Positions 1-64,000 of a DNA stretch of 64,000 nt are shown here, in pieces. The stretch is from Candidatus Multivoradales bacterium (GTDB taxonomy: Bacteria; Acidobacteriota; Thermoanaerobaculia; Multivoradales; JAHEKO01). Position 1 is the first letter of the stretch. Every line of letters starts with the position of its first letter. The DNA lies in assembly GCA_965223155.1 (NCBI GenBank), contig CBDCVR010000013.1, forward strand, positions 128,001-192,000, written 5' to 3'. The notes beneath the pieces are model-generated. The model was not told the DNA's origin, searched no databases, and saw only the letters and a program-made list of their open reading frames with translations. A program made the translations under genes and the position numbers.

Positions 1-300
1 GGGAGTGGCGTCAGCTCGTTCAACTATCTTCAGGCCTTGCCCGTAGACTATTTGAAGATCGACGGCGGGTTGGTGCGGCACTGCAAGAGCGACCCGGTAC
101 AAAAGGCCATCGTCGAGTCGGTTGCCAAGATCGGCCGGTTGATGGGTATCGCCACCATATCGGAGTGCGTGGAGGACGAGGAGACCGCGCACTCGGTGGC
201 CGAGCTCGGCGTCGACTACGCACAGGGATATTGGTTTGGAAGACCGGCGCCGCTGGTTCGGGAGAATCTGAAGACGGCTGCGTCCTACTCCAGCGCATAG
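1..300 (+). CDS. C-terminal part of EAL-domain (c-di-GMP phosphodiesterase-type) protein, 5'-truncated by window edge
   Basis: Frame 1 reads GSGVSSFNYLQALPVDYLKIDG...ISECVE...GVDYAQGYWFGRP, the typical EAL C-terminal motifs; TAG at 298-300. Confidence 0.9.
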   Translation, partial: GSGVSSFNYLQALPVDYLKIDGGLVRHCKSDPVQKAIVESVAKIGRLMGIATISECVEDEETAHSVAELGVDYAQGYWFGRPAPLVRENLKTAASYSSA

Positions 301-313
301 CCTGCGAGGTCCA

Positions 314-3300
314 ATGGTGAGGCTCCGACGACCTATCAGAGCGAAGGCTTGGTGGTGTGCCTGCGTCCTGGTGCTGAGGGCTTCGATACTGGCGGCAGGG
401 CAGGAAGCTGAGGAGAAGCAGAGCGCCCTGGGCTCGCCTGCGATTCGATTCCAGAATTTCGGCATCGATGATGGGCTTGCCGACCGGTCGGTCCAGGCCG
501 TACTTCAGGATCGGCTCGGTTTCCTGTGGGTGGGAACCCTGGGCGGGGTCCATCGCTACGATGGATATTCGTTCGAGCTGTTCGAGCCTGAAGGCGAGAC
601 GGCCGCCGTGACTGCGATGGTCGAAGGTCCCGACGGCACGCTCTGGATTGGGACCGAGACCGGCCTCTTACGACTCGATCCCACAACCGAGCGGTTCTCC
701 TCGGTGCCTTACGATCCCGAGCAGAAGCCCCGGGCCCGGCATCGAGACGTAGCGGTGCTGCAAGTCGACCGGGCTGGGACGGTGTGGGTAGGGACCGGAG
801 CCGGACTCGACCTGCTGGACGCTACCAGCTCGTCGTATCGACGGGATCCAGCAGCGGAGGCACTCAAGCGGCACTTCGAGAATGTGGAGATATCTACCTT
901 CTTCGAGGATCAAGCTGGAAAGATCTGGATCGGGACCGAAGGACTAGGTCTCTATCGGATCAACCCTGACCTGACGGTCGATCGCCACTTTCGACACGAT
1001 CCCGGCCTGAAGGGGTCGCTGCCTGAGGATTCAGTCAGGGCGGTTCAAGAGGATCGAGACGGCTCGGTCTGGGTGGGCACGAATCGGCGCGGGCTTTGGC
1101 GTCTGGATCCGGCGACGGATCGGTTTCGGGACTACTCGATGCGGGTCGTGGATCTCGAGGAGCCTGCGGAGGTTGTCGTGTGGGAATTGCTACTCGACCG
1201 CAGCGACACGCTCTGGGCGGCGACCTATGGCGATGGCCTCTATCGTCTGGATCGAGAAAGCGATCGATTCGTGGCGTTGCGCTCGAGTTCGCTCGATCTC
1301 GAAAGTCTGAGTCACAATCAGGTGAGGAGTCTCTACCAGGACAGGGCCGGAGCGCTTTGGGTGGGGACTTATGGCGGGGGCCTCAACAAGTGGGATCCGG
1401 GCGCGGCGAAGTTTCGCACCTACCGCCATCTACCCGGCAGTCCGTTGGAGTCGATCCCGCCCGGCGAGGTCTATTCGGTGCTCGAGGACTCCGCTGGCCG
1501 CATCTGGACGGGAACGTTCGGCGGCGGCGTGTCCCGTTACGACCCCCGGGACGGCACCTATTCTCACTTTCGGCACGATGCCGCCGACCCGACGTCGCTG
1601 AGCAGCGATCGCGTTCTCGAGCTCTTCGAGGACTCATCCGGCCGGGTCTGGATAGGTACCTACGATGCCGGTCTCAATCGCTTCGTGCCGGACAGGAATG
1701 CGTTCGTCCAGTATGTCGAGCGTCCCGGCGACACGGCCAGCCTGCTGGACAACGATGTGCGGGGAATCGCAGAGGATAACGATGGCTATCTCTGGGTCGC
1801 GACATTTCGGGGTGGGCTGCAGCGCCTCGATCCGGAGTCGGATGAGTTCACGCACTTCCAGCACGATCCGAGCGATCCAAGGAGCTTGAGCTCGGCCCCT
1901 ATTACCAGTCTTCGGATGGGGCCAGACGACGCCCTCTGGACGGGACACTGGGTGGGGGGGCTCAACCGTTTCGATCTGAAGACCAACACCGTTCAGCGCT
2001 TCGAGACCACCGACGCCGAGCAGTCGCTCGGTGACAACCGTGTCTGGGGTATCGCGGTGGATCCTTCCGGTGATCTGTGGATCGCAACCGGCCGTGGCCT
2101 CAATCGGATGGATATCGAGACCCGAAGCTTCGAGCGCCTCATGAACCCGGACTCGTCGGCCAATCAGAGCTATTCCAGCCTGGTGCTCGACGAGGCGGGG
2201 GCCGTCTGGCTAGGAACCCGTACTGGCATTGTTCGTTTCGAGCCTGGCACGAAGTCCTTTGCCAGCTACGATGCTGGCGACGGTGCTCAGAATGGTTACT
2301 TGAATTCCAGCTCGAGCGCGATTCGCACGAGCACCAATGAGTTGCTCTTCGGGGGGGTGGCCGGCTTGACCGCCTTCTCGACGGAAGAGATTACCGTCAG
2401 CCTGGTCCCTCCACCGGCAGTCCTGACCGATTTCCAGGTTTTCAACCGACCGGTCGAGATCGGCGGCGACTCGCCGCTAGATCGGTCGATCGTTCAGGCG
2501 GAGGAGATCGTCCTCGAGCCCAGGCACAAGGTCTTTTCAATCAGCTTCAGCGGACTGAACTTCCGCGCGCCTTGGAAGAACCGATACCGGTATCGGCTTC
2601 GAGGGTTCGATGCCCGATGGACGGAGACCGATTCGCGGAGGCGGTTCGTAACGTACACGAGCCTGCCCGCCGGGAAATACACGTTCGAGGTTCTAGCCGC
2701 CAACAATGACGGCCAATGGAGCAAGCGGCCGCGCGAACTTTCGATCCGGGTGCTGCCCCCGTTCTGGAAGACTTGGTGGTTTCGCGTGCTGGCCGGTGTG
2801 CTGCTGACCCTGGGTGTTTGGGGCGCCCACGGTCTGAGGCTACGAGCAATCCGCCAGCAGAATCGTGAGCTCGAGCTCAGAGTGGATCAGCGTACTTCTG
2901 AGCTCCAGAAGGCCAACGACGAACTCGAAGCCGCAAACGATGAGCTCGAGGCCTTTGCCGGTATGGTGTCTCACGATCTAAGGGCTCCGTTGCGGGCAGT
3001 CGACGGGTACAGTGGAATCCTGCTCGAAGAGCTGGGCTCCTCCGCGCCGCAGACGGCCATCGAGCGGTTCGGCCGGATTCGCTCTCGGACCAGGGAAATG
3101 CAACAGCTGCTCGACGATCTCTTGAGTTTCTGCCGAGTTCGAGACAGCGCCATGGAGGCACGCTCGATCGATCTCTCAGCGCTGGCCGAGCGCATCGCCG
3201 CTGACCTGGCCGACCAGCATCCCGAGCGCATTGTCGCGGTGGACATCGAGCCGGGGTTGCACGCCCAGGGCGACGAGAGCCTGATCCGGGTCGTCGTACG

Positions 3301-3667
3301 GAATCTGCTCGAGAACGCCTGGAAGTACTCTGCTCGCGAACCCCGCGCTCGGGTCGAGGTCGGCTCCGTGGAGGTGGATGGCGTTTCGGCATTTTTCGTG
3401 CGAGACAACGGCGCCGGCTTCGACCCGACGTACCAGGACAAGCTCTTCCGGGCCTTCGAGCGGCTCCATCGGTCGGAAGAGTTCCGTGGCGCGGGCTTGG
3501 GTCTTGCGACCGTACAGAAGATCGTCCATCGTCACGGCGGTACCGTTTGGGCGTCTTCCGAGCTCGGCCAGGGTGCGACCTTCTTCATCGCCTTGCCGAC
3601 CGCGCCCGACCCAGGTCCCGAGCCGGAGGTGAACCGTAGCGGCTTCTGGCCCCGATGGACCGACTAG
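314..3667 (+). CDS. Sensor histidine kinase with periplasmic beta-propeller (Reg_prop repeats), Y_Y_Y domain, TM helix, HisKA and HATPase
   Basis: Signal peptide; repeated DxxGxlWvGT blades; YTSLPAGKYTFEV (Y_Y_Y); PPFWKTWWF TM; SHDLRAPL H-box; NLLENAWKY, DNGAGF and GAGLGL boxes. Confidence 0.93.
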   Translation: MVRLRRPIRAKAWWCACVLVLRASILAAGQEAEEKQSALGSPAIRFQNFGIDDGLADRSVQAVLQDRLGFLWVGTLGGVHRYDGYSFELFEPEGETAAVTAMVEGPDGTLWIGTETGLLRLDPTTERFSSVPYDPEQKPRARHRDVAVLQVDRAGTVWVGTGAGLDLLDATSSSYRRDPAAEALKRHFENVEISTFFEDQAGKIWIGTEGLGLYRINPDLTVDRHFRHDPGLKGSLPEDSVRAVQEDRDGSVWVGTNRRGLWRLDPATDRFRDYSMRVVDLEEPAEVVVWELLLDRSDTLWAATYGDGLYRLDRESDRFVALRSSSLDLESLSHNQVRSLYQDRAGALWVGTYGGGLNKWDPGAAKFRTYRHLPGSPLESIPPGEVYSVLEDSAGRIWTGTFGGGVSRYDPRDGTYSHFRHDAADPTSLSSDRVLELFEDSSGRVWIGTYDAGLNRFVPDRNAFVQYVERPGDTASLLDNDVRGIAEDNDGYLWVATFRGGLQRLDPESDEFTHFQHDPSDPRSLSSAPITSLRMGPDDALWTGHWVGGLNRFDLKTNTVQRFETTDAEQSLGDNRVWGIAVDPSGDLWIATGRGLNRMDIETRSFERLMNPDSSANQSYSSLVLDEAGAVWLGTRTGIVRFEPGTKSFASYDAGDGAQNGYLNSSSSAIRTSTNELLFGGVAGLTAFSTEEITVSLVPPPAVLTDFQVFNRPVEIGGDSPLDRSIVQAEEIVLEPRHKVFSISFSGLNFRAPWKNRYRYRLRGFDARWTETDSRRRFVTYTSLPAGKYTFEVLAANNDGQWSKRPRELSIRVLPPFWKTWWFRVLAGVLLTLGVWGAHGLRLRAIRQQNRELELRVDQRTSELQKANDELEAANDELEAFAGMVSHDLRAPLRAVDGYSGILLEELGSSAPQTAIERFGRIRSRTREMQQLLDDLLSFCRVRDSAMEARSIDLSALAERIAADLADQHPERIVAVDIEPGLHAQGDESLIRVVVRNLLENAWKYSAREPRARVEVGSVEVDGVSAFFVRDNGAGFDPTYQDKLFRAFERLHRSEEFRGAGLGLATVQKIVHRHGGTVWASSELGQGATFFIALPTAPDPGPEPEVNRSGFWPRWTD

Positions 3668-4480
3668 GGCCTGTTAACACTTAAGGGTTAGGATCGTATA
3701 AGCTCCGTGCATGGAAATCACGGAGAAACAGTACGAGCGCATTGCAGATTGCTTTCCAGTGCAGCGAGGCAACGTCAGCGTGCCGAATGTTCAAGTGCTG
3801 AACGCAATTCTCTACGTTGCCGAACACGGCTGCAAGTGGCGCGGGCTCCCGAAACGATTCGGGAATTGGCACACGATCTACACTCGCATGAACCGTTGGT
3901 CCAAGAACGGCGTGTTGGATCGGGTGTTCGCGCGGCTCCAAGAGGAGCAGATCGTGCGAGTCAAGATCGAGGCCGTGTCACTTGACAGCACGATCGTGCG
4001 GGTTCACCCCGACGGTACGGGAGCATTAAAAAAAACGGCCCCCAGGCCATTGGAAAGTCCCGCGGTGGATGGACCACCAAGATTCATATGGTTGCCGCAG
4101 ATGCTCGAACAGCCATCACCTTCTGCCTCTCGCCCGGCCAAGCGCACGATGCGCCCGTCGGCCGATGCTTGCTGAAAGACCTGGGCCGACCGAAGCAACC
4201 GATCGCGCTTGTCATGGACCGAGCCTACGAAGGCAACGAAACCCGACAACTCGCTCTGAATCTCGGCTATACCCCTGTCGTGCCACCCTTGAGCACTCGC
4301 CTTCGGCCCTGGGCCTACGACCGGCTCCTCTACAAACGTCGCAACGAGATCGAACGGCTCTTTCGCCGGCTCAAAGGCTACCGGCGCATCTTTTCCAGAT
4401 TCGAGAAGCTCGACGTCATGTACATCGCCTTCATCCATTTCGCCCTCATCGCTGATGCACTGCGACAGTGTTAACACGCC
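3668..4480 (+). mobile_element. IS5-family (IS427-group-like) insertion sequence
   Basis: 14-bp terminal IRs GGCCTGTTAACACT (3668-3681) and AGTGTTAACACGCC (4467-4480), 1 mismatch; flanked by CTAG at 3664-3667 and 4481-4484; two overlapping transposase ORFs. Confidence 0.93.
3711..4474 (+). CDS. IS5-family transposase, orfA/orfB joined by a predicted -1 frameshift at A8 (4028-4035)
   Basis: orfA has GCKWRGLP..FGNWHTIY..RW and SLDST; the -1 frame continues KNGPQAIGKSRGGWTTKIH...MDRAY...YKRRNEIERLF (DDE); stop TAA lies within the right IR. Confidence 0.88.
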
Positions 4481-5536
4481 CTAGTGCAAGGTCTGGCCGG
4501 TTTCGATCTCCAGCAGCCGGCGTTTGCGCCAGACACCGCCGCCGTAGCCCGACAGGCTACCATCGGCCGCGATGACCCGGTGACAGGGAATCAGGACGGC
4601 GATGCGATTGTCGCCGTTCGCCCGCGCCACAGCACGAACCGCCTCGGGCCGGCCCAGCGCGGTTGCTATCTCAGAGTAGCTCCGCGTCTCGCCGTAGGGG
4701 ATGCGCCGCAGTTCGCGCCAGACGGACTCCTGAAACGGCGTCCCTGGCGCGGCTAGGGACACGTCGAATTCCCGGAGTCGGCCCTCGAAATAGGCTGCGA
4801 GTTGGCGCTCGAGTCTTGGAAAGAGAGGCGAAGACTCGGGAATCGTCACTGCATTCCAACGCCGGACCAGCGTCTGGAGCTGGCGCGGGAGCTGGCGCCG
4901 GTCGGCGAACTCCAGCAACACGAGCTCGTCCGTGGTCGCCGCGGCGAGCATCCATCCCAGGGGTGTGTCGATGCGGTTGACGAAGATCTCGGTGATCTCG
5001 CGGCTCCTGACCGGACTGTGTCCGGTGAACCGGTGAAATGCGTCGCCGAAGCCGCTCAGCGAATCGAAGCCGCTATCGAAGGCAGCGTCAGTGACGCGCT
5101 CGCCGTGGCGGATTCGACCCAGCGCCCGGCCCAGGCGCCGGGCTCTGCTGTAGGCGTGAAAGGTCATTCCCAGGTGGGTTTGAAACCAACGCCGGACCCG
5201 CGACGGGCTGAGGCCGAGTTGGCGCAGGTCCTGGTCGCGCCAGCGAACCTCAGGCTCGCGATCGACTCGATTCAAGAGGTCGGCGATCCAGTCCGGAGTC
5301 TGGCGCGGGTTGAGCGGCCGGCACCGCTTGCACGGTCGGTAGCCGGCGTGCAACGCCTGGCCGCAGTCGGAGAAGAACTCCACGTTCTCCGGCTTGGGCT
5401 TGCGCGCCGGACACGTCGGCAAGCAGAAGATTCCTGTGGTTCGGACGCCGGTCAGGAAGACCCCTTCGTAGCTCGCATCGCGGTTCATGAAGGCCGCCAC
5501 CATCTCGGTCTTGGGAGGAAGCGCTGTATTTCTCAT
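4481..5536 (-). CDS. ada: Bifunctional Ada-type regulator / O6-methylguanine-DNA methyltransferase
   Basis: GVRTTGIFCLPTCPAR and GYRPCKRCRP Zn site, AraC HTH, C-terminal PCHRV active site. Confidence 0.92.
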   Translation of the reverse strand: MRNTALPPKTEMVAAFMNRDASYEGVFLTGVRTTGIFCLPTCPARKPKPENVEFFSDCGQALHAGYRPCKRCRPLNPRQTPDWIADLLNRVDREPEVRWRDQDLRQLGLSPSRVRRWFQTHLGMTFHAYSRARRLGRALGRIRHGERVTDAAFDSGFDSLSGFGDAFHRFTGHSPVRSREITEIFVNRIDTPLGWMLAAATTDELVLLEFADRRQLPRQLQTLVRRWNAVTIPESSPLFPRLERQLAAYFEGRLREFDVSLAAPGTPFQESVWRELRRIPYGETRSYSEIATALGRPEAVRAVARANGDNRIAVLIPCHRVIAADGSLSGYGGGVWRKRRLLEIETGQTLH

Positions 5537-5599
5537 GGCGCGATCCTGAAGGTATCGCGGAATGCTCGCAACCGATTCCGGTACGTCGAATTCGAGCGT

Positions 5600-8230
5600 T
5601 TAGTCGGGGTCTGACTGATCCCCGGAACCGCCGTCCTGACCAGGGTTCGGCCCGACCACCGAGACCAGCCAGTCTGAAGGCACCAGGTGGCGCCCCGCCA
5701 CGCGCCGGACTTCCTCGGCAGTAACTTGGCGGATTCGGCGCTCGATCTCGTCGAAGTCGGCTCCCAAGCCCAGGAGTAGCTCTTGCCGGGCGCGCTGCCT
5801 CGCCCGATCGGCGTGCGACACGGTCGAGAAAGAGCCCACGGTCTTGTCCTGGGCGTTCTTGAGCTCTTCACTGGTGATGCCTTCCGCTGCCAGTGTCGCA
5901 ACGGCTTCCCGAATTCCCTCGATCAAGCGCTCGGCGTTGTCAGGAGAGACTCCGGCTTGAACCGTGAGGAGGCTTGGGCCAAGCCGTGCCTCGAGGTCAG
6001 CCACGAGCCAGTAGGCGAGCGGTTCGTCCCCGCGCACGAAGGTGTAGAACAGTCGAGACCAGAGGACCCGAGCGGCGACCTGGAGTGGAAAGAAGTCGTC
6101 GCTCCGCGCTCCAACCGTGGGCAGGCCGGTCGCGACCTGGCTTTGTGGGACGTCCCGAGAGATCGCGATGGAGCCCGGCGCCGGTGCGAGGTACCGTGCG
6201 GCAAGCGGAGCCCGCCAGCTCGTCCCGGGGGGAAGGCCTTCGAGAGGAGCCAGAAGGTCACGCGCGCCGCCGAGATCCGTCCCGCCGGCGAGGGCGAGGA
6301 TCGTACGCCGGCCCCGCAACGTCTCCTCGAGGAACTCCGAAAGTCGATCGGTGTCGATGCGATCCAGGGACTCGGCCAGGGGTTGAACGCCGTAGGGATG
6401 GCCAGGGAAGAGCGCGCGCACGAGCCGCGAGCGGACGAGGTTCTCGCTCCTTCCGGATCGGGACGCGACCGCGGCCTGCACCCGTCGGCGTGCCGAGTCC
6501 ACGAGCCCGGGTGTGATGCGCGGGCTGGCGACCGCCTGAGCGAGCGCACCGATGAGTTCGGGAGAGTCCTCGGCCAGAGACTCGATCGCGATGCCGATGG
6601 AGTCGGGTGTCGAACGCACCAGGACACGGCCGCCGACCGAGGCGACGAACTCTTCCAGGGTTTCTTCGCCGTTGACAGGTTGCAGAGCGAGACTCTGGGC
6701 CGCGAGTTCGACGAGGCCGCCCAGAGATTCCGGGACGTTCCACGGCGCTCCGGCCAGGAGTAGTTCGAGAGCCTGGATCGGGCTGCCGGGGCGCTCCTCT
6801 AGGAGGACGGTAGAGCCGTTCGCCAAGGCCATGCGGCTGATCTTGGAAGCGCCGTCAGCCTCGACCGAGGCTTGAGGCCATCTCGCAGCGGTCTCATCGG
6901 CCAGGTCCCGCCATCCCGCCGGTTCCAGGTTCGCTCCACCGGCGACGAGGTTGCAGCGGCTGGGGTCGAGATACCTGGCCACGACTCGAGAGACATCCGC
7001 GGTGGTGACGCCCTGGATGCGCTCGTCGTAGTGGAGCTCGAGGACGTAGCCGCCGGCGAGCTCCGCTTCGGCAAGGGCCCCGGCGCGGCGGCTCAGCGAC
7101 TCCTGGGCGAGGGCCCGCTCGAACTGGATCGATCGCCGCGCCCGCCGCGCCTCAGCGTCGTCAGGTTCATGCCTCGCCAGGTCGGCGAGTACCTCCCAGA
7201 AACGTGTGAGGACGCGGCGCTCCTGGCCGGCGGGAACTTCGAGTTGGAAGGTGAAAAGACCCGGGTCGCGAGCGCGGCTCGAGGCGGCTGAAGCCGAAAG
7301 CGCCGCTCCGGATTCGAGCAACGCGATTGCGAGCCGGGAGCCGGCGCCGCCGGCCAGGATCTGGCTCGCGACGTCGAGCACTGCGGCGTCGGGGTGCGCC
7401 ACTCCCGGAACCTTGCATCCGAGAAGCAACCGGGTGGCCTCGGTGGGGCCAGAGACGAAGACCTCACGATAGTGCGGCTGCGGAGGCTCGGGCGTGTTCA
7501 GCTCGAAGCTGGGCGCGCCCGCGGAGTAGCCGCCGAAAGCGGATTCGATCTGCTCCCGCGTGGCGGCCGGGCCGAGATCGCCGATCACCACGAGGAAGAG
7601 GTGATTCGGCGTGAACCTCTCCGAGTGGAGCGTCCGGAGGGTCTCGGTGGAAACGTCGCGGACCACTTCCTCCCGGCCGATCGTCATGCTCCGGTACGGA
7701 TGCCGAGTAAAGGCGATGGGCCAGAGAGCGTGGGCCGCCGGTCCGAACGGCATGGCCAGGCCACGAGACAACTCTTGCAGAACCACCTCCCGCTCCTGAC
7801 CTACCTTGGCGTCCGTGATCTCGACGTCGAACAGCGCCTCGGCGTACGACTCGAGGCTGGCTGGGAGTTCCCCGGACGGGACCTGGAAGCTGTAGCAGCT
7901 CCCGTCCTGGCTGGTAGATCCACCGAAGTTCATCTTCGAACGCACTGAGCGCCATTCCAGCTCTGGAAGCGAGGCCGTGCCGCCCCGGCCGATCAGGTGC
8001 TCCACGAAGTGCGTGAGCCCTTTTTCTTCGAGCGTCTCGGTTCGTCCTCCGATCCGAAAGCATCCGGTCACCGCCACTTCGGGGCGGCTGCGATCTTCGA
8101 CGAGAACGTATTCCAGGCCGTTGGAAAGCGTGCCCGAGGAGAGGCCGGGGCTCGCCGTCGCCGCTGAGGTCAGGAGCAGGCTCAGTCCAGCGGCCAGCAC
8201 CGACATCCTCTGAGTTCCGTCTCCGGTCAT
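5600..8230 (-). CDS. Secreted M16 (pitrilysin/insulinase) family zinc peptidase
   Basis: Signal peptide; LSNGL start; inverted zincin HFVEH; EREVVLQE; HPY motifs; second, inactive M16 half. Confidence 0.88.
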   Translation of the reverse strand: MTGDGTQRMSVLAAGLSLLLTSAATASPGLSSGTLSNGLEYVLVEDRSRPEVAVTGCFRIGGRTETLEEKGLTHFVEHLIGRGGTASLPELEWRSVRSKMNFGGSTSQDGSCYSFQVPSGELPASLESYAEALFDVEITDAKVGQEREVVLQELSRGLAMPFGPAAHALWPIAFTRHPYRSMTIGREEVVRDVSTETLRTLHSERFTPNHLFLVVIGDLGPAATREQIESAFGGYSAGAPSFELNTPEPPQPHYREVFVSGPTEATRLLLGCKVPGVAHPDAAVLDVASQILAGGAGSRLAIALLESGAALSASAASSRARDPGLFTFQLEVPAGQERRVLTRFWEVLADLARHEPDDAEARRARRSIQFERALAQESLSRRAGALAEAELAGGYVLELHYDERIQGVTTADVSRVVARYLDPSRCNLVAGGANLEPAGWRDLADETAARWPQASVEADGASKISRMALANGSTVLLEERPGSPIQALELLLAGAPWNVPESLGGLVELAAQSLALQPVNGEETLEEFVASVGGRVLVRSTPDSIGIAIESLAEDSPELIGALAQAVASPRITPGLVDSARRRVQAAVASRSGRSENLVRSRLVRALFPGHPYGVQPLAESLDRIDTDRLSEFLEETLRGRRTILALAGGTDLGGARDLLAPLEGLPPGTSWRAPLAARYLAPAPGSIAISRDVPQSQVATGLPTVGARSDDFFPLQVAARVLWSRLFYTFVRGDEPLAYWLVADLEARLGPSLLTVQAGVSPDNAERLIEGIREAVATLAAEGITSEELKNAQDKTVGSFSTVSHADRARQRARQELLLGLGADFDEIERRIRQVTAEEVRRVAGRHLVPSDWLVSVVGPNPGQDGGSGDQSDPD

Positions 8231-8338
8231 GGACTATCGACGTTACACTGCCTCCGGGGAACGTTCCAGGAGACCGAGCGAGGTTGAGTGGATTGTCTCG
8301 GACCGCATGGTAGCGTCGCGGGGCAGCTACGTTGTGCG

Positions 8339-10144
8339 ATGCAAGGCATTCGAACTCTCCGAGGCCGAGTAGCTCTTGGCGCGATCGTGCTCGTCATGAG
8401 CCTTGCTTGCCGTTCCGAAGCTCCCGAGCTCGTGCTCCAGGTGTTGGACGAGGCGACGGGCGACCCGACGCCGGCGCGCGTCGAGATCGTCGACGCGTCG
8501 GGAACCTCGTTCATCGCCTCGAACGCTCTCAAGGTGGCCGGGGACTGCGGCTGGTACCCGGTGCACAACTGGATCGGATGGTGGGCGCAAGTTCAGATGC
8601 TGCGGGCACTGCGTGCCGAAGTACCGAATCCGTTTACCGGCACCTCGCAGTTCTACGTCCGAGGCTCGGCACATGTCGATCTTCCGAGCGGGACCTATAG
8701 GGTTCGTGCCTTCAAAGGTATCGAGTACCACGTCGTCGAGCGCGAGATCCAGATCGTTGCCGGCAAGTCTCGGACGCTCGAGCTCGTGATGTCGCGCTGG
8801 ATCGATCTACCGGGCGAGAACTGGTACAGCGCCGACGATCATCTGCACATCGCCCGTCCACACCCGCGCTTCGACGAGCGGATCGCAACCTGGATGGAGG
8901 CGGAGGATCTCCACGTGGCAAATCTCCTCCAGATGGGACTCGCCCAGGAGCTGTACATCACCCCGCAGTACGCCTTTGGAGAACGCTCGATTCACCAGGG
9001 GCCGGCGGGCCTGCTCGCCACTGGTCAAGAGAACCCGCGAACCCATGTTCTGGGCCACGCCATCACTCTCGGCGCCGAGCGCTGGCTGGACGCGCCCGAG
9101 ACATACCTTGCCTACGACCGCCTGTGGCAGGCCGCCCACGAAGCCGGGGGCGTGAACGGCTTCGCGCATTGGGGCCTGGGAGGCGCCGACGAAGGCATCG
9201 CCACCTGGGCTCCGGAGCGCCTCCTGGATTTCCTCGAGGTGCTGGGCTTCGGGCTGCCGTACTACGAAATCTGGTACGACCTTCTCAATCTCGGGCTGCG
9301 GGTCGCGCCGACCGCCGGCACGGACTATCCCTGCGGTCCGAGCCTGCCCGGGCGCGAGCGGTTCTACACCCGGGTCGAAGGGCCGCTGTCGTACCGAGCT
9401 TGGGTCGAGGCCGTGCGGGCCGGCAAGACCTTCGTAACCAACGGACCGATGCTCGACCTGCGGCTAGAAGGTGTCGATATCGGCGGAGAGACCGAGATCC
9501 CCGAACCTAGGAATGTCCTCGTTCGGGGACGGGTCCGCTTTGATCCGTCGCGAGATGCGGTGACCCGTCTCGAGCTGGTCCAAGCAGGGAAGGTCGTGGC
9601 TTCTGCCCGGGCCGGTGACAAGACAGGGGAGTTCGCGATCGAGACGTGGCTGCCGATCGACTCCAGTACCTGGATCGCCTTGCGGGCATCGGGAACGAAG
9701 ATCGGAGAGACGCCGGTCGCAGGCATGGAATTCCTGAAACAGGCCCTGACTCATCTTCCGCGGGCTACCGCCGGCGACGTGCTTGGCAGTGCCAGCTTTC
9801 CCAAGAATGGACAGCCCCGAGCTTCCGCGGCCCACACCGCTCCCATCTGGATCACCGTCTCGGGAGGCCCGAGACTCGAGGACCAGGCGCCGGCCCGTGC
9901 CGCCGCTCGCAGGCTCCTTGGTCTCCTGGACGAGCTGGAAGGCCGATTCGAGGACGGTTCGCTGCCGACCATGGCGGGGTTTCCGGGGCGCGGCGATGGC
10001 GTTGGTGAGGAGGGCCTCAGAGCCGGCCGCGCCGCGCTTCTCGAGTCCGTGGCCCGAGCGAGGCGGAACTACCGGGAGCTCCTTGCGGGCGAATCAGGGG
10101 GGGAGTCTGCGGGTGAGATCGGATCGACGCCGGGATCGAGCTGA
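8339..10144 (+). CDS. CehA/McbA-like PHP-type metallohydrolase, probably exported
   Basis: WYSADDHLH, GHA, FAH, AGTDY and G(K)TFVTNGP motifs; hydrophobic N-terminus ending SLAC. ATG 8339 preferred over GTG 8288. Confidence 0.72.
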   Translation: MQGIRTLRGRVALGAIVLVMSLACRSEAPELVLQVLDEATGDPTPARVEIVDASGTSFIASNALKVAGDCGWYPVHNWIGWWAQVQMLRALRAEVPNPFTGTSQFYVRGSAHVDLPSGTYRVRAFKGIEYHVVEREIQIVAGKSRTLELVMSRWIDLPGENWYSADDHLHIARPHPRFDERIATWMEAEDLHVANLLQMGLAQELYITPQYAFGERSIHQGPAGLLATGQENPRTHVLGHAITLGAERWLDAPETYLAYDRLWQAAHEAGGVNGFAHWGLGGADEGIATWAPERLLDFLEVLGFGLPYYEIWYDLLNLGLRVAPTAGTDYPCGPSLPGRERFYTRVEGPLSYRAWVEAVRAGKTFVTNGPMLDLRLEGVDIGGETEIPEPRNVLVRGRVRFDPSRDAVTRLELVQAGKVVASARAGDKTGEFAIETWLPIDSSTWIALRASGTKIGETPVAGMEFLKQALTHLPRATAGDVLGSASFPKNGQPRASAAHTAPIWITVSGGPRLEDQAPARAAARRLLGLLDELEGRFEDGSLPTMAGFPGRGDGVGEEGLRAGRAALLESVARARRNYRELLAGESGGESAGEIGSTPGSS

Positions 10145-10207
10145 GGGTGGGCCGGGAGCCGACGCCCTGCGAACACCGAGCCGTGCACCACGCGGGCGCT
10201 GCGCTCA

Positions 10208-10216
10208 GGTAGCCCT
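10208..10216 (+). other. Putative left attachment-site core GGTAGCCCT
   Basis: Matches 30518-30526 at 8/9; joining the two cores extends the recombinase in frame to TGA 10287-10289. Confidence 0.65.
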
Positions 10217-10304
10217 CGGGCCGCGCCTTTCAAACCCGCTCATCGTCGAGCTGACCGCATTCGAGTCTCTGAGAACAGCCGTTGGCTGAGTCTCGGAGGC
10301 CGTC

Positions 10305-11168
10305 ATTTCGCGTCAGAGCGTCGAAGCCCGACTACTCCAAGAGTCACTCCTCATCGAGGCCGAAGAGGCCCGCAAAGCGGGCGCTGTGGGCTTCATGGCG
10401 CGGTTGCTGGTACAGACCGGACTGCCACACAGCCGTTGCGATTCGCTCTCGTTCGTTCGCACCAACGGCTCGCTCCAGGTGTCGATCTCGGCGCACCCGT
10501 TGCTCGGGTTGCCCTACGGCCGCTATCCGCGACTCCTGATGGCTTGGGTCACGACCGAGGCGGTGCGCACCAAAGAGCCGGTCCTGAAGCTTGGGCCATC
10601 GCTATCCGCTTTCATGGCCGATCTGGGACTGCTGCCGCGCGGTGGCCACCACGGACCGATCGGCCGGCTCCGCGAGCAGATGCAGCGGCTCTTCTCGGCG
10701 ACGATCGCGTTCACCTGGGACCAGCCCGAGCAAGGAGAGTGGCACGACGCCGGCTTCCGGGTCGCCAAGGAGACGCACCTCTGGTGGAACCCGGCGCGAT
10801 CTGACCAGGCCGTCTCCTGGCGCTCTGAGGTTCGCTTGAGCCCGGGCTTCTTCGAGGCGGTCTGCCGGAAGCCGGTGCCCATCGATCTGCGCGTCCTGAA
10901 GGCCCTCAGAGGCCCGATGGCCCTCGACCTGTACTGCTGGCTCACCTACCGCAACAGCTACCTCGCCAAGCCGACTCGCGTGCCTTGGCCGGCGCTCCAG
11001 GCGCAGTTCGGAGCGGACTACGACGACCGGCGCAACTTCAAGCGGAAGTTCCTCGCCGCCATGCGCCAGGTCCTCGTGCTCTACCCCTCAGCGCGAGTCG
11101 AACAGGTTCGCGGCGGCCTGCTCCTCAAGCCATCACCCAGCCACGTGAAAGGGCAGCTCGAGGCATGA
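10305..11168 (+). CDS. repA: Plasmid replication initiator RepA (IncW/pBBR1-like RepA_C family)
   Basis: IEAEEARKAGAVGFMARLLVQTGLPH, GLPYGRYPRLLMAW, PVPIDL, ALDLYCWLTYR and W..LQAQFG motifs. Start proposed at ATT 10305 behind GGAGG; the alternative is GTG 10386. Confidence 0.85.
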   Translation: MSRQSVEARLLQESLLIEAEEARKAGAVGFMARLLVQTGLPHSRCDSLSFVRTNGSLQVSISAHPLLGLPYGRYPRLLMAWVTTEAVRTKEPVLKLGPSLSAFMADLGLLPRGGHHGPIGRLREQMQRLFSATIAFTWDQPEQGEWHDAGFRVAKETHLWWNPARSDQAVSWRSEVRLSPGFFEAVCRKPVPIDLRVLKALRGPMALDLYCWLTYRNSYLAKPTRVPWPALQAQFGADYDDRRNFKRKFLAAMRQVLVLYPSARVEQVRGGLLLKPSPSHVKGQLEA

Positions 11169-11190
11169 GCGTGTCTGCGGAAAGCGCCCG

Positions 11191-11272
11191 TTTTCCACAC
11201 ATAACGGGTACCCCTCGCCACGCATAAACGGTACCCCTTTGGCCGGCCGACCTACGCATAAACGGTACTCCC
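11191..11272 (+). repeat. Putative oriV: DnaA box plus three ~20-bp iterons
   Basis: TTTTCCACA (11191-11199); CACACATAACGGGTACCCCT (11196), CACGCATAAACGGTACCCCT (11219), TACGCATAAACGGTACTCCC (11253), directly downstream of repA. Confidence 0.72.
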
Positions 11273-11663
11273 ATCCCTGTAGTGGTTCCTGTAGATCCCA
11301 TCCAGTAGGAGTAGCCGGTGTCGCTGTGGAAGGTGCCCACCCGAGCCCCCAACCTGGAAATCCCGCGAGGATTCCCACACCTCCCACAACGACCGGCGAC
11401 GGCGGCTAGAGAGGTGCAGAGCGATTCGAGTTGAAGGCGCCGGGTACCGAGCTCTGGTGAATCGAGCGAGATGGACTGTGCTCTGGCGGGAGAGCAACAG
11501 TGGAGCTTGGCTCAGGTATGAGTTATCCGAGACGAGGAGTCGCACCCTGGAAACGGGAAGCGCGGAGAGTGATCGGCTGTGCAAGGCGGTAGGCCTCCGA
11601 TCACGAGCGGGATGAGTGATCAGAGGCGAGCTGTCCCGTGCGTCGTTGAGAATCTGGGAGCAA

Positions 11664-11718
11664 GCAAGTCGCTCGAGGATCCGAATGTCAGACATTCGGC
11701 CCCCCGAGCGAGGCTTGC
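11664..11718. other. Putative oriT (long imperfect inverted repeat upstream of mobC)
   Basis: Perfect CCGAATGTC-A-GACATTCGG core (11681-11699) with outer arms GCAAG-TCGCTCG / CGAGCGA-GG-CTTGC. Confidence 0.5.
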
Positions 11719-11823
11719 CCCGCTCCTCGCCGGCGCTGCCGGCTACGGTCTCGCACCCTGCGGGCGCTCGGAGCGGGAGAGAAGAGAGTCGTCTTCGCGT
11801 TCTCGACTTGCCGGGAGCGCTCC

Positions 11824-12300
11824 GTGAAGCCTGACGGCGGGCCGCGGACCATCCGCTCGACCATTCGCTGGTCCGAGGCCGAGTGGCGACAGGTCGCCTT
11901 CCAGGCTCGGCGCTGGGGTTTGAAGCCATCGAGCTACATCCGGCTTCGGGCACTGAAGGACCCGCCGGTGGCGCCGCGGGCCGCGCGAGCGGCCCGGGTT
12001 CGGTATGCCGAGCCGCGCTCAGTCGGGAAGCTCATCCGCTTCCACCCGAAGGAGTGGGCGCGGATCGAGCGGATGGCGAAGACCTTGAAGTTGCCGCCAA
12101 TCCGGTTCGTGCGGGAGGCGGCCGTGGGCTACCGGGTCTCGACCCGGGTCAACGAGGAGGCGATCCGCCAGCTGGCCCGGCTGGGGAACAACTTGAACCA
12201 GATGGCGCGGGTGGCGAACTCAGCGCGCCAGGTCGAGCACGGCGAGGCCCTCTTCGGGGTGCTGCAGGACATCCGGGCCACTCTCGACCGGCTCCTATGA
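11824..12300 (+). CDS. mobC: MobC relaxosome accessory protein with two ribbon-helix-helix units
   Basis: C-terminal QLARLGNNLNQMARVAN MobC motif; two RHH-like segments (IRWSEAEW..., IRFHPKEW...). Confidence 0.85.
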   Translation: MKPDGGPRTIRSTIRWSEAEWRQVAFQARRWGLKPSSYIRLRALKDPPVAPRAARAARVRYAEPRSVGKLIRFHPKEWARIERMAKTLKLPPIRFVREAAVGYRVSTRVNEEAIRQLARLGNNLNQMARVANSARQVEHGEALFGVLQDIRATLDRLL

Positions 12301-13748
12301 TTGGCAGCCGTCCGAGTCTCGGGAGCGGCTTCCGAGGGCTCCAGCAGTACCTTCTCCACGGCCGCAACGGGGCATCGCCCGAGCGCTCGGTGTGGACCTC
12401 GACGCGGAACCTGCCCGGGGAGCCGGAGCAGAGCGCAGGGATCATGCGGGCGACTGCGAACGAGTCGCACCGAGTCGAAAAGCCCGTCTATCACCTCTCG
12501 GTCTCGATGGCGCCCGGGGAGGAACTCGGGCGAGAGGAGCTCGAGCGGGTCGCCGACCGGCTGCTCGAGGATCTAGGGCTCGAGGGACACCAGGTGCTTC
12601 TGGCCGAGCATGCGGATGGCGTCCAGCAGCACATTCATCTCATGGTCAACCGGGTGCATCCGGAGACGGGGCGGGCCTGGAGCGCCTGGCGGGACTATGA
12701 GCGGATCGAGGGGTCGCTCCGAGGGCAGGAGCGGGAACTGGGCTTGCGGCTGGTGCCCGGGCGGCATGCGCCGGTGCCGGGCCTAGAACGCTCGATTGGG
12801 ACCCGGCTGGGGGTGGGTGGATTCACGGAGGAGGCCCGGGAGCTTGCGGGCGACGCCTTCAGGACGGCGAAGAGCTGGCAGGAGCTTCACGCTTCGCTTT
12901 CGGGGAGAGGTTTGACGCTCCAGCCGTCCCGGTCGGGGCGGGGGCTGGTCGTGACCGATGGGCGGCGGTACGCGGCAGCTTCCAAGGTGGCGCGGGAGGC
13001 GAGCCGATGGAAGCTCGAGGCGAAGCTCGGGCCCTATCAGGGTCCTTCTCGCGATCTTGGGAGGATCCGAGAGATCGCGCGAGCCCTCGACCATCGAGGC
13101 AAGCTCGAAGCGAAGCGGACTCGCTGGCAGAGTTCCCTGCGCGATCTGGGGGAGAAGCTCGCCGATCACAAGCGGGCAGCCGAGGGGCTCGCCCGTGCTT
13201 CGGGCGACCTCGACCGAGTCCTGGGAGGCGTCTACCGCGACCCCGCAGCCGCTCGGCAGAAGATCGAGCGGGTTCTCGAGCACCACGGCAAGAGCACGAC
13301 ACTCGAGTCCCTACGAGCCCCCGGACAGTACGGAAAACTCCTCGGTCGTCCAGCGTCGCGGACTCGGCGGCAGGCGCGCCAGGCGATCCGAGAGCGGCTG
13401 CCCGAGGCGATTGGAAACTACGCCCAGGCCATGCGGGTCGAGCGCGCCAAGCTCGAGCGCCTCACTCCATATCGTAGGAATCCGAAGAGCCCGATCCGCG
13501 AAGCTGCTGGCCGCGCCCAGAGGGTCCTCCGGCGAGCTCTCGGACGCCTCGAAAAGATCGACCGGGGCATCGAGCCACGCAAGCAGCTCGAGAGGCAGGC
13601 GGCCTCGATCGTCAAACGACTCGGCTGGGCGGCCGTCCAGCGACTCGTGCCGGGCCCGAGTTACCAAATGCTTCGGGTGGCAGTGTCGCTTGCCAACGCT
13701 CCGGCCCGTCTGATCGGCCATGGGATGACTAGGGGCTTAGATCGTTGA
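12297..13748 (+). CDS. MOB_P-type relaxase / mobilization nuclease
   Basis: ATGA overlap with mobC stop; GSGFRGLQQYL (Tyr), VYHLSVS and H.D...QHIHLMVNRVHPETG motifs. Confidence 0.88.
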   Translation: MIGSRPSLGSGFRGLQQYLLHGRNGASPERSVWTSTRNLPGEPEQSAGIMRATANESHRVEKPVYHLSVSMAPGEELGREELERVADRLLEDLGLEGHQVLLAEHADGVQQHIHLMVNRVHPETGRAWSAWRDYERIEGSLRGQERELGLRLVPGRHAPVPGLERSIGTRLGVGGFTEEARELAGDAFRTAKSWQELHASLSGRGLTLQPSRSGRGLVVTDGRRYAAASKVAREASRWKLEAKLGPYQGPSRDLGRIREIARALDHRGKLEAKRTRWQSSLRDLGEKLADHKRAAEGLARASGDLDRVLGGVYRDPAAARQKIERVLEHHGKSTTLESLRAPGQYGKLLGRPASRTRRQARQAIRERLPEAIGNYAQAMRVERAKLERLTPYRRNPKSPIREAAGRAQRVLRRALGRLEKIDRGIEPRKQLERQAASIVKRLGWAAVQRLVPGPSYQMLRVAVSLANAPARLIGHGMTRGLDR

Positions 13749-13991
13749 TTGAACCCTGACTACTCGTGAAAACCGGCAGAGCAAATAGCTCTCGCGGGTT
13801 CGAGTACTGCCGACTCCACTGCATGCGTCGACTCTACAGATGTCCGTCGCGACAGGCTCGTACCGGTCTCCGCGCCCTCGTCTGGCGAACCAGCGCTCCA
13901 GTAGCACCAGATGCGACGCGCCGCACTGCGTGGTTGTGGCAACACGGTTTCGGTGATCCGGAAAGGCCGCTAGTAGAATCCGTTGCTGCAG

Positions 13992-15149
13992 ATGAGACGC
14001 TTGGTAGACAGCTCCTATTTAATGGCCGTCGAGCGGTGTTTAGAAGGGCAGGCTGTGTCCATGACGGACGTCGAGACGCTAGTCCGCTTCGTAGGAGAGG
14101 TCCTCGTTGCGGACGTGCTCCTCCATACCGCCGACGAGACTGGGCCCGTGTACGAGGCGGTGATGGACGCGGCGAGCAGGATAAACACGCTCGGCGGAGA
14201 TGCTCGGTTGCTGCACCACTTTTCTCACGGATCCGTGAACTACCCGCAGATCTGCCAACGGGCTGCTGAACTGTTCGCGACGGAGCTTCGGTTCATTCGC
14301 GCAGACTCGCTAGTGGAACCGGTCGCAGGCTTTGAGCCTCGATTTGCAGGTGGAATAGCGAATCCAGATGTCTCATTGGTGGAGATACTCGAAGACATCA
14401 GATTGGGGCGACTGCCCCAGGAGCCTTTACTTCTTACTCCAACTACGGCGCCGCTGTCGATTGTGTCCAACTTGGCAGTCCAAGAGGGCTTGGTGGAGCT
14501 GCTCGAGAGAGGGTTTCAAGTTACCGACGCCAACGCTCTGGCGCTGGCCGCAACCATGCGGATGGTCGTGTACACGCTAATGGGACAACATCTGACCGCT
14601 GATTACCTCCCTGCGACCGCTCGGGCAAGGCTCCATACCCTCCCGGAGCGGCCTGAGCATCCGGATACGGCTGATCTGGTCGCTCAAGGTATGAGCGGCA
14701 TCAAGAGAGTCCGAGAGGCGCCCATTTCAAGGGTGATCGACGCAGCCGTAGGACTTGCAGAGGGCAGCCCCGAAGAACTGCTGCGGCTAGCGTTCGAGCT
14801 ACGGCAAGCTACCTCTGATTGTCGCCCGTTCTTCAGATCGGGGATTCCTAGGGATGGTTGCCTGGAAAAGGACAACCGCATGGCGAGGCAGTTGGAGGAG
14901 GCGTTAGCAGTCAGATTGCACGAGAATGACGCTCCATCCCTCCTTCGGAGTCTCGAGCCCAGAATCTTTCTAATAGGCCCGGTCCCAGGTATTCTGCTGA
15001 AACTCGAGCGCCTTGGAGAATGGCTTCAGTGGAAGGTCCGAGACCGACAGGCAACCGCAGTTGCGGACTTCATTGGGAGGGCCCGCAAGCGTGACACTCG
15101 TACGGCATACGAGCGCCTAGCGATCGGAGCCGGAGTTGCGCGGAGATGA
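13992..15149 (+). CDS. Hypothetical protein
   Basis: ~385-aa ORF with protein-like composition, ATGA-coupled to the downstream kinase; no motif recognised. Confidence 0.65.
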   Translation: MRRLVDSSYLMAVERCLEGQAVSMTDVETLVRFVGEVLVADVLLHTADETGPVYEAVMDAASRINTLGGDARLLHHFSHGSVNYPQICQRAAELFATELRFIRADSLVEPVAGFEPRFAGGIANPDVSLVEILEDIRLGRLPQEPLLLTPTTAPLSIVSNLAVQEGLVELLERGFQVTDANALALAATMRMVVYTLMGQHLTADYLPATARARLHTLPERPEHPDTADLVAQGMSGIKRVREAPISRVIDAAVGLAEGSPEELLRLAFELRQATSDCRPFFRSGIPRDGCLEKDNRMARQLEEALAVRLHENDAPSLLRSLEPRIFLIGPVPGILLKLERLGEWLQWKVRDRQATAVADFIGRARKRDTRTAYERLAIGAGVARR

Positions 15150-15670
15150 GTTGTATCGCACTGGTCTATGGACTTCCCGGAGTGGGAAAGACGACGGTAT
15201 GCCGGGAGATCGAAGCGCAAACTAGAGCCGATTACTGCTGTGTTGATGAGCTGTGGGCAACACTTCTTAGGAACCCCACGTATTCGGCGACTGAGAGCTC
15301 CCAGGTCTTTCAGGAGCTGTTACGACGGCTCGAGCTCAAGATGTCGGCGGGCGCCAATCTGATACTTGCAGAGGGTGTCTTTGCTTCTGCGAGCCGGGTA
15401 CACGAGGTAAGAGATACTGCGGCTAACACTGGATATCGTCTTCGGTGCTATTTGCTGACGTGTAATCGCGAAAGTACCCTAGAGAGACTCAGCGAGCGAG
15501 AAAGCGATTCCCCGAGCGCGCAGAAACAGATGCACGAACTCTGGCACTTCCTTTCAGAGAAGATGAACAGTAAGTGCGAGGCAGATCTGCAGATTGCCAC
15601 CGACATGTTAAGCCCGAGCGAAGCCGCGTCGAGAGTGTGCAGGGACCTGGTTAAATACCTGCAGTGCTGA
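15146..15670 (+). CDS. P-loop kinase (AAA_33 / gluconate-shikimate kinase-like)
   Basis: YGLPGVGKTT Walker A, D after the first strand, ERLSER lid motif. Confidence 0.8.
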   Translation: MSCIALVYGLPGVGKTTVCREIEAQTRADYCCVDELWATLLRNPTYSATESSQVFQELLRRLELKMSAGANLILAEGVFASASRVHEVRDTAANTGYRLRCYLLTCNRESTLERLSERESDSPSAQKQMHELWHFLSEKMNSKCEADLQIATDMLSPSEAASRVCRDLVKYLQC

Positions 15671-16427
15671 AGTCAAAAACTGATTGAGCAAGCTCGTGGA
15701 GGTCGATCCCGGTCTTCTTTTGGACGCCGAGTTTCTCTGCGTCCTCAGCAGCTTTCTCGTACGCAAGCGGATCTCCAAGGTAGAGATGCCGGCACAAGAT
15801 CATCTTTCGCATGGCCTTTAGTCGATAGGCGGATGGCACAGAGCTCCTGGCCAGTTTCAGCATGATCTGGTTCCAAGTGTGGAGATCTTCAGGTGATGGG
15901 TCCGGCCTCACTTGTAGACTCTCATAGGGAACGCCGAGGATCGGTCTGTTCTTGGTCAAAAAAGCGAGTGTATGAAAAGGGAGTGCCGAGGCCATTTCAT
16001 CGAGGTCAGCGGTTGCGAGAGGTCCGCAGACGTGAAGAACCAACAATGGTCTTCGGGGCGGGAGGTCACTTGTAATTGGGCCAAACGAGTACTCGACAAA
16101 GACATTAGCTGGACGAATGCGGCTATCGATCGAGTCCACTGCTGAACGCATCACTGCTTTGAAAGAAGGAGCTGTAGAGTCGAATGCGCCGGAGTGCGGT
16201 CGCCCCTCAGCGATGGCTGCCCTCAGCTCAAGGAACTTTCCGGCGAAGAAGGGTGCGCGCGCTTGAAGGTCGACAAAAAGAAGGTCGAGGTCTTCATACT
16301 CTGTGGAAGGTCCGAGTAGCGAGCTGCCAAGCTGGTACCCAGAGAGGGTGGATTCATGCTGTTCGGCGCTTCTGGCGATTGCCTTCAGAATTGCCGGTAC
16401 GGCTTTGTGGAGAGAGTGATCGACCAT
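15651..16427 (-). CDS. Putative Pol-beta-superfamily nucleotidyltransferase
   Basis: GYQLGSSL...EYEDLDLLFVD matches the GS-x(n)-DxD motif. Confidence 0.55.
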   Translation of the reverse strand: MVDHSLHKAVPAILKAIARSAEQHESTLSGYQLGSSLLGPSTEYEDLDLLFVDLQARAPFFAGKFLELRAAIAEGRPHSGAFDSTAPSFKAVMRSAVDSIDSRIRPANVFVEYSFGPITSDLPPRRPLLVLHVCGPLATADLDEMASALPFHTLAFLTKNRPILGVPYESLQVRPDPSPEDLHTWNQIMLKLARSSVPSAYRLKAMRKMILCRHLYLGDPLAYEKAAEDAEKLGVQKKTGIDLHELAQSVFDFSTAGI

Positions 16428-16431
16428 TGGA

Positions 16432-17076
16432 CTAGATCTTGATCGCGAGGTTGAGGCCGTCGCGCACCGGCAAAAGGGTAACGAGGAAACCGGGGTCGGC
16501 GGCTAGGCGCTTATTAAAGAGGTCAGTAGCCACCTCCCATCCTCTTTCCGGCTTGAGCACAGCCCCGCGCAAGAGAGCATTGTCGACAACAAGCACGCCG
16601 CCACTTGTGAGAGCGTTCGCTATGACCTCGTAGCAGTCGTGAATTCCGTCCTTTCTCGCGTCAAGAAGGACAAAGTCAAATTGGCGAGAGGTACGTGCTA
16701 ACCAGGAGAAGCCGTCGTCACAGACGAAGTGAGCCGCGACCTTTCGCGGAAGCGGGCGGATAGCCTTGCGCGCTGCATCTAGGTGTTCTTTCGATGTGTC
16801 GAGGCTGGTCAGCGTCGCTCCTGGGAGAAGTTCCTCGAGAATCATGGCTGTGGCGTAGCCAGTGAAGCAACCGATCTCTAGAACCTCGCGAGGCGCAGTC
16901 AAACGAACCAGCACCCTCAGGAGGGTGCCCACCGGCGTGCCCAGAATCCAATGCGTGGTGTCGAAACTTCGAGACTCCGCGCGGGCTCGACGCGCGGCTT
17001 CAGGTTCGCCACTGCAATGCCTCGCGCAGTAATCCAGCATGTTCGGACGAGGCAAGTTGAAGTCTCCCATCGACAC
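16432..17076 (-). CDS. SAM-dependent O-methyltransferase (caffeoyl-CoA / Methyltransf_3 type)
   Basis: VLEIGCFTGY, FDFVLLDARK, GGVLVVDN, LLPVRDGL. Confidence 0.88.
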   Translation of the reverse strand: MSMGDFNLPRPNMLDYCARHCSGEPEAARRARAESRSFDTTHWILGTPVGTLLRVLVRLTAPREVLEIGCFTGYATAMILEELLPGATLTSLDTSKEHLDAARKAIRPLPRKVAAHFVCDDGFSWLARTSRQFDFVLLDARKDGIHDCYEVIANALTSGGVLVVDNALLRGAVLKPERGWEVATDLFNKRLAADPGFLVTLLPVRDGLNLAIKI

Positions 17077-17978
17077 TAGGAGTCGACACCGCGGAAGGCA
17101 GGCACAAAGACTTGTAGGAGAAAATCTTCAAGGGATGTGCTTGTGGTGTTTGACGGTGCCCTCTCCTCAAGGTGAGAGATGTGCCCAGTGTTGAACCCAT
17201 CGTACATTTCAAGAAGAAGGTCAGCGCTCTTTCTCGACATTCCGTGACTCACCATCCCCGATATGGCTTCATCTGGGGAGAACTGTCTATAGGTGAGATC
17301 AGGCAGCTCCAGGGCCACGGAGATAGCGTTAGCCACCTCGGCCATGGTGTAGCTTCTTGGGCCTTGAAGCTCGGCAATGTGATGCCCGTCAAACGAAGGT
17401 TCTGACAGAAGGTCGCTCGCAAAGTCCGCGATGTCCCGAGTCGCGATCATTGGAAGAGAGAGCGTTGGCCTGAGAAGACCTCCCATGGAGCCCTGGCTGC
17501 GGATGAGTCCTAGTGAGTGAAGGGTGTTCTCCATGAAAAAAGCCGGTCGGAGGGTCGTGAGATTGCGATCCGCAAGCGATGAGAGTTCTTGCTCGAAGTT
17601 GTGAAGACCTACGATAGGCCCTGTGCCTGATTGTCTGTCGGCGCCAACACTGCTCAGACTCACAATGTGGTCAACCGAGGACTCCTTGAGGGCAGCGATT
17701 TGGCATTCTATGAATTGCGCCTGTAGTGCAGGGTAGTCGCCGCTCATATCGGGGGGGAGCATCGTGAACGCAGCCTGTGCACCGGCAAACGCCTCTGAGA
17801 CGAATCGACTGTCAGCCAACTCACCTACTGCCGGCTCGGCTCCGACGGCTGAAAGTGCAGCGGCAGCCTCGGTAGAGCGGGTAATGGCGCGGCATTGGAC
17901 ACCGCGAGCTAAGAGGTTCTTCAGTAGCTTGCTTCCTATCTGTCCGGTTGAACCGACGACGACCACTTTCTGACCCAT
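17076..17978 (-). CDS. NmrA-like NAD(P)H-binding protein (atypical SDR)
   Basis: VVGSTGQIG Rossmann motif, LSSVGA, LRPAFFMEN, MIATRDIA. Confidence 0.88.
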   Translation of the reverse strand: MGQKVVVVGSTGQIGSKLLKNLLARGVQCRAITRSTEAAAALSAVGAEPAVGELADSRFVSEAFAGAQAAFTMLPPDMSGDYPALQAQFIECQIAALKESSVDHIVSLSSVGADRQSGTGPIVGLHNFEQELSSLADRNLTTLRPAFFMENTLHSLGLIRSQGSMGGLLRPTLSLPMIATRDIADFASDLLSEPSFDGHHIAELQGPRSYTMAEVANAISVALELPDLTYRQFSPDEAISGMVSHGMSRKSADLLLEMYDGFNTGHISHLEERAPSNTTSTSLEDFLLQVFVPAFRGVDS

Positions 17979-17989
17979 GTCTAGGCCTC

Positions 17990-18817
17990 CTACTGTGCTG
18001 GAATTGGGATCGGTGGCTGATGCCTCGACACTCGGTAGTTGGCATCCGAGCGAACGTAGTGGGCGGCGATCGCGCGGCGCCAGGTCTCTGTAGAGTTGGA
18101 CGGGGACGAGTGCAGAACGAGACTGTGATGAAGAATACAGTCGCCCGGCTCCGCTGGAACAGGCACTAGATCGCCCAGGTCGCTACGCGGCGTTAAGTGA
18201 GGCGTGCCTGCTATTTGTCGATGGTCAAGCAACCCCACAGCGTGAGAGCCAGGCACATAATGCAGACATCCGTTCTCGACTGTGGCTCGGTCGACAGGGC
18301 ACCAGCAAGTCACAAGATGCTCAGGGGGATGCACTCCGAAGTATGCGTTGTCCTGGTGAGGCGGTTTTTCCGAACCGAGCCTGGCTGGTTTCAAGATCGC
18401 CTGATCTGAGTAGAGGCTAATTGGCGAACCGATGAGGTCTTGAACGACCTTCGTAATTCGGGTCGATAGGGAGTGGGCACGGAATACTGGTTCGTAGGCG
18501 CTTAGGTATCTAAACCGGCGTACGGTCGCCTTCGAGCGTGGCGACACACCTCCTGCATCCGCTTCATGCCCAACCAGCAAACGCTGAGCCTCGGGTCCTT
18601 CCCAGTCTTCACACAGCTCGTCGAGTCGTCTCCTCATCTTCTCGACCTCGGCACGGGGCACCAAGCCCGGCATGAGCAAGAAGCCCTGTGCTAGGAAAAG
18701 ACCTCTATCCGTCAAGTCTGCGAGCACCTTTCGGAAACGTTGAATAGCTGGCTGGAAGTATACAAGGAGTGTTTCTGACGCACTTCCAGGTTGCTCTGTC
18801 GGCGTCACGTGCCGCAC
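17990..18817 (-). CDS. Phytanoyl-CoA dioxygenase-family Fe(II)/2-oxoglutarate oxygenase
   Basis: KP...PPHQDNAYF (HxD), ENGCLHYVPGSH, HSLVLHSS.N, RR; start position uncertain. Confidence 0.85.
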   Translation of the reverse strand: MRHVTPTEQPGSASETLLVYFQPAIQRFRKVLADLTDRGLFLAQGFLLMPGLVPRAEVEKMRRRLDELCEDWEGPEAQRLLVGHEADAGGVSPRSKATVRRFRYLSAYEPVFRAHSLSTRITKVVQDLIGSPISLYSDQAILKPARLGSEKPPHQDNAYFGVHPPEHLVTCWCPVDRATVENGCLHYVPGSHAVGLLDHRQIAGTPHLTPRSDLGDLVPVPAEPGDCILHHSLVLHSSPSNSTETWRRAIAAHYVRSDANYRVSRHQPPIPIPAQ

Positions 18818-18906
18818 GGGCTCGCCTAGTAGAGCTTGAAAGCATCATGGGAGTAAGAAAGAGGTCGATCCTTGACCCCACCGAGCGAGCCCGCCATGCT
18901 TAGTAA

Positions 18907-19572
18907 ATGACCGGCTCGATCTGGGAACAGCCGGAATCGGTCGCCAAATTCGCCGGACGTGATCCGGACGTACGACTGCTCGAGATCCTCGACGGTTACG
19001 CAGCGGCGGAAGGTGCGCGGGTGCTCGACCTGGGCTGTGGCGGCGGCCGCAACAGCCAAGTGCTGGCTCGCCGTGGATTCGATCTCTACGCGCTCGACGC
19101 GTCGCGGGCAATGGTGGCTCATACCAGGCGCTGCTTGCGACCTCTGCTCGGCAAGCTGCAGACGGCCAGCCGCGTCAACCACGGCGGCATGGACAACCTC
19201 GGCCAGTTTGCCGACGCCTTTTTCGACCTGGTGGTGGCGCTCGGCATCTACCACTGCGCCTCCAGCCGCGCGGAATGGGACTCGGCACTGTCCGAGACCG
19301 CCCGAGTGCTGAAAGGTGGGGGACGTCTCCTAGTCTCGATCTTCACGCCGGAGACCGACTTGACGGGGAAGGGAGTACGGCCAGTGCCTAGCGAGCCGAA
19401 CCTTTACGACGGGCTGCCGGCGGGTCGCTGCTTCCTTGTTGATCCGGAGACCCTAGACGCCGAAATGGGCCGTTTTGGCCTCACTGCCGAAGTGCCCAGC
19501 CGGACCGTGCGGGTCGACACGGAAACGGGCCGTCGGGTCGTGATCAACGCGCTCTACGCGAAGGAGGAATAG
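18907..19572 (+). CDS. Class I SAM-dependent methyltransferase
   Basis: VLDLGCGGGRN, FDLVV, RVLKGGG. Confidence 0.88.
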   Translation: MTGSIWEQPESVAKFAGRDPDVRLLEILDGYAAAEGARVLDLGCGGGRNSQVLARRGFDLYALDASRAMVAHTRRCLRPLLGKLQTASRVNHGGMDNLGQFADAFFDLVVALGIYHCASSRAEWDSALSETARVLKGGGRLLVSIFTPETDLTGKGVRPVPSEPNLYDGLPAGRCFLVDPETLDAEMGRFGLTAEVPSRTVRVDTETGRRVVINALYAKEE

Positions 19573-19649
19573 AGCAATCCTGGGAGGTGTAGCATTTCGC
19601 TGAAGCGTCCAGGCAGGGGTTCGAGTTCCACTGAGCGGAATCCGCCGAG

Positions 19650-20618
19650 ATGATCGTAGACTCTCTTCGCGAAGCGTATCTGAGGTTGGTGGCGAAGGTC
19701 CGCTGTCGTGGCGATAATGATCTCGAATCTGGTCGGCGGTCGCTGAGCTTTGAAACGGTCGACCTCGACCCTCGTCTAGCTGACTGCGGCCCATCCGACA
19801 CGATCCTGATGTCGCGCGCTCTGACCGATCTCATGCAGAGCTCTCGTGTTTCTTCGGACCTGCGGCTTGAGGCTGGACAGCTCGTTGCCGATATCGGTGT
19901 TCTCCCAGTTGACCTGGACGCCTGGGTCGCGATTCCGGACGACTTGCTCGACTATCCATTCAAGATCGGGAAGTACCCGGTCACCAATTCCCAGTACCAG
20001 CGCTTTGTTCATGACGGCGGGTATGAGCGTGACGCCGGTTGGTTCGGCGAAAAGGCGCAGCGCGAGATCCTCGAGTTTGAGCAGAATTTCGCGAAGGGTG
20101 AGTGGCCAAACGGCGGCCCCCAGTATGGCGAAGCTTCACATCTCAGTCGTCTGACTCTGCCAGTGACACGCGTCAGCTGGTATGAAGCCCAGGCATACGC
20201 CTCGTGGCTTACCGCGCTGCTTCGACGAGACAGTGCAATCAGCGTGGAAGAGACCGTACGGCTGCCCAGAGTCGCTGAATGGCAACGGGCCACTGCCGGT
20301 GTCGACGGTCGCGAGTATCCCTGGGAAGGCGAGTTTGATGTGGGTCGCGCAAACACCCGAGAAAGCCGACTGGGCCAGCCGTCGCCAGTTCACATGTACC
20401 CGATGGGGGCGACGCCTGAAGGCGTGTTCGATCTCGCTGGCAACGTTTGGGAGTGGATGGCTGACAAGGAACACGAGGGTGGCTTCGCACTCGCGGGGGG
20501 CGCCTACTGGAATGACTTTGCCGCAGTTGGTGCGAACGCGCGGCGCCGGAACGACGGGTACTTCAGGCCCGGCGACGTCGGTTTTCGTATGGTGGTCGTA
20601 CCCACCTCTCGTCCTTGA
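19650..20618 (+). CDS. FGE-sulfatase (SUMF1/C-type-lectin fold) domain protein
   Basis: IGKYPVTNSQY, PVTRVSWYEA, RLP..AEW, YPW, DLAGNVWEW, VGFR. Confidence 0.88.
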   Translation: MIVDSLREAYLRLVAKVRCRGDNDLESGRRSLSFETVDLDPRLADCGPSDTILMSRALTDLMQSSRVSSDLRLEAGQLVADIGVLPVDLDAWVAIPDDLLDYPFKIGKYPVTNSQYQRFVHDGGYERDAGWFGEKAQREILEFEQNFAKGEWPNGGPQYGEASHLSRLTLPVTRVSWYEAQAYASWLTALLRRDSAISVEETVRLPRVAEWQRATAGVDGREYPWEGEFDVGRANTRESRLGQPSPVHMYPMGATPEGVFDLAGNVWEWMADKEHEGGFALAGGAYWNDFAAVGANARRRNDGYFRPGDVGFRMVVVPTSRP

Positions 20619-20816
20619 CTCTTGTCGCCGTCCTGTCCTCAAAGCAGGGGTGCAGGAGCTGGGAGATCGATCGCTGCAACACCCGCACGGTTTAGGGAGA
20701 CCTCAGGACCGCGTCGAGACAAGGGGGGTGTGTAAGGACTTCTTCTGATTGGTCTCAAAGGGCTGTTAGGACGGCCCCAGGCGGTTTCCAAAGCTCACGG
20801 TCACCCTCTCAATCGC

Positions 20817-21692
20817 CTATTCCTCTTCGGTCAGGTGCGCCCCGGAGCCTAGAGCACCCTCAACGATTTCGCTGGCTTGCTCGTGAGACGCAAGGACGTC
20901 TTGAATCGCCAACCGGGCGTACGCTGTGAACTCACCCTCTCCCGCTGCGAGTGCTTCCAGATGTTCCCTCTTCTCTTCCTGGACTTCTTTCGAGCAGATA
21001 TCGAAAGTCGCAAGAAACTCACGAGTGAAAGTCTTCACTTCCTCGTACCGCTTTTTGCGGCGGGTCGCCAGTCCCTCCTCATCAAGGCCCAGTAGGCGCC
21101 GTGTAACTCTTCCGGCAGGCGTCTTGTAGCCGAGCACCCCGGTCCTATGAAACGCGAAGTGTTCTTCAGGGTAAGCGTGAACTGGGTTCACCAGTAGAGG
21201 CACCTCGCGGCCCTCTTCTACTGGGGACCAAGCCCGCAGATCTTCATTCTCAATAGGAAAAGCTTCCCACTTGCCAACGACCCGCCCCTCTGTGAACTGC
21301 CCGCTCGCCGTGTTGCAGGCCGTGCAGCTGGGTAGCAGATTCTGCCAGTCGTACGCAAGCCAGTAGTAGCCTGGGTGGTCCTCCTCCCCGGATCCCGTGT
21401 TGCGCCTGATGGGCTTTCGATTCTCGTCAGTGACTCGCTTGCTCGGCCGGTAGTGGTCAACATCACCGTGCTGATTCGCTAGGTCCCGCTCACAGTAGGC
21501 ACACTTCCGCTTGAAGGGGCCCGCCGGGGCCATATAGACAGCAACTTTCTTCTCTTTGTAGAGGTCGCGATTTACGACGACCTCTTCTCCGGCCTCGACA
21601 GCTGCGATGAGCTCATTCGTAGCCGCTTCGCAGCGCTCTCTCCACTCCGCCCAATCGGGGTCTTCTGGTTCGGGAAAGACTATCTTTCTCAT
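20817..21692 (-). CDS. HNH endonuclease, PtuB-like (second pair)
   Basis: KCAYCE, VDHYRP, GYYWLAYDWQNLLPSCTACN; ATGA-coupled to the upstream ATPase. Confidence 0.82.
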   Translation of the reverse strand: MRKIVFPEPEDPDWAEWRERCEAATNELIAAVEAGEEVVVNRDLYKEKKVAVYMAPAGPFKRKCAYCERDLANQHGDVDHYRPSKRVTDENRKPIRRNTGSGEEDHPGYYWLAYDWQNLLPSCTACNTASGQFTEGRVVGKWEAFPIENEDLRAWSPVEEGREVPLLVNPVHAYPEEHFAFHRTGVLGYKTPAGRVTRRLLGLDEEGLATRRKKRYEEVKTFTREFLATFDICSKEVQEEKREHLEALAAGEGEFTAYARLAIQDVLASHEQASEIVEGALGSGAHLTEEE

Positions 21693-23011
21693 TCTTGAAC
21701 CGGGCCACTGAGGATCCTCGTCAGCTGTCGCCGGATTTCAAGTTCCCATGCCGCGCGATCGCGATCATTTGCATGCTGATGCCGCTGCTCGAGAGCCTCT
21801 AGGACCGTCGAACGAATCTCTCTTTCGATGGGCCTCTCTCCTGTTCCCAGGCTGTCCTCAAGTAGCGCAGCCAACTGCTCAAGCTCTCCCTCCTCTTCGG
21901 GTGTGCGCTGCTCCCTGCTCGACAGATCCGCGTAGCGATCAATCCTCATCTTGATTTCGTCGTCGCTACTTGTAGGCAAGCCGAAAAGGAACGAGGTGAG
22001 AACTTCGTCTGCTCGCCTTCTCCGGGGTATCTTCGCCTTGGTCGCGCTGACAGACCGCTCGCCCTCGCGGTGTAGGACCACAAGATTGCACTCACCGTCT
22101 TTCAGGTCGGTAGTCCCGATGACACACATGGGTGCGTGAGTCGTGCCTATGAACTGGACGTTCTTGAACTGCTGGTGCAGCAGACCCACGATTCTTCTCT
22201 GCCAGGCTGGGTGTAGATGCTGCTCGACCTCGTCGATAAACACGATCCCTGAGAAATCAAGACCCGGAGCCTCTCCGAAGTGGAGCATCCCCCAGCCAAG
22301 AAGATCCGCGAGAATCGCGAAGGTCGCTGCGTATCCGTCCCCAGCGGCACCGATCGTCGCCCTCGATCCGAAGTCGCCCTTCACCTTCACCCCATCGTCG
22401 AGCGTAACGGACCCCTCCTCGAGCATCAGGACCTTCTCGATAGCGCAAAGGATCTCACTCTCCTTTGCACCCTTTCTGACCAAGCGTGCCAGAGCGACCT
22501 CGGTACTCCAAAGGGCCGCGTCGTTGCTGAAGAGCGTATACAGTGACTCCGAAGGCCCGTACTTATCGTATGGCTCGGTGCCGATCGTCCCGCGAGCTAC
22601 CCCGTAACCGCAAGTAAAGACCTGGTCCCACGGCACCTTGCTGCTCGGTTCGGAAGGGCCGTGCTCCTCCGGTACCAACTGTTGTAGTGCTTCTCTGCCA
22701 TGCTCGCTGGTGATCTTTATTTGGCTGACGTAGGGTTCACAGGTGCGCTCGTCGATAAGCTCGACTCTGATTGTGCCCTCCTTGGCTCCCTCTCGGAGCA
22801 TGTCGCCTTGAAGCTCGCGTAGTAGACCAGAGGCGCTTGTTTCATCGCAGAGGCTCATGGCCAGTGCCCGCAGGAGAGTCGTCTTGCCGGAGCCGTTGTC
22901 GCCGAGAAGAAGCGTCCACGCGGCAGGCTTGCCTTCCTGCACAAAGTCAAGCTCTAGCTCTTCAAAGCAGCGAATGTTCTGCAGAGTTAGCTTGGTCACT
23001 TTGAGGGGCAT
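21689..23011 (-). CDS. ABC/AAA_21-type ATPase, PtuA-like (second pair)
   Basis: LQNIRCF, GDNGSGKTT, GAAGDGY, FIDEVEQHLHPAWQ, QFIGTTHAP. Confidence 0.88.
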   Translation of the reverse strand: MPLKVTKLTLQNIRCFEELELDFVQEGKPAAWTLLLGDNGSGKTTLLRALAMSLCDETSASGLLRELQGDMLREGAKEGTIRVELIDERTCEPYVSQIKITSEHGREALQQLVPEEHGPSEPSSKVPWDQVFTCGYGVARGTIGTEPYDKYGPSESLYTLFSNDAALWSTEVALARLVRKGAKESEILCAIEKVLMLEEGSVTLDDGVKVKGDFGSRATIGAAGDGYAATFAILADLLGWGMLHFGEAPGLDFSGIVFIDEVEQHLHPAWQRRIVGLLHQQFKNVQFIGTTHAPMCVIGTTDLKDGECNLVVLHREGERSVSATKAKIPRRRRADEVLTSFLFGLPTSSDDEIKMRIDRYADLSSREQRTPEEEGELEQLAALLEDSLGTGERPIEREIRSTVLEALEQRHQHANDRDRAAWELEIRRQLTRILSGPVQE

Positions 23012-23053
23012 TATTGACGCCTAGCTCAATAGGGATTGAGACAGGAGCAGAAC

Positions 23054-23776
23054 CTAGCGTGGTAGTAACGCGCGGACGAGATCCGCCTTGACGACACCGA
23101 ATCGCCCACTGCCCGCCTGAGCCTCGCATGCTGCGCCCCGAACACAAATGACGTCCACGCCCGTCGCCCAGATCTCGCCAACCTCGTCGATGCTGATCGA
23201 GCCTGCGACCCAGGCCTCCTTACCTCGCTCGTGAAGCGCAGCACTAAACGAGCGGAGCTGAGCGACCGAGTAGTAATCAAGAAGCCCTCTTCCGGTCCCT
23301 TTGTCGAACGTGTCGATAAGTAATCCGTCAGCATCTGTCTCAGCTACGAGGCGAGGGCCGTCAACCAAGGGATCAAGGACTTTCGCCAAGTCGTGATCGG
23401 CGAAGACAGCCGGATAGACCTTCTTGTCGAGAAACCATTCGCGGACCGTTCTGACGAGGTTCCGCCCCAGGTAAACAGCGGATTCAATGGGTAGGCCCGC
23501 TAAACCACATTTCACTTGGTCTGCGCCTGCTGTCGCTACCCCCAAGGCTGCTTGGCACGCGGTACTTCTGACCGATTGCTCTTCACCGATATTCGTCGAC
23601 ACCTGCATCGCGCCGAAGCCGGCTTCGTCGAGCGCTTTCCGCACAGCCCGGATGTTGAGTGGGTACGGTGTCCCTAGCGCCGAGGCTGGGAACTCAACGT
23701 CGGCGATGTGCGCGCCACCTTCCGCAGCCTCTACGGCCTCGACCGGTCCACGTACGCTAACCAGGAGACGCTGCAT
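23054..23776 (-). CDS. MfnB-like (4-HFC-P synthase / DUF556) TIM-barrel protein
   Basis: LLVSVRG.VEA..A.EGGA.I.DV, GAD.VKCG, LIDTFDK, AGSI, DVICVRGAAC closely follow the MfnB pattern. Confidence 0.8.
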   Translation of the reverse strand: MQRLLVSVRGPVEAVEAAEGGAHIADVEFPASALGTPYPLNIRAVRKALDEAGFGAMQVSTNIGEEQSVRSTACQAALGVATAGADQVKCGLAGLPIESAVYLGRNLVRTVREWFLDKKVYPAVFADHDLAKVLDPLVDGPRLVAETDADGLLIDTFDKGTGRGLLDYYSVAQLRSFSAALHERGKEAWVAGSISIDEVGEIWATGVDVICVRGAACEAQAGSGRFGVVKADLVRALLPR

Positions 23777-23781
23777 TCGCC

Positions 23782-25176
23782 TCAGTGACCTCGCGCCTCT
23801 TTTCTTGAGTGTTCGACCAACTCGAGAGCCTGACTTGCCTCCTCAGCCTGCTCTCGCCTTGCTGATACGGAGAGTTCCACTTGCGTCATTGGGCGCCTCA
23901 CCGAGTCAGCTGCTACCCGAGCTTTAAGAGCTGCCAGAACGCCCGCTGCTTCCCAGTAGTTCTCGACAAGCCAGAACTGACCAGGCTTCCAATTCAGCAT
24001 CTTCAGGTCGTTTCTCATGACGTTGGTGTTCTCTTTGACGGCTATGACAGCTATCCCCTGCTCAAGTGCCGCCAAGGTCGGCAGTCCAATGCAGCCATCG
24101 GGAATCACTAGCGCCGAAACATCGGAAGCGGTCAGAACGCCGGGGCCGAGTAGATCCTCGGATCTGGTGACCACCCGCGGCGCCTGGTGCAGTCCTTTGA
24201 GGACGCACTGGAAGAAGCTCAGGGACACTGCCTCAGCAGCCATCCGAGGATCGACGATACCGGGGTCCATGTTCGCTACCGCCTGCGATTCGAACATCGG
24301 CGAGTGCGCCGACGCCACATCGAATAGGCACGACACTGCGTGAGTCAGCATTGCTTCCACGCCGCCCCAGGGGTTAACCATCTCGCCGCCCCTCTCGAAG
24401 TACTCCATGTGATACTTCGCCGGGACGTCGATAACCGAGGAAATTGCTACCGCGTCGTAGCTTCCTCGAGTCTCGGCCAAGAGACGACATAGTCGTTCAA
24501 GCCCCTCAACTCTGCCTCCAGCCCTGCCCGAGTCCGCATACCTAGCCCGCATCTTGATGGGAGGGTCAAGCTGGACTATCTCGGGACAAGCCAGCCCGTA
24601 GGTTGTTCTCGCAGCGTTGACGGTGTTGACCGCAGCGTTGACGAATAGAGGATCCGAATGTCGGTCGATCACCACGAGCACTTGGTTTGCGCGCCCGGGT
24701 AGCAGTCCAACTGTCCCCATGAGAAGCCGCGAAAGCACGCTCCCTTCGACATACAGCCCGTTCTCAGGCAGCTCATTGACATCGGAAGCATTCACTACAT
24801 TGGGGTGTGTGATTACCAGATCGGACAGCGCTCCCAGCAAGCGAACGACAGGACCAGCATCACCTGCATGGCCGCCAATTTCAGCTCCGATGCCTGTCGG
24901 CACTATCAGGACGGTGTTGAAGCCGCCTGAGCGGCCTGCGGGTGCTCTCTGGACGAACCGGAAGATCGAATCAGGCCGAGGAATCGCCTCGTCGGTGAGC
25001 TCGCTCATGACGCTCACTTCAGCCACCAACTTCGACGAAGTGCTCTCAGTCACCACACACCGAAGGGGCGTCACACCCTCAGGAAGTTGTTGGAGGATGG
25101 ATGCCTCGAGCTGCGCCAAGAGACTCCTCGAGCTCATCTCGGCGGCAAGGTCGATTCTGTACTCAGACAAGAACAT
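23782..25176 (-). CDS. DUF3326 family protein with N-terminal extension
   Basis: LIVPTGIGAEIGGHAGDA, ITHPNVVNA, YVEG, NPWGGVEAMLTH, AHSP, VDPRMAAEA, NYWEAAGVL. Confidence 0.8.
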   Translation of the reverse strand: MFLSEYRIDLAAEMSSRSLLAQLEASILQQLPEGVTPLRCVVTESTSSKLVAEVSVMSELTDEAIPRPDSIFRFVQRAPAGRSGGFNTVLIVPTGIGAEIGGHAGDAGPVVRLLGALSDLVITHPNVVNASDVNELPENGLYVEGSVLSRLLMGTVGLLPGRANQVLVVIDRHSDPLFVNAAVNTVNAARTTYGLACPEIVQLDPPIKMRARYADSGRAGGRVEGLERLCRLLAETRGSYDAVAISSVIDVPAKYHMEYFERGGEMVNPWGGVEAMLTHAVSCLFDVASAHSPMFESQAVANMDPGIVDPRMAAEAVSLSFFQCVLKGLHQAPRVVTRSEDLLGPGVLTASDVSALVIPDGCIGLPTLAALEQGIAVIAVKENTNVMRNDLKMLNWKPGQFWLVENYWEAAGVLAALKARVAADSVRRPMTQVELSVSARREQAEEASQALELVEHSRKEARGH

Positions 25177-26335
25177 GCTGTGCTCCGTTTCTCGCGGTGT
25201 AGTCGTCGAACGAGAAGCTCTTGAGCTGCGTCATGACGCCACCCTGCGAAACCCAGTAGATGTGAGGGAGGTTCACGCCATTGAAGTAGCTCGCCTTCAC
25301 CAACGAGTAGGCTCCGGCTCCGGTAAAGGCGAGCCTCGAGCCCACGCGTAAGGGCTCGCTGAACGAGTAGGTACCGAACACATCTCCAGCCAGGCACGTG
25401 CAGCCCGCCAGCAAGTACTCGAAGCCCTCCCCATCACTTTCCCCGAGCAGATCGGGCTGGAACTGGTACTCGAACACCTCCGGCCAATGGTTGACTGACG
25501 TGTCAAGGACGGCGATTTCGACGCCATCGCGCCGGAAACGGTCCACAACCTCCGCCACGAGGACGCCGGCCTCTTGAACGACACCCGCTCCCGGCTCAAA
25601 GAAGACCTCGCAGCGCCCTCGATTTCTGAGCAGATCTACGGCGAGGATTAGGTCCTCAACATCACTGGCCTCGGCAAAGAGATAGCCCCCGCCGATGTTC
25701 GCCCAGCGGACACGGGCCAGGAGCTGTGGAATCCGCTCGAGTAGGCGTCTGACTGTCTGGAGGACGCCTGCAAAGCTACGGGCTTCGCAGTTCGTATGAA
25801 AGTGAATCCCTTCGATCTCCGACAGGATGGAGTCGCCGTTCGCGAGCGCTTCGCGAATCTGCCCGAGCGGAACACCTAGCTTAGAGTGTTTCCCGCTCGG
25901 GTCGTATCGGCGATCCTTGACCAGCGATAGACCGGGATTCAGTCGCAGACCGCAGCTCGCCCTACCCAAGCTGTAAGGCAGGAGGCGCCTAGCCTGCTCA
26001 AGAGAATTGAACGACACAGCACCGCACAATGTCGCGAGCTCGTCAATCGCGGTTCGAGCGATCAAAGGACTGGTCAAGTGGACCGTTTGATCCCGGCGCG
26101 CGACCATCTTGCAAAGCTGAACCTCGAAGAGCGAGCTCGCTGAGAATCCGACCACGGCTGGGGCAATAGACTCCAGCAGCCGGCAATGGCTCGCGGCTTT
26201 CAAGCTGTAGAGACTGCTGAGACCCGCTCTCCCTGCAAGCATTGTCAGAGTGTCGAGGCTCTTTCGGATCGTGCCCTCGTCAAACACGTACGCCGGCGTT
26301 GTGATCCTCTCGAGGACAGATTGTGCGAAAGACAT
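25163..26335 (-). CDS. Carboxynorspermidine decarboxylase (NspC)-like PLP-dependent decarboxylase
   Basis: TPAYVFDE, YSLKA (PLP Lys), ASSLFE, YDP...SKLG, HFHTNCE, NIGGG, EPG, TCLAGD, YSLVKASYFNG; ATG overlaps the HNH stop (TGATG). Confidence 0.82.
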   Translation of the reverse strand: MSFAQSVLERITTPAYVFDEGTIRKSLDTLTMLAGRAGLSSLYSLKAASHCRLLESIAPAVVGFSASSLFEVQLCKMVARRDQTVHLTSPLIARTAIDELATLCGAVSFNSLEQARRLLPYSLGRASCGLRLNPGLSLVKDRRYDPSGKHSKLGVPLGQIREALANGDSILSEIEGIHFHTNCEARSFAGVLQTVRRLLERIPQLLARVRWANIGGGYLFAEASDVEDLILAVDLLRNRGRCEVFFEPGAGVVQEAGVLVAEVVDRFRRDGVEIAVLDTSVNHWPEVFEYQFQPDLLGESDGEGFEYLLAGCTCLAGDVFGTYSFSEPLRVGSRLAFTGAGAYSLVKASYFNGVNLPHIYWVSQGGVMTQLKSFSFDDYTARNGAQHVLV

Positions 26336-26997
26336 CAGGTGGGCCACTCGTCGAGAATGAACTCAACCATCGAGCCGAACTGCCCCCTCGTCTTCTTCCT
26401 CAGTTCAGCCTCAAGGACCCCGACGGCAGGGTGCACCTGCGCTGCCTTCTTCTTCTGACGAATGGCAAGTACCGTTCCCAGGGTGTCGAGAAAGACCCTC
26501 CCGCGCGCTTGCATCAAGTCGTCTCGATTGAGGTCTGGGTGCTCTACGGTTGTCCTGCCACGCTCGCTCTCGGGCCATCGGAGGACGCCCAAATCAGTAG
26601 GCACATAGCTAAGATGCTCGCTTGGATCGTCGGCACAAGAGCAGAGGATTGGGCGCGACTCGCTCCACTTCTTTCCCTTCTTGGTGTTACACCTTGGGCA
26701 TGCCAAGTGAAGGTTGTCCCAGTCGAACACTCGATCTGGAAAGAGCCTCTTGGGCCGCCTGTGCTCGATATTCTCGGTGGCCACAGGCCTAACTCGAGCC
26801 TCGCAGTAGCAACAGAGGCCGTTGAACATCGCCCCTAGCTCGTCGCGGACGTCTTCCTTGTCGTAGCGCGAGTAAAGCGTCTTTAGCCTGCTGCGGTCGG
26901 GACTGCCTTTGGCAAGCTCTTGCTGTAGCTCCCGGGCCCACTTGGAGGCATTACGCCGAAGCGACGCCGGCTTGGGACCACGTTTGACCCGCCTCAG
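26335..26997 (-). CDS. HNH endonuclease, PtuB/retron-HNH-like (first pair); probable CTG start
   Basis: Frame stays open upstream of ATG 26829, giving (M)RRVKRGPKP...LGAMFNGLCCYCE, IEHRRPK, FDWDNLHLACPRCNTKK; CTG overlaps the ATPase TGA and follows GAGGAGG. Confidence 0.82.
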   Translation of the reverse strand: MRRVKRGPKPASLRRNASKWARELQQELAKGSPDRSRLKTLYSRYDKEDVRDELGAMFNGLCCYCEARVRPVATENIEHRRPKRLFPDRVFDWDNLHLACPRCNTKKGKKWSESRPILCSCADDPSEHLSYVPTDLGVLRWPESERGRTTVEHPDLNRDDLMQARGRVFLDTLGTVLAIRQKKKAAQVHPAVGVLEAELRKKTRGQFGSMVEFILDEWPT

Positions 26998-28271
26998 TTC
27001 TGCCCCTCCTCTTCCGAGATTCCCTCAAGCGCCTGCCGAATGTTGGCCAGTTCGGTCGTGAGGAGGAGCGGGTCGCTCGGGGGCAGCTTCTCTAACTCCT
27101 GCCGTAAGGCCCGGAGTTCAGTGAGGTCCTGCTTGGAGGCCTTACCGAGGAGACGCTTCTTGTCTAGCGCGCTGAACCTATCGAGCACCTGGCGCCGAAA
27201 CTCCTCTGCTCTCGAGGAGGCCACACCCATCAAGCGGTAGACGTCTTCAGCGAGCCACCCGAAGGGCTCTTCGACGTGATCCTCGTCGTTGACCCAACGG
27301 TGGACCTGAATGTCGTCGCAACCGGAAGCCACCAAGGGCGAGTGGCTCGTCGCAAGGAACTGCACGCGCGGAAAGCTCTCCGTCAGCAGGTGCATGATGT
27401 TGCGCTGCCAGCGCGGGTGGAGATGCTGCTCGATTTCGTCCAACAGGACGATCCCGCTGATATCACCGCCTGGGTCGTACCCTTGGCGGTCTCCGTTCTC
27501 TTGTTCTCTCTTGACGAACCACCATCCGATCAGATCGAGCACCCAGGTCAGCGTGGCGCGGTAGCCATCACCAAGAGAGCTCAACTCGGTCTCCCCCCAA
27601 TCACCCTTGACCTTGACTCCGGTCGGCGTCAGGACTACCCGATCCTTTCGTCGAAGCTGCAGTAGCAGACCCAGGAGAGTCTTGATCTCGGCGAGAACGT
27701 CGCCCTTGGATCGCTTTCGTCGAGCCTTCCTCTGCTTGTCGATGAGGCGGCGAATGACGAGCTCGGGGTTCTGGAGAGGGGTGTCGTACCGGAATAGTGA
27801 GTAGAGGGCATCTGCCGCGAGGTAGTAGTCGAAGTCCGCCGTTCCCTGCACGCGGATACCGGCTCCGTAGCCACTGACGAAGATGCGATCCCACGGAAAG
27901 TCATCCTGCTCTACTTCGAACTCTCTTCGCCCGTGAACCCTCCAGAGCTTCTGCTCCACGCGCTCAAAAGCCTCTAGTGCGTGGATTTCCGTCTGCACCC
28001 GGTAACCCCAGCCGTCCTTCGAGCCCAGATCGACCGTAATTACACCCATGAAGTCAGCGCCTCGCCGGACGAACTCTCCCGGCAGCTCGCGAAATAGCGC
28101 TGACGCACTCGACTGGTCGCACAAGCCCATCGCCAGGCTTCTTAGCACCGTCGACTTGCCCGAGTTGTTGTCGCCGATCAGGAGTGCGGACGCTCCGCCA
28201 CGCCCGAAGCTAATCTCCAGGTCTTCGAAGCATCGGATGTTCTGCAGCCGTATCCGTTTGACGTACAACAT
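26994..28271 (-). CDS. ABC/AAA_21-type ATPase, PtuA-like (first pair)
   Basis: MLYVKRIRLQNIRCF, GDNNSGKST, LSSLGDGY, LLDEIEQHLHPRWQ, QFLATSHSP. Confidence 0.88.
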   Translation of the reverse strand: MLYVKRIRLQNIRCFEDLEISFGRGGASALLIGDNNSGKSTVLRSLAMGLCDQSSASALFRELPGEFVRRGADFMGVITVDLGSKDGWGYRVQTEIHALEAFERVEQKLWRVHGRREFEVEQDDFPWDRIFVSGYGAGIRVQGTADFDYYLAADALYSLFRYDTPLQNPELVIRRLIDKQRKARRKRSKGDVLAEIKTLLGLLLQLRRKDRVVLTPTGVKVKGDWGETELSSLGDGYRATLTWVLDLIGWWFVKREQENGDRQGYDPGGDISGIVLLDEIEQHLHPRWQRNIMHLLTESFPRVQFLATSHSPLVASGCDDIQVHRWVNDEDHVEEPFGWLAEDVYRLMGVASSRAEEFRRQVLDRFSALDKKRLLGKASKQDLTELRALRQELEKLPPSDPLLLTTELANIRQALEGISEEEGQN

Positions 28272-28379
28272 ACACACTCTCCCAGAGCCCTCAAAACTCG
28301 GCACAGGAAGACCTCGATCTTACCGCGATCCGCGGACACCGCAGCAGACCTGGGACACTATTCGTCTGCGGTCTGCTGT

Positions 28380-28739
28380 CTACTCGACGTGCCTGAGCTC
28401 TTCGCGCAGCACGCGAGCCGCAGTAGCGCGATCGCCAGGGTCTGTTCCGACGACGTCTCGCAGGAAATGCTCTACCTCTGCACGAAAAGCCGCTCGCCGT
28501 TGGACTGCGGGCGCGTAGAAGTTCGTGTTTCCTCGCTTCCGGACCCTCAGCCAGCCCTTGCCAGCCATGCGCGTCATGAACGTGAGGACTGTCCGGTAGT
28601 CCCGCTTATGTGCCTTGAGGTCCTCACGCAGAACCTCCCGGACAGTGCAGCGCCCTAGACGCCAACAGATTCGCATGATCTCCCACTCGGAAGGGGAGAG
28701 ACGCTCTTTCGGGACGGTCTTTCGCAGTCGTCTAGCCAT
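28380..28739 (-). CDS. BlaI/MecI/CopY-family transcriptional repressor
   Basis: LSPSEWEIMRICW...TVREV...YRTVLTFMTRMAGKGWL...Y winged-helix pattern. Confidence 0.88.
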   Translation of the reverse strand: MARRLRKTVPKERLSPSEWEIMRICWRLGRCTVREVLREDLKAHKRDYRTVLTFMTRMAGKGWLRVRKRGNTNFYAPAVQRRAAFRAEVEHFLRDVVGTDPGDRATAARVLREELRHVE

Positions 28740-28751
28740 GTTTCAGCCTGT

Positions 28752-28828
28752 TCCGACGATTGTAGGACTTCGCCCGGGTAGAAGCCAGCACCGTCGGACC
28801 ACTTGACTTGTTTCCTATGCGTGTAGGA
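28752..28828. promoter_or_regulatory. Two BlaI-type operator-like dyads in the divergent promoter region
   Basis: TCCGACGATTGTAGGA (28752-28767) and TCCTATGCGTGTAGGA (28813-28828) resemble TACA-NN-TGTA; TTGACT (-35-like) at 28803-28808. Confidence 0.55.
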
Positions 28829-28848
28829 GTATTACACGCGTGGGAGAC

Positions 28849-29043
28849 ATGCTGCCGATGGAGCGACTCCGGGAGATCCTCGGGCCTGAGTGCGATTTGA
28901 GCGAGGCGGAGCTCGAGACACTGCGGCGGGAGATGCACGAGCTGGCGGAGATCATCGTCGAGGCGGCCTCGGTTACACTCGTCCGCCCCGCTTCTGAGAT
29001 CGCCGAGCCAAACCGGAGCGAGGAGGACCTCGAGGCCGACTGA
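28849..29043 (+). CDS. Small acidic protein translationally coupled to the recombinase
   Basis: GGGAG RBS, MLPMERLREILG...LSEAELETLRREMHELAEII; TGATG overlap with the recombinase start. Confidence 0.6.
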   Translation: MLPMERLREILGPECDLSEAELETLRREMHELAEIIVEAASVTLVRPASEIAEPNRSEEDLEAD

Positions 29044-30566
29044 TGCGCGCCGTCATCTACTGCCGAGTCAGCACCCAACAGCAGACGAAGAATCTGAGTC
29101 TGCCGGCGCAGCGCAAGGAGTGCGTCAAGTTCTGCAAGGCGCAGGGATGGACGGTGGATCGGGTGTTCGTCGAGCGCGGCGAGTCGGCGAAGTCGGCGGA
29201 CCGGACGGAGCTCACCAAGCTCCTCGACCACTGCCGCGACAATCTCGGCCGGGTGGACGTGATGGTCGTCTACTCGCTCGACCGCTTCGCCCGGAACAGC
29301 TACGACCACCACGCGGTGCGGGCTCACCTGGCACGGATGGGCATGACCCTCCGGGCGGTGACCCAGCCCATCGACGAGACGCCCACGGGGAAGTTGATGG
29401 AAGGCGTCCTCGCCGCCATCGCCCAGTTCGACAACGACCAGCGAGCCGAGAAGACGACTCTCGGCATGAAGGAGGCCCTGAAGCGCGGCCGCTGGACCTT
29501 TCCGGCGCCGCTCGGCTATCGGAACGTGCACCGGCCGGACGGCTCGAAGACCATCGAGCCCGATCCGGATGTCGCGCCCCTGGTCCGGCGCGCCTTCGAG
29601 CTCTACGCCAAGGGCATCCACTCGAAGCGAGAGGTCCTGGAGCAGGTGACGATCCTGGGACTCCGGACCAAGCTAGGCAACAAGATGAGCCCGCAGAGCT
29701 TCGGTCAGATGCTCAAGCACCCCCTCTACGCCGGCCGGATCCGGAACGACAAGTGGGGGATCGACGTCCAGGGCGACTTCGAACCCATCGTCGACGAACA
29801 CACCTTCCACCGAGCGCAGCTGGCGATGAGGAAGGCAGCGAGCACTGGCGAACAGCGCTTCAGGAACAACCCGGACTTTCCGCTGCGGCGCTTCGTCCGC
29901 TGCGGGTCCTGCGACAGCCCGCTGACCGGCTCCTGGGCCCGCTCCAAGACCGGCAAGCGGTACGCCTACTACCACTGCCACCGGTGCCGAACCACGAGCC
30001 TCCGCAAGGAGCTCCTGGAGGAGCGCTTTCTCGAGCTGCTGGACCGGCTCAAGCCCACGAAGAAGAAGCTGCAGGCGCTCAAGGAGAGTGTGCTCCTGGT
30101 CTGGCGAAAGCGGAAGCGGGAGCTGGAGGAAGCTCGACCGCTCCTCGAAAGGGAAATCGCGCGGCTCGAGGAGCAGAAGAAGCGCCTAGTGGACGCCTAC
30201 GTCTACGAGCAGGCGATCGACCAGGACACCTACCGTCGCGAGCTCGCGCGGATCAGCCAGGACCTCACGCTCGTCCGGGTCGAGCACCACGGCAACGAGA
30301 TCGACAGCTTCGACGTCGAGGCCGTCCTCGAGTTCGCCGAGTACGTCGTCTTGAACGCTCGCCGGCTGTGGGAAGAGTTCCCGATGGAGCTTCGCCGGCG
30401 GATGCAGAAGGTCCTGTTCCCCGAAGGCCTCGTTTGGTCCAACGAGGCGTTTCAAACCCCGGTAACCTGCCTGTTCTTCAGGGACTTGGAGCGGCCGGAG
30501 ATAGAGCTGGAAAAGGTGGTAGCACTGGCCAGACCGCACCGGCCAGACCTTTCCAGGGTCCTTTGA
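29043..30566 (+). CDS. Large serine recombinase (resolvase + recombinase + Zn-ribbon + coiled coil)
   Basis: YCRVST catalytic Ser, LDRFARN, PLGY, YAG, CGSC...YYHCHRC Zn ribbon. Confidence 0.93.
   Translation: MRAVIYCRVSTQQQTKNLSLPAQRKECVKFCKAQGWTVDRVFVERGESAKSADRTELTKLLDHCRDNLGRVDVMVVYSLDRFARNSYDHHAVRAHLARMGMTLRAVTQPIDETPTGKLMEGVLAAIAQFDNDQRAEKTTLGMKEALKRGRWTFPAPLGYRNVHRPDGSKTIEPDPDVAPLVRRAFELYAKGIHSKREVLEQVTILGLRTKLGNKMSPQSFGQMLKHPLYAGRIRNDKWGIDVQGDFEPIVDEHTFHRAQLAMRKAASTGEQRFRNNPDFPLRRFVRCGSCDSPLTGSWARSKTGKRYAYYHCHRCRTTSLRKELLEERFLELLDRLKPTKKKLQALKESVLLVWRKRKRELEEARPLLEREIARLEEQKKRLVDAYVYEQAIDQDTYRRELARISQDLTLVRVEHHGNEIDSFDVEAVLEFAEYVVLNARRLWEEFPMELRRRMQKVLFPEGLVWSNEAFQTPVTCLFFRDLERPEIELEKVVALARPHRPDLSRVL
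30518..30526 (+). other. Putative right attachment-site core GGTAGCACT (inside the recombinase 3' end)
   Basis: 8/9 match to 10208-10216 in the same codon phase. Confidence 0.65.
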
Positions 30567-30723
30567 GGACCGAGCTCGCCGATCCGCTCGATGTAGTCTT
30601 GCTGTAACTGTTCGATATCGAACACCTCGGGACGACGGCATTTCCACGCCTGATCGCGAGAATTCTAGCGAAACCATAGCGAACAAAGGACTTCTGGAGT
30701 TTCTCCCGCACCGCCGAGGAATC

Positions 30724-30739
30724 TGGCATCGGCCTTGCC
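30724..30739 (+). promoter_or_regulatory. Possible sigma-54 (-24/-12) promoter upstream of the giant-protein operon
   Basis: TGGCATCGGCCTTGCC with exact GG-N10-GC spacing. Confidence 0.35.
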
Positions 30740-30805
30740 TTTCCCCCGGGTTTGCAATGCGTTGCGCGAGTGGTCTAGGATGACCGGGCTGAGTCTCCCA
30801 ACAGG

Positions 30806-33800
30806 ATGGAAAAACCGGGTACCGACCCGGGCCGAAGTGCGTTGGGAGGACGGCGTGGTGAGTGGAGGGAAATGGGAGTCGTATCCGGTCGAGTAACGTC
30901 AAGAAGACAAGGACGGTCGCCCACCGGGGCCCGCAGAGCGGGGCCGCAGCTGCGGCGGCTTACTTCGCCGCCGGTCAAGGACCGAGGTCGGAGCACCTCG
31001 TCTGATCGGGTGTCGAGGCCCGAGGCGGTGGGCACCGAGGTGCCCGTCCGAGGCCGCCCTTCGCAGGCCTCGACCGGCTCCGGTCTCGCATGGGTGGTGT
31101 TTGCGGCGCTGGTGTTTTCGACGCTAGCGGCGCAGGCGCAAGAGCTGACCTCGGCCCGGTTGCTGATCGCCGGGACGCGGCTCGCCGTGAGCCCGGAGAG
31201 CCAGACGGTTCCCTTTGACACGCCGACGATTGTCGAGACCTCGCTCGAGGGCTTCGACGCCGGTCTCGGCACTTTGCCCGCCGATCTGCGCGTCTTGGGG
31301 GACTTCACCGGGCCGGGGCTGGACCGGGTCCTCACCCTCGAAACCACTCCCAACCAGCCCTTTCGCATTCCCCCGCTCTCGGTGGGCGGCGACTACCAGC
31401 TCGACAACATCCGCCTGGTGCAGGGGGACGAGCTCCTGGCCTTCGGCGAGCCCCGGTCGGCGGCGGTCCTGGTGACCGAGATTCTGGTGACGCGGGTAAC
31501 TTCGCGACCGCTGACTCTCGACGAGATTCGCAGCTACGGCATCGTCATCGACGACGACAACTTCAAGGCGTTCAACTTCAGTTTCGGTTTCGCGATCCGC
31601 GGCGAGACCGTGGATTACAACGTTCCGGTGGTGTGGTCGTTTCGCGAAGAGGGGGTGAGTGCCGAGATCCCTTCGGCGTTTCACTCTCTGGGTCGGACCC
31701 GCTTCGCTCCGCCCATTCACACTTTTGCACTCAAGGCGGAGCCCAATCCAGACGATCCGTTCCAGTTGGATCCCACGCCGTCGATTCCGCCTTTACCGGG
31801 AGCGATCGTCTTCCCCAGCGACGTGACGTTGTTGAACCAGTTCTTCTCGGTCGTGCTGATGGTTCAGAATGGCGCGCCCGAGGGCGATCCCCTCGTGATT
31901 CGTGATCTGGCGGCGACGATCAAGCTGCCTGCCGGTCTTCGCACCGCCGAGACCGAGCCCCCAACGCCGCTCGGTGTTCCGGTACCCGTACGGGTTCCCG
32001 GACCGGATGGAGAACTGGGCACCGCCGACGACGTCACCTTTCTGATCGCTCAGGCGAGCGGCGAGGCGGAGTTCCTTGTCGAAGGGCGCAAGGAAGGCAC
32101 CCACATCGTCGAGATCGACATGGAGGGGACGCTCGACGGTCTTCCGGGCGGAGTTCGCCGGCTCAGCGGCTCGACTCGGGGCGCTGTCTTGGTGCGGGAC
32201 CCGACGTTTGGCATCACCATTGCCCATCCCGACGTCGTCCGGGCCGACGAAGAATACGATTTGCGGCTGACCGTCGCCAACACTTCGAACGCGCCGGCGA
32301 ATCTGGTCAGCATCCGGTTGCCGGGATCGAAGCTGATCGGCACGGAGCTGGTGGATCCGAGCGCGTACCAGCAGACCATCGACACGCTCTTGCCCGGCGA
32401 GTCGGAGGTCGTGACCTTCCGGTTGCGGTCCCGCCTGACAGGCCGAGTGGTCTCGACATCGGCCCGGAGCGACCAGCACATCAGCCCGACGTTTGATCTC
32501 ACGGTAGGGGTGGGCGAGAACGGGATTCCGCTCTCGCCGACGACTATCGTCCTTCCCGACGAGACTGAGACGCTGCCGCCGGAGCTCCTGCGGCATTCGC
32601 TGGGGATGGTCGGGTTGGGGTTCTCGCTGGCCACTGCTTCCGGCAGCGTGCGCGACCCGAACCTGCCGTTCGTGACTCGGGGTACGGTGGATGAGCGGAT
32701 CTACTACCTTCGCGAGGCGGCCAAGCACGCCGACATGGGAGAGGACCTCTTCGATGCCCTGGCGCTCTTGAGCCTGGATTGGAATGGCGCTCGCGATCGG
32801 GACTGGGAGTGGGATCGTCTGCGGCGCACGACCCAGCGTGGCGTGAACCTGGCCGCGGCCTACGGCGAGGTATTCGACACCGAGGCACAGGCCGTGGGCG
32901 TCGAGGCCATGTTCGACCGTTTCGTCGAGACGGCCGGTTTTCTGGCGCCGCTGCATTTTGCGGCGAGCGCCGGCCAGGGTTCGCGGGTCGAAGTCGTGAG
33001 CCGAGCTACGGGTTTCGGCCTGGCGACCGGGGTCGAGCTCGAGGAGCGTGCGCGCGACTTGCCTTTCGGCGAGTTGTATCCCTTAGCCGGAGGGGAGCTT
33101 GCCACCGTTACGGTTCCGGAGGAAACCGGGCACCGCGTCGTCCTGCGCTCGGACGGAACGGCGCCGGCGGATCTCTACGTGCTCGTCCCCGGCGATCCCC
33201 AGGAGCTGCGGGTGTTGCGCTGGCGGAACGTCGGTCTGGACGCCAGAGGCACCGCGGCTGTCGAGATTAGCCCCGAGGACCTCCAGCCGTTGCTATCGAT
33301 CGACCTGGACGGCGACGGCATGGAGGACGAGACGCGGGTACCCGAAGTCGAACTTCTGAGCCCGAGGCCGTTTCAAGTGATTGCCGCGGTGCAGCGTGAC
33401 GATCCGCCGTCCGGGCAGGTCGTGGAGGTCCTTTTCACCCGCGATGTCGCCACCGAAAGTCTGGTGCCGCGCGATGCGAATCGCTTCACCATCCCGGGCA
33501 AGTTCTCGAACGGCGGCGTGCTGCCCACCGATGAGGATCGCTTCGGCGTCGTCGCCGAGACTTTCGCGGGTCTCCGCAACAGTCGGATCGTGGAGGTGGT
33601 CTTCAACAACGGCATCAGCCCGCTGGTGGAGAACTACCTAACCGTGGATGACGTCGACGGCGTCCTCGGTGACGTCGTCACAGACGAGACCGTACTCGTG
33701 GACACGCGGGTGACGATGCCGGGCATCCAGCTCACCGGCCAGGTCTTCGGTCCCGACGGCGAGCCCGTTCCGTTTACCGAAGTCTCGCTCTTCGAGATCG

Positions 33801-36800
33801 ACTACAGTCATTTCAGCGAGGCCTGCCTCCAGCACAAGACGGCGGTGGTGCCGACCGACGGCGAGGGCCGGTTCCGTTTTGACTACGTGCGCTTGAAGGA
33901 CCGCTGCCCGAGCTCCTTCGTAATCCAAGGCGCGGATCCATCAACGGGTCTGGACGGATCCGCGGTCGGGACCGTCCGCTTCATCGACGACACCCAGTAT
34001 TTGGACATTGTGCTACTGGGCCGCGGCACGGTTCGCGGCCAGGTGCGGTTCGAAACCGGGGAGCCCGCGCCGTTTCACAGGGTTCGGGCTCTCAGCACGG
34101 TCTTCCAGGAGTTCCCTTCCACGGGCACTGACGAAAACGGCAACTACGAGCTACGGAACCTGCCCGTCGGGCCGGTGTCGCTCGTGACCCGAGACGCGGA
34201 CGGCAACATCGCGCAGGCGACCGTCGAGATTCGCACCGCCGGAGCTGTCGTGGAGAAGGATCTCGTCATCTTGAGGCGGGACGAGCCAACCGGCGAGGTC
34301 CGGGGAACGGTCTACGAGGTGGATGGCACGACGCCGGTGGCGAGGGCCTGGCTGGCCTTGTACGTGAACGGTGCAACCGCCGGGGTCGTTCAGAGCCGTG
34401 TGGACGGCGGCTTCGCCTTCCCCGAGGTTCCAGCCGGTCCCGCGGAGATCGAGGTCTTCGACTCGCGCACCAATCGGTCCGGTGGAGTCCAGTTCTTCGA
34501 GGTCCTGGCCGACAGGGTCAATGAGGTCGACATCATCCTGCGGAACGAGACCGGCTCGATCGTCGGACACGTCTATCGAGACACCGCTTCAGGCCTCGAG
34601 CCCGCTGGCGGTTTGATCGTCGCCGTGGCCCGGCAGTCAAACCACACGACGACGGCGGCTGACGGTTCGTACCGGCTGGACGACGTCCTCGTCGGTGACC
34701 TCACGATCACCGCGTACGACTTCGCCGCCAATACCAAGGCCTCGCGCAACCTGACTCTCCAGGTGGATGAGGAAGCGACGGGCTTCGACCTCGTCTTTTC
34801 GGTACCGGGAACGGGCTCGATCTCGGGGATCGTGCTCGGCACCGACGGGCTGCCGGTTCCGTCGGCTCCGGTGCGGCGGGCGATCGGCACCACCTACGAT
34901 CTCGAGACCTTCACCGCTCTGGACGGCACCTTCCAGCTCGAGGGAGTCGGCGTCGGAACGGTGAGCGAGCTCCACTCGTTCCAGGGGACGAGTGGCGGCA
35001 TTGCGACGGCGCGCGTTCGTTTCGAAGGCGACAACCCCTTTGTCGAGATTCGCTACAAGTCCGGGACGCTGCGCGGTCAGGTTTCCGCCCGCAACGAAAG
35101 CGGAGAGCTCCTCGGCGTCCGGTCGTTGGTTTCGTATCACACCGTCGTCCCGGTCCGGGGCTTGCTGCGGACGAATCCTCTGCCGGTCGAGATCGAGACC
35201 GACGATTCCGGCTTCTTCGAGATCTCCAACGTCATCGCCGGGCGCTACTCGATCGTCGTCTCGAACGCCTTTCATGGGGAGAAGACCGTCTCCGGTGACC
35301 TCCTGCAAAACGGTGAAGTGATCGATCATGAGTTCATCTTCGAGCGAAACGGCAGGATCACCGGAACCGTTTTCGACATCGACGGAGTGACGCCCGTGCT
35401 GGGAGTGGAGGTCGAGCTCGGTCATCCGAACTTCAGCCAATTCACGGCCTTCACCGACGAGAACGGCCGGTTCCTGTTCGATCTGGTGCCCCCCGTGGGC
35501 CATCCGTTCCCAATTGTCGCGACCCTGGATGGCGCGATCTATCGGGTGGCGCAGGTGTACGTGTGTTTCACCGAGTTCGGGCAGGAGCTCGACGTCGAGA
35601 TCGTCCTTCAGGAGCAGGGTGAAATCGCGGGTTGGGTCGAAGACGCCAACGGAGTGCGTGTGGCCGACGCCAACGTGACCCTTCAGGAAACCGTCTTTCC
35701 GAGGCGCCGGCTCACCCAGACCACCGACGCGGATGGGCGCTGGTCCTTTGCCAACGTCTTCGTGGGCACGGTTTCGCTGGGTGCTGTCTCGAATCAACTC
35801 GGTGGCCTCGGCGGCAAGACCGCGGTGGCCTTGAACGAGGAGGGCGACAGCCTTCAGGACATCGTGATCCGCCTCGAGCCGACCGGTGAGATCCACGGCC
35901 GCCTGTTGAGTCCGGTGGACGGCTCGCCGGTCCCGAGTGGGCAGGTCACGCTCTTTCGCTCCGGCGTGGGCCTCTTCGACTCGGCGACTACAGATGCCGA
36001 GGGCGGCTTCGTGTTCGAACTTCTTCCTTTGGGGGGCTACTGGATCCGGGCCTTCGATCCGTCGACCGGGCGCTTCGGCTCGTCGGAGTACTTGGAGGTG
36101 GCCGCCAACGGCGAGATCCTCGAGATCGACCTGACGCTTGGCGGCCGCGGCACGGTGGATGGGCACCTGACCGAACCGGGCTCGGGCCTAGTGGTGCCGG
36201 GAGCGTCCATCAAGCTGGTGGCGCAGGGCGGAGTGCCCTTGGTCGCCTACGCCAGCACGTCGGCGGCGGGACGGTTCGAGTTCCTTGGCATTCCGGAAGG
36301 CGACTTCACGCTCACGGCCCGGCTCGTGGACGATCTGCGGCAGGCGTTTGGCACCGGAGAGATCCTGGGCGAGGGCGACCTGGCGACCGTTGATCTGGTG
36401 CTGGACGAGCTCCTCACGGTGGTCGGCACCGCGTTCAATCCAGCGGGATTGTCGGTGGGACCGTTTGCGCCCGTGACCGTGCAGCTGACGCAGTTTCGCG
36501 GCACGGCAACGCAGGTGATCGGTGCTTCGGAGGTGAATCCTTACCGCTTTGACGGGGCGATCGCGGGCCTCACCTACCGGCTCGAGGCCCAGGAGATCGG
36601 AGGTCTGCATCGAGCGTTGCGCTCGGGCCGCTTGCCAGATGCCATCCCAGGTGCCGAGGTCGAGATCGATCTCGACATCGTCCCGTTGGGCAGCGTTCAC
36701 GTGACGGTGGTCGATTCGGTCGGGTTGCCTGTCACCGATGCCGAGGTGCGCGTGACTTCGAATGGCCTCTACCGGACGAATCAGGTGCGATTCACCGGCG

Positions 36801-39800
36801 CCGGCAACACGGCGGAGTTTCTCGACGTGGGCGGCGGCGTGATCACGGTCTACGCCGAGAGCGATGCCCTACAGCTGGGCGGAGTCGAGAGCGCGAGTCT
36901 CGATTCCGAGGGGCAGGCCTTGCAGCTCACCGTGACGCTGGAAGCCGCGGGCGCGCTTTCCGGAGACGTCGTACTTGCCGATGGCTTGACCCCCGCCGCG
37001 GGGGCAATCGTCGTGGTGGCGGCTTCCGGCCGGACCTTTACGGCGTTCGCGGGAGCCGACGGGTCGTTTGAGATGCCCTCGGTGCCGGCCGGGACGTTCC
37101 GCGCGGATTTCCAAGAAGCGGACGGGCCCGGGAGGCGCACGGTCTTCGGTTCGATCGCCGGGCCGGGCGACCAGATTGACTTGGGCTCGGTAGTTCTGGA
37201 CGACGAGGATCCGCTTGTGGTTTCGATCGAGCCAGCCGCGGGCTCCATCAACGTTCCCGCTGAAGCCGCCGTCGTGGTGCGCTTCAACGAGCCGGTGCAA
37301 CAAACCGCTCAGAACCGCAACCGGGTGATGGTGCGCGAGGTCGACTCCGGGAGCGGGATCTCCAGCACCGCTGTCTGGGGTGACGGAGGCCAGACTCTGA
37401 CGCTGACTCCGACAGCCGCGCTCGGCAGCTTCGAGGCCTATCGGGTCACTGTCAGCACCGGGATCGTGGATCCGGCGTACCGGGCGTCGACCGTGGCCGC
37501 GGCGGCGACCTTCACGACCCTGGACTACCTGCCGCCCGAGGTCGTGGCGATCGATCCGGCCCAAGACGCTCTCCAGGTGCCGGTCGACGCCCAGATCGTC
37601 GTGACGTTCTCGGAGCCCGTGGTGCTCGAGTCCCTGTCCGGTCCGGCCATCCAGCTGACCGACGTCACGACCGGTTCAGGCGTGTCCACGACCTTCATCC
37701 TGCTTCCGGCCGAGCGGGACGTCGTGATCACGCCCGTGGGGGGTCTCGAGCCGGAGCGCCGCTACAGTTTGACGCTGCAAGGAGTCAAAGACGCGGCTGG
37801 GAACTCCTCGGGTCTCTTCGTCTCGACCTTCGAGACCATCGACGAAACCGCGCCCGAGATTTCGCTGACCGTGCCGCCCGGTCCGTTCAGTCCGGGCGTG
37901 GGCTACTCGGTGAGCGCCGTCGGGGTGGCGAGTCCCGATCTGGCGTCGGTGTCATTCTTCAAGAACGACGAGCTCGTAACCAGCGACTCCGAGGCTCCCT
38001 TTGGCGCGACCATCGTGCCCACCGCGGCCGACGGAGCTGCCGGTAGCCTGGACGTCGTCGCCGCCGGCATCGATCGCGCGGGCAACGTCGGGCCCGAGGT
38101 GCGCGTCACTCGAGTCGTTGCCGAAGATCTGCCGCCGTCGGCCTCGTTCACCCTGGATCCCTCGACCGAGATTCTCCCGAACGCGGTCTTCGAGGTCCAT
38201 GCCGAGGCCCAGGACGACGTCGGCGTCGAGAAGATGGAGATCCTGGTGACCGGCGGGCTCGCGGATCAGTACGTTGTCTTTCCGAGCGGGGATCCGGCCA
38301 GTGCCACGGCCGTTCGCGTGTTTCAGGTCCCGGTGACGCCGGTCGAGTCGGAGGTGCGAGTCGTCGTCCGGGCCACGGATACCCTTGGACAGGTCATCGA
38401 GACCGCGCCTCAAGCGCTCGCCATCCGCGCCGACGTGGATCCGCCGGCGATCACGGTCTCGGAGCCGCAGGCCGGCGCCGCGATCACTTCGGGCGAGACC
38501 CTTGCGGTCGACGCCACCGTCACCGACAACGTCACCGTCGATCGCGTGACCTTCCGGTTCGCCGGAACCGAAGTCGTCGACACCGCGGCGCCGTACACGG
38601 CGAGCTTCGTGGCTCCCGAGGTCACGGTCGACACCGCCCTTGACGTCGAGGTCGAGGCTGTGGATCCGGCCGGCAATGCGGCCACGGAAGTCGTGGCGAT
38701 CACGATCGAGCCCCAGATCAACCCCGACGTCCCGACTGCCGTCATCACCTGCCCGGCAGACGGAGATCCGTTTCTGCCGGCGATCGACCTGCCCATCGCC
38801 TTTTCCATCGCCGACGATCAGCTGATCCAGAACTACAGGATTCTCGTGGACGGCCTCCTGCTGGAGGAGCATCTCGCGGTCGACCAGCTCGAGGTCATCG
38901 GCTCGGTGCTCTGGTCGCCGCCGGCAGGCGTGGCGCCGGGAACCACTGCCTTGGTCCGTGTCGAAGCCGAGGACTATGCTGGCAATCTCGGCTTCGTCGA
39001 GATCACGCTGACGGTGCCCGTGGGCACGGTACTGGGGGATGGCTCGGTGCTGGATTCGAGCTACGACGGGCAGAGCGTGGTGCTCGGCAGCGGCAGCTTC
39101 ACCGTCGCCGAACCCGTCGCCCTGACCGATCTGACCCTGATCCACGGCGCTAGTCTGACGGCGTCGGTTCCGGTCGAGATCGCTACGACCGGCTCGACTC
39201 GACTGGCCTGCGGCAGCGTCCTGGACGTGACGGGCCAGGGGTACGCGGGTGGTGCTTCGCCGGCGGAGCCCGAGGGTGGGGCTCCGGCCGGGATCACCGG
39301 CTCGACGCCGGACGCTGGCGGCAGCCACGGCGGCTCGGGGAACTTCCGGGCTGGTGGCCCCGCCGGGGAGGTCTACGACTCGGTGTACGTGCCGCAGCTT
39401 GCGGGCGGCGGCGGGGCGCATGACAACGACTCGTGCTGCGCCGGCGGTGCGGGCGGTGGGGTGGTGGAGCTGGTGGTGGGCGAGCTGGTGCTGGAAGGCT
39501 CGATCGTTTCCCAGGGCGAGTTTCCCGGGCACAACACGAGCCGTCCGAGCGGCGCCGGCGGCACGGTGCTGGTGGAGGCGGGGACGGTCCGGGGCTCGGG
39601 CACGATCGACGTGTCGGGCGGCGACTCGTCGGACTGCTCGGGCAGCCATACGGTGGGTGGCGGCGGAGGCGGCCGGGTGGCGCTCTATGTGGACGTCCTG
39701 GACGGGTTCGACCCGGCGGCGCAGGTGACGTCGGCGGGCGGTGCGATGACGTACTGCGGCACGACGATGGCGGGGTACGCGGCGCCTGGGACGGTGTACG

Positions 39801-42800
39801 TGTTCGAGACCGGCGATACCTACGGAGATCTCATCGTGGATGGGTTGGACCGAACGGGCAACGTGCCGGTGACCGAGCTTCCGGCGCTCGGTACGGGTAT
39901 GGTGGTCGGGACGGAGGTTGCGGGAGCGGACCTTTGGGTGACGGGTGACGGGCTCTTCCGGACGCGCTGGGTGGGGGCCTGGATGGTGTTGGAGGATGCT
40001 TCGGGCGCTGCGCTTGGCGGGTTCCAGGTGGCCGAAGTGGACGGCTCGGGCCGGGTGTTGCTGGCCGGAGCGGGCGGCGTGGTGGGCGCGACCGGCTACC
40101 GGGGCGAGTACCGGTTCGACGAGATCCGGCAGTTGCGGGGCGGGAGCCTGTCCACGATCGATCCGTTGCTGACGGGCGACGTGGTGATCGGCGCGGGGAA
40201 CGCGGTGCTGCCGCGGCGAATCGAGACGCAGAACCTGACGCTCTTGCCGGGAGCGGTGGCGCGTGCGGGCGCGGATGGGGTCTTCGAAGGCGCGGTGTCC
40301 GGCATCTTGACGATCGAAGCCGGAGCCTCGCTCGACGTGACGGGTCAGGGGTATGCGGGTGGTGCTTCGGCGGCGGAGCCCGAGGGTGGGGCTCCGGCCG
40401 GGATCGTGGGCTCGACGCCGGACGCTGGCGGCAGCCACGGCGGCTCGGGGAACTTCCGGGCTGGTGGCCCCGCCGGAGAGGTCTACGACTCGGTGTACGT
40501 GCCGCAGCTTGCGGGCGGCGGCGGGGCGCATGACAACGACACGTGCTGCGCCGGCGGTGCGGGCGGTGGGGTGGTGGAGCTGGTGGTGGGCGAGCTGGTG
40601 CTGGAAGGCTCGATCGTTTCCCAGGGCGAGTTTCCCGGGCACAACACGAGCCGTCCGAGCGGCGCCGGCGGCACGGTGCTGGTGGAGGCGGGGACGGTCC
40701 GGGGCTCGGGCACGATCGACGTGTCGGGCGGCGACTCGTCGGACTGCTCGGGCAGCCATACGGTGGGTGGCGGCGGAGGCGGCCGGGTGGCGCTCTATGT
40801 GGACGTCCTGGACGGGTTCGACCCGGCGGCGCAGGTGACGTCGGCGGGCGGTGCGATGACGTACTGCGGCACGACGGTGGCGGGGTACGCGGCGCCTGGG
40901 ACGGTGTACGTGTTCGAGACCGGCGATACCTACGGAGATCTCATCGTGGATGGGTTGGACCGAACGGGCAACGTGCCGGTGACCGAGCTTCCGGCGCTCG
41001 GTACGGGATCGGTGGTTGGGACGGAGGCTGCGGGAGCGGACCTGTGGGTGACGGGAGATGGGCCGTTCCGGACGCGCTGGGTGGGGGCCTGGATGGTACT
41101 GACGGATGCCTCGGGCGATGCGCTTGGCGGGTTCCAGGTGGCCGAAGTGGACGGCTCGGGCCGGGTGTTGCTGGCCGGAGCGGGCGGCGTGGTGGGAGCC
41201 GCGGGCTACCGGGGCGAATACCGGTTCGACGAGATCCGGCAGTTGCGGGGCGGGAGCCTGTCCACGATCGATCCGTTGCTGACGGGCGACGTGGTGATCG
41301 GCGCGGGGAACGCGGTGCTGCCGCGGCGAATCGAGACGCAGAACCTGACGCTCTTGCCGGGAGCGGTGGCGCGTGCGGGCGCGGATGGGATCTTCGAAGG
41401 CGCGGTGTCCGGCATCTTGACGATCGAAGCCGGAGCCTCGCTCGACGTGACGGGTCAGGGGTATTCGGGTGGTGCTTCGGCGGCGGAGCCCGAGGGTGGG
41501 GCTCCGGCCGGGATCGTGGGCTCGACGCCGGACGCTGGCGGCAGCCACGGCGGCTCGGGGAACTTCCGGGCTGGTGGCCCCGCCGGGGAGGTCTACGACT
41601 CGGTGTACGTGCCGCAGCTTGCGGGCGGCGGCGGGGCGCATGACAACGACTCGTGCTGCGCCGGCGGTGCGGGCGGCGGCGTCGTGGAGCTGGTGGCGGG
41701 CGAGCTGGTGCTGGAAGGCTCGATCGTTTCCCAGGGCGAGTTTCCCGGGCACAACACGGGCCGTCCGAGCGGCGCCGGCGGCACGGTGCTGGTGGACGCT
41801 GGGACGGTCCGAGGCTCGGGCACGATCGACGTTTCGGGCGGGGACTCGTCGGACTGCTCGGGCAGCCATACGGTAGGTGGCGGCGGCGGCGGCCGGGTGG
41901 CGCTCTATGTGGACGTCCTGGACGGGTTCGACCCGGCGGCGCAGGTGACGTCGGCGGGCGGTGCGATGACGTACTGCGGCACGACGGTGGCGGGGTACGC
42001 GGCGCCTGGGACGGTGTACGTGTTCGAGACCGGCGATACCTACGGAGATCTCATCGTGGATGGGTTGGACCGAACGGGCAACGTGCCGGTGACCGAGCTT
42101 CCGGCGCTCGGTACGGGTATGGTGGTTGGGACGGAGGTTGCGGGAGCGGACCTTTGGGTGACGGGTGACGGGCCGTTCCGGACGCGTTGGGTGGGGGCCT
42201 GGATGGTGTTGGAGGATGCTTCGGGCGCTGCGCTAGGCGGGTTCCAGGTGGCCGAAGTGGACGGCTCGGGCCGGGTGCTGCTGACCGGAGCGGGCGGCGT
42301 GGTGGGAGCCGCGGGCTACCGGGGCGAGTACCGGTTCGACGAGATTCAGCTTCGCCAAGGCGGCCGTTTGGACACCAGCGATGGCCTGACGGCGGCCAGC
42401 ACCATCATCTTCAGCGGCGAAGCCGGGGTCCCGGCTGTGTTCACGAGCCATGACTTCACGTTGAAATCGGGCGCGACCGCGAGGCTTGCGAATGCTTCGC
42501 ACCTACGGTTGGAAGCCCCGGGTACGGTCACGATCGAAGCCGGGGCGTCGCTCGACGTGACGGGCCAGGGGTACGCGGGCGGTGTCTCGCCGGCGGAGCC
42601 CGAGGGCGGGGCCCCGCCGGGAGTAGTGGGCTCGACGCCGGACGCGGGCGGCAGCCACGGCGGCCCGGGGAACTTCCGGGGCGGTGGTGGACTTGCCGGG
42701 GAGGTCTACGACTCGGTGTACGTGCCGCAGCTTGCGGGCGGCGGCGGGGCGCACGATGACGACTCGTGCTGCGCCGGCGGTGCGGGCGGCGGCGTCGTGG

Positions 42801-43573
42801 AGCTGGTAGTCGGCGAGCTGGTGCTGGAAGGCTCGATCGTTTCCCAGGGCGAGTTTCCCGGGCACAACACGAGCCGTCCGAGCGGCGCCGGCGGCACGGT
42901 GCTGGTGGACGCTGGGACGGTCCGGGGCTCGGGCACGATCGACGTGTCGGGCGGGGACTCCTCGGACTGCTCGGGCAGCCATACGGTGGGTGGCGGTGGC
43001 GGCGGCCGGGTGGCGCTCTATGCGGACGTCCTGGATGGCTTCGATCCGGCGGCCCAGGTGATGGCGGCGGGCGGCGAGATGCGCTACTGCGGCACGTCGG
43101 TTGCGGGGTACGCGGCGCCTGGGACCGTGTACGTGCTTGAAGCTGGAGACACCTACGGAGATCTCATCGTCCGGCAGGCATCGACGCCGGCGGTCGCACT
43201 ACCCAACAGCGAGATGACCTCGATCGGCGCCGGCACGATCGGCGCCGTGCTCGCCGATCCGGACGATCCAGCGGCGCTCTGGATCACGGCTCAGGAGGTG
43301 GTCCCCGGCGAGCCGATCCTCTTCGACCTGGGTGTGGCTGGCATGTGGGCGCGGATCGCCGGCATCGACTACCGGGTCCTCGACCAGACTCCGGACCGGC
43401 TGCAACTTCTGCTCGAAGGGGCGGCCGGGGTGGTTGGCACTGGTGACGGCTATCAGGGCGTCTACAAGTTCGACAGGCTGGTGGGCCGGAACGGCGTCAC
43501 GGTCGAGTTCCTGGACACCGCCGAGATCGGCGTTCTGGATCTGGACGGAACGTCGGGGGTGATCCTGCCGTGA
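30806..43573 (+). CDS. Giant secreted adhesin-like protein (carboxypeptidase-regulatory-like and Ig-like repeats, Gly-rich tandem repeats)
   Basis: 4255-aa ORF; signal-like LAWVVFAALVFSTLAAQA suggests the true start is near 31028-31040; many TDxxGxF/Y modules, Big_5-like PxVxxxxP...FSEP modules, four GGSHGG/GGGGGGRVA repeats. Confidence 0.85.
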   Translation: MEKPGTDPGRSALGGRRGEWREMGVVSGRVTSRRQGRSPTGARRAGPQLRRLTSPPVKDRGRSTSSDRVSRPEAVGTEVPVRGRPSQASTGSGLAWVVFAALVFSTLAAQAQELTSARLLIAGTRLAVSPESQTVPFDTPTIVETSLEGFDAGLGTLPADLRVLGDFTGPGLDRVLTLETTPNQPFRIPPLSVGGDYQLDNIRLVQGDELLAFGEPRSAAVLVTEILVTRVTSRPLTLDEIRSYGIVIDDDNFKAFNFSFGFAIRGETVDYNVPVVWSFREEGVSAEIPSAFHSLGRTRFAPPIHTFALKAEPNPDDPFQLDPTPSIPPLPGAIVFPSDVTLLNQFFSVVLMVQNGAPEGDPLVIRDLAATIKLPAGLRTAETEPPTPLGVPVPVRVPGPDGELGTADDVTFLIAQASGEAEFLVEGRKEGTHIVEIDMEGTLDGLPGGVRRLSGSTRGAVLVRDPTFGITIAHPDVVRADEEYDLRLTVANTSNAPANLVSIRLPGSKLIGTELVDPSAYQQTIDTLLPGESEVVTFRLRSRLTGRVVSTSARSDQHISPTFDLTVGVGENGIPLSPTTIVLPDETETLPPELLRHSLGMVGLGFSLATASGSVRDPNLPFVTRGTVDERIYYLREAAKHADMGEDLFDALALLSLDWNGARDRDWEWDRLRRTTQRGVNLAAAYGEVFDTEAQAVGVEAMFDRFVETAGFLAPLHFAASAGQGSRVEVVSRATGFGLATGVELEERARDLPFGELYPLAGGELATVTVPEETGHRVVLRSDGTAPADLYVLVPGDPQELRVLRWRNVGLDARGTAAVEISPEDLQPLLSIDLDGDGMEDETRVPEVELLSPRPFQVIAAVQRDDPPSGQVVEVLFTRDVATESLVPRDANRFTIPGKFSNGGVLPTDEDRFGVVAETFAGLRNSRIVEVVFNNGISPLVENYLTVDDVDGVLGDVVTDETVLVDTRVTMPGIQLTGQVFGPDGEPVPFTEVSLFEIDYSHFSEACLQHKTAVVPTDGEGRFRFDYVRLKDRCPSSFVIQGADPSTGLDGSAVGTVRFIDDTQYLDIVLLGRGTVRGQVRFETGEPAPFHRVRALSTVFQEFPSTGTDENGNYELRNLPVGPVSLVTRDADGNIAQATVEIRTAGAVVEKDLVILRRDEPTGEVRGTVYEVDGTTPVARAWLALYVNGATAGVVQSRVDGGFAFPEVPAGPAEIEVFDSRTNRSGGVQFFEVLADRVNEVDIILRNETGSIVGHVYRDTASGLEPAGGLIVAVARQSNHTTTAADGSYRLDDVLVGDLTITAYDFAANTKASRNLTLQVDEEATGFDLVFSVPGTGSISGIVLGTDGLPVPSAPVRRAIGTTYDLETFTALDGTFQLEGVGVGTVSELHSFQGTSGGIATARVRFEGDNPFVEIRYKSGTLRGQVSARNESGELLGVRSLVSYHTVVPVRGLLRTNPLPVEIETDDSGFFEISNVIAGRYSIVVSNAFHGEKTVSGDLLQNGEVIDHEFIFERNGRITGTVFDIDGVTPVLGVEVELGHPNFSQFTAFTDENGRFLFDLVPPVGHPFPIVATLDGAIYRVAQVYVCFTEFGQELDVEIVLQEQGEIAGWVEDANGVRVADANVTLQETVFPRRRLTQTTDADGRWSFANVFVGTVSLGAVSNQLGGLGGKTAVALNEEGDSLQDIVIRLEPTGEIHGRLLSPVDGSPVPSGQVTLFRSGVGLFDSATTDAEGGFVFELLPLGGYWIRAFDPSTGRFGSSEYLEVAANGEILEIDLTLGGRGTVDGHLTEPGSGLVVPGASIKLVAQGGVPLVAYASTSAAGRFEFLGIPEGDFTLTARLVDDLRQAFGTGEILGEGDLATVDLVLDELLTVVGTAFNPAGLSVGPFAPVTVQLTQFRGTATQVIGASEVNPYRFDGAIAGLTYRLEAQEIGGLHRALRSGRLPDAIPGAEVEIDLDIVPLGSVHVTVVDSVGLPVTDAEVRVTSNGLYRTNQVRFTGAGNTAEFLDVGGGVITVYAESDALQLGGVESASLDSEGQALQLTVTLEAAGALSGDVVLADGLTPAAGAIVVVAASGRTFTAFAGADGSFEMPSVPAGTFRADFQEADGPGRRTVFGSIAGPGDQIDLGSVVLDDEDPLVVSIEPAAGSINVPAEAAVVVRFNEPVQQTAQNRNRVMVREVDSGSGISSTAVWGDGGQTLTLTPTAALGSFEAYRVTVSTGIVDPAYRASTVAAAATFTTLDYLPPEVVAIDPAQDALQVPVDAQIVVTFSEPVVLESLSGPAIQLTDVTTGSGVSTTFILLPAERDVVITPVGGLEPERRYSLTLQGVKDAAGNSSGLFVSTFETIDETAPEISLTVPPGPFSPGVGYSVSAVGVASPDLASVSFFKNDELVTSDSEAPFGATIVPTAADGAAGSLDVVAAGIDRAGNVGPEVRVTRVVAEDLPPSASFTLDPSTEILPNAVFEVHAEAQDDVGVEKMEILVTGGLADQYVVFPSGDPASATAVRVFQVPVTPVESEVRVVVRATDTLGQVIETAPQALAIRADVDPPAITVSEPQAGAAITSGETLAVDATVTDNVTVDRVTFRFAGTEVVDTAAPYTASFVAPEVTVDTALDVEVEAVDPAGNAATEVVAITIEPQINPDVPTAVITCPADGDPFLPAIDLPIAFSIADDQLIQNYRILVDGLLLEEHLAVDQLEVIGSVLWSPPAGVAPGTTALVRVEAEDYAGNLGFVEITLTVPVGTVLGDGSVLDSSYDGQSVVLGSGSFTVAEPVALTDLTLIHGASLTASVPVEIATTGSTRLACGSVLDVTGQGYAGGASPAEPEGGAPAGITGSTPDAGGSHGGSGNFRAGGPAGEVYDSVYVPQLAGGGGAHDNDSCCAGGAGGGVVELVVGELVLEGSIVSQGEFPGHNTSRPSGAGGTVLVEAGTVRGSGTIDVSGGDSSDCSGSHTVGGGGGGRVALYVDVLDGFDPAAQVTSAGGAMTYCGTTMAGYAAPGTVYVFETGDTYGDLIVDGLDRTGNVPVTELPALGTGMVVGTEVAGADLWVTGDGLFRTRWVGAWMVLEDASGAALGGFQVAEVDGSGRVLLAGAGGVVGATGYRGEYRFDEIRQLRGGSLSTIDPLLTGDVVIGAGNAVLPRRIETQNLTLLPGAVARAGADGVFEGAVSGILTIEAGASLDVTGQGYAGGASAAEPEGGAPAGIVGSTPDAGGSHGGSGNFRAGGPAGEVYDSVYVPQLAGGGGAHDNDTCCAGGAGGGVVELVVGELVLEGSIVSQGEFPGHNTSRPSGAGGTVLVEAGTVRGSGTIDVSGGDSSDCSGSHTVGGGGGGRVALYVDVLDGFDPAAQVTSAGGAMTYCGTTVAGYAAPGTVYVFETGDTYGDLIVDGLDRTGNVPVTELPALGTGSVVGTEAAGADLWVTGDGPFRTRWVGAWMVLTDASGDALGGFQVAEVDGSGRVLLAGAGGVVGAAGYRGEYRFDEIRQLRGGSLSTIDPLLTGDVVIGAGNAVLPRRIETQNLTLLPGAVARAGADGIFEGAVSGILTIEAGASLDVTGQGYSGGASAAEPEGGAPAGIVGSTPDAGGSHGGSGNFRAGGPAGEVYDSVYVPQLAGGGGAHDNDSCCAGGAGGGVVELVAGELVLEGSIVSQGEFPGHNTGRPSGAGGTVLVDAGTVRGSGTIDVSGGDSSDCSGSHTVGGGGGGRVALYVDVLDGFDPAAQVTSAGGAMTYCGTTVAGYAAPGTVYVFETGDTYGDLIVDGLDRTGNVPVTELPALGTGMVVGTEVAGADLWVTGDGPFRTRWVGAWMVLEDASGAALGGFQVAEVDGSGRVLLTGAGGVVGAAGYRGEYRFDEIQLRQGGRLDTSDGLTAASTIIFSGEAGVPAVFTSHDFTLKSGATARLANASHLRLEAPGTVTIEAGASLDVTGQGYAGGVSPAEPEGGAPPGVVGSTPDAGGSHGGPGNFRGGGGLAGEVYDSVYVPQLAGGGGAHDDDSCCAGGAGGGVVELVVGELVLEGSIVSQGEFPGHNTSRPSGAGGTVLVDAGTVRGSGTIDVSGGDSSDCSGSHTVGGGGGGRVALYADVLDGFDPAAQVMAAGGEMRYCGTSVAGYAAPGTVYVLEAGDTYGDLIVRQASTPAVALPNSEMTSIGAGTIGAVLADPDDPAALWITAQEVVPGEPILFDLGVAGMWARIAGIDYRVLDQTPDRLQLLLEGAAGVVGTGDGYQGVYKFDRLVGRNGVTVEFLDTAEIGVLDLDGTSGVILP
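39221..43170 (+). repeat. Intragenic tandem repeat, 1110-bp period (~3.5 copies)
   Basis: CT(G/C)GACGTGACGGG(C/T)CAGGGGTA begins at 39221, 40331, 41441 and 42551; units near-identical at DNA level. Confidence 0.92.
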
Positions 43574-44325
43574 GGGGGTGGCAAGCGAGAGTGCGTGTCC
43601 GGAAGGGCCGGCCGGCGCGGGAGAGCCTCTTGGCCCGGTACGGCCGGATTGCCGTGCTGCTGGGGACGCTACTGACTCCCGCCGCCTGGGGACAGAGCTT
43701 TCTGCCGCCGGAGCCCGGCTCGAGCGTCTACCGGGATCTCACACTGGCCGCCGAGATCAGCGTGGACCTCTTCGAGGGACTGACGATGACGGGCAGCGCC
43801 CACTCCAACGGGAACCTGGAGTTGGCTCCGGGTGGTCTCGTGGACGGCACGGTCGAAGCCCATAGCTTTCTCGCCATCGAGGGCTCGGTGACTGGAGCCG
43901 CGACCGAAGGCGCCGCGCTCAGGGCGCTGCCGGTCCCCTATGACGCGGTCGCCGGTCGAGCTCTGGCGACGCGGGTGTTCGAAGAGTCGAGACGATTCGG
44001 CGGTGATGAGACCGTTGACGACGTTGTCTTCGTCGCCGGAGACGTTCGGTTCGAAGCGGGCCTTAGCGGGCAGGGAACCGTGATTGCCACTGGCGACATT
44101 GTGCTGGAGCGATGGAGCGGCGGCTCGACGGCGGCCGGCTCGCGCTTGGTGCTCGTTGCGCTCGGGCGCGTCGTTGTCGAGAAGGGACGCAGCTTCCGCG
44201 GCATCCTCGTTGCCGGCGGGGACGTGGAGCTTGAAGAGGACGTGGTCTTCCAGGGCACGGCCGTTGCGCACGGACGCCTCACCGTGGACGAAACGGTGAC
44301 GGTCACCTATGAGGACTTCCAGTAG
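43570..44325 (+). CDS. Secreted hypothetical protein, paralogue of the N-terminal domain of the downstream Rhs protein
   Basis: GTGA overlap with the upstream gene; signal-like IAVLLGTLLTPAAWG; VDDVVFVAGDVRF...GQGTVIATGDI matches VDDVLFVDGDVRF...GRGTVIATGEI. Confidence 0.75.
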   Translation: MRGWQARVRVRKGRPARESLLARYGRIAVLLGTLLTPAAWGQSFLPPEPGSSVYRDLTLAAEISVDLFEGLTMTGSAHSNGNLELAPGGLVDGTVEAHSFLAIEGSVTGAATEGAALRALPVPYDAVAGRALATRVFEESRRFGGDETVDDVVFVAGDVRFEAGLSGQGTVIATGDIVLERWSGGSTAAGSRLVLVALGRVVVEKGRSFRGILVAGGDVELEEDVVFQGTAVAHGRLTVDETVTVTYEDFQ

Positions 44326-44337
44326 GAATCGCCAGGC

Positions 44338-47300
44338 ATGATCTCTTTCCCGTACCGCCGTCTCGGACCAGCCAGCGCCACTCAGACTTGGGCCGGGTGG
44401 ACCTTGCGGCCCCTAGTGGTGCTCGCCGCAGTCGGCGCCTGGCTGGGCTTGTGTGCCGGCGGCGCGAGCGCCGAGTTCGTCCTGTCGGAGCCGGCCTCGA
44501 CCGTGTACGACGAATGGGTTGCTCTGGCAGGCGATGACGTGCGCATTCACCAGCCCGCACTGGTCATCGGTGACACTCATGCCAACGATGAGATCCACGT
44601 GCTGCTCGAGGCGACGGTGGACGGCAACGCGTCCGCGGTGGACGGAATCAACAACGACGGCACCATTACCGGAAGCGTGGATCCGGCGGCCGGCCTGGTG
44701 AGCCTGCCTGCGTTGACGCTGGACGAAGCTGCCGCGAGGGCTCTGGCCGACCGAATCGTCGAGGGATCGGTCACTTACGGGGACGATCAGGTGGTGGACG
44801 ACGTCCTGTTCGTGGACGGAGACGTTCGGTTCCGCCAAGGGTTGAACGGCCGCGGCACCGTGATCGCCACCGGCGAGATTCGGGTCGACCAGGCCGGCCA
44901 GGGCGAGGCACCGCTCGAGGCGTCGACGGCGCTTTCGCTGGTCGCGTATCAGGACATTCGAATCGACAAGGAACGGGCGCTGCGGGGCGTCCTCTATTCC
45001 CTCGAAGACATCGAGATCGAACAGGCGGTGGACTTCGAGGGCGTCCTGGTGGCCAGCGGCCGCATCACGATCAAGAAGGACGCCCGGGTCACCTTCCTCA
45101 CTCGCGGTGGCAGCGACACCGATCCTCCGGTCATTTCCATTCTGGAAAGCGGAGCACCGCTGCTGGATGGCGCCCTCTACAACCGGGCCGTCGTCCCGGT
45201 CATCCAGATCGACGACGAGTCGTCGTTCGAAGCGACGATCCTCTTGGACGGCCAACCGTTCGTCTCCGGAACCAGTGTCGAGACCGAGGGAGTCCACATC
45301 CTGTCGGTAACCGCCACCGACGTCGCCGGCAACAGCGCGGCCGCGACGGTGAGCTTCGAGATCGACTTGACCCCGCCCGTCTTTGTTTCGGTGACCCCCG
45401 CGGACGGCACGATCACGAATCAGGCGTCCGTCTCGCTGACCGGTGTCGTCGAAGGCGCCGACAGCCTGGCGATCGACGGTGTTGCGGTAGCCCTGGCCGG
45501 CGAGGCCTTCACGGCCGGACCGTACTCGCTCGCGGAGGGCGACAACGTCTTCGCCCTCGTGGCGGCCGACGCCGCCGGCAACGAGACCGAGCTGACTCTG
45601 ACCTTGATTCTGGATACGACGCCGCCGGCCGTGACCATTGCCTCTCCGGCGGACGGGGCACTGCTCGGCTCCAGCCCTGTGACGGTCAACGGAACCGCGG
45701 CCGATCCCCATCTGGACGAAGTGCGGGTCAACGGCATCCTGTCCGTCCTGGCCGGGACCGGCTATTCGGCGGACGGTGTCGCGCTGGCCGAGGGCTCGAA
45801 CACGCTGAGCGCGACGGCCACCGACCTCGCCGGCAACAGCGGCCAGGCGCAAGTTACGGTGACTTTGGATACCAGCGCTCCCGTCCTGACCATCACCAAT
45901 GGCGGCGCACCGCTGGCGGACGGCTATCTGACCGCTTCGACCGTCGTTCCCGTGATCGAGGCTACCGATGCCACGGCGGTCACGATCTCCGCAACCCTCA
46001 ACGGCGCCGGCTTCGCCTCGGGCACTCCGATTAGCGCGAGCGGCGTCTACCTCCTGGCCGCGACCGCGACCGATGCCGTGGGCAACACCAGCTCGGCAAG
46101 CGTGACCTTCGAGATCGACGGCGAGCCCCCGGCCGTGACGATCGACACACCGACGGCCTCGGTCGTGGCTTCAAGCCCGGTCACCGTGAGCGGCACGGCG
46201 GTCGATTCGAACCTGGCAACCGTCGAGGTCAACGGCGTCGGGGCCTCCGTATCGGGGAGCAGCTACTCCGCGGCAGACGTTTCTCTGGTCGAGGGAAGCA
46301 ACGTCGTGACGGCGACCGCGACCGACCTGGTCGGCAACGTCGGCCAGGCCACGCGGACCATCGTCCTGGATTCTCAGGCGCCGCTCATTTCGATCCTGCA
46401 TGCGGGCCTTCCTTTGGCCGATGGCCTGCTCACCAACCAGCCGGTGACTCCCGAGGTCGCCGTTGACGACGCCACCGCCGTCGACGTGTCGTCGACACTG
46501 AACGGCTCGAGCTTCGTTTCCGGGACCACGGTCACCGCCGAGGGCGCCTACACGCTGCTGGTGACTGCCACCGACGAGGCCGGCAACACCGCCTCGGCGA
46601 GCGTGACCTTTACCCTCGACTTGACGCCGCCGGTGTTCCTGTCGGTTCTCCCGGCCAATGGGACGGTGACGGGCTCGGCGGGCGTGGCGATTACCGGGGA
46701 AGTGGAAGGCGCCGACTTGGTCGCCATCGACGGCGTTGCGGCCTCTCTTTCCGGCCAGGCCTTCTCCGGAGCGCCGCTGACCCTGGCCGAGGGCTCCAAC
46801 ACCTTTCTGCTCCGGGCCGAAGACACAGCCGGCAACGTCACCGAGGTGGTTCATGCGATCGAGCTCGACTCGACGCCGCCGGCGGTCACGATCGACGCGC
46901 CCAGCGCGCTGGTGGTCGGAACGTCGCCGGTGGTGGTAAGCGGCACGGCGGTGGATGTCCATCTAGCGGGGGTCAGCGTCAACGGAGTCGCGGCCGCGGT
47001 CGGCGGCGCCGGCTATAGCTTGGCCGGCGTGGCGCTCGACGAGGGCGCCAACACCCTGGTCGTGGTCGCCACCGACACCGTTGGCAACGCCGGACAGGCG
47101 GAGAAGATCGTCACGCTCGATTCGATTCCTCCCGAGATCCGTATCACCGACGGCGGCGCGCCGCTTAGCGATGGCCTCCTGACCAACCAGACGGTTACCC
47201 CGGTGATCGTCGTCACCGACGCCACGGCGACGACTACGACCGCGACGCTCAACGGCACGTCGTTCGCTTCGGGCAGTCCGGTCCTTGCCGAAGGCGGCTA

Positions 47301-50300
47301 TGTCCTCTCGGTCACCGCCACGGACGAGGCCGGCAACACATCCAGTGTGACGCTTGCTTTCGAGATCGATCTGACGCCGCCGGCGTTTCTTGCCATTCAG
47401 CCATCGGACGGCTCGTTGCTGGGAACCTCCGAGGTCACCCTGACCGGCGAGGTGGAGGGAGCCGAGACGGTAACCGTGGACGGCGCCGCCGCGAGCCTGA
47501 CCGGGACCAGCTTCTCGGCGGGCCCGCTGGCGCTGATCGAGGGCGACAACGTCTTGACTCTGGCCGCCGAAGACGCGGCCGGGAACCGCACCGAGCAGCC
47601 GCATCATCTGGAGAGCGATACGACGCCTCCGACCCTGACCATTGCCACTCCCGGCGATGGCGACGTGGTGGCGGCGACTCCGGTCCCGGTTACCGGCAAT
47701 GCGGAGGACGCCAACCTGACCTCGGTCACCGTCAACGGGCTGGCGGCGACGCTCGGTGCCGGCACCTTCTCGAGATCCGGAGTGCCGCTGACGGAGGGCG
47801 CCAACACCCTCGAGGCCGAGGCCATCGATGCGGCCGGCAACACGACCAGTATCTCGATCGGAGTAACCCTGGATACCGTGCCGCCGGAGATCGTGATTCT
47901 CGAGAGCGGAACGGTGCTAGCCGACGGCTCGCTCTTCCGCAGGACGGTGACTCCGGATGTCGAGGTCACCGACGCCACGGCGACAACCGTCGAAGCGACC
48001 TTGAACGGCCAGCCGTTCGGTGCGGGAGACGAGGTGGCGCGAGAGGGGGTCTTCCAACTCGACGTCACCGCGATCGACGCCGCGGGCAACACTTCGACCG
48101 TGGCTGTTGGCTTCGAGATCGACCTGACTCCGCCGCGCTTTCTGTCCTTCGACCCGCCGGCCGGGTCGGTCGTGGGAGCGAGTCCGGTTGCGATTCAAGG
48201 CGTCGTCGAGGGGGCGACAAGTCTGGTCCTGGATGGAGCCGCCGTGCCGCTTTCCGGCGAGAGCTTCACAACCGCGGCACTGGACCTGGTGGAAGGAAGC
48301 AATACGTTCGCCTTTGTCGCGGCGGACTACGCGGGCAATACCGCAGAAGAGACTCTGACCCTGATCCTGGACACGACCCCGCCGGTGGTTTCGATCGAGG
48401 CGCCGGATGCTGGCGCGCTCCTCGGCTCGAGCGCAGTCGATGTCTCGGGCACGGTGCAGGAGGAGCGCCTGGCGGCGGTGACCGTCAACGGCATCGGGAC
48501 TGCGCTCGCCGGCGATGCGTTTACAGCACTTCAGGTGCCGCTCGCCGAGGGCCAGAACACCCTCACCGCGGTCGGGACCGATGCGGCCGGCAACACCGGC
48601 AGCGCGGCGATCGTGGTCACGGTTGACACCCAGCCGCCGGTGATCCAGATCACCGATCCGGCCGCCGGCACGGTGACCGCGGCGGACCTCGTCCTCGTCT
48701 CCGGTACCGCGGCCGATCCGCATCTCGACCGGGTCGAGATCAACGGCGTGCCCGCACTTCTCACCGGGACGGACTGGACGCTCGAGGTCGCGATCGTCGA
48801 AGGCGCCAACGAGCTGGTAGCGCGAGCTTTCGACGCCCTGGGCCACAGCGCGCAGGACTCGCTGATCGTGACCCGAGACTCGACCGCGCCGGCGGTCGAG
48901 ATCGAATTCCCCGAAGAAGGAGCGCTCTTCCGAGAGTCGCCGCAGCCGGTCTCCGGGTCGGTCGATGATGAGCCCGGGCTGACCCTGACGATCAACGGCC
49001 TCGCGGTCGAGCCGGTTGGCGGAGCCTTTGCGGCGCCGGAGGTGCCTCTGATCGAAGGGGAGAACCGGTTGATCGCCCGTGCCACCGATGCCGCCGGCAA
49101 CGAGGGCGTGCACGCGCGCGTCGTGTACCTGGACACCGTGCCGCCGGAGCTCGAGAGCTCGGATCCGGCCTCAGGCGCTCTGGCGATCGCTCCCGAGACG
49201 CCCTTCCGGCTCGACTTCACCGAAGAGCTGGCCCCGCTGGCTTCGGTACCGGCGGGCGAGCTGCTGCTCCGCTCGGAGGGGGCGGCGCTGGCCTTCTCGA
49301 TCGATGAGCTGGGCGGCCGCCTCGTGGTACGCCCGGACCTCCCGCTGGCGTCGGGCTCGACGGTTGAGCTCGAGGTGACGTCGGCCCTGACCGACCTCGC
49401 GGGCAACCCCTTGGCGAATCCACAGACGCTGACCTTCACGGTGGCGGACGTCGCCGCGCCACCGGCGCCGGTGGTGGATCCGCTGCCGCTGGTCGTCTGC
49501 TCCTCGAGCGCGACCCTCACCGGTGTGTCCGAGGCCGGAATCCGGATCCTGGCCGAAACGGCGGCCGAGACCCGGGAAACCGTGGCCGACGAGACGGGAC
49601 TCTTCTCGCTGACGATCACGCTCGTTCCCGATGCCGGCAACCTGATCACGGTGAGCGCACGAGACGCCGCCGGCAATCGCTCGGGCAGCGTCCAGGTGTC
49701 GGTCCGCCAGGATTGCCGGGCTCCGGTCGTCGTGGCCGCGAGGCGCCTGGCCGACGAGTTCCACGCCGACCTGAGCGAGCCGATCGATCCGGCGACCGCC
49801 GAGGGCGCCGTGACTTTGACCGCCGGATCGGGTGCTCTCGCCGGCACGACCGCCACGAGCGGCGACGGCCTGACCCTGACATTCACGCCGGCCGCGGCCG
49901 TTCCGGCCGAACCGGTGCGGCTGGAGGTATCCCAAGCGGTACAAGACCTGGCGGGCAATCCGCTCGCCTATCCCTTCTCGAAGCTCTTTGGCGGCAGTGA
50001 AGAGCCGACGTTCGTGACCGGAACCGTGATCGACGACGCCACCGGCAGGCCGCTCGAGGGCGCGCAGGTAACGATCGTGGCGACGGATGGCGTGGCCGGC
50101 GCCGACCCGCTGCCTCAACAAACCACCTCTCCGGACGGCCGGTTCTCGATTCCCCTGCCGGTCGGAACCCATACCGTCCTGACGGCTCGAGCGGGCTACA
50201 CGCCGGTCTTCCGGGCCGCGACCACGGTCTCGGGCCTGGGCCACGATCTCTTCGATCCACGGCCCACGCCGGCTGCCGCCCCTCAAGTGCTGGGCGCCGG

Positions 50301-53300
50301 GGGCGGAACCTTCGCCGGCGGCGACGGACTGTCGATGAGCGTGCCGGCGGGCGCTCTAACCGGAGATGCCGAGGTGCGGGTGACGGCCCTGTCCGAACAG
50401 GGAGTGCCCGCGCTTCTGCCGTACGGGTGGACGCCCCGAGGCGCGGCCTGGGTGGACTTCGGCGGCGTCGTCCCGGTTGCCCCGGCGACCGTGACCCTGC
50501 CGGTCGAGAGCGCCGACGGTGTGCTCCTGGCGGTGGCCGCGCTGGATGCGGCGACCCTGCAATGGCGGACGCTACGGCTCGAGGCCGTCGCCGATGGCGC
50601 GGTCCAGTTCGCGGTCACGGGTGACGGAGGATTCGCAGCGGTCGAGGCCGACGCTGGGTCCCTGGCCCCGCCGCCGGCCGAGCCCGGGCTCGTTCTGGGA
50701 TCCGCCGCGGCGCCGGTTGCCACCGACGTCGCCGGCGCCGCGCTGGCCTTCTCCCCGGAGATCGTGCTGCCGGCGCAAACGAGCCTTGCCACCACGGTCT
50801 ACACCCTGGACGCGGAGGTTCCGTCCGGGCTGCCACTGACGCTCTTCGTGCGCGAAGAGCTCGAGCTCCTGGACGGCAGCTCGCGGGTCGAGGCTCCGTA
50901 CGAGGCGGATCTGGTCGTGTACCGGGATCCTCAGGGCGGCGCGCGCTCCCGCTTCCGGTTGAGACCGTCACGCGCCGCGCGGACTCTGCCGATTCAGCTC
51001 GGCCACGACGACGTGAGCGTTCGCCTGTTCGCGGGCGAGACCGTTCGCGGCAACGTTCTCGGACCGGCCGGCGGGGTCGTGACGAATGACGAGGGCGATA
51101 CCGTCTCGGTGCCCGCGGGCGCCTTCGACGAGCCCACCGCCGTGGTTCTCTCGCGCGCCGCGGCCGAGGCTCTGCCCCTGCCGTTGCCGGTGCCGGGCAC
51201 GGTTCACGGAATTCTGGAGCTGGATCTGGCCGGCGCCGTCTTGCCCGCGACGGCCGATCTGTCGTTTGCCACCGACCCGGCCCCGGCCGCCGGTTCGACC
51301 GCTCTTCTTCTGCAGGCGATCGATCTCGAGGCCTTCGGCGCACTGACCCAGAGCTCGGCCTTCCGGGCCGTGGCCGAGCTCGAGGCGACGGCTGGGGGCT
51401 GGGCGACTCGCGCGATCGATCCCGCGGACCTGGACTGGCCCGGCGTCCGCTCCGGAGGTCTCTACCTGGCCTACAGCCCGCCGGGCGACGGTGGGTATTT
51501 CCGGGGCACGGTGTACGACGTCGGCGGCGGCAACATCGTCGCCGATGCCCTGGTCTCCGGAGCCGGTCTCGACTGGGTGCAACTGAGCGGTCCCGCGGGC
51601 TCGTACGTCCTGCCCGCGCCGGTCCTGGCCGAGCCGGAGACCCTCGAGGTTGCGGCCGAGGACCTGGGCACCGGAAGCCGGGTGGCGCTGCCGGCCGCGA
51701 TTCGGGCCGCCGCCGAGCGAGTCGATCTGGATCTCACGCTCGCGGTCGTCGCACCGGCCGTTCTGGCGATCGCTCCCGCGGATGGGACCACCGGAGTCCC
51801 TGCGGGCATCGAGCCCACGGTCTCGTTCTCGGAGCCTGTGGATCCGGCGAGCCTCGCCGCCGGCATTCGGCTGCTCGAGGGCGGAACTCCCGTGGATCTT
51901 TCGTTCGCGGTCGAGGGCTCCCTGGTCCGCGTCCTGCCGGCGGCGACTCTCATGCCCGGAACCGGCTACGAGCTCCAGGTGGGAACCGCGGTCACCGACC
52001 TTCAGGGTTTCCCGCTCGTGGCTCCGGCCTCGGCGAGCTTTACCACCCTCGAGGTCCTGGTCAACGAAGACGTGGATCTGACCCGGATTCTCTTGATCGA
52101 GCCGGACGCGGCGGGCATGGCTCGGGTGGTCGCGGGTCCGGGAGCGGTCCCGGCCGGCGCTCTCGTCTTTGTCGAGAACACCACGGCGCTGGTGGACACT
52201 CCGTCTCTCGAGGCCGCGACCGACGGCAGCTTCGAGACCGAGATTCAAGCCGAGCTCACCGACCGGCTGCTGTTGCACGTCTTGATCGAGGGCTCGAACG
52301 AGCTCATCCTGTGGCTGACCCCGTTCCGGACCAGCGATCTCAAAGGTGCCTACGTGGGCCCGGAGGCGGTCCGCTACGTGACCGGCGACGGCATCATCGT
52401 GACCGTGGAAGAAGGGACCTTCGACGAGCCTGCCGAGGTCCGCGTCGAGCCGGTACCGGTCGAGAACGCGACCGCTCCGGCTCCTCGCGATTTTGCGATC
52501 GTCGCGGGTCTGCACGTGGACTTCGGGGGTGCCAGGGCCAAGAAGGGGCTGCGGGTGAGCCTGCCGGCTCCGGAGGACGCTCCGGATGCGATCTACCTCC
52601 TCTCCCGGGTGATCCGGATCTTCGAGGGCAAGCGCTGGCAGATGGACGACATCGTGCGCCTCGAAGACGGCCGCCTCACCACCGAGGATCCGCCGGAGGA
52701 AGGCGAGCAGCAGGCGAGCGGCCTTGGCGACGCCGCCACCCGGATGGCTGCCCGGACCGGTCCTCCGATCGGCTCGCCGGCCGCGGCCAGACCCACCTAC
52801 GCCCAGCCACCGCGCTACTTCGACCTCATGATCCGTCCGGCCAGCCACGAGCCGGACCCGCCCATTCCGCACGAGGCCTTGCCGGGCATGTGGTCGCCGT
52901 CCACGGGGCGGGACTACTTCATCAACCTGCCCTCGGCGGCCTTGGACTTCACCCTGGTGCCCACCTTCGGCGCGGTGTCCTTCTCGATCCTTCCGGACTG
53001 GGACTACGCGGCCATGATCGCGGGTGGAGTGCGGGGCCTGGTCGAGGGAATGCTCGCGATTCCGCACCGCCGCGGCGAGCCCTTCCAGATGGAGGTGCGC
53101 GATCTCGCCACCGGCTACCTCCTGTTCTCGGACACCTTCGACAGCCCACCCGATCCGGGCGAGCTCCAGGAGCTGCAGCCCGATCTGACCCTTGGGGACT
53201 CGAAGGCGCCTTCGGTGGTGTCCGCTTCGTCCCCGATTGCGCTGGTACCCCTGAGTGTGGGCCAGCCCGACGGCTTGGTGCGGCCTGGTATCCAGGTCGA

Positions 53301-56300
53301 GAGCGGTTCCGCGGACCCGTCCGCGCCCGTGGGCAGCCAGAAGCTGACCGTGACCGGTGCTCCGGGAGCGGCCCAGGCTGAGGTGCGCGTCCGCCTGGTC
53401 CGGCTCGGCGGCGGCGAAGCCGCCTTGACCACCACCGGCGGCGACGGCTCGTTTGCCTTGAGTGTTACCGGGCAGGTCGGGGAGGGCTTCATCCTTGCGA
53501 TCGGCGCCACGGTGCTCAACGACGCCAGCTTCGAGATCGAGTTCACCGAGGCCATGAGCGACGATCTGAGCGCTATTCGAGTCCTCGGCGCCGGCGACGT
53601 GGACGCCGCCGCGAAGGTGGATCCGGTCGGCACCCGCGAACGCGTTCAGGTGCGGCCGAGCACCGGCTGGCGGGCGGGTGAGAGGTACAAGCTGGTCCTG
53701 GGTCCCGGCCTCGCGGACACCGCCGGCAACGCCTGGAACACGACGGTCGAGGTCGATTTCGCAGTCGAGCAGGCCCGTCAGCTAGGCGGCTATCAGCACG
53801 ACTGGGTGCAATCGACCGCGCGTGTGGGGAACCTCCTGTTTCTGGCGGGTGGCGACCTGACCATCGTCGACGCCAGCGATCCGGCCCAGCTCGTCGACTA
53901 CATTCCTGGCGGCCATCCGCTCCGGACGCCGGGACTGACGCGCGGCATCGCCGTCGATCCGCACCGGCGGCTGGTGATCGCGAGTGGTGGCGACGGTCTC
54001 AGGGTCGGCTTCCTCCACATCATCGATCCGCTCGAGATCGATCCCGCTCGCGACGGCGCCGATCCTCAGGGATTCAGCACCGCCGTGCGGGGCACGCCGC
54101 GCGTGTATCACCCGGCGGTCAAGGGCGGGACGGTCGTGTCCAATTCGAGCGGGCTGTTCTCGAGCGTGCCCGACGGGCAGCCACGGCGCCTGGACATCTT
54201 GTCGAATGACGACGTGGATGAGTGGGTCCTGGGCGAGCAGGCTCCGGCCGGCGTCACCGTGAGCTTCGATCCCGCCGCCGACGGCACCGGGACCGCCACG
54301 ATCGTGGGCCTGGGAGGCAGCCCGGGTCTGCCGGTGACCCTCGAGGATGTTCAGTTCGGCCGCTGGGACCGAGTCGATGCCGGTCTCGACGGATCGTTCA
54401 CGCTCGCGGTCTCGGCCCGGAGCGGTTCGCTCCTGCGCTTGCTCAAGAACCGGCAGTCGATCGCCTACGTCGCTATCAGCGGCGGCGGGGTGGGAGTCGT
54501 GGACGTCAACGGCTTCTACAACGAGGACCCGGAAAACGACAACAACGACAGCCAGCTTCTGAATACCTTCGACGGCCGCGGAGCCGGCATCACGTTCTGC
54601 AACGAGATCGCGCCCGACACGACCAGGGCGTCGAACGTGGTGGTGATGAGCGAGCCGGACAACCACGTGCCGCTGGCGATTCCGTCCAGCATCACGAGTC
54701 ACGGGGTCATGATCTTGTCGGCGCCCCCGTCGGCCCCCTCCGCCGTCCAGCCCCTGGCCAGGACCATTTGCGGCGGCGACGGTGACGGACTGCTGGACCG
54801 GATCGCGGTCGGCCTCGAAGCGCTGATCGACTTCCCGTTCGATCTGAACGGCAACGGACGCTTCGACCCGGCCGAGAAGGAACGCGATTACCTTGTCGTC
54901 GGCCATCTGCGCGGCAAGGTCACGGTCTGGGACGTCACCGAGCGCTCGGCGCCGGCCCAGGTAGCGTCGTTCTCGATCCCGGGCGGGGCCATTCAGGTCG
55001 CCGTGGATCGCGCCTCGCGCCGGATCTACGCCGCCGGATACGGCGGCGGCGTCTGGGTCTTCGACCTCGGTCTGGCGCCGGTCAACGGCCTCGTGGACGC
55101 CGATGGCGATGGACTGGACGACCGCATCCTGGAGCAGATCGAGGGCGACGGCAACACCAAGAACGTCCTGCTCCTGCCCGACCTGGGCCTCATCTACATG
55201 TCGGGTCTGGGGCGAGACGCCCGCGGCGCCACGGTCAGCCGTCCGCTTTTGGCGGCCGTGGCGGCCGACGGAGCCGGTGGCTTCCGCCGGATCGAGCGCC
55301 TGGCGCCCTACGGCGTGCCGACGGTCGAAGACGGCGTCGCCCCGGATCTGGTGGAGCGGACCGGCACCTTCCGCCTGCTGGCCACCTTTCCGAACTACCC
55401 GGCCGACGAGCTCAAGCTGGACGTCACGAGCCTGGGTCCGGGCGGGGTGCCGATCGCGGGCGCGGGCGATCCCGAGGCGGTCGCCGGCTTGCCGGCGGTG
55501 GCCCTTGCCGGAGACGACGGGGTGGTCTTGACGCGCCAGTCGGCGAACCCGATCGAGGAGGCCTACAACGTCTTCCTGTCCGAGGAGATCAAGGTCGTGG
55601 CCGATCTGCGGGCGGCCCGTGACTATCAGTTGACCGATGTCGAGCGCGAGATCTGCACGCGCTGCGAACCGGAGGCCGAGGGCGAGGTTTCGGACACGGC
55701 CCGCGAGCTCCTGTCGGGACACCGGGTGGCGGTCCGGATTCCGGACACCGTGCGCGCAGCGCTGTCCGCGATCTACTCCGATGCCCGGCTGGATGCCTCG
55801 GAGCTCGAGCTTGCAAGCGTGCCCTGGGAACTGTCGCCGGCCGCGCGCCAGGAACCGACCCTGAACCCCAGCTACGGGCGGGGCGAGGCAGCGCCGGGAA
55901 CGCTCTTGCACTCGGGCGAGGTCTCGCACGCGGTGACCGATCTCGCGGTCCGGAGCAGGGGTCTCGACTTCGCCTTTACCCGGACGTACCGTTCGCAGAC
56001 GGTGGGGTCTGGACCACTGGGCCCGGGCTGGGATCACGGCTACCGGAAGCGGTTGCGCGAGTTGCCGAACGGCGACGTCGAGTACTTCGACGGCCGCGGC
56101 CGGCGCGAGCTGTTCACGAGAAACGCCGCCGGCGATGGCGATGGCGCGTCCGAGTTCGATCCGGCGCCGGGCCGGTTCGCGGAGCTCAAGCGCACGGCCA
56201 CCGGCTGGCTCTTGATCGACGCCCGGCGCAACATCGCGACCTTCGATCGCTTCGGGCGGCTCGAGAAGCTGGCGGACCCGGCCAAGGAGTCTGAGACGAC

Positions 56301-59300
56301 GGGCAACGAGATGGCCTTCGAGTACGACGCGGCGTCGAACCTGATCCGGATCGTGGACACCCTCGGCCGCGAGTACCTCTTCGACTACGACGCCGCCGGG
56401 CGCCTGATCTCGATCACGGACTTCGACGGCCGGGAAGTGCGCTACGAGTACGACGGTCCGACTGGCTCGACTGGCTCGGGCGCCCGCCTGATCCGTGTCT
56501 CCTCGCCGGAGATTTCGGTCGGCGAGGCGCCGCTGGGCCGGCTGGTGACCGAGTGCGTCTACGAGAGTCCGGCCGGAGGCGGCCTGGCCGTGAATCTCAA
56601 TGCCCGAGACAACATGACGGCTCTGATCGACGCGCGGGGCACGAGCTGGCTCGAGCACAGCTACCAGGACGAGGACGGGGATGGGCGCTCGGACGAGGTA
56701 GCGGGGCAGATCTGGGGCGGTGAGAGCCTGTCGCTCGACTACGCGTTCGCGTCGGCCGGTTCGAGCGCCGGCACGGTGACGACGGTGACCGATCGGCGGG
56801 GCAACCCGTCAACGACGACGCATGACGCCGACGGGCACGCGACGAGCCACACCGACCAGGCGTCCCACACGTGGACGACCGAGTACGACTCGGAAGGGCT
56901 GGTGACGCTCGAGGCTCAGCCGCTGGGACGGACGACCGAGTACCTCTACGACACGGACACGGGCTTGCGCTCGCGGGGCAACGCGGTGCGGATCACGGTG
57001 ACTCCGGACGGCCGGGGCGCCAACGGCGCGACGCCGTCGCTGGTGACGACCGTGGAGTACGACCTGCCGACCAACCAGCCGGTCGAGATCGTGGATCCGC
57101 GGGGCTCGGTAACCGAGATCACGCGGGCGCTGACGGGTCTTCCGAGCCGGGTGACGCGGGCGTCGGGCGCGACCGAGGCTTCGACGACCGAGTACGCCTA
57201 CAACGACTACGGCCAGGTGACGCGGGCCACGAACCCGAACGGCAATGTGACCGAGTACTCGTACTTTGCGAGCGGTCCGAGCCTTGGCTACCTCCAGCAG
57301 ACGGTGACGGCTCCGGGCGTGCTGGATCTAGCCACCCGGTACACGACCGACGCCCGGGGCAACGTCACGGCGGTGACGGATCCGCGGGGAGTACGACACA
57401 CGACGGTCTACAACGAGCTCGACTGGCGGGTGGCCTCGACCCAGGCGGCGTCGGGGGCGTCGTCCACGCCGGCCCTGGGCTATACCTCGAGCTACCTCTA
57501 CGACGCCAACGGCAATCTCGTAACCGAGCGGCAGCCGTTCGGGGAGACGGGCTCGGCGGCGACCGAGACCCGGTACACCTACGGTGCCTTGAGCGAGCTG
57601 GTGACGACGACGCGGGAGATCGAAGCGGGCGGCGCCGTCACCGTCGAGAGGCGGGCCTACGACGCCAACTACAACCTGGAGTCGGTGATCCACCCGGAGG
57701 GGAACGAGACCCGCAACGTCTACGGTCCGCGCAACCTCCTCCTCTCGACGACGCGAGGCTTCGGCTCGCCGGAGGCGGTCGTTGACTCCTATGTCTACAA
57801 CGCCGACCGCGAGCGGACGGCCTACACCAACGGGCGCTTGCAGAGCTTTGCGACCGAGTACGACGGCTACGGGCGGGTGGCTCGGGTGGTGGACCCCCTG
57901 GGCAACGCGACGGTGTCGAAGTACGACGCCAACGGCAACGTGGTCGAGTCCGAGCACTACGACCCGGCGGGGACGCTCCTGGCGGAGTCGGCCGGCGAGT
58001 ACGACCTTCTGAACCGGAAGACGGCGAGCCTCGAGGCCCTCTTCGACGCCGGGGATCCTACGACCGAAGGGATCCTGCGCTCGGAGACCGTCTACGATGC
58101 GGCCTCGAACGTGCGCCAGACGACCGACGCTCTGGGCCGGACGACGGTGTCGCGCTACGACGAGGCCGAGCGTCTGGTCGAGACCATCGACCCGGCCGGC
58201 AACCGGCTGGTGCGCACCCTCGACGCCAACGGCAACGCCACCCTGACGGAGTCGGTCGAGACGACCCCGGACGGCGGCACGGTGACGGTTCCGTACCAGA
58301 CGGCCTACGACGCGCTCAACCGGCCGGTCTCGCGCACCGACGCTTTGGGGAACGTGACCCGGACGGCCTACGACGCGCGCTCGAACGCGATCCGGCAAAC
58401 GGACGCCGAAGGGCACGTGACGGCGTCGTTCTACGATGGTCTCGACCGGCGGATCCGGGCGGTGCGTCCGGAGGGGATCTCGATCGAGTCCGCCTTTGAC
58501 GGCAACTCCCGGCTGACCCGGTACCGGGACGCTCGGGGCAACGAGACGAGCTGGACCTACGATGCCCTGGACCGGAAGGCGACGACGACCTATCCGGACC
58601 AGACGTCCGAGAGCTACGCCTACGACGGCGCCGGCAACGTGACCCAGGTTGCCGACGCCAACGGCTCGACCGTGACCCAGACCTACGACGCGGCGAACCG
58701 GCTGACGGCACGCTCGGTGGCGGCGGGTCCGGGCATCGAAGGCATCACGACCGAGACCTACGGCTACGACGGCCTGTCCCGGGTGGTGACGTCCGAGTCC
58801 CCGGCGGCGGTGACGAGCTTTGCCTACGACTCGCTGTCGCGGATGACCTCGGAATCGCGTGCGGTCGGCGGCGGCTCCGGCTCGACCGCTAAGATCGTCT
58901 CCTACGCCCACGACCGGGTGGGCTCGGTGACCCGTGCCACCTACCCGTCGGGGCACGAGGCGGCCCGGACGTTCGATCCGCTGGATCGGCCGCTGGGGGT
59001 CCAGGCGGGAACGGCTGGAGCGGGGAGCCAGGCCGTCTCCTACGGCTACAGGGGCCCGGACCTGGTCCAGACCAAGGCCCTGGGCAACGGCGTTGCGGGC
59101 GAGATGGCCTTCGACGGGGCGAAGCGAGTGGTGGGCACCTCGTACAGCCGGCCTGGCTCCAGTGGTTCGAGTGGCTCCAGCGGCGGCTCCGGTACGGCCT
59201 TCTCGGAGACGATCGCCTGGAGCCCGCGGCATCTCAAGGTCGAGACCACCCGGGCGGACCTGGGCGGGCGCGGGCTCCTGCTGGCCTACGACGGGGCGGG

Positions 59301-61836
59301 CCGAGTGACCGCGGCAGACAGCGTGCCCTCGCCCCAGACGGCCAACAACACGACCCCTGCCGGAGGGACGGGGTCCTCTGGAGGCGACGGCTTTGCCTTC
59401 GCCTACGACGCGGCCGAGAACCTCCTGTCCCGCTCGCGCTCGACCGGCCTCGGCACCGAGACCTCGGCCCTGCCGCTCGACGGCTCGGGCCGGAACCGCC
59501 CCGGTGAGGCGGACGGCCAGTCCCTGACCTACGACGCCAACGGGAACCTCGTCCAGAAGGGCAACCAGCGCTTTCACTACGACTACCGGAACCGCATCGC
59601 CCGGGTGAGCGACGCGACCACCGGCGCCACGGTCGCCACCTACCTCTACGACAACTTCAACCGGCGTCTGGCGAAGACCGTCGAGACGGCGGAGGGCCCC
59701 AAGACCACCGAGACCGTCTGGGGCGGCTGGCAGAACCTGGAAGAGTATGTCTCTGCCGCGGGTGGAGGCCAGCGGCTTGCCTCCCGGCGCACCTACGGGA
59801 TGGGCCTCGACGAGATTGTCCGCCAGGAGACGGACGTCGACGGCGACGGCACCCTCGAGACCGTGACCGTGCCGGTCTACGACTCGACCGGCAACCTGGT
59901 GCTTGCGACCGGGCCGGACGGCCGCACCCTGGAGCGCTACGAGTACACCCCGTACGGCGGCCGCACGATCTTTACCGACTTGACCGGTCCGCGCCTCGAA
60001 CAGCTCCGCGCGGTTGGGAGCACAGGCGGCGGCGAGCTCTGGCTCGAGCTCTCCGAGGCGGCGTTACCGGTTCCACTCGAAGCGGCCGCAACCGCGGGTA
60101 CACTTGCCGTCAGCGTGGACGGTACCGTCGAGACCCTGACCGTGAGCCAGCCGGTCCTGACCGGCCGGGAGGCGCGAAGACGCGTGGTGCTGGCGCTCGA
60201 GACGACCCCGGTTGCCGGTGCTGCCATCGAGGTGACGATCCCGGCCGAAGCCCTGGTGGATGAGTCCGGCAACGAGGCCACTACCGACATCACCCAGAGC
60301 TTCACCTGGCCGGGAGCCGGCGCTGGTAGCGCGACCTCGGTCATCCTCGATGACACCGACCCACGCGTGGGCATCGTCTCGACCTACCGGGATGGCAGCC
60401 CGGTTCTGACCGTGCAACTCTCCGAAGAAGCGGACCTGGCGGCTGCCGGTACGGCCATCACGCTTAACGGCGCCCCGACCTCCTGGACCCTGGAAGCCGA
60501 CCGCTACACCCTGACCTCGACCGATAGCCTCCCAGCCGGCACCCACACCCTGGCCGTCTCGACGGCGGCCCTCGACCTCGCCGGCCGCGGCCTCACCGAG
60601 CCCCTGGAGCTCACCTTCTCCGTGACCGCGAATCCGTCCGGCGCCGGCTGCGCCCCAGGCACGATTTGCACCTCCGCCAACACCCCCTTCCTCTACGAAG
60701 GCCCCAAGGCGAACCAGGTCGCGACCTCGACAGTAGGCAACTCCTACAGCTTCCACGGAAGACCGGTGGACCCCGAGACCGGCCTCGTCTACATCCGGAA
60801 CCGCTACTACGACCCGGAGATGGGGCGGTTTATCTCGGACGACCCGCACCTCTACAGCAACGGGCCGAACACCGGGCAGTTTGCGCTCAACAGCCCGTTC
60901 GTTCTGGGCGATGCGATGGGGACGGCAGTCCACGGGTATGCGACGGCGCGGCTAACCCGAGGTCGGGCCCATGCCGGTTACGTGCACTTCGATCCGGTAG
61001 ACCCGACGACATTTGTGCCCCAGGACTCGGCTTCGCAGGGATACGCTCCATTTCGGTCGATGATGGCAGGCGTGATGGCAGGCAAGAGCCGCCTGGTGAC
61101 GTTTGTCCATGGCTACAACGTCGAGGAAGGCGGGCAGAAAGGATTCCGGGACGCCTTGACCCATCTTGACGACGGGTTCACAGGGGCGAAAGTTCCGCAG
61201 GATCTCTACGGCTTCACCTGGAAAGGTGATCCGCTCGGGCGTCCGGCTTCGATGCCGTTTTTCTGGTGGTCGGAAGGCAATGCCGATCTGGCGGGCTATG
61301 CCTTTGGCAGGTACCTGACGCACACGCGCCAGGCCGCGGGGGCCGGTCCGGACCTCTTTGCGATCACGCACAGCTTGGGAGCGCGGGTCGCGCTTCGCGG
61401 GCTGCAATTCCTCTCGACGCTGCGTAAGGGTGCGGGCAATGCGTACTCCCACCAGAACCTGGATGGATTGTTCATGCTGAATGCCGCAGTGACGAGGGGC
61501 TCGATCCTTCCAGGAGGCTTCTTGGAGAGCGCACTGGGGAACGTGAATGCGGTCGGCAACTTCCACAGTCGCAAGGACCCGGTGCTGGCCAGGGCCTTCC
61601 GAATCGCCAAGTTGGGGCGCAGGGCGCTGGGATCGGGTGCGATTAGGGAGGTTTTGCTGCGCGGCGGGGTTACGAACCTCAGAGACTTCGACATGCTGGA
61701 CCCGAACGTCGCGGGTTCGCCAGTGACGACCCATGGCGATCATCTCCACCCTCGGCTGTGGGCGGCCGCGGGGGTGGATCACAGTGAGTTGTTCCGGACG
61801 CTCAAGGGTGCGATGGATGGTGTTTCCAGGAACTAG
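44338..61836 (+). CDS. Giant Ig-repeat / Rhs (YD-repeat) polymorphic toxin-like protein with C-terminal alpha/beta hydrolase
   Basis: Signal peptide; many ATDxAGN Ig units; DUF6531-like FTRTYRS..LGPGW; YD repeats; DPETGLVYIRNRYYDPEMGRFISDDP core; tip with FVHGYN and THSLG. Confidence 0.9.
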   Translation: MISFPYRRLGPASATQTWAGWTLRPLVVLAAVGAWLGLCAGGASAEFVLSEPASTVYDEWVALAGDDVRIHQPALVIGDTHANDEIHVLLEATVDGNASAVDGINNDGTITGSVDPAAGLVSLPALTLDEAAARALADRIVEGSVTYGDDQVVDDVLFVDGDVRFRQGLNGRGTVIATGEIRVDQAGQGEAPLEASTALSLVAYQDIRIDKERALRGVLYSLEDIEIEQAVDFEGVLVASGRITIKKDARVTFLTRGGSDTDPPVISILESGAPLLDGALYNRAVVPVIQIDDESSFEATILLDGQPFVSGTSVETEGVHILSVTATDVAGNSAAATVSFEIDLTPPVFVSVTPADGTITNQASVSLTGVVEGADSLAIDGVAVALAGEAFTAGPYSLAEGDNVFALVAADAAGNETELTLTLILDTTPPAVTIASPADGALLGSSPVTVNGTAADPHLDEVRVNGILSVLAGTGYSADGVALAEGSNTLSATATDLAGNSGQAQVTVTLDTSAPVLTITNGGAPLADGYLTASTVVPVIEATDATAVTISATLNGAGFASGTPISASGVYLLAATATDAVGNTSSASVTFEIDGEPPAVTIDTPTASVVASSPVTVSGTAVDSNLATVEVNGVGASVSGSSYSAADVSLVEGSNVVTATATDLVGNVGQATRTIVLDSQAPLISILHAGLPLADGLLTNQPVTPEVAVDDATAVDVSSTLNGSSFVSGTTVTAEGAYTLLVTATDEAGNTASASVTFTLDLTPPVFLSVLPANGTVTGSAGVAITGEVEGADLVAIDGVAASLSGQAFSGAPLTLAEGSNTFLLRAEDTAGNVTEVVHAIELDSTPPAVTIDAPSALVVGTSPVVVSGTAVDVHLAGVSVNGVAAAVGGAGYSLAGVALDEGANTLVVVATDTVGNAGQAEKIVTLDSIPPEIRITDGGAPLSDGLLTNQTVTPVIVVTDATATTTTATLNGTSFASGSPVLAEGGYVLSVTATDEAGNTSSVTLAFEIDLTPPAFLAIQPSDGSLLGTSEVTLTGEVEGAETVTVDGAAASLTGTSFSAGPLALIEGDNVLTLAAEDAAGNRTEQPHHLESDTTPPTLTIATPGDGDVVAATPVPVTGNAEDANLTSVTVNGLAATLGAGTFSRSGVPLTEGANTLEAEAIDAAGNTTSISIGVTLDTVPPEIVILESGTVLADGSLFRRTVTPDVEVTDATATTVEATLNGQPFGAGDEVAREGVFQLDVTAIDAAGNTSTVAVGFEIDLTPPRFLSFDPPAGSVVGASPVAIQGVVEGATSLVLDGAAVPLSGESFTTAALDLVEGSNTFAFVAADYAGNTAEETLTLILDTTPPVVSIEAPDAGALLGSSAVDVSGTVQEERLAAVTVNGIGTALAGDAFTALQVPLAEGQNTLTAVGTDAAGNTGSAAIVVTVDTQPPVIQITDPAAGTVTAADLVLVSGTAADPHLDRVEINGVPALLTGTDWTLEVAIVEGANELVARAFDALGHSAQDSLIVTRDSTAPAVEIEFPEEGALFRESPQPVSGSVDDEPGLTLTINGLAVEPVGGAFAAPEVPLIEGENRLIARATDAAGNEGVHARVVYLDTVPPELESSDPASGALAIAPETPFRLDFTEELAPLASVPAGELLLRSEGAALAFSIDELGGRLVVRPDLPLASGSTVELEVTSALTDLAGNPLANPQTLTFTVADVAAPPAPVVDPLPLVVCSSSATLTGVSEAGIRILAETAAETRETVADETGLFSLTITLVPDAGNLITVSARDAAGNRSGSVQVSVRQDCRAPVVVAARRLADEFHADLSEPIDPATAEGAVTLTAGSGALAGTTATSGDGLTLTFTPAAAVPAEPVRLEVSQAVQDLAGNPLAYPFSKLFGGSEEPTFVTGTVIDDATGRPLEGAQVTIVATDGVAGADPLPQQTTSPDGRFSIPLPVGTHTVLTARAGYTPVFRAATTVSGLGHDLFDPRPTPAAAPQVLGAGGGTFAGGDGLSMSVPAGALTGDAEVRVTALSEQGVPALLPYGWTPRGAAWVDFGGVVPVAPATVTLPVESADGVLLAVAALDAATLQWRTLRLEAVADGAVQFAVTGDGGFAAVEADAGSLAPPPAEPGLVLGSAAAPVATDVAGAALAFSPEIVLPAQTSLATTVYTLDAEVPSGLPLTLFVREELELLDGSSRVEAPYEADLVVYRDPQGGARSRFRLRPSRAARTLPIQLGHDDVSVRLFAGETVRGNVLGPAGGVVTNDEGDTVSVPAGAFDEPTAVVLSRAAAEALPLPLPVPGTVHGILELDLAGAVLPATADLSFATDPAPAAGSTALLLQAIDLEAFGALTQSSAFRAVAELEATAGGWATRAIDPADLDWPGVRSGGLYLAYSPPGDGGYFRGTVYDVGGGNIVADALVSGAGLDWVQLSGPAGSYVLPAPVLAEPETLEVAAEDLGTGSRVALPAAIRAAAERVDLDLTLAVVAPAVLAIAPADGTTGVPAGIEPTVSFSEPVDPASLAAGIRLLEGGTPVDLSFAVEGSLVRVLPAATLMPGTGYELQVGTAVTDLQGFPLVAPASASFTTLEVLVNEDVDLTRILLIEPDAAGMARVVAGPGAVPAGALVFVENTTALVDTPSLEAATDGSFETEIQAELTDRLLLHVLIEGSNELILWLTPFRTSDLKGAYVGPEAVRYVTGDGIIVTVEEGTFDEPAEVRVEPVPVENATAPAPRDFAIVAGLHVDFGGARAKKGLRVSLPAPEDAPDAIYLLSRVIRIFEGKRWQMDDIVRLEDGRLTTEDPPEEGEQQASGLGDAATRMAARTGPPIGSPAAARPTYAQPPRYFDLMIRPASHEPDPPIPHEALPGMWSPSTGRDYFINLPSAALDFTLVPTFGAVSFSILPDWDYAAMIAGGVRGLVEGMLAIPHRRGEPFQMEVRDLATGYLLFSDTFDSPPDPGELQELQPDLTLGDSKAPSVVSASSPIALVPLSVGQPDGLVRPGIQVESGSADPSAPVGSQKLTVTGAPGAAQAEVRVRLVRLGGGEAALTTTGGDGSFALSVTGQVGEGFILAIGATVLNDASFEIEFTEAMSDDLSAIRVLGAGDVDAAAKVDPVGTRERVQVRPSTGWRAGERYKLVLGPGLADTAGNAWNTTVEVDFAVEQARQLGGYQHDWVQSTARVGNLLFLAGGDLTIVDASDPAQLVDYIPGGHPLRTPGLTRGIAVDPHRRLVIASGGDGLRVGFLHIIDPLEIDPARDGADPQGFSTAVRGTPRVYHPAVKGGTVVSNSSGLFSSVPDGQPRRLDILSNDDVDEWVLGEQAPAGVTVSFDPAADGTGTATIVGLGGSPGLPVTLEDVQFGRWDRVDAGLDGSFTLAVSARSGSLLRLLKNRQSIAYVAISGGGVGVVDVNGFYNEDPENDNNDSQLLNTFDGRGAGITFCNEIAPDTTRASNVVVMSEPDNHVPLAIPSSITSHGVMILSAPPSAPSAVQPLARTICGGDGDGLLDRIAVGLEALIDFPFDLNGNGRFDPAEKERDYLVVGHLRGKVTVWDVTERSAPAQVASFSIPGGAIQVAVDRASRRIYAAGYGGGVWVFDLGLAPVNGLVDADGDGLDDRILEQIEGDGNTKNVLLLPDLGLIYMSGLGRDARGATVSRPLLAAVAADGAGGFRRIERLAPYGVPTVEDGVAPDLVERTGTFRLLATFPNYPADELKLDVTSLGPGGVPIAGAGDPEAVAGLPAVALAGDDGVVLTRQSANPIEEAYNVFLSEEIKVVADLRAARDYQLTDVEREICTRCEPEAEGEVSDTARELLSGHRVAVRIPDTVRAALSAIYSDARLDASELELASVPWELSPAARQEPTLNPSYGRGEAAPGTLLHSGEVSHAVTDLAVRSRGLDFAFTRTYRSQTVGSGPLGPGWDHGYRKRLRELPNGDVEYFDGRGRRELFTRNAAGDGDGASEFDPAPGRFAELKRTATGWLLIDARRNIATFDRFGRLEKLADPAKESETTGNEMAFEYDAASNLIRIVDTLGREYLFDYDAAGRLISITDFDGREVRYEYDGPTGSTGSGARLIRVSSPEISVGEAPLGRLVTECVYESPAGGGLAVNLNARDNMTALIDARGTSWLEHSYQDEDGDGRSDEVAGQIWGGESLSLDYAFASAGSSAGTVTTVTDRRGNPSTTTHDADGHATSHTDQASHTWTTEYDSEGLVTLEAQPLGRTTEYLYDTDTGLRSRGNAVRITVTPDGRGANGATPSLVTTVEYDLPTNQPVEIVDPRGSVTEITRALTGLPSRVTRASGATEASTTEYAYNDYGQVTRATNPNGNVTEYSYFASGPSLGYLQQTVTAPGVLDLATRYTTDARGNVTAVTDPRGVRHTTVYNELDWRVASTQAASGASSTPALGYTSSYLYDANGNLVTERQPFGETGSAATETRYTYGALSELVTTTREIEAGGAVTVERRAYDANYNLESVIHPEGNETRNVYGPRNLLLSTTRGFGSPEAVVDSYVYNADRERTAYTNGRLQSFATEYDGYGRVARVVDPLGNATVSKYDANGNVVESEHYDPAGTLLAESAGEYDLLNRKTASLEALFDAGDPTTEGILRSETVYDAASNVRQTTDALGRTTVSRYDEAERLVETIDPAGNRLVRTLDANGNATLTESVETTPDGGTVTVPYQTAYDALNRPVSRTDALGNVTRTAYDARSNAIRQTDAEGHVTASFYDGLDRRIRAVRPEGISIESAFDGNSRLTRYRDARGNETSWTYDALDRKATTTYPDQTSESYAYDGAGNVTQVADANGSTVTQTYDAANRLTARSVAAGPGIEGITTETYGYDGLSRVVTSESPAAVTSFAYDSLSRMTSESRAVGGGSGSTAKIVSYAHDRVGSVTRATYPSGHEAARTFDPLDRPLGVQAGTAGAGSQAVSYGYRGPDLVQTKALGNGVAGEMAFDGAKRVVGTSYSRPGSSGSSGSSGGSGTAFSETIAWSPRHLKVETTRADLGGRGLLLAYDGAGRVTAADSVPSPQTANNTTPAGGTGSSGGDGFAFAYDAAENLLSRSRSTGLGTETSALPLDGSGRNRPGEADGQSLTYDANGNLVQKGNQRFHYDYRNRIARVSDATTGATVATYLYDNFNRRLAKTVETAEGPKTTETVWGGWQNLEEYVSAAGGGQRLASRRTYGMGLDEIVRQETDVDGDGTLETVTVPVYDSTGNLVLATGPDGRTLERYEYTPYGGRTIFTDLTGPRLEQLRAVGSTGGGELWLELSEAALPVPLEAAATAGTLAVSVDGTVETLTVSQPVLTGREARRRVVLALETTPVAGAAIEVTIPAEALVDESGNEATTDITQSFTWPGAGAGSATSVILDDTDPRVGIVSTYRDGSPVLTVQLSEEADLAAAGTAITLNGAPTSWTLEADRYTLTSTDSLPAGTHTLAVSTAALDLAGRGLTEPLELTFSVTANPSGAGCAPGTICTSANTPFLYEGPKANQVATSTVGNSYSFHGRPVDPETGLVYIRNRYYDPEMGRFISDDPHLYSNGPNTGQFALNSPFVLGDAMGTAVHGYATARLTRGRAHAGYVHFDPVDPTTFVPQDSASQGYAPFRSMMAGVMAGKSRLVTFVHGYNVEEGGQKGFRDALTHLDDGFTGAKVPQDLYGFTWKGDPLGRPASMPFFWWSEGNADLAGYAFGRYLTHTRQAAGAGPDLFAITHSLGARVALRGLQFLSTLRKGAGNAYSHQNLDGLFMLNAAVTRGSILPGGFLESALGNVNAVGNFHSRKDPVLARAFRIAKLGRRALGSGAIREVLLRGGVTNLRDFDMLDPNVAGSPVTTHGDHLHPRLWAAAGVDHSELFRTLKGAMDGVSRN

Positions 61837-61851
61837 GCAGGGTTAGGGTCG

Positions 61852-63015
61852 ATGAGGATACGTTTTGTAGCGTTACTCTTTGTGGTTGGAGGATGTACTT
61901 CAGTGGCCATGGGTTCCGACCCGTACGGTCCATCTGCTGTGAACTACCTGGATGTCTCGAGTGACGGGAAGTACGTTGCCGGGGTTCGGCAGGACGGGGA
62001 GATTCTAGTCGTCGACCTAGCGAAACGAAAGGTCGTGGAGCGTCTCGTCCGCGGGCACATGCCGGGTTTCCCTGGTCCGCCGAAGGCAAGCTTTGTAGCG
62101 TTTCGCGGAGAGGGGGGGCGGTTCCTATGGGACTGCCGGAATGGGAGTGTCTGCGAGACGGACCTTGAGACCGGCAAGCAGGAATTTCTGGTCGACCATG
62201 ACCCCCAAGATACTGTCAGGGTGGCTGCGGTTTCAGCAGATGGGAAACGGATGGTTTTTGGTACTGCCGGTGGGAGGCTATTTAGCTACGATGCGGTAAC
62301 GAAACGGCAAAGCACACTCAAGCCCAGAGACATCTGGAGCCGAGTAGTGTCTCCTATGTACACCCTTGAGAGTAATAGCGAGCTTCAGTTTCTGGTCTCA
62401 GCAACGGCTCGGATAGGCGCATCGGTGCGTTACGAGACCGATGCCCGTACGAAGCACTATCCCGAGGGATATATCGATGTTCCCAACTATGGGATGGCGG
62501 ACAGCTGGGTCCGCGACGTCCTCTACCGCGGCATCAACATCTGGGACTGGGAGACTGGCGAGCGATTCATGATCGACGACGACTTCTCGGACAAGATTCG
62601 GGCGGACTGGTCCCGGGACGGTCGGCTGGTGGCGATTAACCAACAGGGAGGTAGCTCCTACTTCGTATACGAGGTTGGCGAAGATGGGGTGCGATGGGTT
62701 ACCGATCTTTCGAAGGCTGGCGCTCGTGGTTGTGATGGTATGCGGTTCCTGGATGTTGAGGGGCGGTACCTAGGCGTAGTTAGCTACGGCCACCGATTCA
62801 TGGAGGTTATTGATCGAGCCACTGTCGATGTGAACCAGTACGCTCAGGGGACGGATCTGAAGCTTCGTGAAAAGCCCGCCGGCGGCCGCCGGATGATGGT
62901 CGCTTACCCGGAGAAGGGCTGGGTCTTCCTCGGGCTTCGAAACGGTGGGATCGACTGGTACCAGTTCCAGTCGGAACCCAAGCTCTCGCTTCGGCACATC
63001 GCGACTCTCCGGTAA
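61852..63015 (+). CDS. WD40-like beta-propeller (lipo)protein, candidate immunity protein
   Basis: MRIRFVALLFVVGGC lipoprotein-like signal; SSDGKYV, SADGKRM, IWDWETG, WSRDGRLV blades; 15 nt after the toxin stop; lower GC like the toxin tip. Confidence 0.7.
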   Translation: MRIRFVALLFVVGGCTSVAMGSDPYGPSAVNYLDVSSDGKYVAGVRQDGEILVVDLAKRKVVERLVRGHMPGFPGPPKASFVAFRGEGGRFLWDCRNGSVCETDLETGKQEFLVDHDPQDTVRVAAVSADGKRMVFGTAGGRLFSYDAVTKRQSTLKPRDIWSRVVSPMYTLESNSELQFLVSATARIGASVRYETDARTKHYPEGYIDVPNYGMADSWVRDVLYRGINIWDWETGERFMIDDDFSDKIRADWSRDGRLVAINQQGGSSYFVYEVGEDGVRWVTDLSKAGARGCDGMRFLDVEGRYLGVVSYGHRFMEVIDRATVDVNQYAQGTDLKLREKPAGGRRMMVAYPEKGWVFLGLRNGGIDWYQFQSEPKLSLRHIATLR

Positions 63016-63021
63016 CAATCT

Positions 63022-64000
63022 CGGCCTGTCCCGGGTGGTGACGTCCGAGTCTCCGGCGGCGGTGACGAGCTTTGCGTACGACTCGCTGTCGCGGATGACC
63101 TCGGAGTCGCACGCGGTCGGCGGCGGCTCCGGCTCGACCGCCAAGATCGTCTCCTACGCCCACGACCGGGTGGGTAGTGTCACGCGGGTGGGCTATCCGT
63201 CGGCCCACGAGGCGGCCCGGAGCTTCGATCCGCTGGACCGTCCGCAGGCGGTCCAGGCGGGAGCGGCTGGAGCGGGGAGCCAGGCGGTGGCCTACGGCTA
63301 CCGGGGTCCGGATCTGCTCCAGACCAAGGCCCTGGGCAACGGCGTTGCGGGCGAGATGGCCTTCGACGGGGCGAAGCGAGCGGTGGGCACCTCGTACAGC
63401 CGGCCTGGCTCCAGTGGTTCGAGTGGCTCCAGCGGCGGCTCCGGTACGGCCTTCTCGGAGACGATCGCCTGGAGCCCGCGGCATCTCAAGGTCGAGACCA
63501 CGCGGGCGGACCTGGGCGGGCGGGGGCTCCTCCTGGCCTACGACGGGGCGGGCCGGGTGACCGCGGCAGACAGCGTGCCCTCGCCCCAGACGGCCAACAA
63601 CACGACCCCTGCCGGAGGGACGGGATCCTCTGGAGGCGAGGGCTTCGCCTTCGCCTACGACGCCGCCGAGAACCTGCTGTCCCGCTCGCGCTCGACCGGC
63701 CTCGGCACCGAGACCTCGTCGCTGCCGCTCGATGGCTCGGGCAGGAACCGTCCGGGCGAAGTGGCTGGCACAGCCTTGACCTACGACGCCAACGGCAACC
63801 TCGTCCAGAAGGGCAACCAGCGCTTCCACTACGACTACCGGAACCGCCTGGCCCGGGTGAGCGACGCGGCCACCGGCGCCACGGTCGCCACCTACCTCTA
63901 TGACAACTTCAACCGGCGCCTGGCGAAGACCGTCGAGACGCAGGCCGGTCCCGAGACGACCGAGACCGTCTGGGGCGGCTGGCAGAACCTGGAAGAGTAC
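63022..64000 (+). repeat. Orphan Rhs module: near-identical copy of 58770-59748, running off the window
   Basis: Colinear with constant offset 4252; begins abruptly 6 nt after the stop of the candidate immunity gene; frame open (GLSRVVTSES...WGGWQNLEEY) with no clear RBS. Confidence 0.9.

Follow-up and report, generated by a model that had tools for sequence, protein, structure and literature searches.

Why do two Septu-type pairs of ATPase and HNH nuclease share an operon with three enzymes that appear to belong to small-molecule metabolism? The locus in question lies in a 64,000-nucleotide stretch of a Candidatus Multivoradales genome (GCA_965223155.1, contig CBDCVR010000013.1, positions 128,001 to 192,000), which we call the window. 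Our preferred answer, to which we assign a probability of roughly 45%, is that the operon represents an undescribed Septu subtype to which an amine-synthesis module has been added as an accessory, and that an integrated mobilizable element carries it as cargo.

Gene order and junctions

Eight genes, all on the minus strand between positions 20817 and 28739, follow one another in the order BlaI-like, PtuA1, PtuB1, NspC-like PLP decarboxylase, DUF3326, MfnB-like, PtuA2 and PtuB2. This order and the recomputed junctions (-4, -1, -14, +5, +42 and -4 nt from PtuA1 onward) reproduced those of the initial annotation, and Pfam and PADLOC profiles confirmed the families that it had named. The genes of the operon, with three others of the surrounding island, are as follows.

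28380..28739, minus strand: BlaI/CopY-like repressor (Pfam PF03965, Penicillinase_R)
26994..28304, minus strand: PtuA1, Septu ABC-type ATPase (PADLOC PtuA PDLC00304, E 7e-46)
26335..26997, minus strand: PtuB1, HNH nuclease (PADLOC PtuB PDLC00337, E 3e-44)
25163..26335, minus strand: NspC-like fold-type III PLP decarboxylase (Pfam PF02784/PF00278)
23782..25176, minus strand: DUF3326 protein, PavB-like (PF11805, 308 bits)
23054..23776, minus strand: MfnB-like TIM-barrel protein of a defence-island clade (PF04476, 4HFCP_synth, 134 bits)
21689..23011, minus strand: PtuA2, second Septu ATPase (PADLOC PDLC00292, E 4e-59)
20817..21692, minus strand: PtuB2, second HNH nuclease (PADLOC PDLC00328, E 9e-44)
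29043..30566, plus strand: large serine recombinase at the island edge (Resolvase, Recombinase and Zn_ribbon_recom domains)
10386..11168, plus strand: RepA_C protein, mobilization part of the element (Pfam)
11883..13748, plus strand: MobA/VirD2 relaxase, mobilization part of the element (Pfam)

Both pairs align over their full length to the PADLOC PtuA and PtuB profiles at the E values listed above, which upholds the earlier Septu-type call; PADLOC does not cover the enzymes. The Walker A, Walker B and HNH motifs are present, and within each pair ptuA and ptuB are adjacent and co-directional with a 4-nt overlap. The PADLOC profiles for the ATPase and HNH protein of retron type I-A also match the pairs, while the NCBIfam PtuA equivalog of retron Ec78 reaches only 103-104 bits against a cut-off of 500. 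Pfam assigns AAA_21/AAA_15 to the ATPases and HNH to the nucleases, and recognises nothing further in either PtuA that would sense a ligand. The absence of a reverse transcriptase, also claimed earlier, held up genome-wide: RVT_1 (PF00078) has no match in the whole 4.0-Mb genome (controls were positive in 3 of 14), Pfam found no such domain among the island ORFs, and no Rfam model matched at E<=0.1 within 19000-31000, Rfam coverage of retron RNAs being incomplete.

The start of PtuB1 is unusual. Its junction with PtuA1 reads CTGA rather than ATGA, the frame being open from CTG 26997, and the first ATG, GTG or TTG in frame is ATG 26829, 56 codons further in. The resulting N-terminal extension is real, since PDLC00337 aligns from residue 2 (residues 2-215) and Met1 of the PtuB of genome G399 aligns to residue 1 (45% identity over PtuB1 residues 1-218). 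At its other end, the PtuB1 stop shares one base with the decarboxylase start, ATG 26335 (TGATG), rather than the GTG 26347 given by the ORF lister; as proposed earlier, the first nuclease gene is translationally coupled to the first enzyme gene.

PtuA2 is 40% identical to PtuA1, whereas PtuB1 and PtuB2 match only over the HNH motif, at 26% identity. PtuA1 is of the orthologue type that precedes decarboxylase and DUF3326 genes in other loci, being 48% identical to the G399 PtuA at the head of a PtuA-PtuB-AdoMetDC-DUF3326 operon. No enzyme genes follow PtuA2-PtuB2 in the window.

Recurrence of a four-gene core

Two independent queries recovered PtuA, PtuB, decarboxylase and DUF3326 in the same order in eight further loci from unrelated hosts with a system GC of 34-57%, so the arrangement is more than chance, and the linkage of enzymes and nucleases pointed out by the initial annotation is a recurrent one. 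The MfnB-like protein, searched against metagenomes, gave 24 loci, six of which have PtuA and PtuB directly beside it (L018, L020, L021, L029, L030 and L032). The gene after PtuB is NspC-like in L018; in L020, L021, L029 and L030 it is AdoMet_dc-like, with DUF3326 behind it. In L022, DUF3326 and then the MfnB-like gene stand at the contig start. The second query, PF11805 against 401 genomes of the phylum, found the family in six, three of which (G000, G318 and G399) hold the complete PtuA-PtuB-decarboxylase-DUF3326 order.

Genes of the core overlap or are separated by at most 57 nt in all loci with this order, and the GC content of the system ranges from 0.34 to 0.59, so the loci are not copies of one element. 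The decarboxylase slot is filled by one of two types with unrelated folds: an NspC-like PLP enzyme, or a small protein resembling AdoMetDC (PF02675, E 1e-11 to 1e-15). In comparisons with the PtuAs of the window, those of the linked loci reach 202-392 bits and the best of 80 PtuA-like loci from IMG/VR 89 bits; none of these 80 contains the decarboxylase, DUF3326 or MfnB-like gene.

The conserved unit is PtuA-PtuB-decarboxylase-DUF3326. The MfnB-like gene adjoins PtuAB in seven loci but is missing from two of those with the four-gene order; it is a common extra that the unit can do without. The initial annotation had described two pairs enclosing an enzyme trio. That order is correct for the window but particular to it: here, one core (PtuA1-PtuB1-NspC-like-DUF3326) has an MfnB-like-PtuA2-PtuB2 unit, of a kind seen elsewhere, attached to it.

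An alternative reading is that the transcript contains two independent defences, the decarboxylase and DUF3326 (with or without the MfnB-like protein) being self-sufficient and merely embedded beside Septu; they might, for example, make a polyamine analogue that disturbs the replication or packaging of phage. The enzyme pair exists without PtuAB (G124), and the MfnB-like gene, common to Septu and other defence systems, also sits with CBASS genes (L056, L019, L025), one CBASS-associated copy belonging to a second island of this same genome. PtuAB of this lineage can likewise stand alone, since G101 has a close relative of the pair (PtuA 41-43% identical) but, in the 18 kb examined, no match to DUF3326, the decarboxylase or the MfnB-like protein. 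Normal virus replication is reported to require spermidine (PMC9992855). Independent defence systems are also commonly nested within each other's operons (bioRxiv 10.1101/2024.01.29.577857), so a shared operon is no proof of a shared mechanism. However, in all nine loci, whose GC differs widely, the enzymes come right after PtuB in the same order and orientation, their genes overlapping or closely spaced. This indicates more than a loose island neighbourhood, and non-defence copies of the pair occupy polyamine-housekeeping contexts rather than defence islands. We regard two independent defences as unlikely.

The enzymes

The decarboxylase matches both PF02784 (Orn_Arg_deC_N) and PF00278 (Orn_DAP_Arg_deC) above their cut-offs, and scores 250 bits against the NspC equivalog TIGR01047 (NCBIfam), below its 409-bit cut-off. 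Its best solved relative is the carboxynorspermidine decarboxylase 9eaf (E 9e-66, residues 10-382), with which its lysine, GGG, EPG and CLAGD stretches align; we take these to be the catalytic motifs. Its gene overlaps that of DUF3326 by 14 nt. The DUF3326 protein, its constant partner, is the sole PF11805 copy in the genome by profile search, and its predicted structure has a pLDDT of 89 with no decisive solved relative found. The host genome holds no other NspC-like gene, no AdoMet_dc gene and no match to Sacchrp_dh_C (PF16653), the canonical NspC partner.

DUF3326 is a large family (7220 of 8000 scored proteins at E<=1e-10), mostly with no known link to defence, and in a quick tree the four Septu-linked rows are not set apart from those whose context is unknown. 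An NspC-like gene lies directly upstream of DUF3326 in 11 of 16 genome loci; these pairs have no nucleases and occur in polyamine contexts rather than defence islands, with a glutathionylspermidine-synthase-like gene adjoining in 5 of the 12 annotated loci. Among the grounds for giving up its interpretation, the initial annotation had named a trio widespread without nucleases together with a unique linkage; the NspC-like/DUF3326 pair is indeed widespread without nucleases, but the linkage is not unique. DUF3326 was found in 1 of 20 relatives, and the enzyme module is accessory in this lineage. A 2026 preprint reports that a triamine was seen only with both PavA, which has an NspC-like domain, and PavB, a DUF3326 protein (bioRxiv 10.64898/2026.06.12.731819). 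By analogy, and in view of the polyamine genes that neighbour such pairs, the decarboxylase and DUF3326 probably make a polyamine-like molecule.

The MfnB-like protein covers nearly the whole of PF04476 (E 9e-39, profile positions 1-226 of 228) and resembles the MfnB structure 4rc1 (E 1.6e-24), with scores against the NCBIfam equivalogs of 124 bits versus a cut-off of 341 and 120 bits versus 304. It keeps the equivalents of Lys85, Asp151 and the C-terminal AGS / RGAAC stretches. At the position of Lys27 of MfnB (MJ1099), which forms a Schiff base (review, PMC6604932), it has Glu28, and the motif ADVEFP, with Glu in place of the Schiff-base lysine, is the same in all 18 members of the clade. 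This casts doubt on a furan or sugar-phosphate product, including the sugar-phosphate-derived moiety that had been suggested.

The mobile element

The island has a GC content of 0.57-0.60, compared with 0.65-0.72 outside, and carries RepA_C, a MobA/VirD2 relaxase and the large serine recombinase, in agreement with the earlier proposal of a mobile element; the region is an integrated mobilizable element with the Septu operon as cargo. The recombinase is 93% identical to that of the second island in the genome, which has different cargo and in which a BlaI-like copy (72% identical) adjoins the recombinase. The BlaI/CopY-like repressor is more likely to belong to the element backbone than to the Septu system.

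Proposed function and alternatives

If the operon is a Septu subtype with an amine-synthesis module, the decarboxylase and DUF3326 would together produce a polyamine-type amine, the former decarboxylating an amino-acid-derived intermediate or supplying a diamine, and the latter possibly performing the condensation step. In the PtuAB defence pathway, the product may have an accessory role as cofactor or modulator, affecting for instance how active the nuclease is or the nucleic acid on which it acts, and would not be an antitoxin holding the nuclease in check. The MfnB-like protein may bind a phosphorylated substrate without the Lys27 Schiff-base chemistry of MfnB.

Of the roles that the initial annotation had named for the product (guarding against, licensing or triggering the nucleases), the main one was restraint. 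On this reading, a product of the enzymes would keep PtuAB off, as RT-msDNA does in retron-Septu, until a phage stopped its supply or titrated it and so freed the nuclease. PtuAB can be held by ligands, since in retron Ec78 it is reported to be neutralised by RT-ncRNA-msDNA and the nicking activity of stand-alone PtuAB to drop as ATP rises (PMC12819146), and the coupling of PtuB1 to the decarboxylase would suit such control. Three gene-level cases are hard to square with enzymes needed against self-killing: L032 has full-length, apparently intact PtuA and PtuB beside a decayed module (an AdoMetDC-like remnant of about 55 residues and no DUF3326), G101 has a close PtuAB pair without enzymes, and PtuA2-PtuB2 has none after it. 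The evidence weighs against antitoxin-like restraint, which we consider distinctly unlikely.

A modification-based distinction of self from non-self, in which the enzymes would mark host DNA or tRNA with an amine-bearing group and PtuAB would attack nucleic acid lacking (or bearing) the mark, on the logic of restriction-modification, appears very improbable. ATPase-nuclease modules do pair with modification genes elsewhere, as in MADS (PMC13662399), NCBIfam MAD3 gives weak matches to PtuA1 and PtuA2, and Septu has been reported to cut the variable loop of tRNA-Tyr (PMC13096335). However, Pfam and NCBIfam recognised no nucleic-acid-binding or transferase domain in the three enzymes, the same pair is found in plain polyamine contexts, and PtuAB occurs without it (L032, G101). 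There is equally little chance that the enzymes are hitch-hiking metabolic cargo, supplying a polyamine that the host otherwise lacks and linked to Septu only through shared mobile islands: the gaps in host polyamine genes noted above and other metabolic-looking genes on the island would fit, but nine loci share the gene order although their flanks differ and their decarboxylases are of two folds, and the enzymes are missing from the 80 background loci.

Comparison with known systems

As a Septu subtype with an amine-synthesis module, the operon would extend Septu type I, which it resembles in its matches to the PtuA and PtuB profiles and in having ptuB directly after ptuA. Canonical type I consists of two genes, whereas the window and the eight other loci add a decarboxylase and DUF3326 after PtuB, often with the MfnB-like gene; our literature search found no published description of Septu joined to these amine enzymes. 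Septu type II, or retron type I-A (Ec78/Eco7; RT, ncRNA and PtuAB), also joins PtuAB to an additional module, upstream or downstream of it, with a non-protein product, but the genome studied here has no RT and its added module consists of small-molecule rather than nucleic-acid synthesising enzymes.

The pavettamine cluster pavABC, as described in the preprint cited above, likewise pairs an NspC-like decarboxylase domain with DUF3326. There, PavA additionally contains a Rieske domain and the cluster includes the cupin hydroxylase PavC; the operon described here has neither, and the cluster as presented has no nuclease link. In the carboxy(nor)spermidine pathway (CANSDH and CANSDC/NspC), to whose solved carboxynorspermidine decarboxylases the enzyme of the window is nearest, the partner is a Sacchrp_dh_C dehydrogenase, whereas here DUF3326 stands in its place and the decarboxylase falls below the nspC cut-off. 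MfnB, the 4-HFC-P synthase of methanofuran biosynthesis, shares family PF04476 with the MfnB-like protein, but the clade of the latter has Glu for Lys27 and is found in defence islands rather than in a context of cofactor synthesis. Although the protein families of QatABCD are unrelated to those of the window, with no sequence relation to its enzymes, that system is reported to bring together the same kinds of component: an ATPase, a nuclease and a homologue of a metabolic enzyme, in its case QueC-like (PMC13376578).

Gene content of the operon

The eight co-directional genes that the initial annotation described between positions 20817 and 28739 are real, its family labels are supported by Pfam, PADLOC and NCBIfam, and the junctions it gave (-4, -1, -14, +5, +42 and -4 nt) could be reproduced. 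The genes are:

First gene, minus strand: BlaI/CopY-like repressor
Second gene, minus strand: PtuA1 (Septu ATPase)
Third gene, minus strand: PtuB1 (HNH nuclease)
Fourth gene, minus strand: fold-type III PLP decarboxylase, nearest to carboxynorspermidine decarboxylase (NspC-like)
Fifth gene, minus strand: DUF3326 protein
Sixth gene, minus strand: MfnB-like TIM-barrel protein
Seventh gene, minus strand: PtuA2
Eighth gene, minus strand: PtuB2

All four Septu proteins are matched by PADLOC PtuA or PtuB profiles (about E 9e-44 to 4e-59), and none of the three enzymes is matched by any PADLOC model. A recent tandem duplication of the two Septu pairs was considered and rejected, the PtuAs being 40% identical and the PtuBs 26% identical, the latter over no more than the HNH motif. 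A promoter and terminator scan of 20500-29100 gave a signal no higher than in shuffled sequences.

At the -4 junction PtuB1 overlaps the PtuA1 stop through a CTGA and lacks a canonical start (26829-26997), the first ATG, GTG or TTG of its frame lying 56 codons further downstream. The PtuB profile alignment to PtuB1 begins at residue 2, and the orthologue in G399, a genome of the same phylum, has its own Met1 (ATG) aligned to PtuB1 residue 1, so the upstream 56 codons belong to the protein family. Either PtuB1 is re-initiated at a non-canonical CTG, or a mutation of its start codon has crippled or lowered expression of the nuclease.

Recurrence of the enzyme-nuclease linkage

We have shown that PtuAB and a two-enzyme module of decarboxylase and DUF3326 share a conserved operon; the linkage that the initial annotation drew from the window is not unique, and recurs in further loci reached by two routes. 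Scanning metagenomes with the MfnB-like protein as query gave 24 loci, which were sorted by tblastn, Pfam and PADLOC.

Table. Neighbours of the MfnB-like gene in 24 metagenome loci
PtuA and PtuB directly beside it: 6 of 24 (upstream and co-directional in L018, L020 and L021; divergent in L029, L030 and L032)
DUF3326 then the MfnB-like gene at the contig start: 1 of 24 (L022)
Other neighbours: 6 of 24 (L019, L025, L026, L028, L031 and L036)
No neighbour matched by the query set: the remaining 11 of 24, most of them too short

An NspC-like gene follows PtuB in L018, where the contig stops, while in L020, L021, L029 and L030 an AdoMet_dc-fold protein of about 125 residues comes after PtuB, and DUF3326 after that; in L032 this AdoMetDC-like gene is reduced to a remnant of about 55 residues. 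The second, independent route was a search for PF11805 in 401 genomes of the phylum, which found it in six. Three of these (the window genome, G318 and G399) carry the core PtuA-PtuB-decarboxylase-DUF3326, in G318 as PtuA-PtuB-AdoMetDC-DUF3326, and no MfnB-like match was found within about 10 kb of the core in G318 or G399. The other three hold an NspC-like/DUF3326 pair alone (G124), a divergent lone copy of DUF3326 (G266) and a DUF3326 fragment (G385). Genes in all linked operons overlap or are spaced by at most 57 nt, the GC content of the system ranges from 0.34 to 0.59 across linked loci, and the flanking genes vary by locus. The gene next after DUF3326 in G318 is gamma-glutamyl cyclotransferase-like (GGACT; L142:8786-9202).

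Of 80 PtuA-like loci in IMG/VR, taken as background, not one had a gene for any of these enzymes, and the best PtuA score among them is 89 bits; PtuAs of the linked loci score 202-392 bits. With DUF3326 or the MfnB-like protein as query, IMG/VR gave no relatives, which is weak evidence since the method needs shared peptide patterns. In a plasmid collection searched by tblastn, DUF3326 found no record and the MfnB-like query found 14, all at most 32% identical and of the Streptomyces-type MfnB.

The mobile element and a second island

An integrated mobilizable element carries the genes of 20817-28739 as cargo; its parts are:

10386-11168: RepA_C, part of the mobilization functions of the element
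11883-13748: MobA/VirD2 relaxase
15651-20618: zeta-toxin-like kinase and tailoring-type enzymes
29043-30566: large serine recombinase

The GC content is 0.57-0.60 over 14-29 kb and 0.65-0.72 on either side, and a direct-repeat search for att sites over 8000-31500 gave no convincing flanking repeat. Directly 3' of RepA_C (11197-11271) are three 18-nt direct repeats, spaced by 23 and 34 nt, that resemble iterons or an origin for the element. The tailoring-type run, which adjoins PtuB2, encodes a 258-residue protein of no recognised family, an O-methyltransferase, an NmrA-like reductase, a PhyH dioxygenase, a methyltransferase and an FGE-sulfatase-like protein; beside the system in the eight other annotated Septu-linked loci, no member of any of them was found. 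Two giant open reading frames of 4255 residues (30806-43573) and 5832 residues (44338-61836) lie in DNA of GC up to 0.73, and the first 1065 residues of the 4255-residue frame had no match in Pfam.

The window genome has a second island on contig C15 (locus L056:2884-12122), whose recombinase is 93% identical, and whose BlaI-like gene is 72% identical, to those of the window. Its cargo is an IrrE/HTH regulator and a CBASS set (SAVED-HNH effector, cyclase and E2); another MfnB-like gene (70% identical) lies 4 nt after E2, and a 520-residue STAND-type NTPase comes next. Because the BlaI-like gene recurs beside the recombinase of this island, the repressor probably belongs to the element and not to the defence genes; a role as regulator of the system is disfavoured, and membership of the element backbone is likelier.

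The MfnB-like gene

The MfnB-like protein is a member of PF04476 and aligns to the MfnB reference MJ1099 with an E of 1.6e-24; the residues that correspond to Lys85 and Asp151 are retained, as are the C-terminal stretches. The position of MJ1099 Lys27, which forms a Schiff base in MfnB according to a review (PMC6604932), is occupied by Glu28, and the score falls under the NCBIfam cut-offs; judged by sequence, the protein should not for these reasons be named a 4-HFC-P synthase. All 18 clade members collected have the motif ADVEFP unchanged, although their pairwise identity is 55-91%. The protein atlas returned only 4HFCP_synth clusters for this query, and nothing relevant was found in the literature on DUF556/PF04476.

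The gene is found in defence islands: with Septu in seven loci, one of them that of the window, and with CBASS genes in L056, L019 and L025. Three neighbours recur: a protein of about 290-310 residues and no known family (L025:1035-1898 and L032:6199-7128, 38% identical), a PD-(D/E)XK plus RNase H-like protein of about 490 residues (L020:11231-12727, L026:4251-5720 and L036:129-575, 47% identical) and DUF6119 (L026 and L031). Given this range of contexts, the MfnB-like gene is shared among defence islands; it often accompanies this Septu lineage, which does not require it.

The decarboxylase-DUF3326 module

Scanning genomes with the DUF3326 protein gave 16 loci, none with PtuA or PtuB, and in 11 of them an NspC-like gene lies directly upstream of DUF3326. 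In 5 of 12 annotated loci the pair has a glutathionylspermidine-synthase-like gene beside it, along with PspA, DUF2170 and DUF350 genes, and others of the 12 have transporters or a glutamine-synthetase-like gene; the context of these non-Septu pairs is polyamine-related. A Dehalococcoidia genome has a tandem pair of NspC-like genes ahead of DUF3326 (L013:7359-10020). One of the 16 loci, from 'Bacterium BMS3Abin06', has only short MfnB-like and DUF3326 fragments, head to head (L017:9793-10527), which look like what is left of a decayed cassette. Experimental support for amine synthesis comes from a 2026 preprint on pavettamine biosynthesis (bioRxiv 10.64898/2026.06.12.731819), in which PavA has an NspC-like decarboxylase domain, PavB is a DUF3326 protein, and the triamine N-(5-aminopentyl)pentane-1,5-diamine is reported only when both are present.

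Since the window genome has no match for a Sacchrp_dh_C dehydrogenase (the usual partner of NspC), an AdoMet_dc gene or a second DUF3326 or NspC-like gene, and DUF3326 is present in only 1 of 20 relatives, the pair is probably an imported amine-synthesis module. This genome has Spermine_synth domains at just two places, C15:1124099-1124545 and C14:597514-597966, each within an open frame, of 1137 and 1124 residues respectively. That an AdoMet_dc-fold protein can take the slot of the PLP enzyme suggests that selection keeps the decarboxylation step itself; these AdoMetDC-like proteins, at 19-27 bits, score far under the SAM decarboxylase equivalog cut-off of 75.65.

The DUF3326 protein carries the motif PTGIGAEIGGHAGD, and its model is confident, with a pLDDT of 89.4. 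Foldseek of the model found no PDB match at E<=0.001, VIA-align gave generic alpha/beta matches (lumazine synthase, GT-B halves and sugar-binding proteins) at Z 7-9, within the stated background of the tool, and neither points to a function. A sequence search of solved structures found no relative of DUF3326 or of the AdoMetDC-like protein. A quick DUF3326 tree places the Septu-linked rows apart from a marine proteobacterial housekeeping clade and mixed with database proteins of unseen context, and is silent on a single origin.

Proposed role of the enzymes in the PtuAB pathway

The module would make a polyamine-type amine acting in the PtuAB pathway, and the reading that we favour, at a probability of about 0.45, is that this amine is an accessory cofactor or modulator. 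It is favoured because two loci count against an antitoxin-like restraint or a protective modification: PtuA and PtuB are full-length beside the decayed module of L032, and genome G101 has a PtuAB pair 41-43% identical to those of the window with no enzyme genes in 18 kb. The initial annotation was right in part, in that the conserved operon bears out its link between enzymes and PtuAB, but a metabolite or modification guarding against the nucleases is disfavoured by these loci.

A serious but less probable alternative is that the operon holds two independent defences on one transcript, since mutual embedding of defence systems is documented (bioRxiv 10.1101/2024.01.29.577857). A metabolite that restrains PtuAB as an antitoxin would is quite improbable in the face of L032 and G101, and the same loci make modification of nucleic acid by the enzymes a very doubtful explanation. 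Mere hitch-hiking of the enzymes is just as doubtful; the link between module and PtuAB holds in hosts whose base composition differs widely, and even after a swap of the decarboxylase fold.

The cofactor or modulator reading has a bolder and rather speculative extension, in which a polyamine-like metabolite, made by the decarboxylase and DUF3326 and perhaps elaborated by the MfnB-like protein, would be the activating ligand, cofactor or infection signal of PtuAB and a new class of immune small molecule, with the MfnB-like clade as a second metabolite module shared by Septu and CBASS. Septu is among the commonest anti-phage systems and infection sensing by stand-alone PtuAB is still debated, and an amine pathway joined to genes for the nuclease gives a direct way into that question. 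DUF3326, with thousands of proteins from bacteria to plastids, would gain a second functional context, and the Lys-less MfnB-like clade would be flagged as a defence-island gene.

Comparison with known systems

Our search of the main text of openly available papers found no link between Septu and these enzymes and nothing naming PtuA together with polyamine. Septu has been described in a type I form, PtuAB, and a type II form, retron I-A, that includes a reverse transcriptase (RT); it is also often associated with Hma (PMC8565338; bioRxiv 10.1101/2024.01.29.577857). Unlike type II, the window system has no RT, as the initial annotation had stated: the whole genome (G000) gave 0 matches to RVT_1 and 19000-31000 no match in Rfam, so this is not a retron-Septu. 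If the amine proves to bind the nuclease complex as a ligand, molecules of the polyamine type would be added to the known immune signals and cofactors, as a new chemical class beside cyclic nucleotides and ADP-ribose derivatives.
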